This document shows, in pieces, positions 1 through 64,000 of a stretch of DNA of 64,000 nt. Below the pieces are notes generated by a model. The model was not told the DNA's origin. It did no database searches and worked only from the letters and a program-made list of their open reading frames with translations. The stretch spans positions 36,658 through 100,657 of the forward strand of contig CASEKC010000005.1 of assembly GCA_949288485.1 (NCBI GenBank), given 5' to 3'. The DNA comes from an uncultured bacterium (GTDB taxonomy: Bacteria; Bacillota_I; Bacilli_A; RFN20; CAG-826). How positions within the stretch are numbered: position 1 is the first letter of the stretch; each line of letters starts with the position of its first letter. The position numbers and the translations under genes are program-made.

Positions 1-128
1 AATTATTTACTTTTTCGATTTATAAAATACTCAGAAACCAGTACCAAATATCAAATTAAGAAGCAAAAACAACGACTACGTGATCCTACTAAATTCATTA
101 TTAAATAAAAGCTGTTTTATATGTTAAA

Positions 129-820
129 TTAAAGATATATAACCATATAGTGTGGCAAAGTTAATTTATTTTCTTCAAATCCAACATTGCCATCGATTAG
201 TTTAAAGGAATCGTTCCATTATTACTTCCTTTAACTTCAATAGGTATGACATCACCATTTTTTTCAATTAAAAATTCTATTTCTATGGTTGAATCATTCT
301 TTTTATAATAGAAAATATTATAATTTTTTTGTTAATTCTTCGGCAATAACGTTTTCATATACTCCACCTTTAGTATTTCCTTTTATTGTTTTGGAAATGA
401 TCGAAACTTGCGTTTCTCTCCCTAAAAAATTACTTAATAATCCACTATCTAACAAGTAAATCTTATGTTGATCTTCTCTGCTATTTGCTTTTAAAGAAAT
501 AATTGGTTCATAAACATTTAAACATTTTCTTACAATATTAACATCTATCAGCCAATTTACACTATCTTTATATTTCCTTCCATACCATTCTTGTTCTCTT
601 TTTCTAAAAGAGTATATTTAAATTTTTTATTTTCTTTTGCTAATTGAGTAGGTACGGAATCAAAAAGTGCCCTAATTTTATTTTTCTTTTCACCTCTTGC
701 ATACTTAGAAATATCATCTCGATAATTTAAAATAATGTTTGATTGAATTTTAATATGGAAAACGTTTTCTACGAAAACGTTTTCCATTATTGATGAACAT
801 ACTTTTAAAAATTTTGGCAA
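129..820 (-). pseudogene. Remnant of an AAA_14/DUF4143-type ATPase. The N-terminal ATPase domain is missing and the C-terminal part is frameshifted.
   Basis: ORF 557..820 reads ..RDDISKYARGEKKNKIRALFDSVPTQLAKENKKFKY... It continues in other minus frames of 129-560 as ..KIYLLDSGLLSNFLG..GGVYENVIAEEL.. and ..IEIEFLIEKNGDVIPIEVKGSNNG.., broken by stops and frameshifts. This pattern is typical of the DUF4143 C-terminal region. No Walker A segment is present. Confidence 0.45.
755..787. promoter_or_regulatory. Two tandem 12-bp palindromes, GAAAACGTTTTC-tac-GAAAACGTTTTC; candidate operator
   Basis: The perfect 33-bp sequence atgGAAAACGTTTTCtacGAAAACGTTTTCcat was read directly. A related copy sits upstream of the ATPase gene at 8859-8891. 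The apparent N-terminus MENVFVENVFH of ORF 557..820 is just this palindrome translated. Confidence 0.4.
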
Positions 821-841
821 TTAACAGCATTATTAAAAACT

Positions 842-1948
842 CTATCTATTGTTTATAATTTTTAGGATATTTTCAATAACATCATTACAATAACGATTAG
901 ATAGTTTTATTATTTTTCCAACATCCTTTAAATCTTTTATTTCTGGTTTACCATTACCATTAACGCTCATTTCATGTTCTAATTTAAAAGGAGTTTTTGT
1001 TATGTCGTAAGCGGGTGATAATACGTATCCTTTTTTACTTTCATCATATAAAAAAGAAAAGTTTTTACCATGATCATCTTTATTCCCGTATAAAACATTA
1101 AAACACATTCTTTTATAGGCTTCTTTTATATTTTCTTCTTTATCGACACATATTGCATTTATCACTTCAAATAGATGAATATAGTCTAAGTTTGGAATTG
1201 TATGAGTTGTTTCGAGTAAAGAAGAAAGAGATATAACGTGAACTCTTTTATTGCCTAATCTATCAAATCTTTTACTCGCAAAATAGCCTTGGCAAATATT
1301 AGAATCAAAAAGTTTAAATTCGTTAACATTAATACCACATCTTTTCGCCAAATTATTGGCATTATATTCTTCTATTCCAATATTATCGCCATCATAACGA
1401 GTTGGAAATTTAATAATCCGCCAGTCTTCACCTATTTTCAAATGAATTTTTGGCCTAGCTCCACCAGAACTTCCTCCTAATTTAAAAATAGTATCGAGAT
1501 CTTGATTTTTAGTTGATCCATCGTATATTTCTTTTGCATATTTAGATAAAAGATCTAAATCAATATTTATGTTCTTCTTCTCTATTTGATTAAATGGTTC
1601 GAAAGAAAGTCCGCCTAAACCACTTTCGTCAATCAACGATAATTTTGTAAGAGGTAATAATTTATTATAATCAACACCGATTTTTTGTAATGCTCTTATC
1701 GTTAAAAGAACACCCCATCCATCTGGAAGACAATCACGAAAAACACCATACAAACCATCAAAGTTTCTTTTTCTATTTATATAGATTTTATCAGATAAAG
1801 GCAGGGAGAAAGGCGAAATAGAAAAACCGTTTTTAATCCAAGCATCATTATATTGAAAAGCGATATTTTCTTCATCTAGTTGAACTAAATAACCTACAAT
1901 TTCATTATTATATTTAATAGTTAATTTATTTATATTGTTTATCTTCAT
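842..1948 (-). CDS. hipA: HipA-family serine/threonine kinase toxin (type II toxin-antitoxin)
   Basis: 368 aa with HipA-like motifs GGSSGGARPK and DDHGKNFSF. It has a 4-nt ATGA overlap with the upstream HTH gene. Confidence 0.8.
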   Translation of the reverse strand: MKINNINKLTIKYNNEIVGYLVQLDEENIAFQYNDAWIKNGFSISPFSLPLSDKIYINRKRNFDGLYGVFRDCLPDGWGVLLTIRALQKIGVDYNKLLPLTKLSLIDESGLGGLSFEPFNQIEKKNINIDLDLLSKYAKEIYDGSTKNQDLDTIFKLGGSSGGARPKIHLKIGEDWRIIKFPTRYDGDNIGIEEYNANNLAKRCGINVNEFKLFDSNICQGYFASKRFDRLGNKRVHVISLSSLLETTHTIPNLDYIHLFEVINAICVDKEENIKEAYKRMCFNVLYGNKDDHGKNFSFLYDESKKGYVLSPAYDITKTPFKLEHEMSVNGNGKPEIKDLKDVGKIIKLSNRYCNDVIENILKIINNR

Positions 1949-2241
1949 TTAATCTCCTTCAATGACAAAATATTAGGATTTTTGAATAAATCATAAAAAT
2001 CTTCTAAACAATCAATTGCTTGAGCTAGTTTAAGGAGAGATGTTAAAGATATTTCTCCACTATTTTCAAATCTTCTAATGCTTGAATAAGAAACACCAGA
2101 TTTAATAGAAAGTTTTTTTTGAGAAAGTTTCAACTCTTTTCTTCTTTTAACAAATCGATTAACTAAATCATATGTAGTTTTTTCTATCGTTAAAACCGAA
2201 ACAAAATCACTTATATCAAATATATTTTTCATAGTGTTCAT
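1945..2241 (-). CDS. hipB: XRE-family HTH antitoxin, HipB-like
   Basis: 98 aa with HTH segment LKLSQKKLSIKSGVSYSSIRRFENSGEISLTSLLKLAQAI. It is translationally coupled to hipA. Confidence 0.6.
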   Translation of the reverse strand: MNTMKNIFDISDFVSVLTIEKTTYDLVNRFVKRRKELKLSQKKLSIKSGVSYSSIRRFENSGEISLTSLLKLAQAIDCLEDFYDLFKNPNILSLKEIK

Positions 2242-2747
2242 ATATTAGCATTTTCTACTAAAAATATCAATAAAGTGATAATATATTAGCAGTTTAATTT
2301 AAACATTTCGCTTTAATATTATCTTTTAAAAGCTTCATTTCTTTCAAATCTATTGCAATAATTAACAGTTTCTAAATTGGCACAAAATGAATAAAATAAA
2401 AAAATATTTGATTTTGAAAAATATAATTCTACTCACATCTTATTAGCTTTAAGGTATTTTTTAATAGAGCGAATGATTCTTATAATTTATATAAATATAA
2501 AAATTCTATGTTTAAAAAGGTTGATTGTTTTGCTTTATCGGCTTGAACTCACTGTTGTTAGTACTAATTTTTTGGTGTAAAAATCTATTTATTGATTATA
2601 AAGATTTAAATTATTTATTATTTGAATTAAGATTATTAGAATCATTTAATTAAAGTAAATACTTAAAGATTAATTTTAAAATTAATATTTATAGTTATAT
2701 TTATTATCACTATCGACAATTGTTTTTATATTTTTATAATAGTTGTA

Positions 2748-3626
2748 ATGAATATAGCGTCTAATGATAAATCATATGACTTTTTAATTAATATTGGCTT
2801 TACTTTAAATGAAGCTAAAGTTTATCTTGCTTTAGTTAAATTTCGTCTATTAAATGGTTATGAAGTAGCTAAAGAATCAGGTGTTTCTAGATCGTTAGTA
2901 TATGATGTATTAAATAGATTAGTCACTAAAGGATTTGTTAATAAAATATTAGGTGAAACAACTTTATATAGCGCTTTAGAATTTGATAAAGTTTTAGATA
3001 TTATTTCTAAAAATACTTATAGTAATATCGTTGAAGCTAAAGAAAGAATAAAAGAAATAGAAACAAATAATAAAAACACTAATTTAATCTATAATGTTAG
3101 TGGTTTTGATAATTTAATATTAAAAGCAAAAGAATTAATTAATAATTCAAAAAAAGAAATATCTTTATCTATTTGGAAAGAAGAATTTGATTTACTTAAA
3201 GAAGATTTAAAAAAAGCAATTAGTAAAGGTATAAAAGTATATATATTTACATTTTCTAACATAAGGTTAGAAAATGCTTATATATATTCTTATAACATTA
3301 AAGACCCGTCTAATTTATTTCCATATAGAAGATTAACTCTTATTTCTGATAGTTTTGATGTATTAATAGGTGAAAATACATCTAAAGAAGCCATATCTTT
3401 ATATACTAATAATCATGCTTTACTCTCTTTAGCTATTGATGAAATTGTTTTAAATATTTTTTGGTATAAATTGATAAAAAAATATGATTTATTAAAAGAT
3501 TGCGAAACTTCTAAAGGCTTTTTAAATACCTTAAATAAATTAAGAAAAGAATTAAACATTGATACAAATATGACAAAAAATTTCTCAGTTTTTTCTTTGC
3601 AAAAAGGAGGGTTATTTAATGAATGA
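2748..3626 (+). CDS. TrmB-family transcriptional regulator
   Basis: N-terminal winged-helix segment GFTLNEAKVYLALVKFRLLNGYEVAKESGVSRSLVYDVLNRLVTKGFV, followed by a TrmB-like C-terminal domain. It overlaps the start of the downstream transporter gene. Confidence 0.7.
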   Translation: MNIASNDKSYDFLINIGFTLNEAKVYLALVKFRLLNGYEVAKESGVSRSLVYDVLNRLVTKGFVNKILGETTLYSALEFDKVLDIISKNTYSNIVEAKERIKEIETNNKNTNLIYNVSGFDNLILKAKELINNSKKEISLSIWKEEFDLLKEDLKKAISKGIKVYIFTFSNIRLENAYIYSYNIKDPSNLFPYRRLTLISDSFDVLIGENTSKEAISLYTNNHALLSLAIDEIVLNIFWYKLIKKYDLLKDCETSKGFLNTLNKLRKELNIDTNMTKNFSVFSLQKGGLFNE

Positions 3627-5049
3627 TGAAAAAGTTGCAAAATTGAAAATTAAAGAAGTTAAAGAGTTAAAAAGAAGAGAAAAACAAGCTAAATTTAAAG
3701 AAAACAAATTCTATTTAATTTATCTTTTCATGATTTTATCAATCGTTTTTATTACAGATGAAATCGCTTCTACTATCGGTATTCAATTTCAATCTAATAT
3801 CATAAATGAATTTTTTGTTGATGGTATGGGTATGACTTATGGGGAAGGTTTATCTTTATCTTCTGCAATAGGTTTTATATCTTATCCAATAACATTACTA
3901 ATCGTTTTTTATAGACCTTTAGCCGATAAATTTGGTCGTAAACCTTTTTTAGTTATCAATACCTTATCTATGGCGTTAGGTTTATTCATAGTTTATCTAT
4001 CAAATAATTATATTGTTTATATGATTGGATCTACTTTAATGGGTTTTATGGTTTCTCATGACATGCAGGCGGTTTATATATTAGAATGTAGCGAACCTAA
4101 AAATAGAGCAAGAAACTATTCAATAATCAAGGCTATTGCTATTTTAGGAACTTTACTTGTGCCTTTATTAAGAGAAACATTAATGAAAAATATTTCTTCA
4201 AATTGGCATATAGTTTATTTAGTTCCGGCCATTATTGGTTTTGTTTTATCTTTTCTCGCCCTTTTTTGTGCTAAAGAAACTCATACCTTTTTATTAAAAA
4301 GAATTAAATATTTAAAAACTCCAATTGAAGATAGAGAAAAAGCCAGTAAAGAAGAAAAACTTAATAATTCTCAAGGTGGAATTATTAATGGCTTAAAATT
4401 TGCTTTTAAACATCATCAATTAAGATGGTTAATAATTGCCTGTACCTTCTTTTATCTAGCTTCTTTAGCTACTGCTACTTATTCTACTGTTATGGCTGAA
4501 TCAGCCTTAATGAGTGAAGAAGAAATCACAATGGCTTTATATTTATATCCAGTTGGTAATGCATTATCTACTTTAGTAACCGGTTTTGTATCGGATAAAT
4601 TTGGAAGAAAAACAACGGTAATTGCTATGGGTAGCGCCTCTATTGTAAGCTATAGTTTATTTATCGCTTCTAGCATGTTAGGTTGGACACCATTTTTAAC
4701 TGGTTTTGCTATTGGCGCATTTATGGGATGTTATTGGGGAGCCGGAGATACAATTGGTTCAATTATGTTCTCCGAATCTTCACCTACTAATTTAAGATCA
4801 TCAATAACCGTTATTAATACTTTATTAAATGGCGTTGTTGGTGGAGTTGCTTCTATAATTTCAATGATTGTTGTTCCTTTAATTCCACCTGTTGGTTTCG
4901 GTTATTTCTATCTTTGCTTAACAATTCCTGGCTTAGTTGGAGCAGTTATTGTTATGTTAAAATGCATCGGGGAAACTAAAGGATTAGATTTATCAAAGGT
5001 CACTGGACTTGAATGGGATAAAAAGAAAGAGGATAAAATAAATGGATAA
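3619..5049 (+). CDS. MFS transporter
   Basis: 476 aa with about 12 hydrophobic segments. MFS loop motifs are present, FYRPLADKFGRKP and VSDKFGRKT. Confidence 0.75.
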   Translation: MNDEKVAKLKIKEVKELKRREKQAKFKENKFYLIYLFMILSIVFITDEIASTIGIQFQSNIINEFFVDGMGMTYGEGLSLSSAIGFISYPITLLIVFYRPLADKFGRKPFLVINTLSMALGLFIVYLSNNYIVYMIGSTLMGFMVSHDMQAVYILECSEPKNRARNYSIIKAIAILGTLLVPLLRETLMKNISSNWHIVYLVPAIIGFVLSFLALFCAKETHTFLLKRIKYLKTPIEDREKASKEEKLNNSQGGIINGLKFAFKHHQLRWLIIACTFFYLASLATATYSTVMAESALMSEEEITMALYLYPVGNALSTLVTGFVSDKFGRKTTVIAMGSASIVSYSLFIASSMLGWTPFLTGFAIGAFMGCYWGAGDTIGSIMFSESSPTNLRSSITVINTLLNGVVGGVASIISMIVVPLIPPVGFGYFYLCLTIPGLVGAVIVMLKCIGETKGLDLSKVTGLEWDKKKEDKING

Positions 5050-5833
5050 AAGTATTTTTGAATTAAAAAAAGATGAGAAACCATTAGAAAATATCGATAG
5101 AACATGTGGTTTTGCTTCTATTTTAAAAGAGGTAGGAGTTATTGGAGATTCATTAGCTAGTGGTGAATTTGAAGCCACAGATGAAAGTAATAATATTACA
5201 TATCATGACATGTATGAATATTCATGGCCTAGTGTTCTTGAAAGAATTACTGGGACTAAATATTATAACTATTCTCGTGGAGGAATGACTTTTAAAGAAT
5301 TCTACGAAACTTGGGCCGATAAAAATAATTTTTGGGAAAAAAGACAATCATATATTGTTGCACTAGGTAATAATGATTTATTTGTCTTTAATCATAATGT
5401 TGGTTCTCATCTTGATATAGATGTTCTTCATCCTGAAAATAATAAAGATACGTTCTTTGGTTATATGGGAAAAGTCTTATCAAAACTTAAATCATTAGAA
5501 AAAGATGCTCGTATCTTTTTAGTTTCAATGTTACTTGATAATGAATTAAAAGAAAAAGACGAATTAACTCTATATGTTTTAAATGAAATGAAGGAAGTAA
5601 TAAAATTATATTCTTTTACATATTTAATAGATTTAACTACATATGGTGTTATATATAATAAAGAAGTAAGAAGTAAATATGCATTAGGATATCATCCTAA
5701 TGCAATGGGATATTATATTTATGCTTTAATGATAGGAAATTATATTGATTATATTATTAAAACTAATTATAAAGATTTTTTCGAATTACCTTTTATTGGT
5801 AAAAACTTACATAATTCTTATTTAGATAAATAA
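5042..5833 (+). CDS. SGNH/GDSL-family hydrolase
   Basis: Block I GVIGDSLASGE, block III GNNDL, and a histidine-containing C-terminal region. It overlaps the end of the MFS gene. Confidence 0.65.
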   Translation: MDKSIFELKKDEKPLENIDRTCGFASILKEVGVIGDSLASGEFEATDESNNITYHDMYEYSWPSVLERITGTKYYNYSRGGMTFKEFYETWADKNNFWEKRQSYIVALGNNDLFVFNHNVGSHLDIDVLHPENNKDTFFGYMGKVLSKLKSLEKDARIFLVSMLLDNELKEKDELTLYVLNEMKEVIKLYSFTYLIDLTTYGVIYNKEVRSKYALGYHPNAMGYYIYALMIGNYIDYIIKTNYKDFFELPFIGKNLHNSYLDK

Positions 5834-5907
5834 TAAGTATGGATAATATCTAGAAAACTTATTTAATTATTTTGATAATTTATTATTAATAGTCCAACTT
5901 TTGTGAT

Positions 5908-6084
5908 TTAAATTTCTAAAAATTTACTCATTATATAAATTTCTTTTTCATTAAAGATTAGACTTTTATCTTTACCAAAAAGTAAATAATTTATGCTTAC
6001 TCCATATATTTCTGATAGCCTAATTAAAGTATCGATTGAAGGTTCATAAACGCCATCTTCATATTTACTAGAAACATTAATCAT
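5908..6084 (-). pseudogene. Truncated paralog of the island XRE HTH genes
   Basis: Minus translation MINVSSKYEDGVYEPSIDTLIRLSEIYGVSINYLLFGKDKSLIFNEKEIYIMSKFLEI. It matches the C-terminal two thirds of ORF 31829..32143 and lacks the first HTH helices. Confidence 0.45.
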
Positions 6085-6235
6085 TTTGCAGCCTCTTTTG
6101 CTTTTAAACTAGATTTTCTTCTTATATCGATAAATAATTTATAGCTTTTCGTTACTTACCTTCCTAAACCAACAAGAGTTCGACTCTCTCTGATTAAAAG
6201 TTGCTAAAATTAACATTAAAAAAATCCGCAAAAAA

Positions 6236-6355
6236 GCAACAAAAAAGAGGGAATTGGACCCCTCTATATGAATAGATATTTTATTCTCGTGGTACGAAAA
6301 TGCTACGAAAATTCAAAAAACATCGATGGTTATCGTATTTGGTGCCTTCTGCCGG
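6236..6355. repeat. att-type junction repeat, copy A: integrase-tail remnant, hairpin, GCTACGAAAAT x2, and the 3' 16 nt of tRNA-Thr
   Basis: The segment aaaaaagagggaattggacccctc...ggtacgaaaatgctacgaaaattcaaaaaacatcgatggttatcgtatttggtgccttctgccgg is near-identical to 30692-30808 and 60127-60245. Its last 16 nt, tggtgccttctgccgg (6340-6355), equal the 3' end of the tRNA-Thr gene. Confidence 0.7.
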
Positions 6356-6473
6356 GAGACTCTATATACATATTTAATTTCATTGAACTTTTAGAAGTTC
6401 CTTTTTTATCGAGTTCTTATTTTTTTATCAATTGAGATTATAGATACTTTTTAGAAAGCGATGCTACGAAACA

Positions 6474-6740
6474 TTATTCTAGTTCTTTAACAGCTTTGAT
6501 TATCTTAATTTCTTTTTCCCGTGAAGTATTAAAACATTTTAAGATTTCGTCACGATAATTACATCTTTTAAAAAGTGGATTGACTTTTATCTTCTTAAAA
6601 ATCGGAGTCATTTTCCATAAAGGAATTCCGAAATATGCGGCACATTCAGATTTTGTCCAAATTCCTTTTTCTAACAATTTTAATTTATCATCCTTTTCAT
6701 AAACTTTATATTTATATCTTCCTTCACCTACTGTAAACAT
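6474..6740 (-). CDS. Small island-end DNA-binding protein, possible excisionase-like factor
   Basis: Paralog of 30944..31213 (MFTVGEGRYKYKVYEKDDKLKLLEKGIWTKSECAAYFGIP..). I placed the start at the internal Met, preceded by aaaggag, by alignment with that paralog. It is the first gene inside the att junction. Confidence 0.5.
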   Translation of the reverse strand: MFTVGEGRYKYKVYEKDDKLKLLEKGIWTKSECAAYFGIPLWKMTPIFKKIKVNPLFKRCNYRDEILKCFNTSREKEIKIIKAVKELE

Positions 6741-6753
6741 AATTCTCCTTTCA

Positions 6754-7215
6754 TTATTCTGTAAAATAATCATTTTTAACATTTTTAAAACATTGCATTT
6801 GTAAGATAAAAGCTGTTTTATATGCTTTTAAATCATCGTATTCTTTTTTAGTTAAAAGAACTGAATCATCATTTGGTATTACAATGTTTTCAATGCTTAC
6901 ATTATAAATGTCAGCCAATTTAACTATTGTATCAATTGAAGGTTCTGCCTTTCCTCTTTCATAACAGCTTATTGAGGAATGATCTAAATGAAGCATGTAA
7001 GCAACTTCTTTCTCTTTTAGTTTTTTCTTTTTTCTAAGTTCGGCAAGGATTTTATAGTTTTCATCTTTTATTTTTAACTCCTTTATTCTCAATAGTTGGA
7101 TTTTCGATAACATTAAAGAGAAAAATTTTTCCATTATCTCTATTTCATCATCAGTAAAACTTAAGCTCTTATCTTCTTTTAAAAGCAAATAATTTAATAA
7201 CATTACACTCAACAA
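6754..7215 (-). CDS. XRE-family HTH protein fused in frame to the C-terminal tail of a truncated upstream paralog
   Basis: The N-terminal part ..LNYLLLKEDKSLSFTDDEIEIMEKF.. equals the tail of the 31829..32143 type. It is followed by DENYKILAELRKKKKLKEKEV..CYERGKAEPSIDTIVKLADIYNVSIENIVIPNDDSVLLTKKEY.., which is of the 31227..31538 type. Confidence 0.6.
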   Translation of the reverse strand: MLSVMLLNYLLLKEDKSLSFTDDEIEIMEKFFSLMLSKIQLLRIKELKIKDENYKILAELRKKKKLKEKEVAYMLHLDHSSISCYERGKAEPSIDTIVKLADIYNVSIENIVIPNDDSVLLTKKEYDDLKAYKTAFILQMQCFKNVKNDYFTE

Positions 7216-7441
7216 AAAGGAGATTATGTAAATTTAAGTTGAAAAGTATAGGATTTTGTCTCATATTGCGACTCCCAAAATATCAATGTATGAAAAATAA
7301 ATGATAATTCAGAAAATCATTTTTCTATTTTGTAAACCTAATTAAAGTATTTTTCTATTGTACTTTATGATAATTAAACAACAAAAATTGCTTTAATTTA
7401 TTAAAATTATTTCATATCTTTAAACATAGTTTTTAAATCAA

Positions 7442-8817
7442 CTAAATGTAAATTTTATCTTCGATTTCTTTTAAAGAATCTTCAAAACCACTAGCACTGA
7501 AAATATAAAAATATTTATTTTTATAGCTAGAAAAAGGTTTTATAAAAACATTTTCTAGCATTTTAAAATAAATATTTTTTCCATTTTTTGAAGAAGAAAA
7601 CTTAACATCACTTATTAAAAGATTATCGTTATCTTCGCTAACTATATTTATTTCAACACTTCTATTTAATAAAGAGTTATTTTCAATATTAAAATTTTCA
7701 AAATTTAAAAATAAACCTTCTAAGTTTCCATTTTTATTTAAATATTCTAAATAACTAATACATAATTTTTCAAAATAATGTTCTATAAAATTATTAATAG
7801 CATTTTTATCTATTTCTTTTAATATTTTTCCATAACCACTTTTAATTAGTTCTACTTTTCCTCTAATAAAACGATAATAAAAAGCTAACATTGGATCTAC
7901 TATTTCATAATTGATATGACGTTTTGATTTAAAAGTTGTTCTTTTAATCAAAACGTCATTTTCAATTAATTCATCTATATATTTATATATTTTATTTACA
8001 TCTTCTTCTAAAAATGTAGCAATTTCTTTAGCACTAGTAAAATTATTAGATATTGCAACTATTATTGAAGCATTTAACCCACTTGAAGAAAGATCACTAG
8101 TAATAATTTTACTTGGATCATCACTAAAAATTGCACTTTGATTATAAAAAAGTAAATCTAAATTCTCATCAAAACTCTTTTTAGTGTTAATTGAAGATAA
8201 ATATAATGGAAAAGTGTTAGTTAAAATTAAAGGTTTAGCTTTTTCTTTTAAATCACTTACATCTTTTAAAGCTTCTAATGCTTCATCAAAAGATAATTTT
8301 TTTAATTTTAAAGAAAAAGTATGTCTTTGATAAAGTTCATAATTATATTTATTTATTTCTCTTTCAATAAAAGTTACATTACTTCCTGTTAAAATAATTG
8401 TAATTTTTCTTTTTTTAAAAAGAAGATCAATCGCTTTTTGTAAAGATGTGATAAAATCACTCTTTTTTCTTTTCCCATCTCTAGTTAATAAAATTGAAGG
8501 ATATTCATAGATAAATAAAACACCTTTTTCATCTTTAAAATATGAATCAATTGCTATAAAAAAAGAATACCAATCTTCAAAAACACCTACATTTAAACTC
8601 GTTTGTTCATTAAAATCATTAGAAAATGCTTTACGATTAATATTGTCTTCACTATCAGTAGCAAAAAAAGATAATGATTTTTTACCTTTTAAAAACATTT
8701 CCATTAAAGTAGATTTACCTATTCTTCTTCGACCATAAATATATCCAAACTCAAATTTATCCGAATTATAAAATTCTTCAAGTTCTTTTAATTCTTTTTT
8801 CTACCAATATAATTCAT
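7442..8817 (-). pseudogene. ATPase of the PF01637/DUF234 type with a frameshift in an A6 run near its 5' end
   Basis: ATG at 8817, preceded by ggagat, gives MNYIGRKK and then a stop. Shifting one base at 8795-8800 restores ELKELEEFYNSDKFEFGYIYGRRRIGKSTLMEMFLKG.., in frame with ORF 7442..8704. It is a paralog of the intact gene 21222..22604. Confidence 0.65.
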
Positions 8818-8858
8818 TATTTTATCTCCATGAACTTTTTATAATAGAAAAAAAGTTT

Positions 8859-8891
8859 ATGGAAGACGTCTTCCACGAAAACATTTTCCAT
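8859..8891. promoter_or_regulatory. Degenerate copy of the double-palindrome box (GAAGACGTCTTC-cac-GAAAACATTTTC)
   Basis: The sequence atggaagacgtcttccacgaaaacattttccat lies about 40 bp upstream of the ATPase start codon. It has the same architecture as 755-787. Confidence 0.35.
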
Positions 8892-8916
8892 AAACTATAT
8901 GAATCTACAAATTAGA

Positions 8917-9681
8917 TTATTTATTAGTTAAATAATCTTTATAAATATTAAAATAATTATCAAAAAAAGAACAAATACTACTCTTTTTATATATTTTGTA
9001 TTTTTTAAATAATCTTTAACTGTATCAATCGCTATTTTATGAGCTAAAGAGATTGGAAAAGAAAATCCACCAGTAGAAATTGAAGGAAAAGCAATTGAAG
9101 ATAATTTCATTTCTTCACACTTTTTTAAACATGATAAATATGAATTTTTTAAATCTTCTTTATCTTTTGTTTCTATTTTCCCAAACATTATTTTAGGTCC
9201 GACAGTATGAAAAACATATTTAGCAGGTAAAGAATAGTCTTTTGTTTCTTTACATTTTCCGTTTTCTTCATCTTTATTATTATTTTCTATTTTCATTATT
9301 TCTATTAGATCTCTTCTTATTTTTAATCCAACATAAGAAAAAATAATGTTATCAATATAGTTATGAAGAGGATAAAAACAACCCAACATCTTTTTATTAG
9401 CAGCATTAACTATTACATCAATATCTTTTAAAAAAGTAATATCACCTTTAAATATAGGGATTTTATCATTGATAAAATCTAAATCATTTATAGTTATTAA
9501 CTTTCTTTTATCATTTATTTCTTTAAATCCTTTTTCTTCATTTAAATAATATTCTTCATCTATACCTATAGGCATAGTTATATTCATTAACGCTCTAAAA
9601 GCATCTTTTTTTAATAGGAATATTTTTATAAACGTGATTATATTCAATTAAATAATTAATATAAAATTCGATAGATTCCAA
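8917..9681 (-). pseudogene. Macro-domain protein (ADP-ribose hydrolase type) with two homopolymer frameshifts
   Basis: The core reads ..IFKGDITFLKDIDVIVNAANKKMLGC.. and ..HTVGPKI..IAFPSISTGGFSFP... The N-terminus LESIEFYINYLIEYNHVYKNIPIKK (TTG at 9681 after aaggag) is out of frame at the run 9606-9612. The expected C-terminus ..DNYFNIYKDYLTNK is out of frame at the run 8962-8968. Confidence 0.6.
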
Positions 9682-9724
9682 TAATTACTTCTCCTTTATC
9701 ATTAATAATTAATATATTGGATAA

Positions 9725-10966
9725 TTATCCTAATAATTTAACAATTTCTTTCCTTGTTATTCCGTTATTTTCTTTAATATACCTAGCAAGCAAAAATATT
9801 TCATTTTTATATTTTTTTAATCTTCTTTTAACAAAACGATATTTTTTCTTAATAAATTTATTTGTTTTTATCGCAAATAACTTATTTTCAAATTCAGAAG
9901 TTTCATCAAGAGAATAAGAATTATCTCTTAAAGAAAAATAGTTTAAACCATTAATCATTGTTCGATTTACTAATTTAAAAGAAACTTTATAAGCTCTTTC
10001 TAAATCTTCATCTGCTCCTACACTATGGTAATTAAAAAATAATTCTTCAGCGACAATTCCTGCTAAAGAAACTTCAACATTATCAAGTCTTGTTTCAAGA
10101 TCATCGATACTATCAAAGTTTGCATTATATGTTCTACCACCATCTTCATTGCAAATAACTCTTAAAACATCAAGTTTTCTTGTTAATTTATATAAATATA
10201 AAGCGTGACCTGCTTCATGAATTGCAACAAAATCATCGACTTTAAAATTATCATTATTTTTAATACATCCAGAATCTAAAAAAGTATATTCATTAATAAA
10301 ATTTTCAAGTGTAGCATTTTTACCATATCTAAAATAAACATTGTTAAAAATAGTTCTAATTAAACTAATTGGTTCATGTCTTAAATTTAAAGTTAATTCT
10401 TCTATCTCATAATCATCTAATTTAAAATCTCTAATTTCTAAAAATTTAGAAATTATTTCTTTTAATTCATTTTTATCAGTAATTCGAATATTAAATTTTC
10501 TATCAAAACGACCTTCTCTAAGTAAAGAATAAGGTAAATTATCGATATCATTTGCACTAGCTAAAGTTAAAACATTTCCTTCCTTATTAAAACCATCAAG
10601 TTCCATTTGAAGAACTCTTTCTAATTTTGTATCTTTTGCAACTAATCTATCTAATTCATCAATAACTACTATTGCATTTTTTTCTAATCTCGCTTTTTTA
10701 TAAGTAGCAAGTAAAACTTCATCTAAATTTTCACTATCTCCTTCGATTATAAAAACTTTATAATCGAATGATTTTGCAAATTCTCTTAATAATAATGTTT
10801 TACCATATCCAGGATCACCATAAAAAAGAATTCCTTTAGGTAAATATTCTTTTTTTTCGTTATCAGATAATAATTCTTTATTTAAATACCAACTTCTTAC
10901 TTCATATAATTCATCTTTAATAGCTTTATAACCATAAACTTTGTTTAAAAAATTATTTCTTTCCAT
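9725..10966 (-). CDS. Soluble FtsH-like protein: AAA+ ATPase fused to an M41-type zinc metalloprotease, with no membrane anchor
   Basis: Walker A GDPGYGKT, Walker B VVIDELD, second region of homology ..REGRFDRKF.., and zinc motif HEAGHAL. There is no N-terminal hydrophobic segment. Confidence 0.75.
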   Translation of the reverse strand: MERNNFLNKVYGYKAIKDELYEVRSWYLNKELLSDNEKKEYLPKGILFYGDPGYGKTLLLREFAKSFDYKVFIIEGDSENLDEVLLATYKKARLEKNAIVVIDELDRLVAKDTKLERVLQMELDGFNKEGNVLTLASANDIDNLPYSLLREGRFDRKFNIRITDKNELKEIISKFLEIRDFKLDDYEIEELTLNLRHEPISLIRTIFNNVYFRYGKNATLENFINEYTFLDSGCIKNNDNFKVDDFVAIHEAGHALYLYKLTRKLDVLRVICNEDGGRTYNANFDSIDDLETRLDNVEVSLAGIVAEELFFNYHSVGADEDLERAYKVSFKLVNRTMINGLNYFSLRDNSYSLDETSEFENKLFAIKTNKFIKKKYRFVKRRLKKYKNEIFLLARYIKENNGITRKEIVKLLG

Positions 10967-11099
10967 AGATTTATTTTTCTCCTTTCTTTTATAAATAAAT
11001 TCATTCTTTTTAATAAAGAAGAATTATATTTTTAATAAAAATTGATATTTATTTATTAAAAATAAAACATATTTAATATGAATTAATTTTCCTAAATTT

Positions 11100-11135
11100 A
11101 AAGTCGTTATATTTTTTTATATCTATAACGACTTT
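11100..11135 (-). terminator. Hairpin with a 12-bp stem downstream (minus sense) of the RNA candidate
   Basis: aaagtcgttata (11100-11111) pairs with tataacgacttt (11124-11135). The flanks are A/T-rich but there is no clean U tract. Confidence 0.4.
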
Positions 11136-11149
11136 AAATTTTAGTTAAA

Positions 11150-11730
11150 ACTTTATAGGCCTTCGCCTTACTCTTAATTAAATTTTGTTTATTCGGCCAC
11201 TAATCGAAGTTAGCCCGAGCGTATAAGAGCGACTTATACACTACTAACTCCATCTTCTAAGATAAGAAGATTAATAGATTAGGCTAGATTTCCTAGCAAC
11301 TTTCACTAAACGTCGGAAGTAAGTTTTTAAAACAATCCAATCGTTCACCTTTGCAGCTGAGTCAGATTTAGCTACTCGTACATTTTGTTTGCAATCCTTA
11401 TAGTTTAATTACTTAAACGTCACCTCAGAGATCTTTAATGAGTTTGCCACTTACTTGGTAGTCTCTCACACTACTTGCAGGATGGCGGGCTAAGCTAGCT
11501 ACTATTTGCCACTTATAGATCCGGATCGCTCATTGCCTTAACTAGAGAATTTAAAAAGAGCACTTCTTACTTCAAGGCTAATCCAATAACCTTCCTTATA
11601 TATTTCTATATAAGGTGTTTGCCATTTAATAGGTATCCCTATTAAACCACTCACAAAGTAAGAATCCTGACGGTCTGTAAGACCAACTTCATCAGGTTAC
11701 AGCAATATTGTAATGCTCAACGCATAAAAT
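11150..11730 (-). ncRNA. Large structured ncRNA candidate of about 570 nt. Class unassigned; ROOL/GOLLD/OLE-like in size and context.
   Basis: No ORF track entry (all listed ORFs are 60 aa or longer) falls within 10967-11832. The local G+C is far above that of the surrounding intergenic DNA. There are many local helices and a repeated UGGCAAA motif. C exceeds G on the plus strand, which favours a minus-sense RNA. A hairpin follows at 11100-11135. Its 3' module is duplicated at 56580-56671. Confidence 0.55.
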
Positions 11731-11771
11731 TAATATACTTTTATTTTTATTATTTTTTGTAGATAAATTTA

Positions 11772-11800
11772 TTGATAAATATCGTATTTTTTATTAATAT
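11772..11800 (+). promoter_or_regulatory. Sigma-70-like promoter for ORF 11833..12831
   Basis: TTGATA (11772-11777), a 17-nt spacer, then TAATAT (11795-11800). Confidence 0.35.
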
Positions 11801-11832
11801 TATATTTTGAAGAGTAGATAAAATATAAACTT

Positions 11833-12831
11833 ATGAACAACAAATATAAAGTAATGTTATCTTATTACACATATTCCACAATATTAAATGATATTGATGC
11901 GTTTCGTTTTTATAAAAATAACGGAGATACCAACAAAAATAAGTTTATCAATAAACTTATTACAAATTATTATGAAATAGTTAATTTATCAATTAAAAAA
12001 CTTGAAGACAATCTTCTTTCTTTATTAAAAGACATTAAAAATAAAGAAGAGTTAGTTAATGATATTTTAAAAATAAAAGAAAGAAATGATGATTCTGATA
12101 GTAAAAAAGAATATGAATTAACTTTTATATCAACTAAAGAGTCTAATAATGCGTTACTAGATATAGAATATTCTAATTATTCTTATATTTTTACTATGAG
12201 TGGTTATTTAAGAAAATTATTTAATGACTATGCTAAGTTAAATCAAGATGAAAGAGAAAGAATAATTTTTAAAAGTGAAATAGATTTAATAAATACAGCT
12301 ATTAAAAATAATAAAAAGATTTTTTTTAAAGTAATTACTAAAAAAGATGAAGAAATTATCGAAGAAAAACACGAAGTATCACCATTAGGTATATTTAATT
12401 CTAAAGATAGACAATTCGCCTATTTAATTTATTATACTTCTTCTACCTACAATGTTATTAACTTATATAAATTAGTTGATTTAAGAATATCTAGAAACTT
12501 TAAAGATGAACTATCTTCATCTTTAAATGAAAAAATAAATGGTGATTTAGATAAAAACGATCCTCAATTTATTAATTCTCCAATTATAAAATGTAAAATA
12601 AAATTAACTAAAAAAGGTCAAAAAATGTTTACTAAAATCTTTATTAATCGTCCTAAACCATTAAAAATAGAAGATGATATATATTATTTTGAGTGTTCAA
12701 TAAATCAATTATTTCAATATTTTTCTCGTTTTGGTAGCGAAGCATTAGTATTAGATAATGAAAAATTAACTAATAGATTATTTAATTTTTTTTATTTTGG
12801 ATATAAAAATATTAAAAAATATGAAAAATAA
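11833..12831 (+). CDS. WYL-domain-like protein with a WCX-like C-terminus and a possible N-terminal ribbon-helix-helix
   Basis: The central segment KKIFFKVITKK..HEVSPLGIFNSKDRQFAYLIYYTSSTYNVINLYKLVDLRISRNF fits the WYL core pattern. The C-terminus IIKCKIKLTKKGQKMF..YYFECSINQLFQYFSRFGSEALVLDNEKLTNRLFNFF fits the WCX pattern. The N-terminus KVMLSYYTYSTILNDIDAF..FINKLITNYY is RHH-like. These assignments are by eye only. Confidence 0.55.
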   Translation: MNNKYKVMLSYYTYSTILNDIDAFRFYKNNGDTNKNKFINKLITNYYEIVNLSIKKLEDNLLSLLKDIKNKEELVNDILKIKERNDDSDSKKEYELTFISTKESNNALLDIEYSNYSYIFTMSGYLRKLFNDYAKLNQDERERIIFKSEIDLINTAIKNNKKIFFKVITKKDEEIIEEKHEVSPLGIFNSKDRQFAYLIYYTSSTYNVINLYKLVDLRISRNFKDELSSSLNEKINGDLDKNDPQFINSPIIKCKIKLTKKGQKMFTKIFINRPKPLKIEDDIYYFECSINQLFQYFSRFGSEALVLDNEKLTNRLFNFFYFGYKNIKKYEK

Positions 12832-12929
12832 AGTATTTTTAATGTAAAAGTCCGATTTTTATCATTAAGATGTTTTAGAAATTTTGCTCATAAAATTATG
12901 TTATAATAACAAAAGCCGAAGACTCTTTT

Positions 12930-14426
12930 ATGAAGAATAAATTTATGTCATTTTTTTCAATATCGTTAGTTACTTCTTTTTTACTAACTTCGTGTTTTTC
13001 ATCTAATGAAAATCATAATGATAATGAGGATGAAAATAAGAACTTCGCTATAAATGTAGAAGATTTAACTAATGGCTACGTTATCCCTTCAGTGGCAAGT
13101 GCAAAGATTGGGGAATCAATAAGTTTTAAAATTGTACCAAATGATGGTTATTATTTAACATCTTTTTCTTTAGATAATAACATAACAACCATTTCTTATG
13201 AAGACAAAAATCTAGTATTTGATAATTTATCTAAAACTTATACATATAACACTATTATGGAAAAAGAAATCAATGTTTTCGCTAGTTTTGATAACAAAGA
13301 AAGCGGAAATACTTTTTACGATAAAGATAATGATGTTTTATACACTACAATAAAAGTTGATCCTTACGGAAACGAAATCGAAAAAATACCTGAAATAAAT
13401 GCAAATGATTATCTAAAAGAAGCATTAAATGATGGTGAATTAGGTTATATTATTTTAAAAGGACAAGAAGAACATTATGACGCTAATTTAAGGACTAAAG
13501 GAGCGATTGACGCAATAAATGAAATTCCTAAAGAAGGAAATTTTAAATCAAATCTTTTGGAAATAGGTTTATGTGTAGATGATAACGGCATGCCTTGGAG
13601 TGATAAAAATGCGACTGAAATAATTCATAATGCGGTAATAAAGTACGAAAATAAACTAGATTTAATAATTGCTAATAACGATTCATTAGCTATTGCTGCC
13701 AGCAAAGCGGATAACTTAAATCCAAGTTTACCAATTTTAGGTTTCGACAGAATTGCGTTCAACGAAATGTTGAGTGGAGATTTTGACGGTACAATGGCAT
13801 TTCCTTTTGAAGATCAAGCTCTTTTGACGGCTGCTTTAGTAGGGAATTTAATTACAAATAAAAAACCTGTAATTGATGTATTTTATGGTGGCAAAGTTCC
13901 TTTGGACTTTACTTACCTTGATAAGCACTTAATTTTAACTGATTATGCCACTGTTTTAAGAAAAGATATAGAAGACTATGATATTGGTGCCAAGAGAAAA
14001 GTTGAGAAGAATAATGAAGTTAAAGGAATGAAAATATTATTAACTTCTTATTCAAGTTTTGACTCTTTTGCCCAACGTTTATTTAAGTCGTTACTTTATT
14101 ATTTAGAAAAAATAGGCTATACAGTTTATACAATTGTTGGCGATGGCAATAATGATCAAGCATTCATGAACTCTATTAAAGAAAAATATAACGAAAATAA
14201 TTATGACGCAATAATTTTAAATCCAATTTATTTAGATTCATTAAAAGACTATTTAGCAATTTTTAACGAAACAATACCAATTGTTGTCTATAATCGTGTA
14301 AATAATAATGAATTTGTAACTTTAAATAAAGAAAATGTTTATGCTGTTAATATTACCTTAGATATATCAAAAAATGCCGGAAATATTGTAAAAAAATGGT
14401 ATAACCACAGTATTGGACTTGATTAA
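12930..14426 (+). CDS. Lipoprotein with an N-terminal beta-rich module and a periplasmic-binding-protein (type 1, sugar-binding-like) domain
   Basis: Signal peptide with lipobox LLTSC. An N-terminal module of about 75 aa (..NGYVIPSVASAKIGESISFKIVPNDGYYLTSFSL..TYTYNTIM..) is shared with ORFs 26731 and 28830. The rest resembles PBP-type binding proteins (..IIANNDSLAIAA..). Confidence 0.55.
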   Translation: MKNKFMSFFSISLVTSFLLTSCFSSNENHNDNEDENKNFAINVEDLTNGYVIPSVASAKIGESISFKIVPNDGYYLTSFSLDNNITTISYEDKNLVFDNLSKTYTYNTIMEKEINVFASFDNKESGNTFYDKDNDVLYTTIKVDPYGNEIEKIPEINANDYLKEALNDGELGYIILKGQEEHYDANLRTKGAIDAINEIPKEGNFKSNLLEIGLCVDDNGMPWSDKNATEIIHNAVIKYENKLDLIIANNDSLAIAASKADNLNPSLPILGFDRIAFNEMLSGDFDGTMAFPFEDQALLTAALVGNLITNKKPVIDVFYGGKVPLDFTYLDKHLILTDYATVLRKDIEDYDIGAKRKVEKNNEVKGMKILLTSYSSFDSFAQRLFKSLLYYLEKIGYTVYTIVGDGNNDQAFMNSIKEKYNENNYDAIILNPIYLDSLKDYLAIFNETIPIVVYNRVNNNEFVTLNKENVYAVNITLDISKNAGNIVKKWYNHSIGLD

Positions 14427-14576
14427 AAACAAAATTATTTTATCAATCAATATCAATTATTAATCAAATTTATTCTCGTTTATTTCATAAAATTTTTATG
14501 ATTAAATGGTTTAAACTTTCAAATAAAATAAAGAAATAATCTTTAATTCAAATATTTAATTAATAAAATAACTTAT

Positions 14577-15425
14577 ATGAATAAATATTTTATTTTTAGT
14601 GACATACACGGAAGAAATCTAGATGAACTTAAAGGTAGATTAGAAGAATCTGGCTTTGAAGAAGATAATCCTAATCATATCTTAGTATCTTTAGGAGATC
14701 TTTTTGATCGAGGAAATGATTCTTATAATCTTTGTAAATATATTAATTCGATGATTAAAAAGAATAGATGTATTGCTTTATGGGGGAACCATGAAGTTAT
14801 TTTAGCAAACTGGTTATATTCTAATTTTGAAAATTACTATAGTGTTATTTATGCTAATGGTACTACTAAAACCATTAAATCTTTTGTTGAGGGTTTAATT
14901 AAAGACAATAAACTTAAACTCAGTAATGATGAAAGAGCATATTTATCATATTTTTATAGAAATGGTTATGTTATTGATGAAAGGCAAGTTGATGTTTTAA
15001 ATAAAATTAGAGCAAGTGAAGAATTTCGATATTACATAAATCATTTATTACCTTACTTGGTAATAAATGATAAATATTTACTTTGTCATAGTGGATTAAC
15101 ATATAAATATGATTATGAAGTATATAAATATAATTTTAACAAATATAATTTTATTAGAAATGACGGAAGTTTATTAGTTGAAGAAGAAACACGGTCATTA
15201 ATAATTGAACTTGATAATAATCCAAATAAATCATTACCAAAAGTGCCATTTAATAAATTTAATTATGATAAAGTAATTCATGGTCATTTATATGTATCAC
15301 ATTTTAATAAAGATGATCCATATAATATTTATTTTGGAAAAGATAATATTTGTATAGATTCTCCTTATTACATCAATGTTTTAGTTATTAATGAGGATAA
15401 TTCTTTATCCTTTAGTAAAATTTAA
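14577..15425 (+). CDS. Metallophosphoesterase (PPP-family Ser/Thr phosphatase or diadenosine tetraphosphatase-like)
   Basis: Motifs FSDIHG, GDLFDRG, GNHE, and later histidine motifs (CHSG, HGH). Confidence 0.75.
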   Translation: MNKYFIFSDIHGRNLDELKGRLEESGFEEDNPNHILVSLGDLFDRGNDSYNLCKYINSMIKKNRCIALWGNHEVILANWLYSNFENYYSVIYANGTTKTIKSFVEGLIKDNKLKLSNDERAYLSYFYRNGYVIDERQVDVLNKIRASEEFRYYINHLLPYLVINDKYLLCHSGLTYKYDYEVYKYNFNKYNFIRNDGSLLVEEETRSLIIELDNNPNKSLPKVPFNKFNYDKVIHGHLYVSHFNKDDPYNIYFGKDNICIDSPYYINVLVINEDNSLSFSKI

Positions 15426-15429
15426 TAAT

Positions 15430-18225
15430 TTATTTGCTTAACAATATATTTATATCGGAGACTTCTTTATTAAAGTGATCGCATAAATACGATAAGAAAC
15501 ATTGTTTGAAGTATTTTCCTGTTTCACTTGTTAAATCATTAATATCAACATCGTTACCAGCTCGATGGTCTTTCTTTAATTTATTTATTCTTAAATCATT
15601 TGTGTCCATAAAATAAAAAACTTCATAAGCATCATCATTTTCATCTTCAAAACCACATTCGATTCTATTTTTATATTTTCTAAAAGAAAATAAGCCTTTT
15701 TTGTAATTTTTATGTCCATTCATTTTCTCAATTTTAAAACTATCTAAATTAAAATGTTTTACTAAATCATCAAACCATGTTGGATTATCATTGATGGCAA
15801 AGTCATTAGTTTGTTTCTTTTCAGTTAAATCAATTAGTTTTTTTATAATATCTTCATTTTGTTTTAAGAATAAAGTGAAAGAGCGAACAAAATATCTAAG
15901 CATTTCGCTATTATCTTTTTCTAAATCAACAGCTTCCCAATTAGATTTATATAAAACAGTGAATTTTTTTGTTAATAATTCATAAAAGGCTGCATATTCT
16001 GTTCCTTTATCATCTTCAAAGCCACATTCAATATTATTTGAGCGCACTCTAAAGGCAAAACCATTTTTTACATATGCTTTATATTTTTTGTTCAACCAAA
16101 TACTATATCTAGAAGAATCAAAATAGGTACGTAATTTAGAGAACCAGTCATCTTCATTCGTTGTTTTTTGAACTCTAATTTTATTTTCGTTAGTACAATC
16201 AAAATAATTTAATTTAGTAATCAATTTATCACTTAGTGCTGGTTGTTCCCCAATGCTTATATTTTCAAATGAATTAATCATCTTGAGAAACTCCTCTTCC
16301 GTGATAGCAGTAAAATCTCTAAACCATCTATCGTACATAAATTGAAATAATTCTTGTTCTCTTTTATAAATATCGAATAAAGTCCAATTCTCATTTGTTG
16401 ATGCAACTTTTTGTGCAGATCTTGAACCATAACAATAAGCATATTTTTCACTCTCAAATGAGGCAGTTCTTTTTGTTTTGAAACTAAAATTTTTAAGACT
16501 GCTGTTTTCGCCTTTTGATAATAAAAGTAAATTTCCTAAGGAATTTGTTATTTTATTAATTTTTGCTTCATCGTGATTTAACGGAGATAATACAATTTGC
16601 CAGTATTCACACTTCTCAGTATTTTGAGGCAAAATATGTTCAATAGAGTTCATATTGACTGAAGACCAATCGACGCTATGGGTTGTAACATTTGATACTT
16701 GTAAATATTCATCATATTCATAAAGAAAATATTTTAAACTATCCCGATTATAAAAAAATGATTGTTTATCTCTTAAATAATTATTAAAGTTTTCAAACTC
16801 ATTAAATAAATAATTTTCTAAATTATTTTCATTTATATAAACACCAATTGTATCCAGTGTCTCATAAAGAATTTTTTGTTTATTTTCATTCTTAGCTTTT
16901 ATAAGTTCTCTTGCATGTTTAATTAATGAGCTGTAATCATTTTTATTTTGACCAATACATTTTCTAAAAAATAATGAAAATTCAAGTTTTTTATAAAACT
17001 TTAACTTTTCTTTAATAGATAAATCATTATCTCCATAAAAAGCCATTATTGTAGATTTGGCAAATTTAGTAGATGTTATTCTGTTTAATTTGGTTAAGTA
17101 TTTTTTTTCATCTAAATATTCTTCCCCTTTTAAAAGCTTTGCATCAGGATATTTTTCTATAGGATTATTAATAATTCCCCAAATTTCACTATATTTATCT
17201 AAACTTTTTATATATGAATCAATGGCATTATATGCTGTAGCAAGTGTTTCGTTACTATTGAGGCTAGAAAATATTGGATTTTCAATGCTGAACTCTTCGT
17301 TTAATATTTCCGAAACGTAAGTATCACCTCTTCTTTTGCTCAAAGAATTATGATATATAAACCAATGCGCTTGTAAATATTCATCATCGTTTAAAAATGT
17401 ATTCTTATAAGATAAGTTTTTATAAATATTCTTCCATACAAAGTTAATTTTATCTCTTAGTAAATCACCTTCATTAACATTAAAAAAGGAAGATAAATAC
17501 ATAAGTCTATTTTTTAACAATTCTAAATTTGATAATTTTTTTCCTCTATTATTCATTGTTTCAAAGGTAACTCTTACATCAAAATCTTTTGTAACGAAGT
17601 AAATATTAAATATCAATCTATGAAGAATTACATCTAAAATCTCTTTAACAATATCAGAATTTTTAGTTAATTTATCATCAATAAACTTTTTGCAATTATC
17701 GAGATTTTTAAGATATATGTTTAACATATCTTTCTCCACGAGATTGTTTAAGTAAATTCTATTCTCAAAGAAAGATCTTGTATCACCATCGTTTTTATTT
17801 GAATAAAAAAATCTATAAATATTTCCTTTTTTTAAATATTCACCTTGCAGATTTTCATTATTTTCATCTTCTAAAAATTTAAATATAGATGCTAAAAAAA
17901 TAATTATTGTGGTAAGTCTTTGCTGACCATCGACAACATAAAAAGCGTTATAACCATTCAAATATTCAAAATTCTTTTCTTGATCGTCCATTTCCTCTAA
18001 AGTTAACATTCCAGTATAATGTTTACTTATTTTATTTGGATTCTTAAGAGCTCTAATTATGTCGTTCCATAAATCGTTAACTTGTTTGTTCGATTCCCAA
18101 GCATAACCTCTTTGATAATCTGGTATGCGAAAAACGTTTGGTCCGTAATTTTCTGTATCACTTAGAAGTGCTTCAACAGTAACTAAAGAGTTGTTTCTTC
18201 TTTTTTCGTCGAAATAATTTGCCAT
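15430..18225 (-). CDS. GmrSD-like type IV restriction enzyme (DUF262 N-terminal, DUF1524 HNH-like) with a duplicated C-terminal module
   Basis: DUF262 motifs IPDYQRGYAW and VDGQQRLTT. A DUF1524-like segment reads ..IEHILPQN..GNLLLLSKGENSS... Two C-terminal repeats each contain ..(N/R)IECGFED(D/E)... Confidence 0.8.
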   Translation of the reverse strand: MANYFDEKRRNNSLVTVEALLSDTENYGPNVFRIPDYQRGYAWESNKQVNDLWNDIIRALKNPNKISKHYTGMLTLEEMDDQEKNFEYLNGYNAFYVVDGQQRLTTIIIFLASIFKFLEDENNENLQGEYLKKGNIYRFFYSNKNDGDTRSFFENRIYLNNLVEKDMLNIYLKNLDNCKKFIDDKLTKNSDIVKEILDVILHRLIFNIYFVTKDFDVRVTFETMNNRGKKLSNLELLKNRLMYLSSFFNVNEGDLLRDKINFVWKNIYKNLSYKNTFLNDDEYLQAHWFIYHNSLSKRRGDTYVSEILNEEFSIENPIFSSLNSNETLATAYNAIDSYIKSLDKYSEIWGIINNPIEKYPDAKLLKGEEYLDEKKYLTKLNRITSTKFAKSTIMAFYGDNDLSIKEKLKFYKKLEFSLFFRKCIGQNKNDYSSLIKHARELIKAKNENKQKILYETLDTIGVYINENNLENYLFNEFENFNNYLRDKQSFFYNRDSLKYFLYEYDEYLQVSNVTTHSVDWSSVNMNSIEHILPQNTEKCEYWQIVLSPLNHDEAKINKITNSLGNLLLLSKGENSSLKNFSFKTKRTASFESEKYAYCYGSRSAQKVASTNENWTLFDIYKREQELFQFMYDRWFRDFTAITEEEFLKMINSFENISIGEQPALSDKLITKLNYFDCTNENKIRVQKTTNEDDWFSKLRTYFDSSRYSIWLNKKYKAYVKNGFAFRVRSNNIECGFEDDKGTEYAAFYELLTKKFTVLYKSNWEAVDLEKDNSEMLRYFVRSFTLFLKQNEDIIKKLIDLTEKKQTNDFAINDNPTWFDDLVKHFNLDSFKIEKMNGHKNYKKGLFSFRKYKNRIECGFEDENDDAYEVFYFMDTNDLRINKLKKDHRAGNDVDINDLTSETGKYFKQCFLSYLCDHFNKEVSDINILLSK

Positions 18226-18384
18226 TTTTTATTCCAGCCTTTTTTAATTCTTAATTATTATAATAAAAATTGTAACAATTTTTAAAATCCTATTAATTGA
18301 TTAATTTTATACTTAATTTGTTTCCACAATATATTTGATTCTATGGAGTTTTAAATAGTTCAGTTTAATCAAAATTTTATAATG

Positions 18385-18636
18385 CTATTTTTCATCCAAA
18401 TCATCCCAGTTTATTTCCCACCTTGGAGGTAAAGAATGATAAACAGGCATAAAATTAAACCAGATAATTTCATATATATTTGAATTCTCATTGCCTAGTA
18501 ATAAATCCCTTGGTTCACCACCACAAATATCTATTTCTTCAGGAGTCATCTCTTTTAAATATTTACCATCTAATTCTTTTGCTTTAGTTAACCTTTCAGA
18601 AGTCCAAAAGGTTTTATCAAGTTCATTCTTTTTCAT
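18385..18636 (-). CDS. Hypothetical small protein
   Basis: 83-aa ORF in the same orientation as the GmrSD gene. No motif recognised. Confidence 0.35.
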   Translation of the reverse strand: MKKNELDKTFWTSERLTKAKELDGKYLKEMTPEEIDICGGEPRDLLLGNENSNIYEIIWFNFMPVYHSLPPRWEINWDDLDEK

Positions 18637-19030
18637 TTACCAGAATAATTCCTCTTTTTAATATTTTAAAAAAATTGTAAAAATAATTAAGTTAAATGAT
18701 TTAAAAATACTGACAACAAATAGGTTTATTTATAATTTATTATTAACAAATTATTTTTACAACATAAAGTAAAATAACCATTGCTAACAATGGTATTAAT
18801 TTTAAAGAAAAACTTATTTCTATTGATAATTTATTCCTTATCCCTTAAATAACTTCAATATCAATTGTTGCTCCTTCTTCTATCTTTATAATTAAGTTAT
18901 GCCAAAAAGCAAACTTAAATATAAACTTCAATCTTTATTAAATAAAAAACATTTTGATTATGATTTTTATTTAGATAATAAATATGTTGAAGAATATCCT
19001 TACGAAAGATATGTTTCTTTAACTTTATGA

Positions 19031-19813
19031 GTGATTTGTGGATTAACAAAAAATGAAATAACTTATAAAGGTGGATTAACTAAAGAAATAGCTTGTGATA
19101 TTTCTTTAGTTAATAAACTTGTAAGTTATTTATATTACTCTAAAGATGAAGAATTAAAAAGAATTGCTTGGAATACTTTTTCTTTATGTTCTTGTAACAC
19201 TAATTTTATTCTTCATAACAAATTTAAAAGAGCATTAAATAAAAGAGAAAGACAAGTTTTTAGTGAAAAAGGAATATGTTCTAATCATACAGAAAATTTA
19301 ATTAGTGAAAGATTAATAATAGTTCCTAATAATAAAATTTATGCTAATTATTTACGTAACTATATTCTTAGATATGATTATGAAAATAAAGATTTTGCTT
19401 ATCAAATAGGAGATCATTCTTCTTATAAAGATATTAACTTTATACTTATAGAAAGATATAAAAAAGATATAGTTGGATACATTGGTATCCAACTAGAATA
19501 TGATTATATAAATACTTCTTCTCTTTCTTATTATGTTATTAAAGGATATCGTAATAAAGGATATATGAAAGAAGGAATTAAAGTAGTTATAGATGCTATC
19601 AAAGATAAAAAGATTGTATTTTATAATGATTTTAATTATCAGTATATTTATGAAGAAATAATACCTTTAATAAAATTAATTAAAATAACAGTTGTTGAAC
19701 CGAATATCCCTTCTTTTAAAGTAGCGTCTTCTATTAAAGGAATAACATATGATGGTAAATTAAATACTTATGAAGGAAATGACAAATATAAGATAACTCA
19801 TTGTTTTCGATAA
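19031..19813 (+). CDS. GNAT-family N-acetyltransferase-like protein
   Basis: The C-terminal half ..IVGYIGIQLEY..YYVIKGYRNKGYMKEGIKVVIDAI.. resembles the GNAT motif A region. The start is GTG, and an in-frame TGA separates it from a 44-codon ATG-initiated ORF beginning at 18900. Confidence 0.45.
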   Translation: MICGLTKNEITYKGGLTKEIACDISLVNKLVSYLYYSKDEELKRIAWNTFSLCSCNTNFILHNKFKRALNKRERQVFSEKGICSNHTENLISERLIIVPNNKIYANYLRNYILRYDYENKDFAYQIGDHSSYKDINFILIERYKKDIVGYIGIQLEYDYINTSSLSYYVIKGYRNKGYMKEGIKVVIDAIKDKKIVFYNDFNYQYIYEEIIPLIKLIKITVVEPNIPSFKVASSIKGITYDGKLNTYEGNDKYKITHCFR

Positions 19814-20340
19814 AATCGTAAAAAACAATTCAATAATTCTAAGAAACGAAAATATTAAATTTTCTTTAAAGAAATATTAATTTTTACTTTCGAAAATGGA
19901 TAATTTAATTATTATTACAAGAATTTTTATCATTATTTATCACAACAAAACAGTATTATTCAATACTTTCTAAAAGATTAATTTTACTGCATTATTTAAA
20001 AATAGTTTCAAATATTAATAATGTTTTTTTAAAACCTCTACAAATCTTAACGAAAATGGAAGGTAAGGGTTTCATTTTTTTTATTTACTTTTAAAAGTTC
20101 ATTTTCTCTAAAATTCTTAAAACCTTTTTGATTGTTTTTAATCATACATTTAATGTAGATCCTCCATTTTTAATCTAATAATTTATCCGCATATCCTATT
20201 GGTACAAAATTCGTTGACTTTATCACAGTTTCATTCATCAATAAAACTTTATCTAAAAAACTGCAAAACTCTATGAGAATAAAATTCACCTACATGTTTT
20301 ATAGATTGTTACTCTTTAAACAAATAGGCGAATATATTTT

Positions 20341-20688
20341 CTAGAATATTTTTTTATAAGACTCCAAACTTTCTTTTCGCAAATGAGATACTAATTTTTT
20401 CTCTATATCATATGATTTAATATTTTCAATTATCGCAACTTCAACAACTTCTTTTTGATAATAGTCATCAGAACAAACACACTCTTCAACAAAGTTAAAA
20501 CAGATATTTGTTTCCTCTTTTAAATCGTTTTCGACACAATAAATTATATATGGCATAAAAACATCTTCGAAAACAACAATAGATCCAGTGTTGATGCCTT
20601 CTTGCCAGGAAGTCTCTTTTTCAAACGCGTCCTTAACCTCTGGTATTCTTTCCAATAATAATGTATTTAACTCCTTTGAATTCATCAA
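20341..20688 (-). CDS. Putative immunity protein for the upstream toxin tail
   Basis: 115-aa acidic protein with a 4-nt overlap with the upstream toxin-tail ORF. The assignment rests on context and composition only. Confidence 0.35.
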   Translation of the reverse strand: MMNSKELNTLLLERIPEVKDAFEKETSWQEGINTGSIVVFEDVFMPYIIYCVENDLKEETNICFNFVEECVCSDDYYQKEVVEVAIIENIKSYDIEKKLVSHLRKESLESYKKIF

Positions 20689-21030
20689 TATTCTCCTTTC
20701 AAAGATTTTTTCATCTTTATTAATAATTCCTTAGCGAAGCTTTTGTCTTTTTCAGTTAAATTTTGAGTTCTTAAAATATTCTCTAAATTTTTAATTCTCT
20801 CTTCAATTTTTGTTACATGATTTCGTCCGCCAATTAATATGCCCGTTTTTATTTCTTCACTTGCAGCAGCCATGGCGCTTCCATCACCTATTGTTGCCCC
20901 CTCTCTATATAGCTCCCCAATTAAATTTTTAAGTTTTTGATTTTCTACAGAGTTTTGTATTTCTACACCAACATCTGAAACTCTTTTTCCCGCAAAAAGT
21001 TGAAGATCTAGTGTGAATACATTAATTTTA
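20685..21030 (-). pseudogene. Orphan C-terminal fragment of a polymorphic-toxin-like protein
   Basis: The open frame has no plausible start upstream: ..LFAGKRVSDVGVEIQNSVENQKLKNLIGELYREGATIGDGSAMAAASEEIKTGILIGGRNHVTKIEERIKNLENIL... This resembles conserved C-terminal regions of LXG/Rhs-type toxins. It is followed by a small overlapping ORF. Confidence 0.35.
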
Positions 21031-21098
21031 CAAAGACTTAACTATCTAGTTAAGCAATATTACTTAGATTGTAAATGATAATTGGTATCTCTAATTTT

Positions 21099-21209
21099 AT
21101 ACAAATAGATTTGTTACAAATTAATTTGTAAAAATAAAAAATAAGACTTTATTAATAAAATTTTTTTAGTTATAATACAAATAAATTTGTTACAAATTAA
21201 TTTGTAAAA
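21099..21209. promoter_or_regulatory. Two 35-bp direct repeats, each carrying two ACAAAT-NN-ATTTGT palindromes and flanking a TATAAT box; candidate operator array
   Basis: atacaaatagatttgttacaaattaatttgtaaaa (21099-21133) and atacaaataaatttgttacaaattaatttgtaaaa (21175-21209) differ at one position. A TATAAT lies at 21171-21176. The second repeat ends 4 nt before the RBS of ORF 21222. Confidence 0.45.
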
Positions 21210-21221
21210 GGAGATGATGTT

Positions 21222-22604
21222 ATGTTTATCGGTAGACAAAAAGAACTAACTGAACTAATTGACGCTTATAATTCCGACAAATTTGAGTCAATATTAATCT
21301 ATGGAAGAAGAAGAGTTGGGAAAACTGAGTTAATTAATAATTCACTAAAAGGGGTTAAAGATTGCATTATCATAAAATTTGAAGCTGTTAGAGGAACTTT
21401 GGAACTTAATATTAATAGACTCAGCAAAAGAATAAAAGATGTTTTTAATATAAATTATATTGATTTTCACTCATTTGAGGGTATTTTCGAATTTATATTC
21501 GAACAATCCTTGACAAAAAAAATAATTTTAATTATAGATGAATTCTCTTTCTTGCTTGAACGTGACTTTACTGTCGAATCAATCCTTGCTGTATTTATCG
21601 ATAAATATATTAATGATTCAAAACTAAAAATTGTTGTCTCTGGTAGTTATGTAGGTTTAATGATTAAACTCCTCGAGCATAGTTCTCATTGTTATGGCAG
21701 ATTTAATCATATAATTCCAGTAAGACCATTTGATTATTATGAAGCTTCATTATTTTACAAAAATTATAGTGATGAAGATAAAATCATTATGTATTCTACG
21801 TTTGGGGGCTTACCATTTTTTAATAGCCTAATTAATAACAATTTAACAGCCTTAGATAATATTAAGAACTTAATCATTTCTAAAAATTCTATACTAGAAT
21901 TCGGATTAAATTCAATATATTCTGAAACTAAAAACTTGCCACTTTTAAGTCAAACTATTTCTCTTATAGCAAAAGGAAAAACAAAAAAATCCGATATCAT
22001 CTCGACTCTCAAATCTAAGGGTAACAACAGAAACGAATATCTTTTAGAAAAAATTGAAGATATGGATATCGTTAAAAGAATAACGCCAATTAATGATAAA
22101 TCTAACAATAGAAAAACTTTCTTTGCTTTTGAAGACAATTATTTAAGTTTCTATTATCGTTATTTATACGATGCATCTTATATTGAATTAAGAGAAAATC
22201 CAAATCAATTTTTTGAAACATTCATTAAAGAAGACTTTTACAGTAGTTATATACCTAAAAAATTCGAAGAAATTACGAAATCTTTTCTACATAGAAAAAA
22301 CATAAAAGGAGAAATAAATCCAGTTATAACAGAAATAGGAACATATTTTTATAACGATGCAAAAAATAAAACCAATAGAGAATTTGATTGTGTAACTAAA
22401 GACAAAAATGGTTATATTTCATATGAATGTAAATTTACAAAAGATAAAATAGGTAAAAAAGTTATCACAGAAGAGGAAGAACAAATCAAGAATTTAGACA
22501 TAAATTTCTATAAATTAGGATTTGTTTCCAAAAATGGATTTAAAAATGATTTTGATAAAGAAAAATATAACTTATTTACATTAAAGGATTTTTATAAAGA
22601 TTAA
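21222..22604 (+). CDS. ATP-binding protein (PF01637-type ATPase with a DUF234-like C-terminus)
   Basis: N-terminus FIGRQKELTELIDAYNSDKFESILIYGRRRVGKTELI (Walker A) and Walker B LIIDEF. It is a paralog of 7442..8817. Confidence 0.75.
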   Translation: MFIGRQKELTELIDAYNSDKFESILIYGRRRVGKTELINNSLKGVKDCIIIKFEAVRGTLELNINRLSKRIKDVFNINYIDFHSFEGIFEFIFEQSLTKKIILIIDEFSFLLERDFTVESILAVFIDKYINDSKLKIVVSGSYVGLMIKLLEHSSHCYGRFNHIIPVRPFDYYEASLFYKNYSDEDKIIMYSTFGGLPFFNSLINNNLTALDNIKNLIISKNSILEFGLNSIYSETKNLPLLSQTISLIAKGKTKKSDIISTLKSKGNNRNEYLLEKIEDMDIVKRITPINDKSNNRKTFFAFEDNYLSFYYRYLYDASYIELRENPNQFFETFIKEDFYSSYIPKKFEEITKSFLHRKNIKGEINPVITEIGTYFYNDAKNKTNREFDCVTKDKNGYISYECKFTKDKIGKKVITEEEEQIKNLDINFYKLGFVSKNGFKNDFDKEKYNLFTLKDFYKD

Positions 22605-22695
22605 TCTCTAAAATTTAATAAACTTCTTTAGAATTTAATTTACAACTTATTCCGTTAATTTTAGTAATTCTAATTATCAACTTTATTTTTACTGA

Positions 22696-22869
22696 TTAAA
22701 ATCCGTATAAATTCTTTCTAATCGTAGATAGATTATAATTTAAAGCTTCTTCTATTTTCTTTTTTGCTTCTCGATCAAATTTATCTTTATTATTTTCAAG
22801 ATAAAATGTACCTTCTATTTCCTTTAAGACTTCATCATTGTTAATTCTTAATTTAAAAATGTTATTCAT
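22696..22869 (-). CDS. Small RHH-like protein of 57 aa, below the ORF-track cutoff
   Basis: ATG at 22869 is preceded by aggagg. The product is MNNIFKLRINNDEVLKEIEGTFYLENNKDKFDREAKKKIEEALNYNLSTIRKNLYGF. Its N-terminus resembles ORF 53867..54055 (MESIVKFRISSNRVLEEIE..). Confidence 0.4.
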   Translation of the reverse strand: MNNIFKLRINNDEVLKEIEGTFYLENNKDKFDREAKKKIEEALNYNLSTIRKNLYGF

Positions 22870-22966
22870 ATATTGATTTTTTCCTCCTATTTTTTTATCA
22901 ACTTGATTATATCAAAAGAAGGAAAAATCGACTTTCTCAGATAAATGGACTACTTTTTTGTGTGTG

Positions 22967-23187
22967 CCACAAAAAGTGCCAATTCCCTTATCCTGTTATA
23001 ATATTTCTATTTATTTTTTTATGACCACAAAAAGGGACCACATCAAAAAAATGCGATAACAATCGTTACTTTTTAAATTATTCAGTAGACCACGAAAAGT
23101 CCTTTTGCCACAAAAAGTACCCAGTGTTCTTATATATATATTTCCTTTTGGAAATATATATATAAAATAAAAAAGACCACAAAAAGT
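22967..23187 (+). repeat. Five same-orientation copies of CCAC(A/G)AAAAG(T/G), iteron-like or arm-site-like, with two AT-rich palindromes
   Basis: The copies start at 22967, 23025, 23090, 23108 and 23177. The palindromes are tatatatatatttcc-tttt-ggaaatatatatata and aatttatttcta-aa-tagaaataaatt. Inverted repeats ctcagataaatggac (22936-22950) and gttcatttatctgag (23486-23500) bracket the block. Confidence 0.55.
22994..23002 (+). promoter_or_regulatory. Extended -10 promoter element TGTTATAAT inside the repeat cassette
   Basis: The match to TGnTATAAT is perfect. The identical element and flanks recur at 53547-53555. Confidence 0.4.
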
Positions 23188-23562
23188 TCCTCTTGTCTTA
23201 TGAATTTATTTCTAAATAGAAATAAATTTTAAAAATTTTAAAAATATTTTATGTTTTAAAGAAACTATCTTCAATCTCTTCTTTTAATTTGACCGCTTTT
23301 TTAACAATTTAACATTAGAAAAATACCTTCAAAAGAATAGAAAAATTTACTCTGATAAACACTAGTTGAAGAGAATAAGCAAATTAAATAACACGATCCA
23401 ATTTAAATATTTAAAATGAAAATAAATAGAAAATCTTAGCTGATTTTTCTAGTTATTTTTCGCATTTCCACATTCTAATTTTTGTTCATTTATCTGAGCA
23501 CACATGAATTTTAAAAAGTTTATATAATATGATCGAAAATTAAAAAGGAGATGATTAAGTTA

Positions 23563-23790
23563 ATGAAAAGTAAGATTGAAATTATTAGTAGTCAAAGAGT
23601 TTCAACAAAAGATATTTCTACTTATCTAGATTGTTCTAATTCTAAGGCTTATTTAATTAGAAGGCTTTGTGAAATAAAGTTTGATGGTGAAGTTCCTGCT
23701 GAACCAAATAAAGTAACAACTGAATCATTCTTAAAAAGTTTAAATTCAACATTAGAAAAAGAATTAAAAAGTTTAAATGGAGGGAGTTAA
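23563..23790 (+). CDS. Small integrase-associated DNA-binding protein (DUF3173-like by context)
   Basis: MKSKIEIISSQRVSTKDISTYLDCSNSKAYLIRRLCEIKFDG... The start at 23563 follows aaggag. A paralog lies at 54531..54761, and both sit immediately upstream of an integrase. Confidence 0.5.
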   Translation: MKSKIEIISSQRVSTKDISTYLDCSNSKAYLIRRLCEIKFDGEVPAEPNKVTTESFLKSLNSTLEKELKSLNGGS

Positions 23791-23796
23791 TAGCAA

Positions 23797-25066
23797 TTGA
23801 TGTATAATTCAGAAGATTTATTAAAGATTAAAAAGGATTATGGTTTAAACTACTACATTCGTGTTAGAAAAGATACGAACTCCTTTTATGTTGGTTATAA
23901 TCTTTTAATAAATGGGAAATTAGAAAGACATCAAATACAAAATTCTTTTAAGTGGAAGCTACCTTCAAAAACAAAAGAACAAAATGAATTAAAGCAATCT
24001 ATATCAGAAAACATTTCTGATATAGTTATTAATGATTTAATTAAAAGAGACATCATCTCTTTTAATAATTCTAAAGAAGATAAAGATATAACTGTTAATG
24101 AGTTATTTGATGAATATTTAAATCTTTATAAGCAAGGAGTAAGAACTACTACTTTTCAAACAGAGTTATATTCAGTTAATAAATACTTTATTCCTTTCTT
24201 TAAAGTTAATAAAAATATAAAAGAGTGTTTTAATCGCCCTACTTTCTATAAATTAAACGAATTTATAAATTCATTTGATAATATTACTTTAAATAGAAAA
24301 AAATCGTTTAAAAAGACCCTTTTTAAAGATAATTCAATTTGCAATAAATTTTGGATATCTTGATCCATCAATGATGGGAGAAGCTCAATTATATTTCTCT
24401 TTAAAAAATGATGAAAAGCCAAGAGAATTAACTGAAAAAGTTTTTACAATTAAAGACTTTAAAAAATATATTTCGACATTTAAAGATAATGATAAATGGA
24501 AACTGTTTTTTGAAACTTTATTTTATACAGGTATAAGACTAGGAGAAGCTTTAGCTTTAAGATTTGGTGATATAAAGTTAGTAAATAACGATGCTCAATT
24601 GGATATTAGAGAATCAAGAAATTCAAGAAATATAATTTCAAAGCCTAAAACTTCAAGTAGCGAAAATGTTTGTGCTCTTCCTTTTGGTTTATATCAAAAA
24701 TTAATGGAATTTAAAAAGGTTAATAAAGCAGTTGATACAGATTATGTTTTCTTTTTAGATCCAATTTCAAGAACTACTACTTATCGAGTTCATCTTTATC
24801 ATGAAGAAATGGCTGGATTTATTACACTTGATAAAACTAAAACCAAAGTAATAAGTGGTGTTCATCGTAACATCCATTGTTTTAGAAAATCGTGTGGAAC
24901 AAACCTATTTGAACATAATGCTGATCTACAAACAGTTTCAAGGCAATTAAGACATTCAGAGATGACTATAACTGCAAAATATTACATTAAATATTTAAAA
25001 AATGGTACTTTTAATGCAGTTAATAATTTATATGATGAAACTCAAAAAAATACAGGCAATTCTTAA
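23797..25066 (+). pseudogene. Tyrosine recombinase/integrase, frameshifted in an A7 run
   Basis: ORFs 23797..24363 and 24371..25066 together align with 54761..56028. The frame is lost at 24297-24303, which has one extra A relative to the paralog. The C-terminal catalytic region reads ..HRNIHCFRKSCGTNLFEHNADLQTVSRQLRHSEMTITAKYY. Confidence 0.75.
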
Positions 25067-25175
25067 AAGTGACAGAAATCAGAACCTAATAATTTCTAAA
25101 TTTGAAATAATTCTTTTAACAAGAATAGGTAAAAATTATAATAAATTTGATTGGATATAAAGGTTTTTAATCAAA

Positions 25176-26390
25176 ATGAGTAACACTTCAAAAAATAAAA
25201 TTTTAAGTCCACATGATACTTCAATTCGTCATGGATATGATTATTATTTTGGAATGTCTGTAAATTACATTAAAGCATATTTAAGAGGATATCGAGATAT
25301 CTATTTTATTGAAACTTTTAAAGATAAATATTTAAAAGATTACATATATAAATCAAACATCTTTGAAACTCATCATCATACAAAGAATAATAAAATTGAA
25401 ACGATTAAATTATTCCCTGTTAAAAATCTATTAACAACATTTTTAAAAGAGGAGCTTTTAAAAATAGAAGATAAAGAAAGAATTAGATTTTATAAAAAAT
25501 ATATAAAATATCAATTAAAGAAGATAGATGAACAAAATAATAAGTTTCAACAAAAATACCAAGAAATTGAAAATCATCCTTTAAATAGGTTGGTTCTTCG
25601 TATGACTGATTTAAATAATGGATTAAATGTTTTTGATGAATATAGAGACTCTTTAGATAGCAATATAGGACGTAAAACCTTTAATAAATTATCCACTTAT
25701 AATTCTTCACCTTTTATAGATCGATTAGTTAATGGAAAAAGATTTGTATTAATTCAATCAAATGTTATCTCACCTCTTTTTGTCAATTTAGACAAATTAG
25801 TGAGTATTGATTTAAATGAAAATGACGTTTTTAGTTATCTTCCAAAATACGCTTTTTCTATTACTAACGAGAAAATTAAATTAAGAAATTATGATTATGC
25901 CAATCTCGATCCAAATTATTTAAAATTAACAAAACAATGGTCTGATTTTAATTGCGATTTTGAATTAGGAGTTCAAAAAAACATTTCTCGAGCTAGAAAT
26001 AAACTGATAGTAATATCTCTTTCTTCTTTTAATGAAGACGATATTTTTAAAAGAAATAAAGATAATAATAATAATAATAATAAAAGAAATAATCCGGATA
26101 TCTTTATAACATTTTCGTCATATTTTCTTAAGAAAATAAAAAACAAGGTTAAACAAAGGATTTATCACCTAAATCAAACGCATAAATTAAAGACTTCTTT
26201 TGCTCTTCCTTTAGAAGATAAATATGAATTATTAAACAGAAATAAAAATAAAGTTTGCTCTTTAACAATAATGATAAATAAAAATCTATATCTTACGGAT
26301 TTACTTACTCCATCAATAAAAGATGATTTATATATCATTAAAAAGTATCTAGATGATATATTTGTATTTTTACTAAATGTGAATTATTAA
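25176..26390 (+). CDS. Hypothetical protein
   Basis: 404-aa ORF with an internal Asn run encoded by an (ATA)n repeat. No motif recognised. Confidence 0.45.
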   Translation: MSNTSKNKILSPHDTSIRHGYDYYFGMSVNYIKAYLRGYRDIYFIETFKDKYLKDYIYKSNIFETHHHTKNNKIETIKLFPVKNLLTTFLKEELLKIEDKERIRFYKKYIKYQLKKIDEQNNKFQQKYQEIENHPLNRLVLRMTDLNNGLNVFDEYRDSLDSNIGRKTFNKLSTYNSSPFIDRLVNGKRFVLIQSNVISPLFVNLDKLVSIDLNENDVFSYLPKYAFSITNEKIKLRNYDYANLDPNYLKLTKQWSDFNCDFELGVQKNISRARNKLIVISLSSFNEDDIFKRNKDNNNNNNKRNNPDIFITFSSYFLKKIKNKVKQRIYHLNQTHKLKTSFALPLEDKYELLNRNKNKVCSLTIMINKNLYLTDLLTPSIKDDLYIIKKYLDDIFVFLLNVNY

Positions 26391-26667
26391 TTTTAGATAA
26401 ACACATTTAATAATTAAATCAAGAATTTCTTTACTTATCTTCACTTTTACCCTAATCAAAATTCAAAAATTTTAATTTACAGTAGTTGAAATAGGAACAT
26501 ATTTTCTCTAAATTATTTAGTTATAAAACTACATGATTCCTTTCATATAAACATTAAATTCTTCACATCTTTATTTAAGCAAGGCCTATTACTTAAATTA
26601 TTTTATTATCAAAATTGAATATATCATAATTAAATTCAGCTTAAATAATTTTTTTAACTTTCAAGCA

Positions 26668-26695
26668 TTGAAATATATATATATATATATATAAT
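26668..26695 (+). promoter_or_regulatory. Promoter TTGAAA-16 nt-TATAAT whose spacer is entirely a (TA) repeat
   Basis: TTGAAA lies at 26668-26673 and TATAAT at 26690-26695. An uninterrupted alternating AT run covers 26673-26693. This is 35 bp upstream of the lipoprotein start, whose RBS is aaaggag. Confidence 0.5.
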
Positions 26696-26730
26696 TTTCT
26701 TATAGAAACAATAATCAAAGGAGAATCATT

Positions 26731-28815
26731 ATGGTCGCAAAAAAGCAAACCAAAAAAGTCATTTTAACAATAATGGCTTTATTTTTAGTTGGTATTTTAA
26801 GTGGTTGTAACTCAGAACCAGTTAAAGGGCCAACTGGGGACAAAGGTCCTACCGGAGATAAGGGAGAAGATGGTAAAAATGGCATTGATGGTGTAGATGG
26901 CATTGATGGAACAACTTGGCTTACGGGTACAACAACTCCATCGGAAGATTTAGGTAAAATTGGTGATTATTACTTAAATACAACAAATAACAATCTTTAT
27001 CAAAAGACAAGTAATGGATGGAAATTTTTAAATAGTCTTAACGGCGAAGATGGTTCAGATGGTTCCGATGGAATCGATGGTTCTAACGGATCTAATGGTA
27101 GACACTCTTATTCTAATACCTTCTTACCTATTACAGGAGGTTATGTCAAAGCTTCTAAAGGTAGCGCATATGTAGGTGAAGAAATAATATTTACTATCAC
27201 GCCTTTATCCAATACAAAAGTAGAAAGTTTAACTTTAAATGATAAAACTTATACAGTCGATCAATTAACTTTAGGTGAAAATAGAACATATACATATAAA
27301 ACTACCATGGTTGAAAATGGATATGTTGTAAGTGCAAATTTTTCTAGTTATACGCCACTTCAATCTATTTCTTTAACAGCTTCATCATATCTAGTAAAGC
27401 CTAATGAGACTGTTACTTTATCATCAACACTATCGCCTAGCGCATCACAAGCAAATGTAACTTATGAAATCACATCCGGAAGTGAATTTGCCACTTTAAA
27501 AGAAAATATTCTTACTGCAATTTCTGATGGAGAGGTTAAAGTTGTCGCAAAAGCCGAAGGAATAAATTCAAACGAAATCACAATTAAAATTTCAACTGAA
27601 ATAGTTGAGCCAACTGTTCCTATCGAGAAAACAATTGATGAATTATTAAACATGGACTTTAATTCTTATGAAAATGATGCATCAGCAACAAATCCACAGA
27701 AAATTTTCACAGTAAAAGGAAAAATTGATTCTTGGTACAATAACAATTCAAATGATAAAGAATATGGGAATTTCTATATTTCTGATATAAATGAACCTTC
27801 CAAGAAAATTTTAGTATATGGATGTACAAAGGATGAAAATCATTTAGTTTTTGATGATTTAACTGGAAAATGGAAATTTACTTCTAATTTCGGACAATTC
27901 AAGGAAAACGGAAAAGAAATTGCTAATATTGGGGATATCGTAACTTTAAAAGTAAAATTAGCAAACTATAAAGGAACAAACCAATTAAATGCTATTTTAA
28001 TGGAAATAGAAAAAGCACCAATTTCCTCAATTAGACTGAGTTCAACAAAAACTTCTTTAAAAATCGGAGAAAGTGCAGTTTTATCTGTCGACACGGAACC
28101 AAGCGGTGGTGATGTGTCAGAAGTAAAATATGAAATTGTCTCTGGCACTTCGGTAGAATTAAAAGATAACACTATTACAGCTACATCTTTAGGTGAAACC
28201 AAAATTAAAGCAACATTGGGATTACTGTCATCAAACGAGTTGACAATTAATGTTATAGATGATGGCCAAGAAATTAATAAGCTTGAATACGATTTTACGA
28301 CAATAAGTGGTTGGTCTCCAAATGATGAAAATTCATATAACACCGAAAGAACTTATACTACTACAGATGGAGATTTAGTCATTACAAATGGCGGTGTTAA
28401 AGCTTTTAGTGATTCTCCTGGTTACACGATTGGATCTAATAATGCAAGTAAATGGATTAATGATGTACCTGAATCAATTTTAAAAGGTCTTAATCTAGAT
28501 GATTTAACAGGTAATCCAAACATAAATCAAAATTATTATGCAGCAATATACAATAATTTTAATTCAGAAATTAGCAAAATAACTGTAACTGCCGATATTG
28601 CCAAAGGCGAATTCTCAAAAACAATTTGGAATGCATATTTACTTGTTTCAACCGATGATGGTGTTACTTATCAACAATACAACACAACAATCAATAAAGA
28701 TAACGGGCAAATTAGTGCTGATTTAGGCAGTAAAATCACAGGACGTTTTGCCTTTGTATTAGAGTCTTCAAATGGTAAATGTCGTATTAATTTAAAATCA
28801 TTAACAGTTGAATAA
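26731..28815 (+). CDS. Surface lipoprotein with collagen-like G-X-Y repeats and two Big_2-like domains
   Basis: Lipobox LSGC. G-X-Y runs are GPTGDKGPTGDKGEDGKNGIDGVDGIDG and GEDGSDGSDGIDGSNGSNG. Two segments resemble Ig-like Big_2 domains (..VTYEITSGSEFATLKENILTAISDGEVKVVAKAEG.. and ..VKYEIVSGTSVELKDNTITATSLGETKIKATLG..). Confidence 0.7.
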   Translation: MVAKKQTKKVILTIMALFLVGILSGCNSEPVKGPTGDKGPTGDKGEDGKNGIDGVDGIDGTTWLTGTTTPSEDLGKIGDYYLNTTNNNLYQKTSNGWKFLNSLNGEDGSDGSDGIDGSNGSNGRHSYSNTFLPITGGYVKASKGSAYVGEEIIFTITPLSNTKVESLTLNDKTYTVDQLTLGENRTYTYKTTMVENGYVVSANFSSYTPLQSISLTASSYLVKPNETVTLSSTLSPSASQANVTYEITSGSEFATLKENILTAISDGEVKVVAKAEGINSNEITIKISTEIVEPTVPIEKTIDELLNMDFNSYENDASATNPQKIFTVKGKIDSWYNNNSNDKEYGNFYISDINEPSKKILVYGCTKDENHLVFDDLTGKWKFTSNFGQFKENGKEIANIGDIVTLKVKLANYKGTNQLNAILMEIEKAPISSIRLSSTKTSLKIGESAVLSVDTEPSGGDVSEVKYEIVSGTSVELKDNTITATSLGETKIKATLGLLSSNELTINVIDDGQEINKLEYDFTTISGWSPNDENSYNTERTYTTTDGDLVITNGGVKAFSDSPGYTIGSNNASKWINDVPESILKGLNLDDLTGNPNINQNYYAAIYNNFNSEISKITVTADIAKGEFSKTIWNAYLLVSTDDGVTYQQYNTTINKDNGQISADLGSKITGRFAFVLESSNGKCRINLKSLTVE

Positions 28816-28829
28816 TTTGGAGAAAGTTT

Positions 28830-30353
28830 ATGAAAAAGAAAAATATTTTACCTCTTGTACTGCTAAGTGTCTCTTTTTTACTTGGTAGTTGTTCAAATGT
28901 TCAAAACCAAAATCAAGAGAGTAACTCTTCAATTGGCGATAAAGGCCCAACAGGTGATAAGGGTCCTAATGGTGAAAACGGACTTAACGGTGAAGATGGA
29001 AAAAATGGTATAGATGGTGCCATCATTCTCAATGGCAACGGGGAACCATCAACTTCTCTTGGTAAAGATGGTGACTTATATATTGAACTCGATAACGGCA
29101 ACCTTTATCGTAAAGAAAAAGGGATTTGGGTAATTATTACAAACATTTATGGAGAAGACGGGACAGATGGTTCAAACGGAAGCTCCGGAAGCTCTGGTAG
29201 TGATGGAAAAACGGCTTACTCTTCTTCAATAATTGCAACTTATGGAGGAGCTGTCATTCCTTCTAAAGGTAGCGCTTTTGTTGGCGAAGCAATTACTTTT
29301 ACATTTATACCTGATTTAAACAATTCGTTAAAAGAAATTACTATTAATGATGAGATAATTACAGCAAGCGACAAACGTTTAGTCACAAATAAAGAAACAA
29401 ACGTCACTACATATACAACTACAATGATTAAAAATGGATTTGTTGTTGGAGCAACCTTCCTAGATGAAAACGGAAAAGATATATTGCCTATACCAACAAC
29501 AGGAAATGTTGATTTCTTGGTTTCAAAATATACAATCTATAATGATGAATTTGATTTAGTCAAAAATCAAAGCCCTTATTATCAATTCAATGAAAATGAT
29601 TTAAATGAATATTATGCAAATATAGACTTCTCAGCAAATCAAACAACGCTGATGGACTCATTGTATGAAAGATTAAATGATGGGTTCACAAGTTTAAATT
29701 ATTGGGCAAGAGATCACAAGCGGGGTCATAATATAACAGGTTACTCACTAACTGATAGAGATTATGAAACTGAACCATTAACACAGGAAGAAGTAAACTC
29801 CAATCAATGGAATGAATTTGCAATGGTTGATGCTTTATATGTTGATACTACAACTAAATGGGATGGTGACTTTAATACTTACAACAGGGAACACATTTGG
29901 GCTAAATCTCACGGTTTTAGCGATTACGAAGATTCTCCGGCAGGAACTGATATGCACCATTTGCGTTTAGCTGACCCTTCTACAAACTCTTCTCATAATA
30001 ACAAATATTATGATGACACAATTACACCTGAATATTGGGCGCCTCCAAATAAAGATGATAGAGGAGATTTGGCAAGAGCAATATTTTATATGGCGACAAA
30101 ATATTCAAGATACGATGCATCAACTAATTCTCCTTGGTTGGTGCTTGTAGAAAATCCTAATGGACAATCTGGTGATGCTTCTTCTACTAAAGATAAACCT
30201 GCTGAATATGGTAAACTATCTACTTTAATTAGATGGCATCAGGAAGATCCAGTAAGTGAATTTGAATTGGGAAGAAACAATTTTGTTTATAATCTACAAG
30301 GAAACAGAAATCCATTTATTGATTATCCGGATTTAGTAAGCTTATTGTTTTAA
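28830..30353 (+). CDS. Lipoprotein with collagen-like repeats fused to an endonuclease I-family nuclease domain
   Basis: Lipobox LGSC. G-X-Y runs are GDKGPTGDKGPNGENGLNGEDGKNGIDG and GEDGTDGSNGSSGSSGSDG. The C-terminal region NREHIWAKSHGF..DMHHLRLADPSTNSSHNN..GNRNPFIDYP is typical of extracellular endonuclease I. Confidence 0.75.
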   Translation: MKKKNILPLVLLSVSFLLGSCSNVQNQNQESNSSIGDKGPTGDKGPNGENGLNGEDGKNGIDGAIILNGNGEPSTSLGKDGDLYIELDNGNLYRKEKGIWVIITNIYGEDGTDGSNGSSGSSGSDGKTAYSSSIIATYGGAVIPSKGSAFVGEAITFTFIPDLNNSLKEITINDEIITASDKRLVTNKETNVTTYTTTMIKNGFVVGATFLDENGKDILPIPTTGNVDFLVSKYTIYNDEFDLVKNQSPYYQFNENDLNEYYANIDFSANQTTLMDSLYERLNDGFTSLNYWARDHKRGHNITGYSLTDRDYETEPLTQEEVNSNQWNEFAMVDALYVDTTTKWDGDFNTYNREHIWAKSHGFSDYEDSPAGTDMHHLRLADPSTNSSHNNKYYDDTITPEYWAPPNKDDRGDLARAIFYMATKYSRYDASTNSPWLVLVENPNGQSGDASSTKDKPAEYGKLSTLIRWHQEDPVSEFELGRNNFVYNLQGNRNPFIDYPDLVSLLF

Positions 30354-30383
30354 TATAGTTCGAATCAAAAGTGAATAATTATA

Positions 30384-30420
30384 AAAATGGTCCTCCACAT
30401 ACGGCTGACCATTTTTATTT
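30384..30420 (+). terminator. Rho-independent terminator after the nuclease gene
   Basis: aaaatggtc (30384-30392) pairs with gaccatttt (30407-30415) and is followed by a T-rich run. Confidence 0.6.
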
Positions 30421-30691
30421 ATTATGAGTTTTATTTGATATTTTAGATATTTACGAAATATTCAAACCTTCCAATTATAAATATCACAAATTCTTTTTTG
30501 ATTAAAAAGAAAATATATTAAAATATGTATAGACTAAATTCGTAAAAAACGAATTTTACATTAATTTTAAAGCCTCTCAAAAGATTTTTAATTGACATTT
30601 TTACAACTTAAGTTGACATCGGCATACAAAGTTTATTTTTTACCATTGCTAACGATGGTGGAATTCGACGGTTAGATTCACTTAAAACGAA

Positions 30692-30808
30692 CAAAAAAGA
30701 GGGGACTTGAACCCCTCTATATGTACAGATATTTTATTCTCGTACTACGAAAATGCTACGAAAATTCAAAAAACATCGATGGTTATCGTCTTTGGTGCCT
30801 TCTGCCGG
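30692..30808. repeat. att-type junction repeat, copy B, containing the 3' 16 nt of tRNA-Thr (30793-30808)
   Basis: Near-identical to 6236-6355 and 60127-60245. A further GCTACGAAAATGCTACGAAAATTC copy lies at 30913-30940, just before the Xis-like gene. Confidence 0.7.
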
Positions 30809-30943
30809 GATACCCTATAGCTATTTAATAACTATCAAATAAAAATAAATTATCGAATTTTATGCTTTTTTTTAAATTTATTTTCATTTATTAATAATTG
30901 TTTTTACCTTATGATGCTACGAAAATGCTACGAAAATTCATCT

Positions 30944-31213
30944 TTATTTTTTTAATTCATCTAATGCTTTTAAAAGATTAATTTCTTTTTCCCAAGAAGT
31001 GTTGAAATACTTTAGTAATTCATCTCTATAAATACATCTTTTAAAAGGTGGATTATCTTTAATCTTTTTGAATATTGGAGTAAGTTTCCAAGTAGGCACT
31101 CCAAGATATGCAGCACATTGTGACTTAGTCCAAATTCCTTTTTCTAATAATTTTATTTTGTCGTCTCTTTCATAAACGACATATCTATGTCTTCCTTCTC
31201 CGATTGTGATCAT
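30944..31213 (-). CDS. Small island-end DNA-binding protein, possible excisionase-like factor
   Basis: MITIGEGRHRYVVYERDDKIKLLEKGIWTKSQCAAYLGVPTWKL... It is a paralog of 6474..6740 and of the pseudogene 56078..56345. It is always the first gene inside the junction. Confidence 0.5.
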   Translation of the reverse strand: MITIGEGRHRYVVYERDDKIKLLEKGIWTKSQCAAYLGVPTWKLTPIFKKIKDNPPFKRCIYRDELLKYFNTSWEKEINLLKALDELKK

Positions 31214-31226
31214 AAGCTACCTCCTA

Positions 31227-31538
31227 TTAATCAGAAAAATATTCTTTTTTTATTTTGTTATAGCATTTCATTTTTAAAACAAAATACATCTTAAAAGCTT
31301 TTAATTCTTCGTATTCATTTTTTGTTAATAAAACAGAGTCATCATTAGGTATAACAATATTTTCGATATTTACGTTATAAATTTCGGCAAGCTTAGTAAG
31401 CGTATCAATCGATGGTTCACTAACACCATTTTCATATTGACTTAAAGTGTTAGGTGCAACATTGATCAATTTAGCAACATCTTTAGCGCTAAACCCTTTA
31501 GCTATTCTTATTTCAGATAACATCTTATAATTCTTCAT
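31227..31538 (-). CDS. XRE-family HTH protein, array unit 5
   Basis: MKNYKMLSEIRIAKGFSAKDVAKLINVAPNTLSQYENGVSEPSIDTLTKLAEIYNV... Its start overlaps the stop of unit 4 by 14 nt. Confidence 0.75.
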   Translation of the reverse strand: MKNYKMLSEIRIAKGFSAKDVAKLINVAPNTLSQYENGVSEPSIDTLTKLAEIYNVNIENIVIPNDDSVLLTKNEYEELKAFKMYFVLKMKCYNKIKKEYFSD

Positions 31539-31842
31539 TTATTTCTGCTCCCTTATTTGTTTTTAAACACATGCAGACTCTTGAAAGAAAAATATTAAAT
31601 TGAATAAGTAGATTTATATCATCTTCAGTTAAAGTTATTTGCTTTCCTTCGCCATTAACAATAAAGTCTAAACTAACATGAAACATTTGAGCTAATTTTG
31701 CTAAAACATCGATTGATGGTTCAGCTTTTCCTCTTTCATAACAGCTAATAGTTGAATTATCAAAATTTAGTTTTTCTGCAACTTCCTTAGCTGTTAGTTT
31801 TTGTTTTTTTCTTAATTTAGCTAGTATTTTATAATTCTTCAT
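31525..31842 (-). CDS. XRE-family HTH protein, array unit 4
   Basis: MKNYKILAKLRKKQKLTAKEVAEKLNFDNSTISCYERGKAEPSIDVLAKLAQMFHV... It has 14-nt overlaps with the genes on both sides. Confidence 0.75.
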   Translation of the reverse strand: MKNYKILAKLRKKQKLTAKEVAEKLNFDNSTISCYERGKAEPSIDVLAKLAQMFHVSLDFIVNGEGKQITLTEDDINLLIQFNIFLSRVCMCLKTNKGAEINEEL

Positions 31843-32143
31843 TAGTTAATTTCTCCTTAATTTTAAGTAACTGTAATTTGTCGATTAAAACGAAAGCAAA
31901 TTTTTCAATTATATCTATTTCTTCATTGGTGAAAATAATACTTTTATCTTCTTTTAAAAGTAAATAATTTAAACTTACACCATATATCCCGGCCATTTTT
32001 ATTAAAGTATCTATAGATGGTTCATAAACACCATTTTCATATTCACTCATTAAGGATTGAGAAAAATTTAACTTTTTAGCAACATCTTTAGATTTTAATT
32101 TTTTCTTTAACCTTAATTCTTTTAATATCTTATAATTTTCCAT
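31829..32143 (-). CDS. XRE-family HTH protein, array unit 3
   Basis: MENYKILKELRLKKKLKSKDVAKKLNFSQSLMSEYENGVYEPSIDTLIKMAGIYGV.. Confidence 0.75.
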   Translation of the reverse strand: MENYKILKELRLKKKLKSKDVAKKLNFSQSLMSEYENGVYEPSIDTLIKMAGIYGVSLNYLLLKEDKSIIFTNEEIDIIEKFAFVLIDKLQLLKIKEKLTNEEL

Positions 32144-32154
32144 TTTTTACCTCT

Positions 32155-32460
32155 TTATTCTTTAAAAGATAATTTAGTATTTAAATTTAAAAATACATTT
32201 AATAGAAAATTAGATATTTTTAAAAATGATTCAATTTCTTCATTTTTAAACGTGATATTAAATTCTTGACCACTAATAAGATAATCGATACTAACTTTAT
32301 AAATTTTAGATAAATTTAAAAGTGTATCAATTGATGGTTCTCTTAGACCTGATTCATAATTCATTAAAGTGTTATAAGAAACACCGATTCTATTAGATAC
32401 TTCTTTAGCGGAAAGATTTTCTCTTTTCCTTATTTCTTTTAAATTTTTATAATTCATCAT
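32155..32460 (-). CDS. XRE-family HTH protein, array unit 2
   Basis: MMNYKNLKEIRKRENLSAKEVSNRIGVSYNTLMNYESGLREPSIDTLLNLSKIYKV.. Confidence 0.75.
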   Translation of the reverse strand: MMNYKNLKEIRKRENLSAKEVSNRIGVSYNTLMNYESGLREPSIDTLLNLSKIYKVSIDYLISGQEFNITFKNEEIESFLKISNFLLNVFLNLNTKLSFKE

Positions 32461-32500
32461 TAAAAAATAATCTCCTTTTAAAGTAAATATTTATTGTCTT

Positions 32501-32788
32501 TTAGTTAATATGTTTTTTCTTTAACTCTAAAATAAACTCACTTATTTTTATTAAGTTATTAAATTCTTGAGATGAAATTGTTATTTCATCTCTATTACCT
32601 AATACTAAATAATCAATTGATACATTATAAATTTTTGCTAATTTAGCTAATGTATCAATTGGTGGTTCATTTATTCCTCTTTCATAAGAACTTAAAGTTG
32701 TAGGATCAATATTTAAAAGTTTTGCTACATCTTTAGCTTTTAAATTTCTTTCTTTTCTTATTAAAGAGAGAATTTCATAATTTTCCAT
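32501..32788 (-). CDS. XRE-family HTH protein, array unit 1, cut off from its upstream region by the IS
   Basis: MENYEILSLIRKERNLKAKDVAKLLNIDPTTLSSYERGINEPPIDTLAKLAKIYNV... Its first six codons lie inside the 28-bp target duplication of the IS. Confidence 0.75.
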   Translation of the reverse strand: MENYEILSLIRKERNLKAKDVAKLLNIDPTTLSSYERGINEPPIDTLAKLAKIYNVSIDYLVLGNRDEITISSQEFNNLIKISEFILELKKKHIN

Positions 32789-32800
32789 TTTAATTATTAG

Positions 32801-34369
32801 TGTGAATATCCATTTAAATTGTCAGTAAAATAAAGATAAGTTATTCATTTAATTTGTCAGTATTTTTATCAATATTATTCAATTGTTTGGATTTTTTGTT
32901 AAGAAAAAGTTTATACATGTCCGTTCTCCATGGTGTGTATTTTTGTTTATTAAACTCTTTAATAATTTTTGAGTTTTCTGCAAATGAACTTCTTTCTAGC
33001 TTGTAAGTATTTGGGGATGCATAATTTAAATAATCAAGTGGCATATCATTTACTTTGAAAGCTCTGAAAATTGTACCATCAACAGAAATATATTTTGTAT
33101 CATTTAAAGCAATTATAAACATACATTGTGTTTTCGGTTTTATGGTTCTTATAAATTTAGTTTCCCCGTTTGAATTTGCTATTCCCGGTAAATATTTTTC
33201 ACCTTCAAAAGAAATTGTCCCAGCTTTATCAAACGATCTAATAAAACAAATGGATAATGCTAAATTTGCATCATCTTCTGTTAATTTTGGTCTATATAAA
33301 TTTTCTGAACATTTTTTGTTACCAAATAATTTATTCATTTCAGGCAGGAATTTATTGATAATAAATTCATTTGCATCATTTAAATTTTCAATCTTTTTTT
33401 GATGTAATTCTGCGCATAATCTTCTTTGAAAAGTTCCGTTTGCTCTCTCTATAATCGCTTTCTTTGTTGGAAGACTTGTTGTTTCAAGATGAATATTTAG
33501 ATTTCTTAATGCGTATTCTATTTGCACATGACCATTAGAAGTAATTGTGTCTTTTTTACATTTTGTAGAAACAAAACATGATCTATTATCTGTTAAGATA
33601 TTTTCCGGTAAACCATAATTTAAAAAAATTTGTTTTAAAACAATATAATATGCTTTTGTTGTTTCTTGATAATCTAAAATTGCACCAACAAATGTACCGG
33701 TACATACGTCAATTGCAAGATGCAAATGTGTTTTAATATCACCAAAAAAAGTAGCAGATGAAGCATCCATTTGTATTAAAAAACCAGCCTTATCACCTTT
33801 AGGAATTCTATTTGTTGGCTTTTCGACAATGAAAATATTAAAATCTTGTAAAGGCTGCTTCTCATTTTTATCAGATTTAAGGATTGAGTTGGCGGCTTTT
33901 TTAGCATTTCGAATAGTTTTCTTTTGTACATATGGCGAGTAGACATCATCACTTTTTAATATTCGATATAAAGATGCATAAGATATTTTAATGTTTTTTT
34001 CTGAGTCTAATTTTTCTTTGAAATGTTGAATACTAAATCCTAAATATTCATTCTTAAATAAATTAACTATGCATTTTGCATTAAATTTTGACCCTTTTTT
34101 CCTAGGTACTTTTAACAAGGACTTTGCTCCTTTCTCAACATATTTTTTATATTTACGAAAAAATGTTCTCTCGCTACAGCAAAGTTCTTCAGCGGCTTTT
34201 TTTGATGAAATTGACTTTTTTTTATACATTTCAAAAGTAGTTATTGCATCAAAATCTTTGGCCGAAAATTTAAATTCATCCATTTAAAACCTCCATATAA
34301 TTAAATTAATAATTATACTGACATTTTAGATGAATAACTTTTACTGACATTTTCAATGAATACCCACAT
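32801..34369 (-). mobile_element. Complete IS element of about 1.57 kb, IS1202-group (ISNCY)-like, with imperfect terminal inverted repeats and a 28-bp target site duplication
   Basis: The left end is tgtgaatatccatttaaattgtcagtaaaa. The right end, reverse-complemented, is tgtgggtattcattgaaaatgtcagtaaaa. The direct repeat tttcataattttccattttaattattag occurs at 32773-32800 and 34370-34397. TGT ends and 27-28-bp duplications are the described hallmark of the IS1202 group. Confidence 0.75.
32841..34283 (-). CDS. DDE (rve/integrase-core type) transposase of the IS
   Basis: 480 aa with an N-terminal HTH (..SSKKAAEELCCSERTFFRKYKKYVEKG..). The central region has D..D..E spacing (..LIQMDASS.., ..ILTDNRSCF.., ..IIERANGTFQRRL..). 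Confidence 0.75.
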   Translation of the reverse strand: MDEFKFSAKDFDAITTFEMYKKKSISSKKAAEELCCSERTFFRKYKKYVEKGAKSLLKVPRKKGSKFNAKCIVNLFKNEYLGFSIQHFKEKLDSEKNIKISYASLYRILKSDDVYSPYVQKKTIRNAKKAANSILKSDKNEKQPLQDFNIFIVEKPTNRIPKGDKAGFLIQMDASSATFFGDIKTHLHLAIDVCTGTFVGAILDYQETTKAYYIVLKQIFLNYGLPENILTDNRSCFVSTKCKKDTITSNGHVQIEYALRNLNIHLETTSLPTKKAIIERANGTFQRRLCAELHQKKIENLNDANEFIINKFLPEMNKLFGNKKCSENLYRPKLTEDDANLALSICFIRSFDKAGTISFEGEKYLPGIANSNGETKFIRTIKPKTQCMFIIALNDTKYISVDGTIFRAFKVNDMPLDYLNYASPNTYKLERSSFAENSKIIKEFNKQKYTPWRTDMYKLFLNKKSKQLNNIDKNTDKLNE

Positions 34370-34765
34370 TTCATAATTTTCCATTTTAATTATTAGTTAC
34401 TTATATTGACTTTCAATGATAGAATATAAAAACAAGATTTTATTCTTGTAGAGTCCTTTTTACTTGGCGGTTTAGGGGGCTCTTTTTTACTTTTCTAAAT
34501 CTTTTTTAACTAGATTTTTAAAGTATTCATTTTTATTCTCTATTGAATCTAAATATTCAATTAATAACTTATCAACATCGTTTCTTAATCTAAAATGATA
34601 TGATTTATAGTTATTCTTCTCATATTTAGCAGTTGCCCTTAACTGGGCTTTAGTAACTATACCATCACCTCCTTTGTTAACTATATTTTATAACGGTTCC
34701 ATTATATTGTAAAGAGATTTATGAACAAAACGAAAATTATTTATTTATAGAGAGGCAAGGGTAAA

Positions 34766-36583
34766 CTAGATATCTACGCAAACCGTAGTCGGTCTGCCTT
34801 CATAATATTGATTTGGATCTGATCTATAATATTTTCTTACAATTTCATTATCATAAGTTAAATAATCAATTGCATATACATTATTTATTTCAATCTCAAC
34901 AGGATAATTATCAAAAGGTAAAACTTCACCTGCTAAAGGAATATTTTTAAAATCTTCATAAGCATTTTCTACTAAATAAAAGGTTCTTTCTTTATATAAA
35001 TCAGAAAAATGAGTCATGTCATTTTTCCCTAAATATATATATTTATATGAATTTAAATCTATAGATGAAGGGTCTTTATAGCCTAACTCATTTTCAATAA
35101 AATCTTTGTCTGGCTTTGTTCGATCTCCGTTTGCAAAAGAAGTCAAATCTTCACTATAAAAGATTTCATCACCTAAGTTTTTTGACAAAATTTGTCCAGT
35201 ATTTGGAACGTCTTTAAAAATAAAATCGGTACCATTTTTGTTTGTATGTTGAGCTCCGAAAAACCCGACTATATTGATGTTTCCTAATTTATTCCATTCA
35301 TTAATTATATTTTTCGCCATTTGTTCTTCTCTAAACAATTCCCCTTCTTTGGTGTTTCTGTAATCTGTGAAATAATTTGCACCAATTAATTGTTCCTTTG
35401 TATCGTAATATTGCGAGGAATCGATAATTCCTAAATCAATCAAATTATCAACATATGAATCAATATTACTTACCTTTCCTCCCCCACTTCCATCTATTCC
35501 GTGAAAAACAGTTTCTGGATATTTCTCTTTTATAGTTTTTATAAAATTATAATAATGTATTGTGCCCATATTACTATTTATATTCGGAATAAACATGCTA
35601 TTCCAAATATCATCATTTGGAGATTTCATATAAAGATTTAATCGGCCAGCCCAAATAATGTTAAATTCGATAAATAAGTGCCTAAGTCCATAATTATTAT
35701 AATAATTATCCCGAATTTTTAATTCTTCCTCTAAAATACCTTGATCGCCATGAGCTTCACCAAAAATAAAAATTTGGCCTTTATTACCTTTAGGAGTTCT
35801 ATTTATATTTAGATTTTCTAATTTATCAATTTCTGAATATGAAGCAGTAAAAACTATATCATCACGAATTCTACTTAAATTAGGTTCCCATCTTTTAAAA
35901 ATATACTTACTATCATTATTAGATTCTTTTTTAGGAATACTTCCAAAATATAAACAATAATCATTAAATTTAATATCATTATATTCTTTTAATAATGTTC
36001 CATCATAATTTAAAAATTTAACAGTATAAATTGATGGCGCAGTATCAAAAACTGCTTTAAAAGTTATATTTTCTTCTACTGGATTTAATATCTTATCCCG
36101 CCCTTTAAAAGAATATCGATACTTTTCATCATTTTCTCTATCAGGTGTTTCCCCATTATATTCAGGTATGCTTCCTTTTATAACATTTTTATCTACTTCT
36201 AAAATAGTCCCATCATAATTTTCCCAAGTAACGGTATAAACTATTTCTATCTTTTCATATTGAGCGATATAAGTTATATCACTATATACTGGTTCTAGCT
36301 CTTTATTCCATCCTTTGAAAGAATAAGAATAATATTCATCATTATCTTTTGATGGAGTTAATCCATCAAAAGATGGTAATTCTCCTTCTTTAACATTAGA
36401 GTCAACTTCTAAGATAGTTCCGTCTTCATTTTTCCAAGTAACTTTAAAAGTTTTTTCTTCTTCTACTTGTGGATTATTTACACAAGAAGATAAAGAAGAA
36501 AGAGTTAACAAGATCCCGGATATAATTAATATTGTTCTTTTCATAAGATACCTATAATTAGAATAGCTTCTTTTATTTTTCAA
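34766..36583 (-). CDS. Lipoprotein with three Listeria-Bacteroides (InlB B-repeat-like) repeats and a ChaN/Tiki-like C-terminal domain
   Basis: Lipobox LSSC. Three repeats of about 70 aa fit the pattern F/Y.V.W.N.DGT.L.V......G..P.Y.G..P......Y.Y.F.GW. The C-terminal part begins IFIFGEAHGDQGILEEE... The domain call is tentative. Confidence 0.55.
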   Translation of the reverse strand: MKNKRSYSNYRYLMKRTILIISGILLTLSSLSSCVNNPQVEEEKTFKVTWKNEDGTILEVDSNVKEGELPSFDGLTPSKDNDEYYSYSFKGWNKELEPVYSDITYIAQYEKIEIVYTVTWENYDGTILEVDKNVIKGSIPEYNGETPDRENDEKYRYSFKGRDKILNPVEENITFKAVFDTAPSIYTVKFLNYDGTLLKEYNDIKFNDYCLYFGSIPKKESNNDSKYIFKRWEPNLSRIRDDIVFTASYSEIDKLENLNINRTPKGNKGQIFIFGEAHGDQGILEEELKIRDNYYNNYGLRHLFIEFNIIWAGRLNLYMKSPNDDIWNSMFIPNINSNMGTIHYYNFIKTIKEKYPETVFHGIDGSGGGKVSNIDSYVDNLIDLGIIDSSQYYDTKEQLIGANYFTDYRNTKEGELFREEQMAKNIINEWNKLGNINIVGFFGAQHTNKNGTDFIFKDVPNTGQILSKNLGDEIFYSEDLTSFANGDRTKPDKDFIENELGYKDPSSIDLNSYKYIYLGKNDMTHFSDLYKERTFYLVENAYEDFKNIPLAGEVLPFDNYPVEIEINNVYAIDYLTYDNEIVRKYYRSDPNQYYEGRPTTVCVDI

Positions 36584-37091
36584 ATGATATTTTAAATTTT
36601 AGGTTTTCGCCAAAAATCAAAAATATGCTACCTGCAATTAAAAAGCAAGAAAAAATATAAACACCAACATCAGAAGATAAAACAAAATTATAATTAGTAG
36701 GATTATTAGTTAATAAATAGTTTAAAGTTGAAGTTGGAGCAATTAAATTAGCAGAAAAAATAAATATAATCCCACCAATAATCATTAGTAAAGATGATAA
36801 ATATTTTATATTTCTAATAAAGAAAGTAAGTGGAATAAAAAGAATTCCAATTAATACTAAAATAAAAGCAATTACTAAAGGAATTGAAGCACCTAAATAT
36901 TGTTGATCGCCAAATATAATTGTTGAAAATTCAAAATTTAGTATATTTTCATTTATTGGTCCAATAACACTATTATCATTAACGATTAATCGAATTGAAG
37001 CTCCATTAAAAGCAAAAGCTAAAAAAGATAACAATATAAGTATAATTCCAAAATAAAACTCAATTAATTTAATTTTCTTTTTTGTATCCAT
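36573..37091 (-). CDS. Integral membrane protein
   Basis: 172 aa with 4-5 hydrophobic segments. It has an 11-nt overlap with the downstream lipoprotein gene. Confidence 0.55.
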   Translation of the reverse strand: MDTKKKIKLIEFYFGIILILLSFLAFAFNGASIRLIVNDNSVIGPINENILNFEFSTIIFGDQQYLGASIPLVIAFILVLIGILFIPLTFFIRNIKYLSSLLMIIGGIIFIFSANLIAPTSTLNYLLTNNPTNYNFVLSSDVGVYIFSCFLIAGSIFLIFGENLKFKISFEK

Positions 37092-37261
37092 ATTAATAAT
37101 TATTTTATTAAAAAATTTTTAAATAATGAATAATTATTGATCTTCTTAAGATACCTTGCGCTATTTAGTGGCATCAAAGACATTTCGTTCATCTAAGTCT
37201 TTTAAAATATAAAATATATATTTAAAATACTGTAAATAGTGAGAAATTAAAAGGCAAAAAT

Positions 37262-38050
37262 ATGAAGAAGAACCTACATAAACTATTTGGAAATTGTCTT
37301 AATCGGATTAAAAATCTTTTCTTTTATAACAAATTTCTTTTTTGTTTTTTTGTTCTCTCTTTTGGTGCTATTATTTCATATATCTTGATTAAATGCTTTT
37401 TAAAAATATCTGATAATCAAATTTGGATTATCATAGATATAATAGGAAATATTTTTATCGCTTGCTTTTGCAGTTATATTTTTTTTATCTTCCAAATTTT
37501 TATACCAGAAGAAAAAAATAAAAACCTCATCAAAAAATCTTTTTATACGATATTGCTCGATGTTTCTAGATCTATGAAACAAATATTTGAAAACATTTTC
37601 TTTATTAGCAATAGAAAATTTGATACCGATAATTGCTCTCGCGAAATTTTTGAAGAAATATCGAAGAACTTAGATCTTTCTAAAAACTCAAATTTAGACA
37701 AGATTATTTATTATGATGGACAATCTAAATTGACTAAACTAGCTTTAAAAGAGGCACTTATTTATTATTCAAATAAAATCGATAACGATATTAATAAGGC
37801 ATTATTCATAGGTATTAAATTTATGGATACAGAAATAATTGCTTTATTAGAAAACATCTTAACATCAGAATTTCACCATTCTTTCTGTAAAGAAATTTTA
37901 AATTTTGTAGATGGAATTCCATTTAAAAATGAGCCAGCTATATTAGCTGAAATGATATTTTCATATTTTGAATTTTACAAAAAATTAGAAATTTTTGTTA
38001 ATCAAAGCAAAGTTTTTGCAAAAGCAAATCGGAAATATAAGAAATTATAG
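37262..38050 (+). CDS. Membrane-anchored hypothetical protein
   Basis: Two N-terminal hydrophobic segments followed by a soluble domain of about 180 aa. No motif recognised. Confidence 0.45.
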   Translation: MKKNLHKLFGNCLNRIKNLFFYNKFLFCFFVLSFGAIISYILIKCFLKISDNQIWIIIDIIGNIFIACFCSYIFFIFQIFIPEEKNKNLIKKSFYTILLDVSRSMKQIFENIFFISNRKFDTDNCSREIFEEISKNLDLSKNSNLDKIIYYDGQSKLTKLALKEALIYYSNKIDNDINKALFIGIKFMDTEIIALLENILTSEFHHSFCKEILNFVDGIPFKNEPAILAEMIFSYFEFYKKLEIFVNQSKVFAKANRKYKKL

Positions 38051-38280
38051 ATGACATTATTATTATTATTATTTATTCTTTACATTGGTAAATATATTTT
38101 GAATTTTTTATTTTATTTTGTTTTTATTTTTAAAAGTAATTAGATATATAAAATTAAAATAAAAATAAAGATATACAACCATTAAAAATCTATAATTTGA
38201 AATTATTATTACTTTTTAAAATTGAAATTTCTTTTACTTATTTAAAATGCAACTTTAAATTTTATTTTTTAATGTAATAT

Positions 38281-39615
38281 TTAATTTATATTTGAGTTTG
38301 AAAAATACCATTTAATCCATTTTAAAACTGTGCCTGCTCTTCTTTCCATCGTATTTTTTGCTAAATTGAGATTTAAATCTGAATTCATTCTTTTAATTAT
38401 TATTTCTTTTCTTTCTTTTGAACTTTCTATTTTTTTGCAGTCTTTTATACACGCACTAAAAAACGAATCGTTTTTTAAAGTAACTAAGATGCTTTCTTCA
38501 ATTAATTGTTTATTTTGGTTTAATTTTAAAGCTTTATCTGTCAGATTTTTACTAAAATCAGTAAATTGCAAATAATTTAAGGCAGATATGTAATAACTAA
38601 TTTGCCTTGGCTTTAATTTTAATTTTTTTTCTATTTCACTGGTATCGCCATTAAAGCCGTACTTAGAAAGAATTAGAAGTTTAACGATGGTATTTATATT
38701 ATTAGCTTGTGGGAAAGGAATAATTCTTGATAAACCAAAATAAATAACTTCATAACCAGTTTTTCTATATAATCCATTACAATTAATTGAACGCAAAGTG
38801 TGGTATCTATTTTCCTCATAATAAAGTGTATATCTGCGATCATCTGACATTAATTCTGAAACTTTTTTTGTCACGTTATTTGATATAATTACAGCACCTT
38901 GTCTAACTAAAACTTCGTCACACGCTTTTTTTAATTTTTTAAAATCATCAAATGTAAAACCATGCATTTGGTATTTTGTAAAACCATCATCATCTTCATA
39001 ATCATATGGTGGATCGGCGTATACTACATCTCCAAACACAGTATCTTTTAAAGAAAGTTCATAATCGGAATGTAAAATTTTAATATCATTAGTTTTATCT
39101 GATAAATATTTATGAATTTCTCTAATATTAACCTCATCACATATTTTAGGGTTTTTATAACGTCCTACTGGGGTATTAAATTGTCCATGAGAATTAACGC
39201 GATATAATCCATTGTAACAGGTTTTATTTAAAAAAATTAAACGTGCAGCTCTTTCAACATTATCATATTTTTCTTTCCGATTTTCCTCTCTGTCCCATTC
39301 TCTAATCATATAATAGTAATTTTCCGGACCGTCTTCATAGTTACGATATTTTTCCGCATGAATATGCAAAAGTTCGATTAATCGTTCATATTCATTCGAT
39401 TGAATAACTTTATATGCGTTAATTAAATCTTCGTTTATATCACTAATAGTTGCTCTTTTAGGTTTAAGCATAAAAAAAACAGCTCCACCACCTAAAAAAG
39501 GCTCATAATATCTCCGTTTAGGATTCTTATTAAGCTCTTTAGCTTTTTCTATAAATTCATTAATATACTCAAAAAGCCTTCTTTTTCCACCGGCCCATTT
39601 TACGAAAGGTTGCAT
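38281..39615 (-). CDS. Dam-family (D12 class) N6-adenine DNA methyltransferase with a C-terminal extension of about 150 aa
   Basis: N-terminus PFVKWAGGKRRL, AdoMet motif EPFLGGGAVFF, and catalytic motif DPPY (..VVYADPPYDYE..). The C-terminal 150 aa has no recognised motif. Confidence 0.8.
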   Translation of the reverse strand: MQPFVKWAGGKRRLFEYINEFIEKAKELNKNPKRRYYEPFLGGGAVFFMLKPKRATISDINEDLINAYKVIQSNEYERLIELLHIHAEKYRNYEDGPENYYYMIREWDREENRKEKYDNVERAARLIFLNKTCYNGLYRVNSHGQFNTPVGRYKNPKICDEVNIREIHKYLSDKTNDIKILHSDYELSLKDTVFGDVVYADPPYDYEDDDGFTKYQMHGFTFDDFKKLKKACDEVLVRQGAVIISNNVTKKVSELMSDDRRYTLYYEENRYHTLRSINCNGLYRKTGYEVIYFGLSRIIPFPQANNINTIVKLLILSKYGFNGDTSEIEKKLKLKPRQISYYISALNYLQFTDFSKNLTDKALKLNQNKQLIEESILVTLKNDSFFSACIKDCKKIESSKERKEIIIKRMNSDLNLNLAKNTMERRAGTVLKWIKWYFSNSNIN

Positions 39616-39624
39616 AGAAATAAC

Positions 39625-40380
39625 TTAACTGTTCTTATTATAATATTCAAGCATCTCTTTATACACTAATTCTTCAATATCTTCTTCGCTTATTGCATCT
39701 AATAATTGGACGCCGCCGATTTTATTAATAAATTTACTAATTTCAGGGTAAATTGATGTATCTTCGTAGCCTTTTTCATCAACGGCCTTTTTTTCGCCTC
39801 TTAGCATCCCCCTGACTAATTTCTTTTGAGAAGAAAATGATGACCGTGTTGCATTTCTATATCGCTCCACATTGTCAATTACCCATTTAGTTAATTCATA
39901 AGAGTCATTTACATTATTTTCGTCTACAGTTAAGTAAACTCTATAAAACATTCTACTTAAAATTCCAAACATAATGCCTCTTCGAACACCTAATTTAAAA
40001 TACCGATGATCAGAAATTGTTGTACTCCTTCTAATTTTCATACAAGTTTTAGAAAATTTATAAAATTTTTCAAATTCAAGCCAAAGCCAAAATCTTTCAT
40101 CACACAAAATATAATTAGGCAAATTTTTTAATGCATTATAAATTTTTAAAGAGTTCTCAAAATCAATTTCCTTATCCTTTGATTCTGGATTAATTTTTAG
40201 ATTAAAATCCTCAATTTTAAAAACTTTTTTTTGCAAATAATTTTTTGGAAAGGTTGTCTTTACCCAATCATTATCATCGTTATCAATTATTAATTGAGTG
40301 ATACTGCTTAAATTTTTCTTTAAAAATTCAGTTGCTTCATCACTAAATAGGTAAATATTAATTTGGTTACTAGTATTCAT
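39625..40380 (-). CDS. Hypothetical protein, operon member
   Basis: I prefer the start at the internal Met (MNTSNQINIYLF..), which is preceded by aaggag. This gives an 11-nt overlap with the upstream gene. No motif recognised. Confidence 0.5.
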   Translation of the reverse strand: MNTSNQINIYLFSDEATEFLKKNLSSITQLIIDNDDNDWVKTTFPKNYLQKKVFKIEDFNLKINPESKDKEIDFENSLKIYNALKNLPNYILCDERFWLWLEFEKFYKFSKTCMKIRRSTTISDHRYFKLGVRRGIMFGILSRMFYRVYLTVDENNVNDSYELTKWVIDNVERYRNATRSSFSSQKKLVRGMLRGEKKAVDEKGYEDTSIYPEISKFINKIGGVQLLDAISEEDIEELVYKEMLEYYNKNS

Positions 40381-41296
40381 CTTCGTTATCTCCTTTTTGT
40401 TTAAAAGTGTCTTGCAAATTATCAAAAGATTTCAAAAGTGGTGATTTAAAAATTATTTGCGCAAATTCAATTGGACTATATTTTAAAAATTCTTCTTTTG
40501 TTAAATCCTTGTTTGTCATTTTTTTATAAGAGTTTTCAACTGAAATAAACCATTTATAATTAGAAACAACATCATCTAAATCATAATTGAGATTAGATAA
40601 GCGTTCACTAATTTTTGTGAAAGATTGAGTTAACGTAGGAATTAAAAGTAAGCCGAAGAATAACTCTTTAAAATTATCGTGTTTATCAAGATAGTTATAA
40701 CTTTTATGAGCTTTTTTTGATAAATATATAAAAATCTTTCTACCTTCATCAGATACTCGATATGGAGAATCATCAGGAACATTTTCATCAGGAACAACTG
40801 CAAATATAGATTTAGAAACATTGTCTTCCTCTTCATAATGAATAACGTCGAAACTTATAGAATCGTCAGCACCTAAAATATCATATTTATCAATAAAAAA
40901 CTCTATTCCTTTATAATCATCTTTAACTTCATCGGTTATCAAAACAAAATCTTTTTTTGCATAAATAAATAATGATAAATATACTTTACCGTTTAGATTA
41001 TTTTTATCAAGAACTAGGGTTCTATTATCCAATTCAGAAAGCCAATAAGATTTTCTAAATATTGTTTGAGAACACTCAACAAGAATCAAAACATCTAAAC
41101 ACCCTTCTTTGTATTTATTCATTAAGTATTCGCTATCAGTATCTAAATCAATATTTTTAAAATAAATTGAGCTACTATTAACAGATTCTTCTTTTTCAAA
41201 TTGAATCAAAAACTTTTTATTAAAGAAGACATTATTAATTGGTGAATTTGTAATAATTGGATAAGGAAACAATCTATTCTTTAATCGCATAAACAA
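40370..41296 (-). CDS. Hypothetical protein, operon member
   Basis: 308 aa, overlapping the end of the GHKL ATPase gene. No catalytic motif recognised. Confidence 0.5.
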   Translation of the reverse strand: MFMRLKNRLFPYPIITNSPINNVFFNKKFLIQFEKEESVNSSSIYFKNIDLDTDSEYLMNKYKEGCLDVLILVECSQTIFRKSYWLSELDNRTLVLDKNNLNGKVYLSLFIYAKKDFVLITDEVKDDYKGIEFFIDKYDILGADDSISFDVIHYEEEDNVSKSIFAVVPDENVPDDSPYRVSDEGRKIFIYLSKKAHKSYNYLDKHDNFKELFFGLLLIPTLTQSFTKISERLSNLNYDLDDVVSNYKWFISVENSYKKMTNKDLTKEEFLKYSPIEFAQIIFKSPLLKSFDNLQDTFKQKGDNEDEY

Positions 41297-43199
41297 TCGC
41301 CTCCCCGCTAAAATAACTATTTTCAGTAGTTTTTATAATTAAAATTGATTTTTGAGCATTTATAATTTCAAATGGCCCATATTCATTATCGTTTGCAAAA
41401 TTGATATCAATTCCGTTAACATTTAAACTTAGAATCTTAACTTCCCTTTTAGAGCTTAAATCATCATCTATTTGTAAAAGTCTTAAGTAGCATTCTTTTG
41501 AAGATAAATTAGGAATGAAAGTAATCTTATAGGTTCCTTCAGTTTTATTTAGACAAATAAAGTTATAACGGACACCCTTTAAAGGAGCTTTCGAAATAAC
41601 AATATTTTCTCCATCACCTTTTCCACTTGAATCATCACCTGGATGATATCCTCCTCCTTTACTATTATTGTGAGATTCTGGATGAAGCGTTTCATCGTTA
41701 CCCTCTACAATTGAACCTTCATCAGGCATGAATCCTTCTGCGCCATCTTCTTCAATTTCTGGTTGAGTTTCTAAAACTTTGCTTCTTTTAATTTCTGTAA
41801 CTTTAATTTTGTCAGAAGACAACCCTTTTTCTAGACCATTAAAACTATCGCCCTCATCATTTGCCGCTAAAAATTCTCCGGCACCATTAGGATCAATTTC
41901 AGAATTTTTATCTAAATCGAAACAACTCTCAACATCTTTTTCAATTTCTTTCTCTATATTATCCAAAATATTTTTAATTTGTCTTTTTTCAGTATTTTCT
42001 AATCTATTAACTTCCCAATCAATATGCTGTGGATTTTCGATTTCTAGAAGTTTTCTGCCTAGTTCATTATCGCCAATAATGCAAGCTCCTGACCAATTTA
42101 GATTTTCTAATCTTTTTATATCTTTAATTTTCATAAATGGCGTTCTAATCATAGCGCATCTATGGGTAGCATATTTTTTATCAACATCTTTGTATACTGA
42201 TATAAATAAATTTAAATCTCCTAAATCAGTTTCAATTACAAAACTTCTTACATCCCCTTCTCCAATTAATGTTTTATATAAAGAAAGTAAATAATCTTTC
42301 TTGTTTTGATTAATAAGATAGCTTTTATCAAAAATATTTTTTAAATTTGAAGAATTAATTAAAAAATTGTTAATTTTAATATTCAAGTCATTTTTAATTA
42401 TCGCATACATAAATGATTCTATAATACTTGTGAGTACTTCTTTTGCCCATTCATTATCGTCTTTAAAATCAATAATATATATATCTGTTCCAAAATCATT
42501 ACCTCTTGTAAAATTTTTATCAAAATTAAATGATTCATAAACTGGATTTATGTCATCATCAGAAGAAAAATATCCTTTACCTTGTGTATAATCTCCTGAG
42601 CCATCATTTGCCGAACCTGTTATTAAATCTGCGACCCCCATATAGCCTCTGAAACCATCTTTTGTATAGGTAGAATAAAAAACCATATTAAAACCAGATA
42701 GCAAAAAAGCCGCATTTTTTCCAACGCCTTTTGATCCGCCAGATAATTTCGTATCTTTATTAGAAACACCAGTAGATTTTGTTAATGCCTTAAATTTGTT
42801 ATTAGGTTTAGATAAATTTTCAACACCTATTAAGCCTGTTGTATTAAAATCAGATATTCTTAAACATTTTATTTTCTTATTTTCTTGAAGTTTTTTTAAT
42901 ATCTTTCCATATTCTTTTTGATAAGATTGCACTTCTTTCCAATAATCAATACAATTTTTAATTGCGTTTTTAAAGCCAGTTATATCAGGAATATCATTTA
43001 GATTTACATTAAACAAATTAAAATCGACAACTATAGGTTCATCGTTTTTCAAACGAGCATCAAGCGAATTTTGAACAATTTCTCTGCCAAAATTGGCATA
43101 AGGATTTTTCTTAAAAGTTTCAACATCCCCAGTACTTATACCTCTAACTTGCCCTCTATTACTTAATGGAAAGCGCCATTCTATTTTGTTTTCGCTCAT
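41274..43199 (-). CDS. GHKL-superfamily ATPase (MORC/paraMORC/Hsp90-like Bergerat fold)
   Basis: N box REIVQNSLDA (aa 39-47), a G1-like ISDFNTTGL (aa 115-123), and a G2-like GGSKGVGKNAAF (aa 154-165). There is a long middle region and an acidic, Gly-rich linker near aa 470-540. Confidence 0.65.
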   Translation of the reverse strand: MSENKIEWRFPLSNRGQVRGISTGDVETFKKNPYANFGREIVQNSLDARLKNDEPIVVDFNLFNVNLNDIPDITGFKNAIKNCIDYWKEVQSYQKEYGKILKKLQENKKIKCLRISDFNTTGLIGVENLSKPNNKFKALTKSTGVSNKDTKLSGGSKGVGKNAAFLLSGFNMVFYSTYTKDGFRGYMGVADLITGSANDGSGDYTQGKGYFSSDDDINPVYESFNFDKNFTRGNDFGTDIYIIDFKDDNEWAKEVLTSIIESFMYAIIKNDLNIKINNFLINSSNLKNIFDKSYLINQNKKDYLLSLYKTLIGEGDVRSFVIETDLGDLNLFISVYKDVDKKYATHRCAMIRTPFMKIKDIKRLENLNWSGACIIGDNELGRKLLEIENPQHIDWEVNRLENTEKRQIKNILDNIEKEIEKDVESCFDLDKNSEIDPNGAGEFLAANDEGDSFNGLEKGLSSDKIKVTEIKRSKVLETQPEIEEDGAEGFMPDEGSIVEGNDETLHPESHNNSKGGGYHPGDDSSGKGDGENIVISKAPLKGVRYNFICLNKTEGTYKITFIPNLSSKECYLRLLQIDDDLSSKREVKILSLNVNGIDINFANDNEYGPFEIINAQKSILIIKTTENSYFSGEAIVYAIKE

Positions 43200-43201
43200 A
43201 A

Positions 43202-43420
43202 TTAAATCCTTACCTTCTTTTTCTTTTTATTATTATCAATTAATTTTTGTTCGGTTTTTTTAGAAACACTATAAATTTGATTGAATATTTCCTTTATTTC
43301 TTCATCTGTATATTCATAAAAAGAAGAATTTGTTAAATTCTCCAACTGTTCAATAGTAGAAATAATTTTTTCTAATCGGTTCTGGGATATACGTTTGAAG
43401 TTATTCCTTTTATTTTCCAT
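43202..43420 (-). CDS. Small helical protein, first gene of the operon
   Basis: 72-aa ORF whose stop lies 2 nt before the GHKL gene start. It has a Lys-rich C-terminus. Confidence 0.4.
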   Translation of the reverse strand: MENKRNNFKRISQNRLEKIISTIEQLENLTNSSFYEYTDEEIKEIFNQIYSVSKKTEQKLIDNNKKKKKVRI

Positions 43421-43488
43421 AACAAAATAATAGTAAAAATTAGAATCATTGTCAAATATTTTAAAAATATTATTAAAATATTTTAAAA

Positions 43489-44241
43489 TTATTTTAAATA
43501 ATCTTTTAGAAAAAACTCGTATAGACTTGTTATTCCTTTATAAATTTTAATTTTTTTTCTTGTTTCGATGCCAGCTGTTATATATCTATTTTCAAGGAAA
43601 GTATAAAATTTTTTAATATAATTTTTAAAAATTAGCAAATCATCAATAACTATAAAATTGTTGTATCCACTTTTATTAGATAAATGTTTTTCATATAAAT
43701 AATTTGCGTTCAAAAGAACTTTTTCTGCTGTATTAGCTTTTTCTTGATCATAGCCTTTTGAAAACATTAAAAATCCTTTAAAATCATCTAATCTTTCTTT
43801 AGTAACTAATTCAATTACATCTTTTGGTTCAGTATCAGGCAATCGATGAATAATAAACTCGCAATTTTCCAAATCAATATTCCGAGCCTTCAATAATAAT
43901 TGAATAGTCCAAACAGAATGAAGAGCTGTATTATTCAAGTTAATATAAACATCATAAGCAAAAAAGGCGTGATTACTTTTTGGAGTTACAGTAAAAAGTT
44001 CTTGTTTTCCCCAATCTACTTTTATGTCAAGCAAATCATTTCTATCTTTTTGATTATTTTCAAATAAATATTTCGCCAAATTAAATAATAGGCTGGTCCA
44101 TTTTGTATCGTTAAATACTTTACTGCCAATCCTCAACTTATAAGGGGTAGTATTTTCAAAATTATATTCCTTAATTTTTAAATCTATTTTATAAAATCTT
44201 TTTTTGCCAAGAAAAACTAAACTATTTGGTAATTCATTCAT
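43489..44241 (-). CDS. Hypothetical protein
   Basis: 250-aa ORF between the AbiH gene and the GHKL operon. No motif recognised. Confidence 0.45.
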   Translation of the reverse strand: MNELPNSLVFLGKKRFYKIDLKIKEYNFENTTPYKLRIGSKVFNDTKWTSLLFNLAKYLFENNQKDRNDLLDIKVDWGKQELFTVTPKSNHAFFAYDVYINLNNTALHSVWTIQLLLKARNIDLENCEFIIHRLPDTEPKDVIELVTKERLDDFKGFLMFSKGYDQEKANTAEKVLLNANYLYEKHLSNKSGYNNFIVIDDLLIFKNYIKKFYTFLENRYITAGIETRKKIKIYKGITSLYEFFLKDYLK

Positions 44242-44385
44242 AAAAATATTTTATACCTTTAATTAAATTTGCTACAAAATATATTTTTATTTTACTTTTA
44301 TCAAATTATAACAAATATAATTGCAATAAAGGTGAAATCTATTAAAAAGTTTTAAATTAAAAAGAATCCTCAGCTTTTTTAATGT

Positions 44386-45159
44386 TTAAATTTTAAGTTT
44401 AATAATTTTATAAATTTCATCTTCTAATTTTAATTTCTTTTTATAATTTTCAGCAGCTTCTTTGTCTTTGTCACTATAATAATAAAAGTTCCATTTAAAT
44501 ATTTTTTTATAATTTGCTATATACTCAAAATAAGGGAAATCAATATTATTATAAGAAAACCCAATAACAGTGATTTCATCTGTTTGACTTAAAAATTCAT
44601 TTATTTTTTGTTTGTTTTGACTTAAAATTTTTTCGGTATTTTTAAAAGTTCTTTTCACTAAATCGCAATCATTTGCATTTATATTTTTATTATGCCCAAA
44701 AATAATATCATCTAAATCAAAAACAGCCATTCCAGCATTGCCGTGTATATGTATTACATTATTTTCATTTATTTCATAAATTTCTTCAAGTAGATTGGTG
44801 TAATTGAAAGTTAAAAAGTAATCTTCGGAAGTAAACGAATCTTTAAAAAAATTTTCACTTCTAGCATTGTTAATTTTTAAGGAAAGTACCCATTTTTTTA
44901 AAGATAGTTTTAGATTTTGAAGGAAACTATCTGTTATGTCGCTTTCAAAACATTTATAAAGAAATTCAATGGTTGTATATTTTGGATCGCCTAATGCTTC
45001 TTCAAAATTTGACCATAAAGTTTCTTCATCATAAAGATCCGACAATTTATCGGATACATCTTCATTATTCTTCTTTAAATAAGTTTTAAAATCTAAAAAT
45101 GTAGAATTTACGTTATGTGCAAGATCAAAACCATTGCCAATTATAAAAAGTTTGCTCAT
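44386..45159 (-). CDS. abiH: AbiH-family abortive infection protein
   Basis: The N-terminus MSKLFIIGNGFDLAHNVNSTFLDFKTYL and the later HIHGN fit the AbiH family signature. Confidence 0.65.
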   Translation of the reverse strand: MSKLFIIGNGFDLAHNVNSTFLDFKTYLKKNNEDVSDKLSDLYDEETLWSNFEEALGDPKYTTIEFLYKCFESDITDSFLQNLKLSLKKWVLSLKINNARSENFFKDSFTSEDYFLTFNYTNLLEEIYEINENNVIHIHGNAGMAVFDLDDIIFGHNKNINANDCDLVKRTFKNTEKILSQNKQKINEFLSQTDEITVIGFSYNNIDFPYFEYIANYKKIFKWNFYYYSDKDKEAAENYKKKLKLEDEIYKIIKLKI

Positions 45160-45212
45160 ATAAAATAATTTATTTTTTTCGATAATTTTGAAATATTTGT
45201 GTTTAATTTTAG

Positions 45213-45580
45213 TTTATTTTATCATCCTAATTCTCCCATTCTTTCTTCTCTTAATTCTGAAGGAGTTTTCTTATCATTTACTTTTCTCATCATGGCATAG
45301 GATTGAATTGCTTTCCAGCCAGTTACTTTAACAACCAAAAGAATTCATTGACATTATTTCACCATTATAAGAAACATGTTTTTCATCAACTATAGTAGCT
45401 ATTTCATTAGGATGAGATATAACGTATATCTCATCTCCTATTTTAATAAGACCTTCTTTAATCATCCAATCGTATTTAGGTAAAGAAGTAAAATTTTTTT
45501 GTTCTTATTTCTTCTGTTTCGTCTCCGTTTTTTATCGCTTTAAATGAAGGCTCAACTAAAATTAAGTTTTCTTCTAATCC
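45213..45580 (-). pseudogene. Degenerate duplicate of the 3' half of the GIY-YIG/DUF4357 gene
   Basis: About 370 bp aligns with 47537-47905 with scattered substitutions and indels that break the frame. Confidence 0.65.
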
Positions 45581-45637
45581 TACAAATTAAAAGTAAAAAT
45601 TTATAAAAAATTCTTACATAAAAACGTTAATAGTCAA

Positions 45638-47407
45638 TTACACCTCAAACGTAAAGTTATCTACTTCCCCATTTCCATATAAATATACTGAGCATGAAAA
45701 CTGATTTTTAATTAACCATTTAAAGGATTTAACACTAAAAAGTTTGACTGTTTGACTCGTGTTGCTCACAAGCGTAAGTTGAAAATTCAATTCATTCGTT
45801 TGAGAATGGCTGACCTCAAAATAATAATCTTCATTTGGACTATATTGAGCAGGCGTTGGCAAATACCGTGATAATTTTTGGCCATCGTCATCTTGGTACC
45901 AACTAAAATTAAAGGATTCATTACTACATTTTGCGCCGAAAAGAATGTAAGGTAGAGATATTTTATTTATATACTTATCAAAATTCCGTAATTTTGAAGA
46001 ATTTCCAGTAATATACAAATAATTTATGAGTTCTCTGTTTGAAGAAGAAATTCCTTCGTCCATATTCTCTAAATTCTCAAATTGAGACTTATCCCGAGTA
46101 ATTTTAGGAATATAAGTTTTAACATAATCAAAATCACTCATAATTTTTAAAGCAGATTTATAATCATAAGATATATTATTTAATAAATAGGTTATTCTAT
46201 CATTTTGTTCGCTTTCACCCACAAAATTTGCTATTTCATTTTTTAAAAGGTAATAATTAGAAGCGTTAGTATATTCGTTATAAATATCTTCTAAGTCATA
46301 ATGTCCATCTACAATCGACATTAAATATTCTATTTCATAATTATAATCAGATACATCGCCATTACTAGGATTATAATTATATACCATATTAAGCAATTTT
46401 ATATAGTAATCATAAATTTTCTCTTGTGTTTGTTTATTATTAAAATAAATAATAGGTGCAGTTATTACCAGCGAAATACAACCAATAGATAATATAATAA
46501 GAGATGCTTTAGCGATATCATTTATTCTTTTTTTCTTAACTATATCATTGTTTAAATTATCGATGTCTTTTATTAATTTATTATATTCCTCTTCAGAGCT
46601 TACTAGGATAAGGTCTTCTTGTATTTTTTTTATTCTGTTTTCAAAAATTACTTTATTTTTTTTGTTAAGACTTTTTAAGTCTATTTTTTTATTAAAATAG
46701 TATTTTTCTGCCTTATCCTTAAAGTTAATTTTAACAAGTCGTTCTTCTTTTTTAATTATTTCGTTTTCAATTTTCGTTTTGCTAGATTCGGACTTAATAC
46801 TGTTTTCATTTTGTTCTATAGAAAATACGTTTACTTTTTGGGATTCAGACCCAAATTTAGTATTAAAATCATCATCTTTTAAAATTAAAATTAATATACC
46901 ACCTATAAAACTTACGAAGAAAAGACTCAATATTCCAGTTACAATTAATTTATTTAAGTTATTTGTTTTTTTACAGGATTTTAAAGATATTATGCATAAC
47001 GGTATATTTATTAGATATAATAACAATCCTAAATAACTTAAATAGTGACCATTTGTTAAACCGAATATCGATCCGCAAAATGCAATCGGACTTAAAACAC
47101 ATCCTATAATTTCCCAAATTTTTATAGTTAAATATTTTTTCGGATTTAAAGTCTTTATTGATTTAGTTTCCTTTTGTTTGCTTTTCATTTCATTATCTGG
47201 GTTTTGAAAATCTATATCTTTTAGTAAATAATCTAAACTAACATTCATTGCGTTGCTTATTTTAACTATTGTTTCGAGATTTGGAACAATTTTGTCTGAT
47301 TCCCAATTTCTTACTTCTTCATCATTTATATTCAATAAATTTGCAAGAGCATTAATTGAAATATTTTTGTTTTGTCTAATATTAGCGATTTTTTCCCCAA
47401 ATGTCAT
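45638..47407 (-). CDS. XRE-HTH protein with central transmembrane segments and a large C-terminal domain
   Basis: N-terminus MTFGEKIANIRQNKNISINALANLLNINDEEVRNWESDKIVPNLETIVKISNAMNVSLDYLL. There are hydrophobic segments around aa 95-175 and aa 300-320. The C-terminal 270 aa is unassigned. Confidence 0.6.
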   Translation of the reverse strand: MTFGEKIANIRQNKNISINALANLLNINDEEVRNWESDKIVPNLETIVKISNAMNVSLDYLLKDIDFQNPDNEMKSKQKETKSIKTLNPKKYLTIKIWEIIGCVLSPIAFCGSIFGLTNGHYLSYLGLLLYLINIPLCIISLKSCKKTNNLNKLIVTGILSLFFVSFIGGILILILKDDDFNTKFGSESQKVNVFSIEQNENSIKSESSKTKIENEIIKKEERLVKINFKDKAEKYYFNKKIDLKSLNKKNKVIFENRIKKIQEDLILVSSEEEYNKLIKDIDNLNNDIVKKKRINDIAKASLIILSIGCISLVITAPIIYFNNKQTQEKIYDYYIKLLNMVYNYNPSNGDVSDYNYEIEYLMSIVDGHYDLEDIYNEYTNASNYYLLKNEIANFVGESEQNDRITYLLNNISYDYKSALKIMSDFDYVKTYIPKITRDKSQFENLENMDEGISSSNRELINYLYITGNSSKLRNFDKYINKISLPYILFGAKCSNESFNFSWYQDDDGQKLSRYLPTPAQYSPNEDYYFEVSHSQTNELNFQLTLVSNTSQTVKLFSVKSFKWLIKNQFSCSVYLYGNGEVDNFTFEV

Positions 47408-47537
47408 ATTTTTACCTCACAATAAATTAAAATATAATTGATTTCTATGTATTTTGAATTTAAGAAAATAAACAAATTTTATTTATTTTTTAATAAAAAT
47501 TGATATATAAAATTTATCTAAAATATTAACTACATTT

Positions 47538-48230
47538 CTATTTTATCATCCCTAATAATCTCATTCTTTCTTCTCTTAATTCTGAAAGAGTTTTTTTATC
47601 ATTTACTTTTCTCATCATGGTATAGGATTGAATTGCTTTCCATCCTGTTACTTTACAGCCAAACGAATTCATCGACATAATTTCACCATTATAAGAAACA
47701 TGTTTTCCATCAACTATAGTAGCTATTTCATTAGGATGAGATATGACACATATCTCATCCCCTATTTTAATAAGACCTTCTTTTATCATCCAATCAAATT
47801 TAGGTAAAGAAGTAAAGCTTCTTTTAGTTCTTATCTCTTCTGCCTCTTCTTCATCTTTTATTTCTTTAAAAGAAGGCTCAACTAAAACTAGGTTTTCTTC
47901 TAATCCATTAATTTGAGCAATTGTTTCTAAAATAGAATAGGCATCAGAAGGAGACATATTATAAAATTCTCTTTTTCTTGTTTTCCCATCAAATTCTTCA
48001 ATACTTCTTAAATTAGGATTAAGTTTATCAATCATTTGATGAAGTTTCATATCACTAAGTCTTTTAGGCACCTCATAATATGCATAAAGCCTAAAAGCAA
48101 AAGGAATACATTCACTTCTATTAAGTTCTTTAAGCCTTTTATTTACATCGTCCGCATAGCCTATCTTCACATAGTCTGGGAATGATGGGTTGGTAAGTAT
48201 GTAGATTACGCCTTGTGTTTTAGATTCCAT
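47538..48230 (-). CDS. GIY-YIG domain protein with a DUF4357-like C-terminus
   Basis: N-terminus GVIYILTNPSFPDYVKIGYADDVNKRLKELNRS... It is adjacent to the type III R-M genes, a common association. Confidence 0.65.
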   Translation of the reverse strand: MESKTQGVIYILTNPSFPDYVKIGYADDVNKRLKELNRSECIPFAFRLYAYYEVPKRLSDMKLHQMIDKLNPNLRSIEEFDGKTRKREFYNMSPSDAYSILETIAQINGLEENLVLVEPSFKEIKDEEEAEEIRTKRSFTSLPKFDWMIKEGLIKIGDEICVISHPNEIATIVDGKHVSYNGEIMSMNSFGCKVTGWKAIQSYTMMRKVNDKKTLSELREERMRLLGMIK

Positions 48231-48233
48231 AGA

Positions 48234-50612
48234 TTAGTTGTTTCCCATTTCTTCGGCTAATTTTTTTAAATATTCTGCATTATGAACATTTGTATCGACG
48301 CTTCTTAAAATTTCATTAAAATTAATCCAGTTTTCTCTAGATTCACCATAGTCATGATATTCAAGTTGATCGTAGTAATAGAATTGAGTACCGCTCTTTA
48401 CAACTATTCCACCTATTACCTTAGGCGCGTGCCCTCTATTTTGGTTGATGTTTGTTAAATATCTGTGCAAAGCTTCAGCCTTAACCTTAGTATCATCAAC
48501 ACGTTGACCTATTCCTTTTGTATCAAATATACCAACTGTGCCATCTTTAAATTTAACAAAAAAATCGGGTTGAAATGTATTTAATTCACCATTATAGGCT
48601 ATACCAAAATTAACTCTCATCAATTCAGGTCCATTTTCCCAATACCACTCAACCTCATCAGAACGGTCTAAATAACTCAAAAAATCAACTTCAAGTTGAT
48701 TAATATGGCCCGTGGTGGTATCTTTAGCCACAAATAAAGGCTGGTATAGAGATTTAGAAGCAACAATAGCTTCATGCGTTTCTAAAGAATAACTTCTCTT
48801 ATTTTCTATCTTAAAGTCATAATGTTCGCTTTGTTTTCCTTTGCCGGCAACCAAAATATCTCTGAATTTTTGAGTAGCTTCATTTAATAATTCTGCAAAA
48901 ATGTTAGAATTATTAACTACTATTCTTTGTATAACACCAACTTTTGTGCTTCTAGGAAAGACATCATAAAATTTAGTAAAAGTTGTAATAATTGCTGAGT
49001 TAATGACTGGCTTAGAACGAATAAACGCTAATCCATTAAGATTACTTCTTATTAAATCATAATATTGAGCTATTACATCAGTATCGGACATTTTTACTTG
49101 AACAGTTTCATTTAGTACTTTTTGCTCATTATCAATCGTTGCAGAAGCTACTTGCGTTTCTTGAATCATCATATCATTAGTACGAGTGCTTAAATCAAGT
49201 CTCTTAGCTTCTAATTTCAATTCATTTTGAGCATATATACCATATTTTTCATCTTCAGTAAAACGAAAGAAGTCCATAAAAACTTTTTCATATATTGCAT
49301 AAAAACGTGAATCAGCAGAATTATAGTTTCCCTGCCTAGAACGATAAAATGATTTTAGCTGCGTTTGCTCCCAAACTCTAAGCTTAGTATAAGGTTTTCT
49401 AAAATAAGAAGTTTCAGTTTTAATTCTATTAGGTGAATAAGTTTCACGGCGAGTCTCAAAATCTTTAATATTTGTATAAATATAAGCGCTATCTAATAGT
49501 TCGTCATTGTAAGATTTAGCTTCAGCTGTGCGTAGAATTCTACCTATGGTTTGAATTTCAAAAGTTTCTGACTTTCCATCTCTAAATTTGACTAGTATTT
49601 GAGCACGAGGGCAATCCCGACCAGTAGCAACGGCAGTTTTAAAAACTAAATAATCAGTTATATCATCAAGTTTTCTTATAGCTTTTTTATCAAAATTGCC
49701 TTTATCATCACACCAAAACTTAAGTTTGCCATTTTCTTCAGTAATCCCTTTATCATTAAGAAAATCTGTAATTACTCTTTTCTTATCTTCGCCTGCATCG
49801 GTATTTGGTATTTGTATTAACATAAGGGGATTAACTATCGAGCCATAGCTTTCATATTTCTTTTTTAATTCTTCTCTTTTAGCAAAAGCTTTCTCTAATA
49901 CAATGTTTTCAGATTCTTTTTCTTCTAAAGATCGATCTTTCCTACTAATGCCTTCATTTACGATAACATCAACTTTAATCATTCCTTCATCAATTACGTC
50001 TTGTGAATCTACTTCAACATCTGGCTCAGTTAAAGGAGTAGCAGACATTTCAATAGTGATTAATGGTTCAATAATTGTATCTTTAAATTCCTTTATCCTT
50101 GCATTTGCATTGGCACCAATATGTGATTCGTCAACTAAAAGAACTAAATTAATTCCTTCATTTCTAGTATTTTCTAAAACGTTGACAAAGTTTAGGCCTT
50201 CTTGATCTTTCATTAGATTGTTTTTCCACTTGCCGGTTGGTTTATCTTTATCTACTAATTTTTCCCAGTTAACAAAAACAATCTCTTTATTATGAATGTC
50301 TTTTCTTGTTCCAAAAAACTCATCTTCTAATAAAGAACAAACTGGATCTCCTCCTAAATACTCGTTAACTGCATTAAACGATTGTTTATGAAGTTCACCT
50401 TTACCAGGACAAGCCCAAACAACACAAAATCTATCTGTATCATTTTCTTCAGTTACTTCTTCAAAAAGAGCAGAAATCATAAACGTTTTACCACTACCAG
50501 TAGGAGCTTTAAAAACAATCTTTCCTTTGCTTTTTTCATCAAGCAAAAGAGTTAATCTACTTTTTAATTTATCAACAGCAGTTCTCTGATAATTTTTTAA
50601 TGGATACTTCAT
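48234..50612 (-). CDS. res: Type III restriction enzyme, Res subunit
   Basis: Helicase motif I APTGSGKT, motif II VDESH, and a C-terminal nuclease-like segment ..FQPDFFVKFKDGTVGIFDTKG... Confidence 0.8.
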   Translation of the reverse strand: MKYPLKNYQRTAVDKLKSRLTLLLDEKSKGKIVFKAPTGSGKTFMISALFEEVTEENDTDRFCVVWACPGKGELHKQSFNAVNEYLGGDPVCSLLEDEFFGTRKDIHNKEIVFVNWEKLVDKDKPTGKWKNNLMKDQEGLNFVNVLENTRNEGINLVLLVDESHIGANANARIKEFKDTIIEPLITIEMSATPLTEPDVEVDSQDVIDEGMIKVDVIVNEGISRKDRSLEEKESENIVLEKAFAKREELKKKYESYGSIVNPLMLIQIPNTDAGEDKKRVITDFLNDKGITEENGKLKFWCDDKGNFDKKAIRKLDDITDYLVFKTAVATGRDCPRAQILVKFRDGKSETFEIQTIGRILRTAEAKSYNDELLDSAYIYTNIKDFETRRETYSPNRIKTETSYFRKPYTKLRVWEQTQLKSFYRSRQGNYNSADSRFYAIYEKVFMDFFRFTEDEKYGIYAQNELKLEAKRLDLSTRTNDMMIQETQVASATIDNEQKVLNETVQVKMSDTDVIAQYYDLIRSNLNGLAFIRSKPVINSAIITTFTKFYDVFPRSTKVGVIQRIVVNNSNIFAELLNEATQKFRDILVAGKGKQSEHYDFKIENKRSYSLETHEAIVASKSLYQPLFVAKDTTTGHINQLEVDFLSYLDRSDEVEWYWENGPELMRVNFGIAYNGELNTFQPDFFVKFKDGTVGIFDTKGIGQRVDDTKVKAEALHRYLTNINQNRGHAPKVIGGIVVKSGTQFYYYDQLEYHDYGESRENWINFNEILRSVDTNVHNAEYLKKLAEEMGNN

Positions 50613-50615
50613 AGC

Positions 50616-52331
50616 CTATTCTCCCCTCTTTATGCTTTCTACAATTTCTTTATAAATCTCGTAAATCTTAGATGGTATTGGTTTAACTGTTACATTGTTT
50701 AATCCATCTAAATCAAATGCATCAAGTGAATCATTTGTTGAAAAAACATACAAAATACAAGGTTTTTTAACCTCTTTTATTCTCTTTTTCATCACATTAA
50801 AGCTTTCCTCGGAATAAAAATCGTTGTAAACGAATAATTCTTTTACATTAGAGGAGTACTCAAACCACACAGTGTGTGAAGAAACTAAATCGTAGCAATC
50901 TTCTAAGATGCATAATAAACCATTACATTTTTCAACAAGTGAATACTTGGCCTGATCACGGTTAGCCTCATCCTTAACAAAATCAGTTTTAAAGTAATAA
51001 AGATTAGTCGGAATGCCATCACTATATTTAGATCCATCTTCCCTTATACCGGTTATGACAGTTTTCAAGCGAGGGTAACAAACGTCAGTGCATATATTAT
51101 TTTCATTGTTGGTGCAAAGAATGAACTTTCTATGTCCCGAATCTTCTTTATTTAGCTCAAGGACTGCTTGGCCAGTCGTTCCTGAACCAGCAAAAAAATC
51201 TAGAACTGTACAATTTTGATTAGGGCAACGATCAACAATCCATTTAATCAAATCAACCGGTTTTGGATATTTGAATTTTTTAGCTCCGAATAAAGAAATT
51301 AATTTATTAGAAGCTTGAGTTGAAGAAAATTTATCAATTAAAGCAAGAGGTATTCTTGTTCTTGGAACTAAATTGCCATCCTTATCACAATTCGTATATT
51401 GTTTTGTATAAACTTGCCATATTCCTTTTTTGTCCTTTCTATAGACAATAAAATCGTTTGATAATCCCCATTCTAATTTTGCTTTTGACCATCTCCGACA
51501 AGCTCGTTCTTTATCACTATTATCTACCGGATAAACGCTTGTGCCATCAGGCATTTCAATCGGATAATCTAAAGACTTTGAATATTGAATGCTAGCACTT
51601 GCTAATTTAACTAATTGATATTTTCCTCTGGTATTAATATATTTATCCGATAATTTATAACGACTTTCGTCTTCAATATCAACATTTTTTGTTTCATAAA
51701 AATTTACATCTCTGGCGTAGCAAAGAATGTACTCGTGCTTAGTTTTAAAAAATTTACTGTCAGAACCGCCACCGCCTTCTTTATTAGTCCAAATTAACTG
51801 CGCTACAAAATTTTTAGAGCCAAATATTGAATCGCACAAAAGCTTTAAATTTGCTTGCTCTCTATCATCAATGCTAATAAATATTGAACCGTTTTGTTTT
51901 AAAAGTTTTTTAGCTAATTTAAGTCTTTTAGACATAAAATTAAGCCATTTAGAATGTATAAATCCATCTTCTGAATTAACAAATTTATCATTATAAGAAA
52001 AGCCACCATCTCCCGTATCATTTCCAGTATTATATGGTGGATCTATATAAATTACATCAATACTTTCCTTTAAAATATAATTCAATGTGGTAAGCACATG
52101 AAAATTGTCTCCTTCAATCAGAAGGTTATTATCAATTCCTCGTATAATTGTGGCCGATTCATTCATTGCTAAAACGGGAATGTTCTCTTTGCATTTTAAA
52201 ACAATATTCTCAGGTATATCCTCTTTATCCCAAACAAGACCATATTTCTTATTATTTTTTATCTCTTTTTCTAGTTCATTTATATATGCCAGTAAATCTC
52301 CCGTACTAAGCTTCTTATTATTTAAATCCAT
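50616..52331 (-). CDS. mod: Type III DNA methyltransferase, Mod subunit
   Basis: Catalytic motif DPPYNTG precedes the AdoMet motif FFAGSGTT (beta-class order). A 3-nt gap separates it from res. Confidence 0.8.
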   Translation of the reverse strand: MDLNNKKLSTGDLLAYINELEKEIKNNKKYGLVWDKEDIPENIVLKCKENIPVLAMNESATIIRGIDNNLLIEGDNFHVLTTLNYILKESIDVIYIDPPYNTGNDTGDGGFSYNDKFVNSEDGFIHSKWLNFMSKRLKLAKKLLKQNGSIFISIDDREQANLKLLCDSIFGSKNFVAQLIWTNKEGGGGSDSKFFKTKHEYILCYARDVNFYETKNVDIEDESRYKLSDKYINTRGKYQLVKLASASIQYSKSLDYPIEMPDGTSVYPVDNSDKERACRRWSKAKLEWGLSNDFIVYRKDKKGIWQVYTKQYTNCDKDGNLVPRTRIPLALIDKFSSTQASNKLISLFGAKKFKYPKPVDLIKWIVDRCPNQNCTVLDFFAGSGTTGQAVLELNKEDSGHRKFILCTNNENNICTDVCYPRLKTVITGIREDGSKYSDGIPTNLYYFKTDFVKDEANRDQAKYSLVEKCNGLLCILEDCYDLVSSHTVWFEYSSNVKELFVYNDFYSEESFNVMKKRIKEVKKPCILYVFSTNDSLDAFDLDGLNNVTVKPIPSKIYEIYKEIVESIKRGE

Positions 52332-52356
52332 TATTTGATACCACCTTTATCATTTA

Positions 52357-52548
52357 TTATTCAATCTTCATCCCGGCCTCATCAAAGAGACCGATGAGTT
52401 TCTTCTTCATAGCCATATTATGTTCAAATCTTCTAGTTTCCCAACTGCATATAGTAATAAAACCCCATACTAATATTTTTGCTAGTTGTCCTTGAGTTAA
52501 TAATTTTCTCTCACGATAATATCTTATCTTTTTAGTACAATCAAACAT
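52357..52548 (-). CDS. Small XRE-like HTH protein upstream of mod, possibly degenerate
   Basis: ..RERKLLTQGQLAKIL.. followed by an atypical sequence. This may be a controller-like regulator or a decayed one. Confidence 0.35.
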   Translation of the reverse strand: MFDCTKKIRYYRERKLLTQGQLAKILVWGFITICSWETRRFEHNMAMKKKLIGLFDEAGMKIE

Positions 52549-52756
52549 TAAGCAATCATAGAAACAATTAACAATATTTTACCATAAGTCAATGTTTAAC
52601 CATAACTTTTAAGGAAGTTAATTGTCACTATAGTTGTTACTCTTATTCATTTTTACTACTTCTTGTCACTGTTCTCTCTTTCTGCCCGAATATTTTTTAT
52701 TATATATAAAAAGAAGTAGCAAAAATTTTAATAGTAAGTATAAAGAAATTTAATAG

Positions 52757-52966
52757 TTATTTTCTAATTTTTTTCATTCCCAATTCCCAAAAGTTTGATC
52801 TATTTATTTTTGGTTTAATATACTCTCCATCATTTATTAATTTTTCTTCAAATGCTTCTATTTGTTTAAGAGTATTTTTAAACTTTTTTAAGTTGCAAGA
52901 CGCTTTTAAGTTATCGATTTGTTTAAAAAGTGACCCATCCTTTTTGTTAGGAAAAAGAAAATTCAA
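52757..52966 (-). CDS. Hypothetical small protein
   Basis: 69-aa ORF overlapping the upstream gene by 4 nt. Confidence 0.35.
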   Translation of the reverse strand: MNFLFPNKKDGSLFKQIDNLKASCNLKKFKNTLKQIEAFEEKLINDGEYIKPKINRSNFWELGMKKIRK

Positions 52967-53355
52967 TTCCTTTTTAAAATCATAACTTTTAGACGAATTA
53001 TATTTTTTATCATCGTTGAAAGTCTTTTTAAAATATTATCATGAATAACGGCTATTATTTTATTAGTGTTAATTTCATACATATCCACATTATTTTCTTT
53101 TCCTATATTTTTTATTATTTCAGCTTTCGCTAACTTAGCAAAAGCTGAAATAACTGTTGGATTAGTAATCCCTAATTCTTTAGCGATTTTTGTTTTGTTA
53201 AATTTATTCCTCTGATAATAATTCGATTCTCTAAACATGTAGCCAAAAATTACAAGAGTGTTACCAAATAAATGTAAATCTTTATACATCCATTCTAATA
53301 TTTGAAAATAAGGAAATTTTGTAAGTTTTTCTTCTTGGGACTTAATATCATCCAT
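52963..53355 (-). CDS. Winged-helix/HTH_36-like DNA-binding protein (Rep N-terminal-like)
   Basis: ..FGNTLVIFGYMFRESNYYQRNKFNKTKIAKELGITNPTVISAFAKLAKAEII.. resembles the HTH found at the N-terminus of plasmid and phage replication proteins. It lies next to the repeat cluster. Confidence 0.45.
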   Translation of the reverse strand: MDDIKSQEEKLTKFPYFQILEWMYKDLHLFGNTLVIFGYMFRESNYYQRNKFNKTKIAKELGITNPTVISAFAKLAKAEIIKNIGKENNVDMYEINTNKIIAVIHDNILKRLSTMIKNIIRLKVMILKRN

Positions 53356-53519
53356 ATTTGTTTACCTCCTAAAAATTAAATCTAAATAAGGCCTTAATGA
53401 AGTAACAACATTTTAAAAATCTTCTTAAAAAGATAATTATTTTCATTGCTACAGCAACATAATAAACGAAAATGAAAAACTTGTCCGTGCTGAGTAAATC
53501 AAGATTTTTTGTGTGAGCC

Positions 53520-53735
53520 ACAAAAAGTTCCAATTCCCTTATCCTGTTATAATAATTATGTTTATTTTTCGAAGCCACAAAATGACCCCAAAATAGAAAA
53601 ATAACGATAATTCTCGTATTTTTAGACCATTATTTTTGCCACAAAATGACCCCTTTGCCACAAAAAGTACCTGCTACTCTTTATATATATTTCTAAATAA
53701 GAAATATATATAAAAAAATTTTTGCCACAAAAAGT
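53520..53735 (+). repeat. Second cluster of five CCACAAAA(A/T)G(T/A) repeats, with the same extended -10 element (53547-53555) and palindromes
   Basis: The copies start at 53520, 53577, 53641, 53660 and 53725. The block is bracketed by a perfect 20-bp inverted repeat, gtccgtgctgagtaaatcaa (53485-53504), with its reverse complement at about 54454-54473. Confidence 0.55.
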
Positions 53736-53866
53736 ACTTTTTAGTTCTAAAACTTATTTCTTGTATAGAAATAAGTTCAAAAATTTTTTCTCGATTTATC
53801 TAGAAACACATGGAAATTCTCTCTTTGCTATAATCAGATTGAACAAAAACAGGAGGAAATATCAAA

Positions 53867-54055
53867 ATGGAGAGCATTGTAAAATTTAGAATTTCAAGTA
53901 ATCGAGTTCTTGAAGAAATAGAAAAAAATAAAACAGCCACAAATAAAACAGCTGCAAAAATAATTAATGAGATGTTAGAAAAATCATTAGGTTTTAATGA
54001 AGTCGTTTTACAGTTAAAAAAGATTAATGACTCCATTGAAACACTTAATTTTTAG
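53867..54055 (+). CDS. Small RHH-like protein inside the IR-bracketed cassette
   Basis: aggagg lies 10 nt upstream. The product is MESIVKFRISSNRVLEEIEKNKTATNKTAAKIINEMLEKSL... The antisense ORF 53800..54036 is discounted. Confidence 0.45.
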   Translation: MESIVKFRISSNRVLEEIEKNKTATNKTAAKIINEMLEKSLGFNEVVLQLKKINDSIETLNF

Positions 54056-54530
54056 TCTTAAATGTTGAACGAAGACTTAAAACTTTATCGTCTTGGGCTC
54101 TCCAAATTTTTGTTTATATTAACGTCGTCCTTGAATCTTTAAAGCTATATTACGACTCGCAAAATCTTTATGTTAAAAATCTTTTCCCTCAAAAGAATTT
54201 TAAAATTGATGGACTTTATCTAATTAAAAAATTTAAACTTGAAAAAGTGTTGGATTACATAAAAGCAATTCAAGATAATGATCAAAAATTTCATGCTCTC
54301 AAAACAAAAGTAAAATCAAAAAAGTGATTACATTTTGAAAAACTGAGGCGATATAATTTACGATTAACATTTGAAAAATCTATAATGGTACCATATATCA
54401 TTTCTTTCTAAGAATTTGTCTTGTTTCTACTAAAAATTTTTACTTTTTAGGAGTTGATTTACTCAGCACGGACAGAATTTAAAAAATCTCTATAATGAAA
54501 GTAAGCAAAGAATTATGGAGGTTTATTTTA

Positions 54531-54761
54531 ATGAAAAGTAAAACTGAAATTATTACAAGTCAAAGAGTTTCAACAAAAGATATTTCTATGTATTTAGATT
54601 GCTCTTCAGGTAAAGCATATCTTATTAAAAAGATGTGTGAAGATAAATTTAATGGATCAATTCCTGCTTTACCTAATAAAGTAACAACAGAATCGTTTCT
54701 TAAGTGTTTAAACTCATCGCTAGAAAGAGAATTAGAAAGTTTAAATGAAGGTAAAAAATAG
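54531..54761 (+). CDS. Small integrase-associated DNA-binding protein, paralog of 23563..23790
   Basis: MKSKTEIITSQRVSTKDISMYLDCSSGKAYLIKKMCEDKFNG... The start follows ggagg. Confidence 0.5.
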   Translation: MKSKTEIITSQRVSTKDISMYLDCSSGKAYLIKKMCEDKFNGSIPALPNKVTTESFLKCLNSSLERELESLNEGKK

Positions 54762-56028
54762 TGATTAAATTTAATTCAGATGATTTTTTAAAAATTAAAA
54801 AGCAGTTTAACTTAAACTACTACATTCGTATAAGAAAAGACACGAATTCATTTTATGTTGCTTATAATCTTCTTATAAACGGTAAATTAACTAGATTCCA
54901 AATACAAAATTCATCTGAATGGAAATTACCTTCTAAAATAAAAGAACAAAATGAATTAAAACAATCTATTTCTGAAAATATTTCAGAAATAGTTATTAAT
55001 GATTTAATAAAAAGAAAAATCATTTCTAATATCAACCCAAAAAAAGAAAAATCAAAAAATCCTACACAATTATTTAAAGAATATTTAAGTCTTTATAGAC
55101 AAGGCGTAAGAACATCTACATATCAAAATGAGATTTATACTTTTAACAAATATATAATTCCATTTTTTGAATCTTATAGTGATGTTTCAAAATCATTTAA
55201 TCGTCATACTTTTTATAAATTTAATGATTTTATAACTTCATTAGATGAAATTACTTTAACAAGGAAAAATCGTATAAAAAGACGTTTTTTAAAGGTAATA
55301 CAATTCGCAATTAATTTTGGTTATGTTGATCCAATAGTTATGGGTGAAGCTCAATTATGTTTCCCTTTAAAAGCAGATGAAACCCCAAGAGAATTAGAAG
55401 AAAAAGTTTTTACAATCGATGATTTTCAAAGATATATTTCAACCTTTAAAGAAGATGATAAATGGCGATTATTTTTTGAAACATTATTTTATACTGGAAT
55501 AAGATTAGGCGAAGCTTTAGCTTTAAAATTTGGCGATATAAAGCTAATTAATAACAATGCCGAACTTGATATAAGAGAGTCAAGAAATTCACGTAATATT
55601 GAATCTAAGCCAAAAACAATAAGCAGTGAAAATTGTTGCGCCTTACCTCTTGGTCTTTATTACAAATTAATAAAATTTAAAGAAGATAATAAAGCTCTTG
55701 ATTCTGATTATGTTTTCTTTATTGATAAAATCTCTAGAACAACTACATATAGAATCCATTTAAGGCATGAGAAATGGCTGGCTTTATAAAGCTAAATAAT
55801 GATAAAACAAAGATAATTGAAGGTACTCATCGAAACATTCATTGTTTTAGAAAATCTTGTGGGACAAACCTTTTTGAACATAATGCTGATCTTCAAACTG
55901 TTTCTAGACAACTAAGACATTCGGATATGACTATAACAGCCAAATATTATATAAAATATCTCAAAAACGGCACATTTAACGCCGTTAATAATTTATATGC
56001 TGTGTCACAAAAAAAGGAGGGATTTTGA
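54761..56028 (+). pseudogene. Tyrosine recombinase/integrase with a 1-nt deletion near codon 335
   Basis: ORFs 54761..55789 and 55774..56028 together match the 23797..25066 integrase. It reads catgagaaatgg where the paralog reads catgaagaaatgg. The catalytic tail is ..HRNIHCFRKSCGTNLFEHNADLQTVSRQLRHSDMTITAKYY. Confidence 0.75.
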
Positions 56029-56073
56029 CCCTCCTTTTAAATAGATATTTTTGAAGTCGTGCAACGAAAATTC
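56009..56073. repeat. att-type junction repeat, copy C, lacking the tRNA-derived part
   Basis: aaaaaggagggattttgaccctcc..gtcgtgcaacgaaaattc runs directly into the sequence that follows the second GCTACGAAAATTC copy at junction B. This is consistent with deletion between the two direct repeats. Confidence 0.55.
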
Positions 56074-56077
56074 CTCT

Positions 56078-56345
56078 TTATTTTTTAATTCATCTAATTC
56101 TTTTAAAAGATTAATTTCATTTTTCTAAGATGTTTTGAAATACTTTAATAATTCATCTCTATAAATACATCTTTTAAAAGGTGGAATGTCTTTAATCTTT
56201 TCGAATATTGGAGTAAGTTTATATGTAGGTGCTCCAAGATATGCAGCACATTCTGACTTAGTCCAAATTCCTTTTTCTAATAACTTAATTTATCTTTTCT
56301 TTCATAAATGACACATTTATGTCTTCTTTCCCCGATTGTTATCAT
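56078..56345 (-). pseudogene. Decayed copy of the Xis-like gene
   Basis: It aligns along its length with 30944..31213 but has indels and stops, for example ..catttttctaagatg... Confidence 0.55.
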
Positions 56346-56358
56346 AAGCTCCCTCCTA

Positions 56359-56575
56359 TTAATCAGAAAAATATTCTTTTTTTATTTTGTTGTACCATTT
56401 CATTTTTAAAACAAAATACATTTTAAAGGCTTTTAATTTCTCGTATTCATTTTTTTTAAGAGAACTGAGTTATCATCATGTATAACAATATTCTCGATAT
56501 TTACGTTATAAATTTCAGCAAGTTTAGTAAGAGTATCAATCGAAGGTTCATAAACGCTGTTTTCATCTTGACTAG
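56359..56575 (-). pseudogene. Decayed and truncated copy of XRE array unit 5
   Basis: It aligns with the 3' two thirds of 31227..31538. Homology stops at about 56575, where the RNA-module repeat begins. Confidence 0.5.
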
Positions 56576-56579
56576 TGCA

Positions 56580-56671
56580 CTTCGGCTTGCTCTTATTAAA
56601 TTCTCTTTATTCAACCACTAATATAAGTCAGCCCGAACGTATAAGAGCGACTTTTGCACTACTAACTTCAT
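56580..56671 (-). repeat. Orphan copy of the 3' terminal module (about 92 nt) of the large RNA candidate
   Basis: cacttcggcttgctcttattaaattctctttattcaaccactaatataagtcagcccgaacgtataagagcgacttttgcactactaacttcat aligns with 11160-11253. Roughly four fifths of positions are identical by eye. Confidence 0.5.
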
Positions 56672-56738
56672 AAAATAATATTGATAATATTTTTTCTCAC
56701 TAATTTTCTTAACATTAAAATTAAATATAAAAAATTGG

Positions 56739-57230
56739 TTATTTTTTAGAATCATCATCAAACCATTTATAAGAAGGATTATCTTTTCTTTTTTTCTTAA
56801 AATTCAAAATAGACTCATCTAATGTTAAACGATTTGCACCTTTACCATCAAATTCATCATCATCTTCCCATCCGCAAACTGGGCAAATATCATAAGACAT
56901 AAAATCTTTAAAGAGATATTCTCCGCAAACAGGACACATATGTGGTTCTGGGTCACCTATAAAATCTACATAATATTCCCATTTAGGATTAATTTTTATT
57001 TTATCCTCGTACCATTTTTTATATTCATTTAAAGACATTTGATTAGATTGCTTCTTTAAATCAGGATCATTTAATTGCTCTAAATCGTAATACCATCCGC
57101 ATCTAGAGCACTGTACATCATTTGGTGTTAAGCCTAATTGTTCAATATCAACATCTGTAAGTTCAGAAAAATAAAATTCACCACAAACAGGACATAACAT
57201 TGGAATGATTTGTTTTAAACTTTTATCCAT
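56739..57230 (-). CDS. Cysteine-rich CPCC-type protein with two CPxCG..CPxCGWEDD-like modules; possible immunity protein
   Basis: It contains CPVCGEFYF...CSRCGWYYD and CPVCGEYLF..CPVCGWEDDDE. It overlaps the upstream toxin-tail ORF by 16 nt. Confidence 0.5.
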   Translation of the reverse strand: MDKSLKQIIPMLCPVCGEFYFSELTDVDIEQLGLTPNDVQCSRCGWYYDLEQLNDPDLKKQSNQMSLNEYKKWYEDKIKINPKWEYYVDFIGDPEPHMCPVCGEYLFKDFMSYDICPVCGWEDDDEFDGKGANRLTLDESILNFKKKRKDNPSYKWFDDDSKK

Positions 57231-57593
57231 TTCTTAACTCCTTTCTTAGGGTAATAACTAAATCCCCCACTTCCCTCTGTACTATAAAAAGTTCTTATAA
57301 AACCATCCTTTGTCACGACAACGAGATAATTATTTCTAGAATCATATTTATACGTTTCTCCTTTGTAATTTATAACACTTTTAAAATTTCTCTTATCAAC
57401 ATTATTTGCAAAATGAATCGCACTTGCAACGTATTCGTTCTCTTTTTTAAACCCCATTTCTTCACCATGATCTTTAAAGTGTTTTTTAGAATTTGTACCT
57501 AAAAAATCTTTTGCCCAAGGATAATTTATGTGTTTTGAGGCTTTGCCTTTATGTCTTGCGCCATTTGTATTACCATATCGAAAACTTGGTCCT
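57215..57593 (-). pseudogene. Orphan C-terminal toxin-like fragment (possible RNase-type polymorphic toxin tail)
   Basis: The open frame is TKGPSFRYGNTNGARHKGKASKHINYPWAKDFLGTNSKKHFKDHGEEMGFKKENEYVASAIHFANN..YLVVVTKDGFIRTFY... It has no proper start upstream and begins right after the stop of ORF 57594..58292. The HF.DHG.E.G motif resembles contact-dependent toxin tails. Confidence 0.35.
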
Positions 57594-58292
57594 TTAGTTC
57601 ACATTTTTCTTTACCTCCTTGTTTCTTTCGTCAATAATAGTATCAAAAAAATAAAAATCGACATCATTTTTAAAAATATCTATTATCTTAACTGGCAGAT
57701 GACCCAAAACAATAATACCTTTAGGTTCTAACTTTTTTATAAGGGTACCAATCCGCCATATCCACTCCTGCTTTTGGTGTTTTAATTTAATAAAACCATG
57801 AACCCCTAAAGCTACATACGTTTTTTTAGGTAAAGCATTAAAATATTCGTTATTTATAATCTCTGAACCACCCCTGCAATTTGGTATAATTGGAACACCT
57901 TTTTTCCCGTAATAAAAAGTTAGAGCCAAATTGTCATTCAGCTGGCTTTTTTGTTTTATAATTGGCATATCTGTATGTACAGAAAAATCAAATCCTATAA
58001 TTCCACCACATCGTTTAAAAAAATTTAGATATTTTTGAGGATTCCTCCTCACTCTTTCGAATGTTTTATCTGGTGAATAAAAATAAATAAATGTTTCGCT
58101 CAAATCACCTCTATAAGTTATAGCTTTAAAAAAAGGCATTACTTTAAAAGGGATAGTTTTAGAAACCATTTCTTTTTCAATTATAGGATATTCCTCTATA
58201 TCAGTAAATTTTGCTCCTTCTACAAGAAAAGCTTGGAAAGAGTCTATAGTATCTTTATTTTTTAAAAAGCATGTCATAATAAATTCCTCCAT
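57594..58292 (-). CDS. DUF4417-like protein
   Basis: ..FIYFYSPDKTFERVRRNPQKYLNFFKRCGGIIGFDFSVHTDMPIIKQKSQLNDNLALTFYYGKKGVPIIPN.. matches my recollection of the DUF4417 pattern (HFY..D..FER....P..Y...L......PDFS...DMP). Confidence 0.5.
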   Translation of the reverse strand: MEEFIMTCFLKNKDTIDSFQAFLVEGAKFTDIEEYPIIEKEMVSKTIPFKVMPFFKAITYRGDLSETFIYFYSPDKTFERVRRNPQKYLNFFKRCGGIIGFDFSVHTDMPIIKQKSQLNDNLALTFYYGKKGVPIIPNCRGGSEIINNEYFNALPKKTYVALGVHGFIKLKHQKQEWIWRIGTLIKKLEPKGIIVLGHLPVKIIDIFKNDVDFYFFDTIIDERNKEVKKNVN

Positions 58293-58384
58293 AAAAAATG
58301 ACTATTTATTTAGAACATGCTAATATATATGTGCAAGACATGTTTCAAGCATGTTCCTCCCGAATCACTGCAATGATTCGGGTT

Positions 58385-58948
58385 TTATTTTGTTTTACAT
58401 AACGATAAAAAATCTTTTTCTAATTTAGTAAACCCTCTGAAATTACTGTTGCACCTACTTATAGCGGCACCAAAAGCATTATTAGCAGCTTCAAGTGAAA
58501 TATCGAAAGCAAAAAACACATCTTTCGGGCCTAAAGGACTATTGATAAAATCCATAACTAAACAAGTTGGCGCCAATAAATATCGTGCAAAATGATTGGC
58601 TAGTATTTCATCTTTTTCGCTTGGATTAGTTTCTCCAAAAACAACATGTTTAATTTCGTGTGCTATTGTAAAACGCTGTCTAAAAAAATTAATACCATCA
58701 TTATAAAATATATGCCATTGAATAAGTTCTGATGTTTCTTTTCTTATTGAAAAACCGTCTTCAAGCTTTTTGTTTTGATTTATATAATTTCTCTGAAAAT
58801 TAGATAATTTTGAATATGGAATAATAATTATGCCCAACTTTCTTGCGAGCTCAAAAACATCAATTTTATAACCATTAAAACCATAATCGATTCTTAATTG
58901 CAAGGCTACACTATCAAGTTCTCGATAATCTAAAGAAGAATAAAGCAT
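58385..58948 (-). CDS. ImmA/IrrE-family metallopeptidase
   Basis: Zinc motif FTIAHEIKHVVFGE. There is a 1-nt overlap with the upstream XRE repressor gene, the classic ImmR/ImmA arrangement. Confidence 0.75.
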   Translation of the reverse strand: MLYSSLDYRELDSVALQLRIDYGFNGYKIDVFELARKLGIIIIPYSKLSNFQRNYINQNKKLEDGFSIRKETSELIQWHIFYNDGINFFRQRFTIAHEIKHVVFGETNPSEKDEILANHFARYLLAPTCLVMDFINSPLGPKDVFFAFDISLEAANNAFGAAISRCNSNFRGFTKLEKDFLSLCKTK

Positions 58949-59265
58949 TATTTCCCTCCAAATAAGACTCGTATAAGATCTGTTTTTTCTTCGTCGGTCA
59001 ATTTTGCCTTGTTTCTAGTAACAACACACAAAGTTTCTTTATAAGGGTCGATAGATTTTCTTTTTTCTTCTTCTCCAAGAAGATAAGAAGTTTTAACATT
59101 AAATACCTTAGCTATGTTTCTTAATATATCTAGTCGTGGTTCCAACGTTCCGGCTAAATACCTACTTAAAGAGGATTCAGAGATCCCTGATAAATTTGAC
59201 AATTCTTTCTGTGAAATTCCATCAATTTCCATCAATTCTTTAACTTTTTCACAAAATATTTTCAT
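58948..59265 (-). CDS. XRE-family repressor (ImmR-like)
   Basis: ..GISQKELSNLSGISESSLSRYLAGTLEPRLDILRNIAKVFNVKTSYLLGEE.. Confidence 0.75.
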   Translation of the reverse strand: MKIFCEKVKELMEIDGISQKELSNLSGISESSLSRYLAGTLEPRLDILRNIAKVFNVKTSYLLGEEEKRKSIDPYKETLCVVTRNKAKLTDEEKTDLIRVLFGGK

Positions 59266-59459
59266 TGATACACCTCCTTACGATTATTATACTATTTCAT
59301 GTTTGGCTGTCAAACAAATTTCAAAAATGAAATTAAATACATCCAAATGGTTGCTTTAATTTATAAATATTAATTAAAGTATTTTTATAAGTTATTTTTA
59401 TGAATTTAAATTCTTTAGTAACCAAACTTTATAAGATTTCATAAATAACTGAAAAGATA

Positions 59460-60094
59460 TATTGCCACTCAAGAAGGAATTACCAACGCTTATTGTAGGA
59501 CTCTTGTGAGAAGAAAATTTGCGGAATTCATAAAGTCTCTTATTTTTGAAAAATTAAGAATTAGTAAAGCTCGTGAAATTAAAGACTTGATTGATAAATT
59601 ATTTGAAAAAGAAAGAGAATTTAAATTAATAAATATGGCCCAGAAAAAATAAAGCAATGTAGAAATAGTAAAACCTACCTCGAAGTTTTAGATAAAATAT
59701 TTTATAAATCAGAAAATGATAAACCAAAAGAAGAAGCAGCGCTTTATTCTGCAATAAATTATATATTGAAAAGAAAAATGGTTTTAAAACTTTTCTAGAA
59801 GATGGAGATATTGATTCAAGGAATAACATTTCAGAAAGAGCAATTAAGGCTTTTGTTATTGCGAGAAAAACTTTCTATTTTCAAATACCGCCGAAGGGGC
59901 AGAGAGTTCTTCAATTTTCTTTTCAATTCTTCAAAGTTCATTAGCAAATAACGTAAATCCTTTAGAATATATTTCATATTTAATTAAGAAAATTAATAAC
60001 AACTGTGATAATTTCGAAGAACTTTTACTATGGAAATATAAAAATCAAGCCGATTAATTCGATTTAGTTCGGATGGTTTTTATTTTATGCTTAC
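59460..60094 (+). mobile_element. 3' remnant of an IS66-family element: frameshifted transposase C-terminus plus the right terminal repeat
   Basis: Broken frames read ..VRRKFAEF.. and ..NNISERAIKAFVIARK(N)F(L)F..GAESSSIFFSILQSSLANNVNPLEYISYLIKKI..ELLLWKY.., typical of the IS66 TnpC C-terminus. The element ends ..tttatgcttac, reverse complement GTAAGCATAAA, matching the GTAAGC-type IS66 terminus. Confidence 0.6.
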
Positions 60095-60096
60095 TT

Positions 60097-60147
60097 AACG
60101 CTGTTAATAATTTATACGCTGAAGGACAAAAAAAGGAGGGACATTAA
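60097..60147 (+). pseudogene. Last 16 codons of an integrase gene, truncated by the IS66 remnant
   Basis: Its translation NAVNNLYAEGQKKEGH-stop aligns with the tails of the two integrases (..NAVNNLYDETQKNTGNS and ..NAVNNLYAVSQKKEGF). Confidence 0.55.
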
Positions 60148-60245
60148 CCCTCCTTTATAAATAGATATTTTTGAAGTCGTGCTACGAAAATGCTACGAAA
60201 ATTCAAATTTATTCGATGGTTATCGTGTTTGGTGCCTTCTGCCGG
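60127..60245. repeat. att-type junction repeat, copy D, continuous with the intact tRNA-Thr gene
   Basis: This is the same module as copies A and B (hairpin, GCTACGAAAAT x2, tcgatggttatcgtgtt) and runs into the true tRNA 3' end. Confidence 0.7.
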
Positions 60246-60305
60246 AATCGAACCAGCAACCTACTGATTACAAATCAGTTGCTCTGCCAATTGAGCTAAG
60301 AAGGC
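60230..60305 (-). tRNA. tRNA-Thr (anticodon UGU), CCA encoded
   Basis: The reverse complement GCCTTCTTAGCTCAATTGGCAGAGCAACTGATTTGTAATCAGTAGGTTGCTGGTTCGATTCCGGCAGAAGGCACCA folds as a cloverleaf. The anticodon loop is UUUGUAA. Confidence 0.9.
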
Positions 60306-60319
60306 ATTTTATTTTCTAA

Positions 60320-60394
60320 TGGTAGGCGCTATTAGGATCGAACTAATGACCTCTTCCGTGTGAAGGAAGCGCTCTCCCATTGAGCTAAGCGCCC
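60320..60394 (-). tRNA. tRNA-Val (anticodon CAC by hand fold), CCA encoded
   Basis: The reverse complement is GGGCGCTTAGCTCAATGGGAGAGCGCTTCCTTCACACGGAAGAGGTCATTAGTTCGATCCTAATAGCGCCTACCA. The D arm resembles tRNA-Val and the anticodon loop is UUCACAC. The first acceptor pair is G-U. Confidence 0.8.
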
Positions 60395-60440
60395 ATTACT
60401 TTTTTAAATAATGAACTTAGCTTTTAAAGTCATTTTTAAT

Positions 60441-60517
<77 letters not shown>

Positions 60518-60733
60518 TTCCTTTGATAGCATTTTTCAATGCTTGAATATTATATAGTTAATAAGGGATGAATGTCAAATTAAATTTTTACTTTCTTTGT
60601 CTAAAAATAATGAGAAAAATCGTAAATAATATAATTTACTTATTTATAAATATTAAAAGTAATTATATATGTAAATAATTTATTTACATATAGAAAAATG
60701 TGCTAAAATTTTTAAAGAAAAAGGAGATTTTAT

Positions 60734-61609
60734 ATGTCAAAATCAAGAGTTTATTTTATTAAAGATATAACTCCAGAAAATGTAGTTAAATTATTCGACC
60801 TTTTAAATATAACTTTAAAAGGAAAAGTTGCTTGTAAAGTCCATAGCGGTGAAGAAGGAAACCAAAATTATTTACATCCAGAATTCTTTAAACCAATTAT
60901 TGATAAAGTAAATGGTACAGTTGTTGAATGTAACACAGCTTATGAAGGTGAAAGAAATACAAGCGAAAAACATTTAAAATTATTGAAAAATCACGGATGG
61001 AATGATTTATATAAAGTTGATTTAATGGATGAAACTGGTCCTGATGCTGTGTTAGATATTCCTAATGGTATTCAAATTAAAAAAGATTATGTTGGTAAAA
61101 ATTTATTAAATTATGATTCACTTTTAGTTTTATCTCATTTTAAAGGTCATCCAATGGGTGGATTTGGAGGAGCTTTAAAACAACTTTCAATTGGTTGTGC
61201 TTCTTCTTATGGTAAAGGATATATTCATAATAGTGGTGGAGATGCTTATGCTGATATGATGAAAGCTGATCAAGATGCTTTTATTCGTTCAATGGCTGAT
61301 GCTGCTAGTGCCGTTCATAAACATTTTAATGGACATAGTGCTTATATTAATGTTATGAAAAATTTATCAGTTGATTGTGATTGTTGTAGTGTTGCTGAAG
61401 ATCCATGTATGGAAGATATTGGTATTTTGGCCTCTTTAGATCCAGTTGCAATTGATCAAGCATGTATTGATTTAGTTTATCATTCTAAAGATAAAGGAAG
61501 AGACCATTTAGTTGAAAGAATAGAATCAAGACATGGTTTATTAATATTAGATACTGCTGAAAAATTAGATTTTGGTAGTAGAGAATATGAACTTATTGAA
61601 GTTAAATAA
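60734..61609 (+). CDS. DUF362 domain protein
   Basis: N-terminus SRVYFIKDITPENVVKLFDLL..KVACKVHSGEEGNQNYLHPEF.. and a later Cys cluster VDCDCCS. The RBS is aaaggag. Confidence 0.6.
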   Translation: MSKSRVYFIKDITPENVVKLFDLLNITLKGKVACKVHSGEEGNQNYLHPEFFKPIIDKVNGTVVECNTAYEGERNTSEKHLKLLKNHGWNDLYKVDLMDETGPDAVLDIPNGIQIKKDYVGKNLLNYDSLLVLSHFKGHPMGGFGGALKQLSIGCASSYGKGYIHNSGGDAYADMMKADQDAFIRSMADAASAVHKHFNGHSAYINVMKNLSVDCDCCSVAEDPCMEDIGILASLDPVAIDQACIDLVYHSKDKGRDHLVERIESRHGLLILDTAEKLDFGSREYELIEVK

Positions 61610-61639
61610 TTTATAAATATATAATAGAATGTATACATA

Positions 61640-61668
61640 AAAAATGACTCGAAAATGAGTCATTTTTT
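61640..61668. terminator. Bidirectional terminator hairpin between convergent genes
   Basis: aaaaatgactc-gaaaat-gagtcattttt has A and T runs on both sides. Confidence 0.55.
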
Positions 61669-61671
61669 ATT

Positions 61672-64000
61672 TTATACTTCTATTTTTTCTACCTCTTTAT
61701 AAGTTTCTTTAACAATTGATAATAAATACATCTTTATATTATTAACCTCTTTATAATCTTTAAAATCTCTTTCAATAACTTTTCGATAAATATTAAGTTG
61801 TCTTATATATTCTTTATCATCTATTGAAGAAGTTTTATAATCGATAATTTTAATTTTATTTTCATAAACAAGTAATAAGTCAATACTTCCACTTACTCCA
61901 TCCATTTCATATTGATATTCACTAAATATATGAGTATTTTCATTAATATCATCAAAAATATCTAATTTTCTTACATTTTCAATTCTTTTTCTTTCTTTTT
62001 CATCAACAATATAAGAAAAATCAGGATTTTTAAAATCTAAGTTTTCAAGTAAAAAATGCATATGAGTTCCATAATCTAAAGAAGCTAATAATTCTTCATT
62101 ATATTTATCTTCATTTGCTAATTCTTTAGATGCTCTTTTATATGTTTTTTCTTTAAATTCATAAATTTTATCACTTACATTTAAAGAAGGTAACTTATTT
62201 AAATCTTCATTATTAGTTAAAGAAAGTATATCTTCATCAATAGATAAATATTTCATTTTAAAATCAACAAAGTTGATTTTAAAAAGAGTATTTTTTAAGT
62301 AAGAAGGATAAAAAAGTAATAAAAATCTTAAAAAAGAACGATCATTAAGTTTTTTTAAATCAATTACTTCAATATTATCTTCTTTTAATATTTTCATATA
62401 ATTATCAAAAAATGCTTTATATTTCATTTTTTCTATGAAATATGGATCATTTTTATCAATATAACCAATATTAATTTTATTTTTTATTTTTTTAAATAAT
62501 CCATAATTTAAACGCGTAGATAAACTAAATAATATTTTTGTTAAATAAGTTAATGAATATTCACTGTTTTCTTCATTTAAAGCACTGATATTATCATCTA
62601 TTTTTGTTAAATCAATTAATTCTTTAGTTTCTAACTTAGTTTTTTTATCGTTCTTATAAATATTTTTAACAATATCCATTATAAAATTATTAATCATATT
62701 AAAATTAATTGAGTTTTTAACGATTACCATTTTATCTAATTTTTTATGAGCTACTTTTAAAGAAAAATAGTTAGTTAATTCAATTAATTTTCTAATTTCA
62801 TTAATTTCTTCTTCCTTTATTACTTCTTCTTCTTTTAAAACATTTAAATAATCTTCATTTAGTTCATATTTAAATTCAAAAGCATTAAATATTTCAGGCA
62901 TTATTGTGTTATCAGACATTAATTTTTTATAAGAAAGTAAACTTACTGGTGGATTAAAACGTGGATTAACAAAATATAAAGATTCTTTTTCTCTAGTAAA
63001 TGCAACATAAAGTAATCTTTCATATTCATTTATATTTTCACTTTCCTCATTTTCATCAAGTAAAGTATTAAAAATGGTATTCATTTCTTCATTTAACTTA
63101 AAATGAGGTAATAATAAACCTAATTCTTTATCAACACTAATTTTTATTCCTTTATTTCTGTCATTATTACCACTAGCATTTAAATTACATTCTCCTAAAG
63201 GAATATAAACTATTTTAAATTCTAATCCTTTAGATTTATGAATAGTCATAAGTTCAACACTATTTTCACTAGAAAATAGTGTTTCTTGAACTAAATTTAT
63301 TCGATATTTTTCTAAAGAAGATAAAAGAATAGTAAAATCTTCAATTTGAGATCCACCATTTTCAAGCTGATTAGTTAAAGAATAAACATATTCAATTTGA
63401 TTAATATTATTAAAAATATCACCATTATGATTTAAATTTTTTATAACATTAAAATCATTAATTAAATCTAAAATTATTTCACTTAATGATGAAGATAAAT
63501 GATTATTAACAAAATCAACCATTTTTAAATATATTTCATCATTTTTATATTTATTATTAATAATTAAATCATATATTTTATTATCACTATAAGAATATAA
63601 ATAACTTCTTAATATCGATACTAAATTATGTTTAATATTATATTCATTATTATTATCATTATTAGAATTAAATCTAAGTTCATAGAATAATTTAGTTAGT
63701 GATTCAATAACTATTATTGAATCATTAACTCTAATATCATCATCATAAGCTATATTTAAAGGTATTTTATATTCTTCAAATAATTTTTTATATAAAGAAT
63801 AATTAGTTTTTCTTTTTGTTAAAATTGCAAAATCACTGTAAGTTACATCTCTTAAATATAATTTATCATTTTTATCTAAATCAATAACTTTATAATGTTC
63901 TTTTATTTTTGTAGCAATATCATTAATTATTAAAAGTATTTCATTTTCAGTTTCATCTTTAGCATGTTTATTAATTGAAGAAGATACTAAAAAATTAAAA
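61672..64000 (-). CDS. addA: AddA/RexA-like helicase-nuclease (UvrD-family helicase C-terminal part plus PD-(D/E)XK nuclease); 5' end lies outside the window
   Basis: Helicase motif ..VELMTIHKSKGLEFKIVYIP.. and C-terminal nuclease motif ..GSIDLLLVYENKIKIIDYKT... The reading frame stays open upstream of the listed Met through the part I translated (up to about 63.6 kb), and I assume it continues to the window edge. Confidence 0.7.
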   Translation of the reverse strand, partial: FNFLVSSSINKHAKDETENEILLIINDIATKIKEHYKVIDLDKNDKLYLRDVTYSDFAILTKRKTNYSLYKKLFEEYKIPLNIAYDDDIRVNDSIIVIESLTKLFYELRFNSNNDNNNEYNIKHNLVSILRSYLYSYSDNKIYDLIINNKYKNDEIYLKMVDFVNNHLSSSLSEIILDLINDFNVIKNLNHNGDIFNNINQIEYVYSLTNQLENGGSQIEDFTILLSSLEKYRINLVQETLFSSENSVELMTIHKSKGLEFKIVYIPLGECNLNASGNNDRNKGIKISVDKELGLLLPHFKLNEEMNTIFNTLLDENEESENINEYERLLYVAFTREKESLYFVNPRFNPPVSLLSYKKLMSDNTIMPEIFNAFEFKYELNEDYLNVLKEEEVIKEEEINEIRKLIELTNYFSLKVAHKKLDKMVIVKNSINFNMINNFIMDIVKNIYKNDKKTKLETKELIDLTKIDDNISALNEENSEYSLTYLTKILFSLSTRLNYGLFKKIKNKINIGYIDKNDPYFIEKMKYKAFFDNYMKILKEDNIEVIDLKKLNDRSFLRFLLLFYPSYLKNTLFKINFVDFKMKYLSIDEDILSLTNNEDLNKLPSLNVSDKIYEFKEKTYKRASKELANEDKYNEELLASLDYGTHMHFLLENLDFKNPDFSYIVDEKERKRIENVRKLDIFDDINENTHIFSEYQYEMDGVSGSIDLLLVYENKIKIIDYKTSSIDDKEYIRQLNIYRKVIERDFKDYKEVNNIKMYLLSIVKETYKEVEKIEV

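Follow-up and report, generated by a model that had tools for sequence, protein, structure and literature searches.

ROOL RNAs, WYL1 and RNA-repair operons

ROOL is an ornate RNA class of about 580 nt (Weinberg et al. 2017, PMC5737381). Cryo-EM of members other than the one described here reveals a homo-octameric nanocage (Kretsch et al. 2025, PMC12286853). A typical, though not a defining, setting for ROOL is a phage or prophage near tRNA arrays. The cages are reported to contain disordered internal linkers and assemble without protein, and no protein partner had been identified as of the 2025 paper (PMC12286853). The structure of ROOL has been solved and its function is unknown; a protein that is paired with the RNA and has relatives encoded next to RNA-repair genes is a testable clue to that function. 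The neighbor of the ROOL on L. salivarius pMP118 is a 90-aa HTH regulator and not a WYL protein (PMC5643018).

WYL1 is an accessory protein of type VI-D CRISPR-Cas13d systems (PDB 6OAW; PMC5935466, PMC6547453). RspWYL1, the closest solved relative of the protein discussed below, binds ssRNA with high affinity and far better than dsDNA, and its RHH is described as atypical (PMC6547453). Makarova et al. (2014, as relayed in PMC7790460) group WYL and CARF domains together, as regulators that bind ligands and act in prokaryotic defence systems. By the titles of their PDB entries, DriD, PafBC, CapW and BrxR are transcription factors, three of them in complex with single-stranded DNA or RNA polymerase.

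The Salmonella rsr-yrlBA-rtcBA operon brings together RtcB, a Ro-type protein and structured non-coding RNAs, and it is induced by tRNA-cleaving toxins (PMC7790460). The gene for RtcR is divergent to rtcBA, and its product binds tRNA halves that carry a terminal 2',3'-cyclic phosphate (PMC7790460).

A full-length ROOL RNA gene

The window (the whole stretch of 64,000 nt that was analysed) contains an 866-nt gap, 10967-11832, whose longest ORF is 38 aa. An earlier note, made from the sequence alone, had described this gap as ORF-free and as the site of a minus-sense structured RNA resembling ROOL, GOLLD or OLE. Both descriptions prove correct, and Rfam now supplies the class:

11140-11720, minus strand: ROOL RNA gene (RF03087), full length, by Rfam match, fold z and covariation

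The match scores 216.2 bits against a gathering cut-off of 99.1 (E 1.5e-47) and covers model positions 1-574 of 574, giving an untruncated RNA of 581 nt. ROOL is the sole Rfam family above its gathering score for this block; thus, the RNA belongs to a known class and does not define a new one. Phage ROOLs score higher (276-363 bits vs 216). The minus strand of the block folds with a minimum free energy of -168.6 kcal/mol (z = -5.68), which none of 100 shuffles equals. In an RNAalifold consensus of 11 ROOLs (nine linked to a WYL1-like gene and two from phage contigs), 77 of the 106 consensus pairs have changed at both bases and still pair. Two helices that the note had picked out by eye, CCUGAUG..GGUC-UUACA-GACC..GUCAGG and GGAGUUAG...CUAACUUC around GUGUAUAAG-UCGCU-CUUAUAC, correspond to helices that the Rfam alignment shows as conserved in ROOL, and both covary across homologues. 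The UGGCAAA motif is indeed present three times in minus sense (plus-strand tttgcca at about 11447, 11506 and 11618); wide conservation among relatives is limited to the third of these.

That the block is instead decayed coding sequence or another RNA class is vanishingly improbable, and nothing was found in favor of it. Decayed coding sequence is ruled out by ORFs of at most 38 aa, the full-length ROOL match and the extensive covariation. GOLLD, OLE, group II intron, RNase P and tmRNA are likewise rejected, as only ROOL reaches its gathering score.

The block is enriched in G+C (0.365 over 11140-11720, vs 0.257 for the whole window and 0.17-0.25 for flanking DNA). However, the statement that it is far richer than any other intergenic DNA was somewhat overstated, since the best 200-nt segments of three other gaps reach 0.355-0.38, compared with 0.42 in the ROOL gap and 0.445 in the tRNA gap. 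The excess of C over G on the plus strand is real, but it is not diagnostic because the adjacent minus-strand genes show the same skew. The supposed proximity to tRNAs does not hold: they lie at 60230-60517, about 48 kb from the block. By blastn, the window ROOL has no match in phage records, and a phage-type ROOL has none in plasmid records.

Two further features lie on the 3' side of the RNA:

11091-11144, minus strand: hairpin directly 3' of ROOL; the perfect 12-bp stem is 11100-11135
9725-10966, minus strand: soluble FtsH-like AAA+/M41 protease gene, co-directional with and downstream of ROOL

The 12-bp hairpin already recognized at 11100-11135 is thus part of a longer structure, with a folding energy of -21.7 kcal/mol and without a clear U-tract. 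A hairpin of different sequence also lies 3' of ROOL in six related loci (L011, L012, L009, L211, L213 and L014). The hairpin is probably a terminator or an insulator ahead of the protease gene. The protease has AAA and Peptidase_M41 domains, a Walker A motif (GDPGYGKT), an intact HEAGH motif and an N-terminus too short for a membrane anchor. Among the eight loci in which ROOL adjoins a WYL1-like gene (see below), the protease gene is common to the window and L009 only (54% identity) and is absent from the other six. It is possibly an accessory rather than a core part of the module.

A homologue of the CRISPR accessory protein WYL1

The gene on the other side of the RNA is divergent to it:

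11833-12831, plus strand: WYL1-family protein of 332 aa, with two RHH motifs, a WYL beta-barrel and a C-terminal dimerisation-type domain

By sequence and predicted fold, this protein is a true homologue of WYL1, in agreement with the RHH/WYL assignment and the resemblance to WYL1 proposed earlier. It matches the PADLOC model for CRISPR-associated WYL proteins (E 7e-9), and phmmer aligns its residues 29-309 with residues 73-369 of WYL1 (PDB 6OAW; E 2.1e-7). The two proteins are about 19% identical. The AlphaFold model (pLDDT 90.4, pTM 0.82) predicts strand-helix-helix units at residues 4-64 and 93-134, the barrel at 161-223 and the C-terminal domain at 251-329. Its top Foldseek match is again 6OAW, over the full length (E 4.8e-16, TM 0.69), followed by PafBC, DriD, CapW and BrxR. 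Against such wHTH-WYL-WCX proteins, only the WYL and C-terminal parts of the model align (TM 0.25-0.42); the N-terminus is RHH. Within it, an extreme N-terminal strand, K-x-K-V-x-L, is conserved in a pattern that may be that of the DNA-reading ribbon of a canonical RHH. A Pfam screen of 37 window ORFs revealed neither Cas13d nor any other cas gene, and no relatives of the protein were found in IMG/VR viral contigs.

The ROOL/WYL1-like pair is a conserved module

ROOL and the WYL1-like gene make up a two-gene module, which is conserved in one clade of low-GC Bacilli, uncultured organisms of the gut and rumen. The two lie head to head, 112-132 nt apart, in eight loci (the window, L011, L012, L009, L008, L211, L212 and L213), whose proteins are 41-100% identical and fall into a single clade of a neighbor-joining tree. 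The flanks of these loci are unrelated and include an Mntp gene, an FprA-like gene, a HAD hydrolase, HipA/Fic and Schlafen/HipA. In L014, ROOL lies 2.5 kb from the WYL1-like gene. The note's proposal of a dedicated RNA/WYL-protein module is therefore borne out. The co-occurrence that it suggested testing is seen for ROOL and the WYL1-like gene (eight loci), whereas the FtsH-like gene is linked in two of the eight. The pairing is new; the RNA, being of a known class, is not. No paper was found in which ROOL appears together with WYL or with RtcB, nor was a published report of a ROOL/WYL1-like link.

The converse does not hold. A DNA pattern for the 3' domain, specific to ROOL, gave a sample of 51 viral and at least 120 metagenome loci. 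Among the matches listed, tblastn finds neither a WYL1-like gene nor RtcB in any of the 171 independently sampled ROOL loci, and a DUF2828-vWA gene in four. Thus, the link is lineage-specific and most ROOLs do not need the protein. As a general partner of ROOL, the WYL1-like protein is ruled out by the same 0 of 171 among the matches listed.

It could be asked whether the linkage has any functional meaning, or whether the two genes simply travel together through a variable defence and mobile region. The region of the window is full of such genes (GmrSD, type III restriction-modification, HipAB, a split integrase and a transposase), close relatives have rearranged flanks, and most ROOLs are without the protein. 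However, the divergent geometry stays constant within 112-132 nt across all eight loci, down to 41% identity and amid unrelated flanks; the separated arrangement in L014 and a second, independent co-occurrence (locus L020, below) also speak against mere co-travel, which we regard as improbable.

The shared control region

The 112 bp between the RNA and the start codon contain three candidate elements:

11759-11766, plus strand: box 1, GTAGATAA, operator-like, 39 nt from the ROOL model 5' end
11814-11821, plus strand: box 2, GTAGATAA, operator-like, 12 nt ahead of the start codon, followed by an imperfect inverted copy
11772-11800, plus strand: candidate sigma-70-like promoter toward the WYL1-like gene, TTGATA-17-TAATAT, by consensus match only

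The candidate promoter overlaps a palindrome, GATAAATATC, at 11774-11783, which is conserved or compensated in L008, L211, L212 and L213. A promoter scan gave no enrichment over shuffles, and for this reason no transcription start site is claimed.

The 7-8-mer of box 1 lies exactly 55 nt upstream of box 2 in the window and in L011, L008, L212 and L213. More generally, two direct boxes recur at roughly 40 and 95 nt upstream of the start codon with a spacing of 55 nt (43-45 nt in some clades), and their sequences are clade-specific (GTAGATAA, TGACCAC, TGACCCC, TGCCCACCG and TGTACCCA). Within the window, box statistics are weak because both the boxes and the DNA are AT-rich: a search for TGTAGATAA that tolerates one mismatch gives 63 occurrences vs about 39 expected, GTAGATAA has six further exact copies, and single-locus repeat tests are mostly non-significant. 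The window by itself gives no statistical support; the case for the boxes thus rests on the recurrence of their spacing across loci and on a duplication in L020.

Relatives beside RtcB and Ro-like genes

Across 30 related loci, the WYL1-like gene has ROOL, RtcB or Ro-like genes as its neighbors. At least 17 other loci at species level show one of three arrangements: RtcB divergent to the WYL1-like gene, a DUF2828-vWA gene together with RtcB, or a TROVE protein. Most relatives of the protein have no ROOL within 6 kb and face the RNA ligase RtcB; among the more distant ones, the facing unit may also be an operon for Ro-like proteins that includes RtcB and Y-RNA-like modules. The 64-kb window itself contains no RtcB or Ro-like gene, neither a TROVE nor a DUF2828-vWA protein being present.

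One locus, L020, joins these contexts. Here the WYL gene is followed, divergently, by a DUF2828-vWA gene, a VapBC pair, a terminator, ROOL, a small ORF and RtcB, in this order. The 12,963 nt of the locus contain precisely four copies of the box ATGACCAC, arranged as two pairs that each have the 55-nt spacing; one pair precedes the WYL gene, and the other lies directly upstream of ROOL. The copies of the pair share only the boxes and two short flanking motifs.

The ROOL of L020 adjoins the VapBC cassette and could have come in with a mobile insertion.

The Ro-like context is more varied. L215 and L018 have a TROVE match above cut-off beside a 620-nt non-coding gap. No diverged ROOL or Y RNA was detected (Rfam, E < 0.1) in the large upstream gaps of L215, L018, L001, L003, L210, L214 and L017. 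DUF2828-vWA proteins adjoin tandem CAGCAAAC stem modules, one of which encloses a tRNA-like element, and these modules are candidate Y RNAs. For DUF2828-vWA and TROVE proteins, BLASTP aligns the MIDAS motif only, hhalign gives a probability of 1.7%, and a profile search of the PDB finds no Ro60 match. Homology between the two is thus unproven, and DUF2828-vWA proteins are called Ro-like by architecture and context only.

A proposed role in an RNA-damage response

We propose, with a probability of roughly 55%, that the WYL1-like protein is a nucleic-acid-sensing regulator that controls ROOL within an RNA-damage response, in a role like that of RtcR for rtcBA. Its N-terminal RHH would bind the 8-bp, clade-specific boxes within the 112 bp that the two genes share as a control region, one box lying at the protein's own promoter and the other at the ROOL promoter 55 bp away. 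The WYL domain would sense a nucleic acid, with broken or single-stranded RNA as the most plausible ligand. Box binding and ligand sensing together would then turn ROOL on or off as part of the damage response, and ROOL would fill the slot that Y-RNA-like modules and RtcB hold in related loci. The proposal builds on the conserved linkage, the RtcB/Ro setting of the family, the L020 locus and the arrangement of the boxes, and it has precedents in RtcR and in the WYL transcription factors. Against it stand the absence of RtcB and Ro-like genes from the window, the 0 of 171 among the ROOL matches listed, the weak box statistics of the window and the possible arrival of the L020 ROOL in a mobile insertion. 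DNA binding is not guaranteed, given the preference of RspWYL1 for ssRNA and its RHH, described as atypical (PMC6547453).

That same preference suggests another role for the protein: it could bind ROOL directly, whether as a chaperone, as a factor in assembly or gating, or as part of a ribonucleoprotein. Such a role could replace or accompany transcriptional regulation, and adjacency would then reflect co-expressed subunits. RspWYL1 binds ssRNA tightly and dsDNA poorly (PMC6547453), and the WYL1-like protein has, in its predicted structure, the whole three-domain architecture of RspWYL1. The pair is tightly conserved, and the disordered linkers of the cage might offer single-stranded RNA (PMC12286853). 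However, such a role leaves the fixed-spacing, clade-specific DNA boxes unexplained, most family members face RtcB with ROOL absent within 6 kb, and ROOL cages form without protein and with no known partner (PMC12286853). A direct partnership is accordingly possible, though on the unlikely side, and the conserved boxes, as sequence features, would favor transcriptional control over, or alongside, a direct RNA-protein complex such as the note envisaged.

If the protein is a regulator of this kind, a more specific picture can be drawn tentatively, and we consider it less probable than regulation as such. ROOL may be the non-coding-RNA arm of the WYL1-regulated RNA-damage response: on detecting broken RNA, the protein would turn on ROOL and, in related genomes, Ro-like proteins, Y-like RNAs and RtcB. 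The target of the cage might then be either damaged RNA or the attacking RNase, and the cage might serve as a decoy, a scaffold or a compartment for sequestration, for instance, in a way similar to that in which a Y RNA works with Ro60.

Significance

The present work adds a conserved cellular (non-phage) module that joins ROOL to a putative WYL1-type nucleic-acid sensor. It also places the family of this sensor beside RtcB, Ro-like proteins and Y-RNA-like elements, and identifies one locus (L020) in which ROOL lies just upstream of RtcB behind the sensor gene's own operator-like boxes. Together, these findings provide a concrete hypothesis for the function of ROOL. If the RNA-damage-response reading is true, ROOL would for the first time have a regulator, an inducing condition and a physiological context, and the reading would suggest that the CRISPR accessory WYL1 and the RNA-repair-linked proteins belong to one family as separate branches. 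The loci also show that the WYL1 family has a branch outside CRISPR systems, which bears on the origin of the Cas13d accessory protein.

Comparison with known systems

The RNA of the window is like known ROOLs in its length of about 580 nt, full-length match, multi-junction architecture, covarying helices, lack of coding capacity and own terminator-like hairpin. Unlike phage ROOLs, it resides in a cellular chromosome and not in a phage tRNA array, the nearest tRNAs being 48 kb off; unlike other ROOLs, it is paired with a WYL1-like gene, an arrangement seen in 0 of 171 other ROOL loci among the matches listed.

The protein shares with WYL1 the domain order RHH1, RHH2, WYL barrel and C-terminal domain, along with sequence homology (E 2e-7). 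Its partners differ: those of the window-type family are ROOL, RtcB or Ro-like genes, and no Cas13d was found among the 37 window ORFs screened.

As in the RtcR/Salmonella RNA-repair operon, the related loci have a putative sensor-regulator gene divergent from RtcB, Ro or structured-RNA genes. Unlike RtcR, the putative regulator is RHH-WYL rather than CARF-AAA+-HTH, and no sigma-54 logic is evident. In contrast to the Salmonella operon, the window clade keeps the RNA only, without a nearby RtcB or Ro gene, and that RNA is ROOL and not a Y RNA.

BrxR, CapW, DriD and PafBC resemble the WYL1-like protein in the fold of the WYL domain and C-terminal extension, in repeated operator-like boxes and in a gene that adjoins the unit probably under its control. 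The differences from these four are that the putative DNA-binding module is RHH rather than a winged helix-turn-helix, that the likely ligand is RNA rather than ssDNA, and that the probable target is a non-coding RNA gene.

A ROOL RNA beside a WYL1-like gene

In the window, the FtsH-like gene and the ORF for a WYL1-like protein are separated by 866 nt in which the longest ORF is 38 aa, in agreement with the earlier note, which had called this gap ORF-free and proposed that it encodes a structured minus-sense RNA.

9725-10966 (-), FtsH-like AAA+/M41 gene
11140-11720 (-), ROOL RNA (Rfam RF03087)
11833-12831 (+), WYL1-like gene, 332 aa

An Rfam scan of the whole window at gathering thresholds gave a single non-tRNA match, ROOL, which covers model positions 1-574 of 574 with 216.2 bits (cut-off 99.1, E 1.5e-47); the comparison with Rfam models that the note had suggested thus identifies a full-length member. 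The minus strand also folds stably (MFE -168.6 kcal/mol, z = -5.68, with 0 of 100 shuffles folding as well), and together these results bear out the proposed RNA. All the hairpins that the note had named occur in the sequence, as do its three UGGCAAA copies and the 12-bp hairpin at 11100-11135, and the Rfam alignment shows the two helices drawn by eye to be ROOL helices. Covariation, likewise proposed as a check, is extensive: an RNAalifold consensus of 11 ROOLs (9 linked to the WYL1-like gene, 2 from phage contigs) contains 106 pairs, and 77 of these show compensatory double changes. The full-length match, the 38-aa maximum ORF and the covarying pairs rule out decayed coding sequence.

The G+C content is 0.37-0.40 in 200-nt windows of the block versus 0.17-0.25 in flanking DNA, and 0.365 across 11140-11720 versus 0.257 window-wide. 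The claim that it lies far above other intergenic DNA stands as to rank but not as to margin: the block is the richest non-tRNA gap, but three others reach 0.355-0.38 locally (tRNA gap, 0.445). ORF-poor gaps at 20689-21221 and 30354-30943 reach 0.38 in a 200-nt window over a background of 0.26; they have no gathering-level Rfam match and could contain unclassified RNAs or other small genes.

ROOL was described in 2017 as an ornate RNA of ~581 nt that is frequent in prophages and near tRNAs (PMC5737381). In Ligilactobacillus salivarius its abundance equals that of 16S rRNA, yet it is non-essential (PMC5643018; PMC12286853). Given the Rfam assignment, the window RNA is a new member of an already named class, and ordinary in that sense.

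The WYL1-like protein

The 332-aa product has no Pfam match above threshold. It matches the PADLOC CRISPR-associated WYL model (E 7e-9) and, by sequence, one PDB protein, 6OAW, the WYL1 of type VI-D CRISPR (E 2e-7, residues 29-309). Its AlphaFold2 model, built with 26 homologues (pLDDT 90.4, pTM 0.82), comprises strand-helix-helix units at 4-64 and 93-134, a beta-barrel at 161-223 and an alpha/beta C-terminal domain. The top Foldseek match is again 6OAW (E 4.8e-16, TM 0.69, full length), followed by PafBC, DriD, CapW and BrxR, where the match is restricted to the WYL and C-terminal part. RspWYL1 has exactly the same architecture (PMC6547453), and this shared fold and domain order indicate that the protein had been read correctly as RHH, WYL and WCX. 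A Pfam screen of 37 window ORFs shows no Cas13d or other cas gene. This is a small protein family, with 44 clusters at 90% identity. Its members are listed as WYL domain-containing proteins of Acholeplasma and Bacilli MAGs, and the species-representative genomes contribute further ones from Erysipelotrichaceae and Anaeroplasma MAGs (gut, rumen).

RspWYL1 has a far higher affinity for ssRNA than for ssDNA or dsDNA (PMC6547453), a property that favors the main rival to the regulatory role proposed below, namely that the WYL1-like protein binds ROOL itself. The two roles may coexist, for example as feedback.

Conservation of the pair and its control region

Rfam and tblastn were applied to the genomic context of 30 distinct loci. 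ROOL lies immediately upstream of the WYL1-like gene, divergent and 112-132 nt from the start codon, in eight of them (the window, L011, L012, L009, L008, L211, L212 and L213), with protein identity to the window of 41-100%. The flanks of these loci are unrelated (Mntp gene; FprA-like gene; HAD hydrolase; HipA/Fic; Schlafen-AlbA2/HipA), and in the close relatives L011 and L012 the window genes occur in altered order with ROOL and the WYL1-like gene still together. At L014 (51% identity), three metabolic genes separate the WYL1-like gene from ROOL, which is 2.5 kb upstream; at L210 and L214, there is no ROOL within the sequenced stretch around the gene. A neighbour-joining tree groups the ROOL-linked loci in a single clade. 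Thus, the idea of a dedicated RNA/WYL module survives. The linkage suggested for the FtsH-like gene does not, since that gene follows ROOL in the window and L009 only and so falls outside the core. A hairpin of varying sequence recurs 3' of ROOL in most loci, which fits ROOL being its own transcription unit.

In clade after clade, the region before the WYL1-like gene has a G/C-containing 7-12-mer as its longest direct repeat. These operator-like boxes lie some 95 and 40 nt upstream of the start codon, with a spacing of 55-56 nt (51 nt in L001; 43-45 nt in L031-33), and their sequence is clade-specific.

Box sequences upstream of the WYL1-like gene
TGACCAC(T): L001, L003, L020, L022
TGACCCC(T): L015, L021, L031, L033
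TGCCCACCG: L018, L215
TGTACCCA: L032
GTAGATA(A): window (11759 and 11814), L011, L008, L212, L213

In the ROOL clade, a conserved palindrome, GATAAATATC (window 11774-11783), overlaps a TTGATA-17-TAATAT promoter-like site facing the protein gene. Locus by locus the repeats are mostly not significant, and the window boxes are AT-rich; the weight of the boxes comes from the recurrence of the same geometry with different sequences and from a duplication at L020.

Relatives beside RtcB, Ro-like and Y-RNA-like neighbours

Family members at 29-37% identity have other neighbours: RtcB, DUF2828-vWA plus RtcB, or a TROVE gene.

Units divergent from the WYL1-like gene
RtcB RNA ligase, ~150 bp away: L002, L005-7, L019, L023, L025-29, L031-33
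RtcB, 500-bp gap: L003
DUF2828/DUF7788-vWA then RtcB, as an operon: L015, L020, L021, L022 (four Erysipelotrichaceae MAGs)
TROVE (Ro60) gene above the Pfam cut-off, preceded by a 620-nt non-coding gap: L215, L018

Because hhalign gave a DUF2828-TROVE homology probability of 1.7%, "Ro-like" is used for DUF2828-vWA as a label of architecture and context only. The leader before these genes (~500 nt) contains about four tandem stem modules, each ordered as 5' stem strand, (A/G)CAGCAAAC motif, insert and complementary 3' strand.

Leaders between the WYL1-like gene and the DUF2828-vWA/RtcB operon
L021, 5458-5900 (-)
L022, 5448-5900 (-)
L020, 5495-5900 (-)
L015, 5514-5900 (-)

The first module of L021 encloses a tRNA-like element at 5732-5804 (ARAGORN tRNA-Phe, anticodon AAA; Rfam tRNA 54.5 bits). 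It resembles the tRNA-like Y RNAs that are encoded alongside bacterial Ro60 and RtcB (PMC4201824; PMC7790460). No Rfam Y-RNA family matched the modules; they look like candidate Y-RNAs of a YrlA-like kind. The ~620-nt gaps between the WYL1-like and TROVE genes (L215 1284-1900; L018 1033-1710, -), 94% identical to each other, hold four repeated hairpin modules (e.g. CGAAG...GCGG...GGGUUACUUCG; fold z -2.3), with no Rfam match at E < 0.1. A ~400-nt non-coding stretch at L003 (7501-7900), between RtcB and the box pair, likewise has none at E < 0.1.

A bridge locus, L020

One of the four Ro-like loci also carries ROOL.

Features of L020
6001, start of the WYL1-like gene (+)
4046-5494 (-), DUF2828-vWA gene
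between DUF2828-vWA and the toxin pair (-), 186-aa ORF
2682-3307 (-), Phd-like antitoxin and PIN toxin (VapC-type), an insertion immediately upstream of ROOL within the Ro-like/RtcB operon
~2640-2670 (-), terminator hairpin
1887-2406 (-), ROOL, 192 bits
between ROOL and RtcB (-), small ORF with its own ribosome-binding site
350-1555 (-), RtcB

The box ATGACCAC occurs exactly 4 times in 12,963 nt, in a single orientation, as two pairs with 55-nt spacing, one at 5903/5958, ahead of the WYL gene, and one at 2493/2548, immediately upstream of ROOL. When the two regions are aligned, just four elements prove to be preserved, namely the boxes, a 12-nt motif (TAAAATTCTCAT) and an ATAGTGNACTAT motif, and the spacers and the sequence beyond have diverged. 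This pattern indicates selection on putative regulatory elements, and the ROOL-RtcB unit lies behind the same putative control elements as the putative sensor's own divergent promoter. The position of the Phd/PIN pair is suggestive because ectopically expressed VapC reportedly switches on the rtcBA operon of E. coli (PMC7790460). Pure hitch-hiking, in which ROOL and the WYL1-like gene would merely travel together, is unlikely given the L020 arrangement and the constant geometry of the pair across loci.

ROOL loci sampled from the RNA side

A pattern from the ROOL 3' domain alone matched 51 viral and at least 120 metagenome loci among the matches listed; 4 of 4 tested with Rfam are true ROOLs (276-363 bits). 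Neither a WYL1-like protein nor RtcB is encoded in any of the 171 ROOL loci among these matches, IMG/VR viral contigs yielded no relatives of the WYL1-like family, and the L. salivarius ROOL neighbour is a 90-aa HTH regulator (PMC5643018). Therefore, the ROOL-WYL1 module is lineage-specific and cellular, and no general property of ROOL. DUF2828-vWA is encoded in 4 of the 171 listed loci (L049, L080, L094 and L154), whose ROOLs score 276-363 bits. In the first three, tRNA genes surround ROOL, and DUF2828-vWA is encoded downstream on the same strand, past the tRNA array; in L154, the DUF2828-vWA gene directly adjoins ROOL, also downstream on the same strand. L094 additionally has a tmRNA-like match.

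Other features of the window

The 64-kb window is a variable region with many defence and mobile genes.

842-2241, HipAB
7442-8704 (-), DUF234 ATPase, matching PADLOC PDC-S27 (candidate system)
8928-9647 (-), Macro-domain protein
15430-18225, GmrSD type IV enzyme, also matching PADLOC HEC-06
23797-25066 (+), split tyrosine integrase, two adjacent ORFs (N-terminal SAM-like domain; catalytic domain)
31227-34283 (-), rve transposase/integrase gene, then five tandem XRE paralogues (HTH, 95-105 aa each)
38281-39615, Dam-like methyltransferase with DUF7226
48234-52331, type III restriction-modification Res/Mod pair

The split integrase, probably a pseudogene with a frameshift, would mark an old integration event. 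A sixth small ORF near the XRE array (30944-31213) has no Pfam match. Downstream of ROOL on the same strand, the FtsH-like, Macro-domain and DUF234 ATPase genes (7442-10966, -) could form a defence or RNA/ADP-ribose-processing cassette. The FtsH-like protease has intact Walker A/B and HEAGH motifs and is predicted to be soluble, lacking a membrane anchor; AAA-M41 and Macro genes occur near ROOL elsewhere in L009 only.

Proposed role and comparison with known systems

The most economical reading is that the WYL1-like protein is the sensor-regulator of the divergent unit. Its N-terminal RHH would read the boxes, its WYL domain would sense a nucleic-acid ligand, and the divergent unit, whether RtcB, Ro-like proteins with Y-like RNAs and RtcB, or ROOL, would be controlled together with the regulator's own gene. 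ROOL would then belong to an RNA-damage regulon, in the slot taken by Y-like RNAs in sister clades. The module offers a testable handle on the question of ROOL function. No paper was found that combines ROOL with WYL or with RtcB, and the wider family context of the pair is new relative to the literature found.

The pair itself is a variation on known kinds, namely ROOL and the sensor-regulated RNA-repair locus. RtcR, encoded divergently from rsr-yrlBA-rtcBA, is activated by tRNA halves with 2',3'-cyclic phosphate ends (PMC7790460), and the WYL1-like gene is likewise divergent from the unit that its product would control. DriD, PafBC, CapW and BrxR are WYL-domain proteins described as transcription factors in their PDB entries, the role proposed here for the window protein.

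Follow-up and report, generated by a model that had tools for sequence, protein, structure and literature searches.

An extended PDC-M33 locus with a Dam-DUF7226 methyltransferase and a controller-like small gene: a candidate methylation-linked defence system

The window, i.e. the whole 64-kb stretch of DNA analysed here, carries a run of tightly packed minus-strand genes for a Dam-family methyltransferase, a putative ATPase and three further proteins, which raises the question whether these genes form a real system, whether it already has a name and what it may do. An ORF check of the window recovered all five genes at the coordinates and with the close packing given in the initial annotation. 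The operon begins with a small conserved protein of 72 aa (S72; 43420>43202), which is separated by a 2-nt gap from PDC-M33A (A, 641 aa; 43199>41274). This gene overlaps PDC-M33B (B, 308 aa; 41296>40370) by 23 nt, or by 17 nt with the B start at the ATG at 41290, which is probably the correct one, matching the MQLK start of homologues. B and PDC-M33C (C, 251 aa; 40380>39625) share 11 nt, and a gap of 9 nt precedes the methyltransferase gene (444 aa; 39615>38281).

The locus had been regarded as uncharacterised, with a PADLOC comparison suggested as a check of its novelty. This comparison assigns the three central proteins to a named entry, PDC-M33: A matches PDLC04582 (E 6.6e-133, residues 6-638), B matches PDLC04583 (E 4.1e-47) and C matches PDLC04586 (E 6.1e-42), the latter two over their full length. 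Their order, FAM_02818>>FAM_02838>>FAM_01881, is that of cassette CAS_00129, and the A-B-C core is a member of this catalogued family of defence candidates. PDC-M33 is one of 145 "guilt-by-embedding" phage-defence candidates, which were derived from genes that sit inside BREX, DISARM or type I R-M systems (Payne et al. 2024, bioRxiv 10.1101/2024.01.29.577857). This assignment reduces the novelty of the core, although the entry is a candidate only; no publication that names PDC-M33, DUF6339 or DUF7226 turned up in our literature search. PDC-M33 as defined comprises three genes, to which the window adds S72 with its operator, an upstream gene (UP250) and the methyltransferase; accessory genes such as UP250 or BIG and the methyltransferase partner lie outside the three-family definition. 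The best explanation, which we hold with about equal confidence and doubt, takes the locus as a six-gene extension of the PDC-M33 candidate system that would act in methylation-linked defence.

The conservation of the gene order was investigated in a sample of 80 genomic loci, with counts based on those that have enough flanking sequence. A, B and C are contiguous in 69 of 69 such loci, and S72 precedes A in 52 of 59. The arrangement far exceeds chance, which bears out the proposed operon and does not support an accidental adjacency of the genes. The UP250 gene (250 aa; 43489..44241, minus strand) is retained directly upstream in the closest relatives of the window. Its homologues of about 250-290 aa directly precede the small gene in L001, L002, L004, L012 and L058, and represent the N-terminal half of proteins of 470-510 aa in L003, L009, L010 and L066. 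UP250 has no matches in Pfam, PADLOC or NCBIfam, and no AbiH homologue accompanies it in the other loci; it is probably the sixth gene of the system. The family of A is large (4,458 representative clusters at E<=1e-3), and the core has a patchy distribution with lateral mobility. In one clade (L070-L079, with the related L080) A is at least 70% identical across distant phyla, which suggests a mobile element, and the core is almost absent from phage genomes (two partial matches in 50,697 records).

The region between the UP250 and S72 genes (43427..43495) contains a promoter and operator-like palindromes. The -35 box TTGACA (43455-43450) and the -10 box TATTAT (43432-43427) on the minus strand constitute the best promoter-like match (11/12) within positions 37900-45400. 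The 21-mer AAAATATTTGACAAATATTTT is present at 43442-43462 and 43464-43484, with an overlapping match at 43475-43495, and these are all three matches of the 64-kb window (0.28 expected by chance; three matches were reached in none of 100 shuffles). The corresponding 11-1-11 palindrome, centred on the -35 box, precedes the small gene in 44 of 66 loci, and 72 of its 106 matches in 1.31 Mb fall within the roughly 1.6% of sequence at the 5' end of this gene, an enrichment of about 40-fold before the 72-aa gene. Type II R-M systems can be controlled by C proteins and their C-boxes, i.e. by a small first gene and a palindromic operator. S72 is likewise a small first gene behind a palindromic operator over the -35 box; as for C-boxes, the pairing of operator and gene is conserved and also fronts an R-M operon, since a second S72 copy heads the DpnII R-M operon of L071. 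In contrast to C proteins, S72 has neither an Xre-type HTH nor any other recognised DNA-binding domain. Its strongly conserved pattern (K.ENFKRIAENR.NKII..L.NLSN.SFYEYTD.QI..IF.AI...KKRFEL) has no family or structure match in Pfam, NCBIfam or structure searches. The position of palindrome and promoter suggests a controller-like autoregulator, and S72 would most likely bind this operator and regulate its own operon, much as R-M controller proteins do.

The Bergerat motifs that the initial annotation had quoted for the 641-aa protein are all present, and the invariant columns among 44 diverse homologues (E40/N44/D47, D117..G122, G155/G158/G160/K161 and G237-T238-D239) coincide with the N, G1, G2 and G3 boxes. 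The GHKL assignment holds at the level of these motifs; profile methods do not confirm it statistically: A has no significant match in PDB or Pfam, HATPase_c_3 is found below threshold in 7 of the 44 homologues, in G1-G2 register, and hhalign against MutL aligned the N box alone. A is thus a probable divergent GHKL ATPase, judged by its motifs. Its layout appears to consist of an N-terminal ATPase, a middle domain with a near-invariant E388xxxH392, an acidic and Gly-rich linker (residues ~440-535) and a C-terminal beta-rich domain. MORC and paraMORC proteins share the Bergerat-type motifs, the proximity to DNA methylases and restriction endonucleases (REases) and the abundance in Gram-positive bacteria, and an ExxxH motif has been described for paraMORC2, the comparison with E388xxxH392 resting on that description. 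R-M-like operons with such ATPases typically carry SF-II helicases and RE-fold or HNH nucleases (PMC2292703), whereas the operon of the window lacks all three when compared with those of Iyer, Abhiman and Aravind (2008).

Proteins B and C do not supply the missing effector in a recognisable form. The AF2 model of B (pLDDT 78, pTM 0.46) shows an N-terminal beta-sandwich followed by a C-terminal helical bundle, with only generic FN3/Ig-like matches in the PDB by Foldseek (TM ~0.2), and its conserved residues (P11-Y12-P13, E74-C75, R81, Y128, F133, S163-I-F165, W249, Q280) include no classical nuclease motif. C, previously listed as a protein without recognised motif, belongs to Pfam DUF6339 (PF19866, E 1.5e-37); its confident, mostly helical AF2 model (pLDDT 90.5, pTM 0.88) has no structural relative by Foldseek (best E 1.2 in the PDB and 0.83 in BFVD), and its conserved residues are N23, W39, N76, W98, R134, R143 and D228. 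The proposed search for hidden nuclease folds in B and C with AF2 and Foldseek revealed none, and for A, B, C, S72 and UP250 alike, Pfam, PADLOC, NCBIfam, PDB profiles and Foldseek gave no match to a nuclease, helicase or further effector domain, in agreement with the initial annotation.

The methyltransferase is an intact Dam-family N6-adenine (m6A) DNA methyltransferase. Its domain (38740..39615, about residues 1-292) belongs to the D12/Dam class (PF02086, E 5.5e-50; TIGR00571, 221.9 bits at a cut-off of 114.85) and retains the FLGGGA and DPPY motifs. The closest solved structure is the GATC-specific DpnM (2dpm, E 1.1e-54), followed by E. coli Dam (E 7e-25); because of this likeness to DpnM the enzyme is probably specific for GATC, a site that is depleted in the window (O/E 0.57). 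The additional C-terminal domain is likewise real, yet it is not unassigned: residues 324-440 (38296..38646) correspond to Pfam DUF7226 (PF23871, E 4.3e-14) with the invariant residues PQ(A), RQ..YY and T..RR.ST..W. In other loci DUF7226 forms the C-terminal end of a type II REase of 430 aa (DUF6996-DUF6997-DUF7226; PADLOC REase_II PDLC03513) that is paired with Dam, and in L011 and L023 it is encoded by its own ORF of about 155 aa. In the window, by contrast, the domain is joined to the methyltransferase, without the nuclease domains. DUF7226 is also part of Dam+REase pairs that stand alone on small plasmids, with no PDC-M33 core, and hence is not a dedicated adaptor to A-B-C.

The linkage to methylation was surveyed in clusters (clades) defined by at least 70% identity in A, with phmmer seeds for the D12, C5 and N6_N4 classes. 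Of 31 evaluable clusters, 27 have a methyltransferase within 2.5 kb of the core; in 20 of 36 clusters it reads in the same direction at operon distance, and in seven it is convergent or divergent, hence not operonic. The presumed linkage is therefore real across most clades. It is not obligatory in cis, since four clades have none nearby and are flanked by housekeeping genes, e.g. for PolC, a MiaB-like enzyme or a glycosyltransferase. The partners are interchangeable and comprise the Dam-DUF7226 fusion, Dam plus REase, a second D12 type, C5, DpnII R-M and HsdMS. The presence of a defence island was confirmed: AbiH, T5orf172 and a type III-like res/mod pair adjoin the locus. Homologues are positioned between an AlwI-family R-M system and AbiGI/GII on an L. 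lactis conjugative plasmid, and behind HsdS-HsdM on L. salivarius megaplasmids.

BREX and DISARM are methylation-based defence systems with interchangeable methyltransferases and without a simple REase. The window operon resembles them as a multi-gene system with a self-marking methyltransferase, an ATPase, uncharacterised proteins and no obvious nuclease, and the swapping of methyltransferase families around the PDC-M33 core follows the same pattern. It differs in its putative GHKL rather than P-loop ATPase and its far smaller size, and PADLOC found no homologues of PglZ, BrxC, PglX, DrmA, DrmB or DrmC at the locus. Mza, Hma and MADS also combine a methyltransferase with an ATPase; other PDC-M33 loci encode BIG, a protein of about 840 aa with weak similarity to MzaA in the C-terminal HTH region of the latter (E 1e-5 to 1e-6). 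The window lacks BIG, the operon has neither a Z1 domain nor a helicase, and none of the Mza, Hma or mad models is matched by A, B or C. The view that the operon is none of BREX, DISARM, Dnd/Ssp, Mza or Hma stands, as PADLOC gave no matches to their models or to those of MADS.

The core-only clades among housekeeping genes and the variable position of the methyltransferase (downstream, upstream, convergent or divergent) would also fit two modules side by side, a scenario that is possible and that we regard as rather doubtful. S72-A-B-C would then be an autonomous, modification-free defence, e.g. infection-sensing or abortive. Dam-DUF7226 would be an orphan methyltransferase or what is left of a type II R-M system that lost its other half, and the shared location and transcription would reflect only the clustering and joint exchange of defence genes. 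In several loci the core is flanked by R-M pairs that are complete and self-sufficient (Dam+REase, DpnII), the Dam+REase pair occurs alone on small plasmids, and the criterion for a PDC is its embedding in other systems rather than a functional link. However, the linkage spans at least five unrelated methyltransferase families, 20 of 36 clusters have the methyltransferase co-directional at operon distance, and in the clade of the window it follows the core after 9 nt or overlaps it. The REase-free fusion moreover keeps the invariant DUF7226 residues where the ATPase is only 40-48% identical to that of the window, which is indicative of selection rather than decay, and the S72 copy before an R-M operon also argues against a separation.

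The core, in which no nuclease is recognisable, might instead be an accessory to conventional R-M, either by activating or loading a latent endonuclease in an ATP-driven manner, comparable to the action of MutL on MutH, or as a guard that senses inhibition of the R-M system or methyltransferase and triggers a back-up response. MutL-like action has been proposed for GHKL proteins in R-M neighbourhoods (PMC2292703), A is MutL-like in overall layout as judged from sequence (ATPase, long linker, C-terminal domain), and in many loci the core adjoins a complete R-M system (Dam+REase, DpnII, AlwI-family) or HsdMS. This role is nevertheless unlikely: the window and about ten related clusters have a methyltransferase without REase, several clades lack both, a search of these REase-free loci revealed neither a MutH/Sau3AI-like nor another latent nuclease, and the similarity of A to MutL is confined to the N box. 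Very unlikely in our view is a non-immune DNA-transaction module, mobile-element or chromosomal, built around methyltransferase and ATPase for epigenetic regulation, repair or element maintenance. That no effector domain was found, that some core-only loci lie among housekeeping genes and that one clade is spread across phyla would be compatible with it, but the core recurs in defence islands, on defence-rich plasmids and within known defence systems, its distribution is patchy with lateral mobility, and phage genomes almost lack it.

In the preferred reading, the extended PDC-M33 system, S72 would autoregulate the operon through its own promoter and the overlapping palindromic operator, while an active, DpnM-like methyltransferase fused to DUF7226 would mark the host DNA. 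A complex of A, B and C, driven by ATP binding and hydrolysis in a dimeric A, would act on incoming unmodified DNA, be it by a nuclease in B or C whose fold escapes recognition, by the ExxxH site of A, or by non-degradative blocking as in BREX. The locus would thus most likely provide its host with a methylation-linked defence against phages and plasmids.

The five minus-strand genes that the initial annotation had proposed as a methylation-linked defence operon (38281-43420) are present exactly at the positions originally assigned to them, and their junctions are tight. A gap of 2 nt separates the gene of the 72-aa protein S72 (43202-43420) from that of the 641-aa protein A, which overlaps the gene of the 308-aa protein B by 23 nt (17 nt with a B start at ATG 41290, as suggested by the N-terminus "MQLK" of its homologues); B and the 251-aa protein C overlap by 11 nt, and 9 nt lie between C and the terminal Dam/DpnM-like methyltransferase (444 aa; 38281-39615). 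The G+C content of the window is about 25% throughout and all genes are open under code 11. The co-directional sixth gene UP250 (250 aa; 43489-44241) is located 68 nt upstream of S72, and the spacer between them harbors the best promoter-like site of the 7.5-kb region (TTGACA-17-TATTAT, 11/12 positions matched), thus indicating that the five genes have their own promoter. Its -10 element ends 7 nt ahead of the S72 ATG, and judged from this predicted position the S72 mRNA would be nearly leaderless.

The PADLOC run that had been suggested for this locus placed the three central proteins in one and the same entry, PDC-M33. Protein A matches PDC-M33A (PDLC04582, E 6.6e-133; residues 6-638 on profile positions 3-625/627), a profile that is also matched by all 44 of its diverse homologues. 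Protein B corresponds to PDC-M33B (PDLC04583, E 4.1e-47; residues 3-301 on positions 1-286/289) and protein C to PDC-M33C (PDLC04586, E 6.1e-42) as well as to Pfam DUF6339 (PF19866, E 1.5e-37). The contiguous gene order A>>B>>C equals the cassette definition, and this three-gene core is a plain member of the catalogued candidate system. Payne et al. 2024 (10.1101/2024.01.29.577857) list PDC-M33 in their supplement as cassette CAS_00129, with 98 RefSeq v209 instances. It is one of 145 "phage defence candidates" which that study collected from genes found embedded within BREX, DISARM or type I R-M systems, and which by its own account are untested. Our literature search retrieved no paper naming PDC-M33, DUF6339 or DUF7226. 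The earlier verdict that no named system fits has accordingly to be given up for candidate catalogues, but it stands for characterised systems. The signatures of BREX (PglZ/BrxC/PglX), DISARM (DrmA/B/C), Dnd-Ssp (DndA-H/SspA-E), Mza (MzaA-E with Z1), Hma (HmaA-C) and MADS (mad1-8) are all missing: PADLOC assigned the proteins of the locus to PDC-M33 and generic methyltransferase models only, and the models of the six systems had no match among the 44 A homologues.

Protein A belongs to a large family, for which 4,458 representative clusters (50% identity) are retrieved at E<=1e-3 and 1,540 remain at E<=1e-30, and PDC-M33 ranges from gut Firmicutes and Mollicutes to dairy lactococcal plasmids. 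A phage-borne system was set aside, as 50,697 phage records contained two partial matches only. Our comparison of 80 genomic loci documents the synteny that the operon proposal presupposed: A, B and C are contiguous in all 69 loci having enough downstream sequence, and S72, the most conserved protein of the set, precedes the core in 52 of the 59 loci with enough upstream sequence. One Anaeroplasmataceae clade consists of A-B-C alone, and an HMM search found no S72 in it, which indicates that the minimal system is A-B-C, usually accompanied by S72. A variable accessory gene, absent from many loci, occurs alongside the core in one of three forms. The protein designated BIG (about 840-935 aa) is inserted between S72 and A, and its recognised features are a sigma-70 region-4-like HTH and a weak match to the MzaA C-terminus. 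The second form, a protein of about 480 aa encoded upstream of S72, has a C-terminal half homologous to the C-terminus of BIG, and UP250 is the counterpart of its N-terminal half. A relationship between UP250 and BIG was not detected (hhalign probability 0.3%); it is only the C-terminal half of the 480-aa forms that is common to BIG. The Mycoplasmopsis adleri chromosome (L010, code 4) carries the arrangement UP483, S72, A, B and C, which is intact only if TGA is read as Trp, and no adjoining methyltransferase was detected there.

An 11-1-11 palindrome, CAAAATATTTG-A-CAAATATTTTG, came to light when the regions preceding S72 were aligned; its centre is the -35 element TTGACA, and a second copy is often found just upstream of the first. 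All three 21-mer matches in the window (<=3 mismatches) are located at 43442-43495, with 0.28 expected by chance and three or more in 0/100 shuffles. In 1.31 Mb of related loci there are 106 matches, 72 of them no more than 160 nt from an S72 5' end, a zone amounting to about 1.6% of the total. A match near this end is present in 44 of the 66 loci that carry S72; the upstream sequence differs in the L070-L080 clade, which has the most divergent S72. An operator in front of the methyltransferase genes is unsupported, with only three matches. Locus L071 has a second copy of S72, again preceded by the palindrome, as the first gene of a DpnM-DpnA-DpnII R-M operon (L071:13682-16549) convergent with the S72-A-B-C operon, showing that both S72 and palindrome can serve an ordinary R-M system too. 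A small first gene with a palindromic operator-type element at its promoter is likewise typical of C-protein-controlled operons. However, controller (C) proteins are HTH binders of the Xre type, whereas S72 matches no HTH family and no PDB entry. From the controller-protein/C-box anatomy we infer that S72 is a putative dimeric autoregulator.

The last gene encodes a bona fide D12/Dam methyltransferase, as had been recognised from its motifs, with scores of 170.9 bits for PF02086 (cut-off 22) and 221.9 bits for TIGR00571 (cut-off 114.85), an FLGGGA motif for AdoMet (FxGxG) and a catalytic DPPY. Among proteins of solved structure, the GATC enzyme DpnM comes closest to it (E 1.1e-54). A classical type II R-M system has the cognate REase beside the methyltransferase, but no REase domain is present in the six proteins encoded here. 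The physical association was quantified in 36 clusters of loci (>=70% A identity) with seeds for three methyltransferase classes. A methyltransferase is encoded within 2.5 kb of the core in 27 clusters and missing in four with ample flanks, while five could not be scored; in 20 clusters it is co-directional at operon distance, namely 13 times downstream of C, three times upstream of S72 and four times as an upstream M-R pair. The partners are of at least five kinds: a Dam-DUF7226 fusion (the window and about ten clusters), a Dam enzyme with a 430-aa REase of the architecture DUF6996-DUF6997-DUF7226 (PADLOC REase_II PDLC03513), a more distant D12 methyltransferase, a convergent C5 methyltransferase, and a complete DpnII system. 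The number of linked clusters, their varied partners and the four negative clades together show that the link is a strong and modular one, but that a methyltransferase in cis is not required.

The convergent C5 type, of about 540 aa, is found in an S72-A-B-C clade (L070, L072-L079) with A proteins at least 70% identical, from assemblies that carry the labels Bacteroidaceae, Pseudoflavonifractor, Phascolarctobacterium, Faecalibacterium, Streptococcus and Spirochaetales. This spread suggests either carriage by a gut element of broad mobility or contamination during binning. The related L080 (Syntrophomonas) has the same arrangement but forms a separate cluster. More distant cores, with A homologues 25-29% identical, are located on a conjugative plasmid of L. 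lactis, between an AlwI-family R-M system and AbiGI/GII, and on L. salivarius megaplasmids, where they directly follow HsdS-HsdM. The megaplasmid regions (L083:4603-15920, L085:6606-18441) comprise HsdS, HsdM, an 80-aa hydrophobic ORF, A, B, C, an MmeI-like methyltransferase, a DEAD/DEAH helicase and a GIY-YIG nuclease. The PLSDB gene tables, from which pseudogenes are omitted, annotate no HsdR within 9 kb, and the core may here be either embedded in a larger composite system or a substitute for HsdR.

The C-terminal tail of the methyltransferase, about 150 aa long and initially left unassigned, is Pfam DUF7226; PDLC03513 aligns with this part of the window protein only (residues 299-438). DUF7226 occurs in four contexts: fused to the methyltransferase, at the C-terminal end of the REase, encoded by an ORF of its own (about 155 aa; L011, L023), and in stand-alone Dam+REase pairs on small plasmids, where no PDC-M33 core lies in the vicinity. 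Each of these contexts retains the invariant residues (PQ-A, RQ..YY and T..RR.ST..W), thus indicating that the domain is a functional unit belonging to a type II R-M family and has been transferred from it onto the methyltransferase with loss of the nuclease domains. The existence of the Dam+REase(DUF7226) pair by itself on small plasmids led us to reject DUF7226 as a necessary, dedicated adaptor for A-B-C; the tail alone had no plasmid match. The best PDB profile match of the domain, a conserved helix of type I HsdS, is not significant (E 0.12) and no more than a lead, and a DNA-binding role is suggested by a weak AAA_assoc_C match and by annotators' labels only. RefSeq plasmid records wrongly label the restriction enzyme of the DUF6996-DUF6997-DUF7226 architecture as "translation elongation factor" or as "AAA-associated domain-containing protein" (L086:3995-6284; also H21, H22 and H23).

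The Bergerat-fold motifs noticed in protein A are real and coincide with invariant columns of an alignment of 44 diverse homologues, each 25-42% identical to the window protein. The invariant positions are E40/Q43/N44/D47/A48, S116/T120/G122, G155/G158/G160/K161 and G237/T238/D239, and the motifs follow in the order N (E40xxxN44xxD47), G1 (D117xxxxG122), G2 (G155xxG158xG160K161) and G3 (G237-T238). Departures from the GHKL pattern are a G1 box of the form DxNTxG instead of DxGxG and an N-to-G1 spacing of about 73 residues. A Pfam search of the window protein gave no match. HATPase_c_3 appeared below threshold in seven of the 44 homologues (best E 0.0049), and any other family in at most two; in one inspected homologue the HATPase_c_3 match covers the G1 to G2 boxes in correct register. 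Profile searches of the PDB with three A alignments returned nothing significant, and no relation to another PADLOC defence ATPase was found. On the strength of its motif series, protein A is probably a GHKL ATPase. Past the ATPase region lies a near-invariant E388xxxH392, with E388 and H392 each conserved in at least 90% of the 44 homologues. An ExxxH motif is also described for paraMORC2, a family of Gram-positive bacteria in R-M neighbourhoods, where it is located in the C-terminal part of the S5 domain after the GHKL domain (Iyer et al. 2008; PMC2292703). The likeness to this published description is a lead towards a possible paraMORC2 membership.

The initial annotation had recognised no motif in S72, B and C. 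This is still true for S72, which like UP250 had no match in family profile searches, but not for B and C with their PDC-M33 models and, for C, DUF6339. The predicted model of C is confident (pLDDT 90.5, pTM 0.88) and mostly helical with a small N-terminal sheet, and Foldseek detected no match in PDB (best E 1.2) or BFVD. The moderate model of B (pLDDT 78, pTM 0.46) comprises a beta-sandwich followed by a helical bundle and retrieved only generic FN3/Ig-like matches from PDB (TM about 0.2). PDB profile searches with B, C, DUF7226, S72 and the REase yielded nothing significant, none of the six proteins contains a detectable REase domain, and the conserved residues of B and C (about 70 sequences each) form no PD-(D/E)xK, HNH, GIY-YIG or similar pattern. 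The statement that no nuclease or helicase is visible is thus upheld to the depth of profiles, Foldseek and conserved residues of B and C.

The operon is located downstream of a defence island (44386-52331) with AbiH (44386-45159), a 589-aa protein with N-terminal HTH_3 and hydrophobic segments (45638-47407), a T5orf172/MUG113 protein (47538-48230) and a type III-like pair of ResIII helicase (48234-50612) and N6_N4 methyltransferase (50616-52331). Further away, a lipoprotein-like protein of 507 aa (28830-30353) with collagen-like GDKGP/GxxG repeats near its N-terminus and a C-terminal Endonuclease_1 domain (E 2e-23) looks, from its sequence, like a nuclease that is secreted or located at the surface. 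Six tandem co-directional paralogues of about 95-105 aa, arranged back to back with short overlaps (31227-32788) and followed by an 89-aa ORF (30944-31213), are situated just downstream of a transposase gene of the rve family (32841-34283). The one member that was scanned belongs to the Xre-type HTH_3 proteins, and its N-terminal sequence recurs in the others; such an array of six near-identical small regulators is out of the ordinary. With respect to base composition, GATC is scarce in the window (99 observed vs 175 expected, O/E 0.57; maximal-order Markov), as expected for a lineage exposed to GATC-directed restriction. CATG is under-represented as well (O/E 0.51 by the same expectation), while most other 4-bp palindromes are near 0.8-1.0, CGCG is at 0.31 (5 vs 16), and GCGC and CCGG reach about 1.3. 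The scarcity of GATC and CATG fits past or present restriction pressure at both sites.

As to the function of the locus, we give methylation-linked defence an even chance. The DpnM-like enzyme would mark the GATC sites of the host, A as an ATP-driven dimer would act together with B and C on unmodified incoming DNA, and S72 would set timing and level of expression via the putative operator. An autonomous core with a merely neighbouring methyltransferase is a doubtful, though serious, alternative: four clades do without a linked methyltransferase, and 20 clusters have one co-directional at operon distance. It is improbable that the core is a MutL-like accessory or guard of conventional R-M systems. 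Complete DpnII systems and M-R pairs are among its partners, and hhalign of three A profiles with E. coli MutL aligned the N box only (16-17 columns, probability <=8%).

That the core represents a non-defence DNA-transaction module is very unlikely; the neighbours in the four methyltransferase-negative clades are housekeeping genes, and on the lactococcal plasmid the core is flanked by R-M and Abi genes.

A more far-reaching reading can be put forward only tentatively. S72-A-B-C might be a mechanistically new kind of portable "restriction" cassette, in which a GHKL-clamp complex with two folds lacking known relatives is plugged into the adjoining methyltransferase (Dam, C5 or HsdMS) and would discriminate DNA by its methylation with neither canonical nuclease nor helicase, under the control of its own controller protein and operator.

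As far as we could find, four aspects are new: the near-universal S72 gene with its conserved palindromic operator, the strong but non-obligatory modular linkage to interchangeable DNA methyltransferases, the shuffling of DUF7226 between restriction enzyme and methyltransferase, and the evidence from a confident predicted model that DUF6339 matches no known structure. S72 and its operator, the methyltransferase link, the DUF7226 shuffle and the lack of a recognisable nuclease are testable additions to a bare three-gene catalogue entry, and with a size of about 5 kb PDC-M33 is small enough for genetic dissection. Should the link to methylation prove functional, PDC-M33 would take its place beside BREX and DISARM as a mechanism of epigenetic immunity, and it may affect the phage resistance of dairy starter strains.
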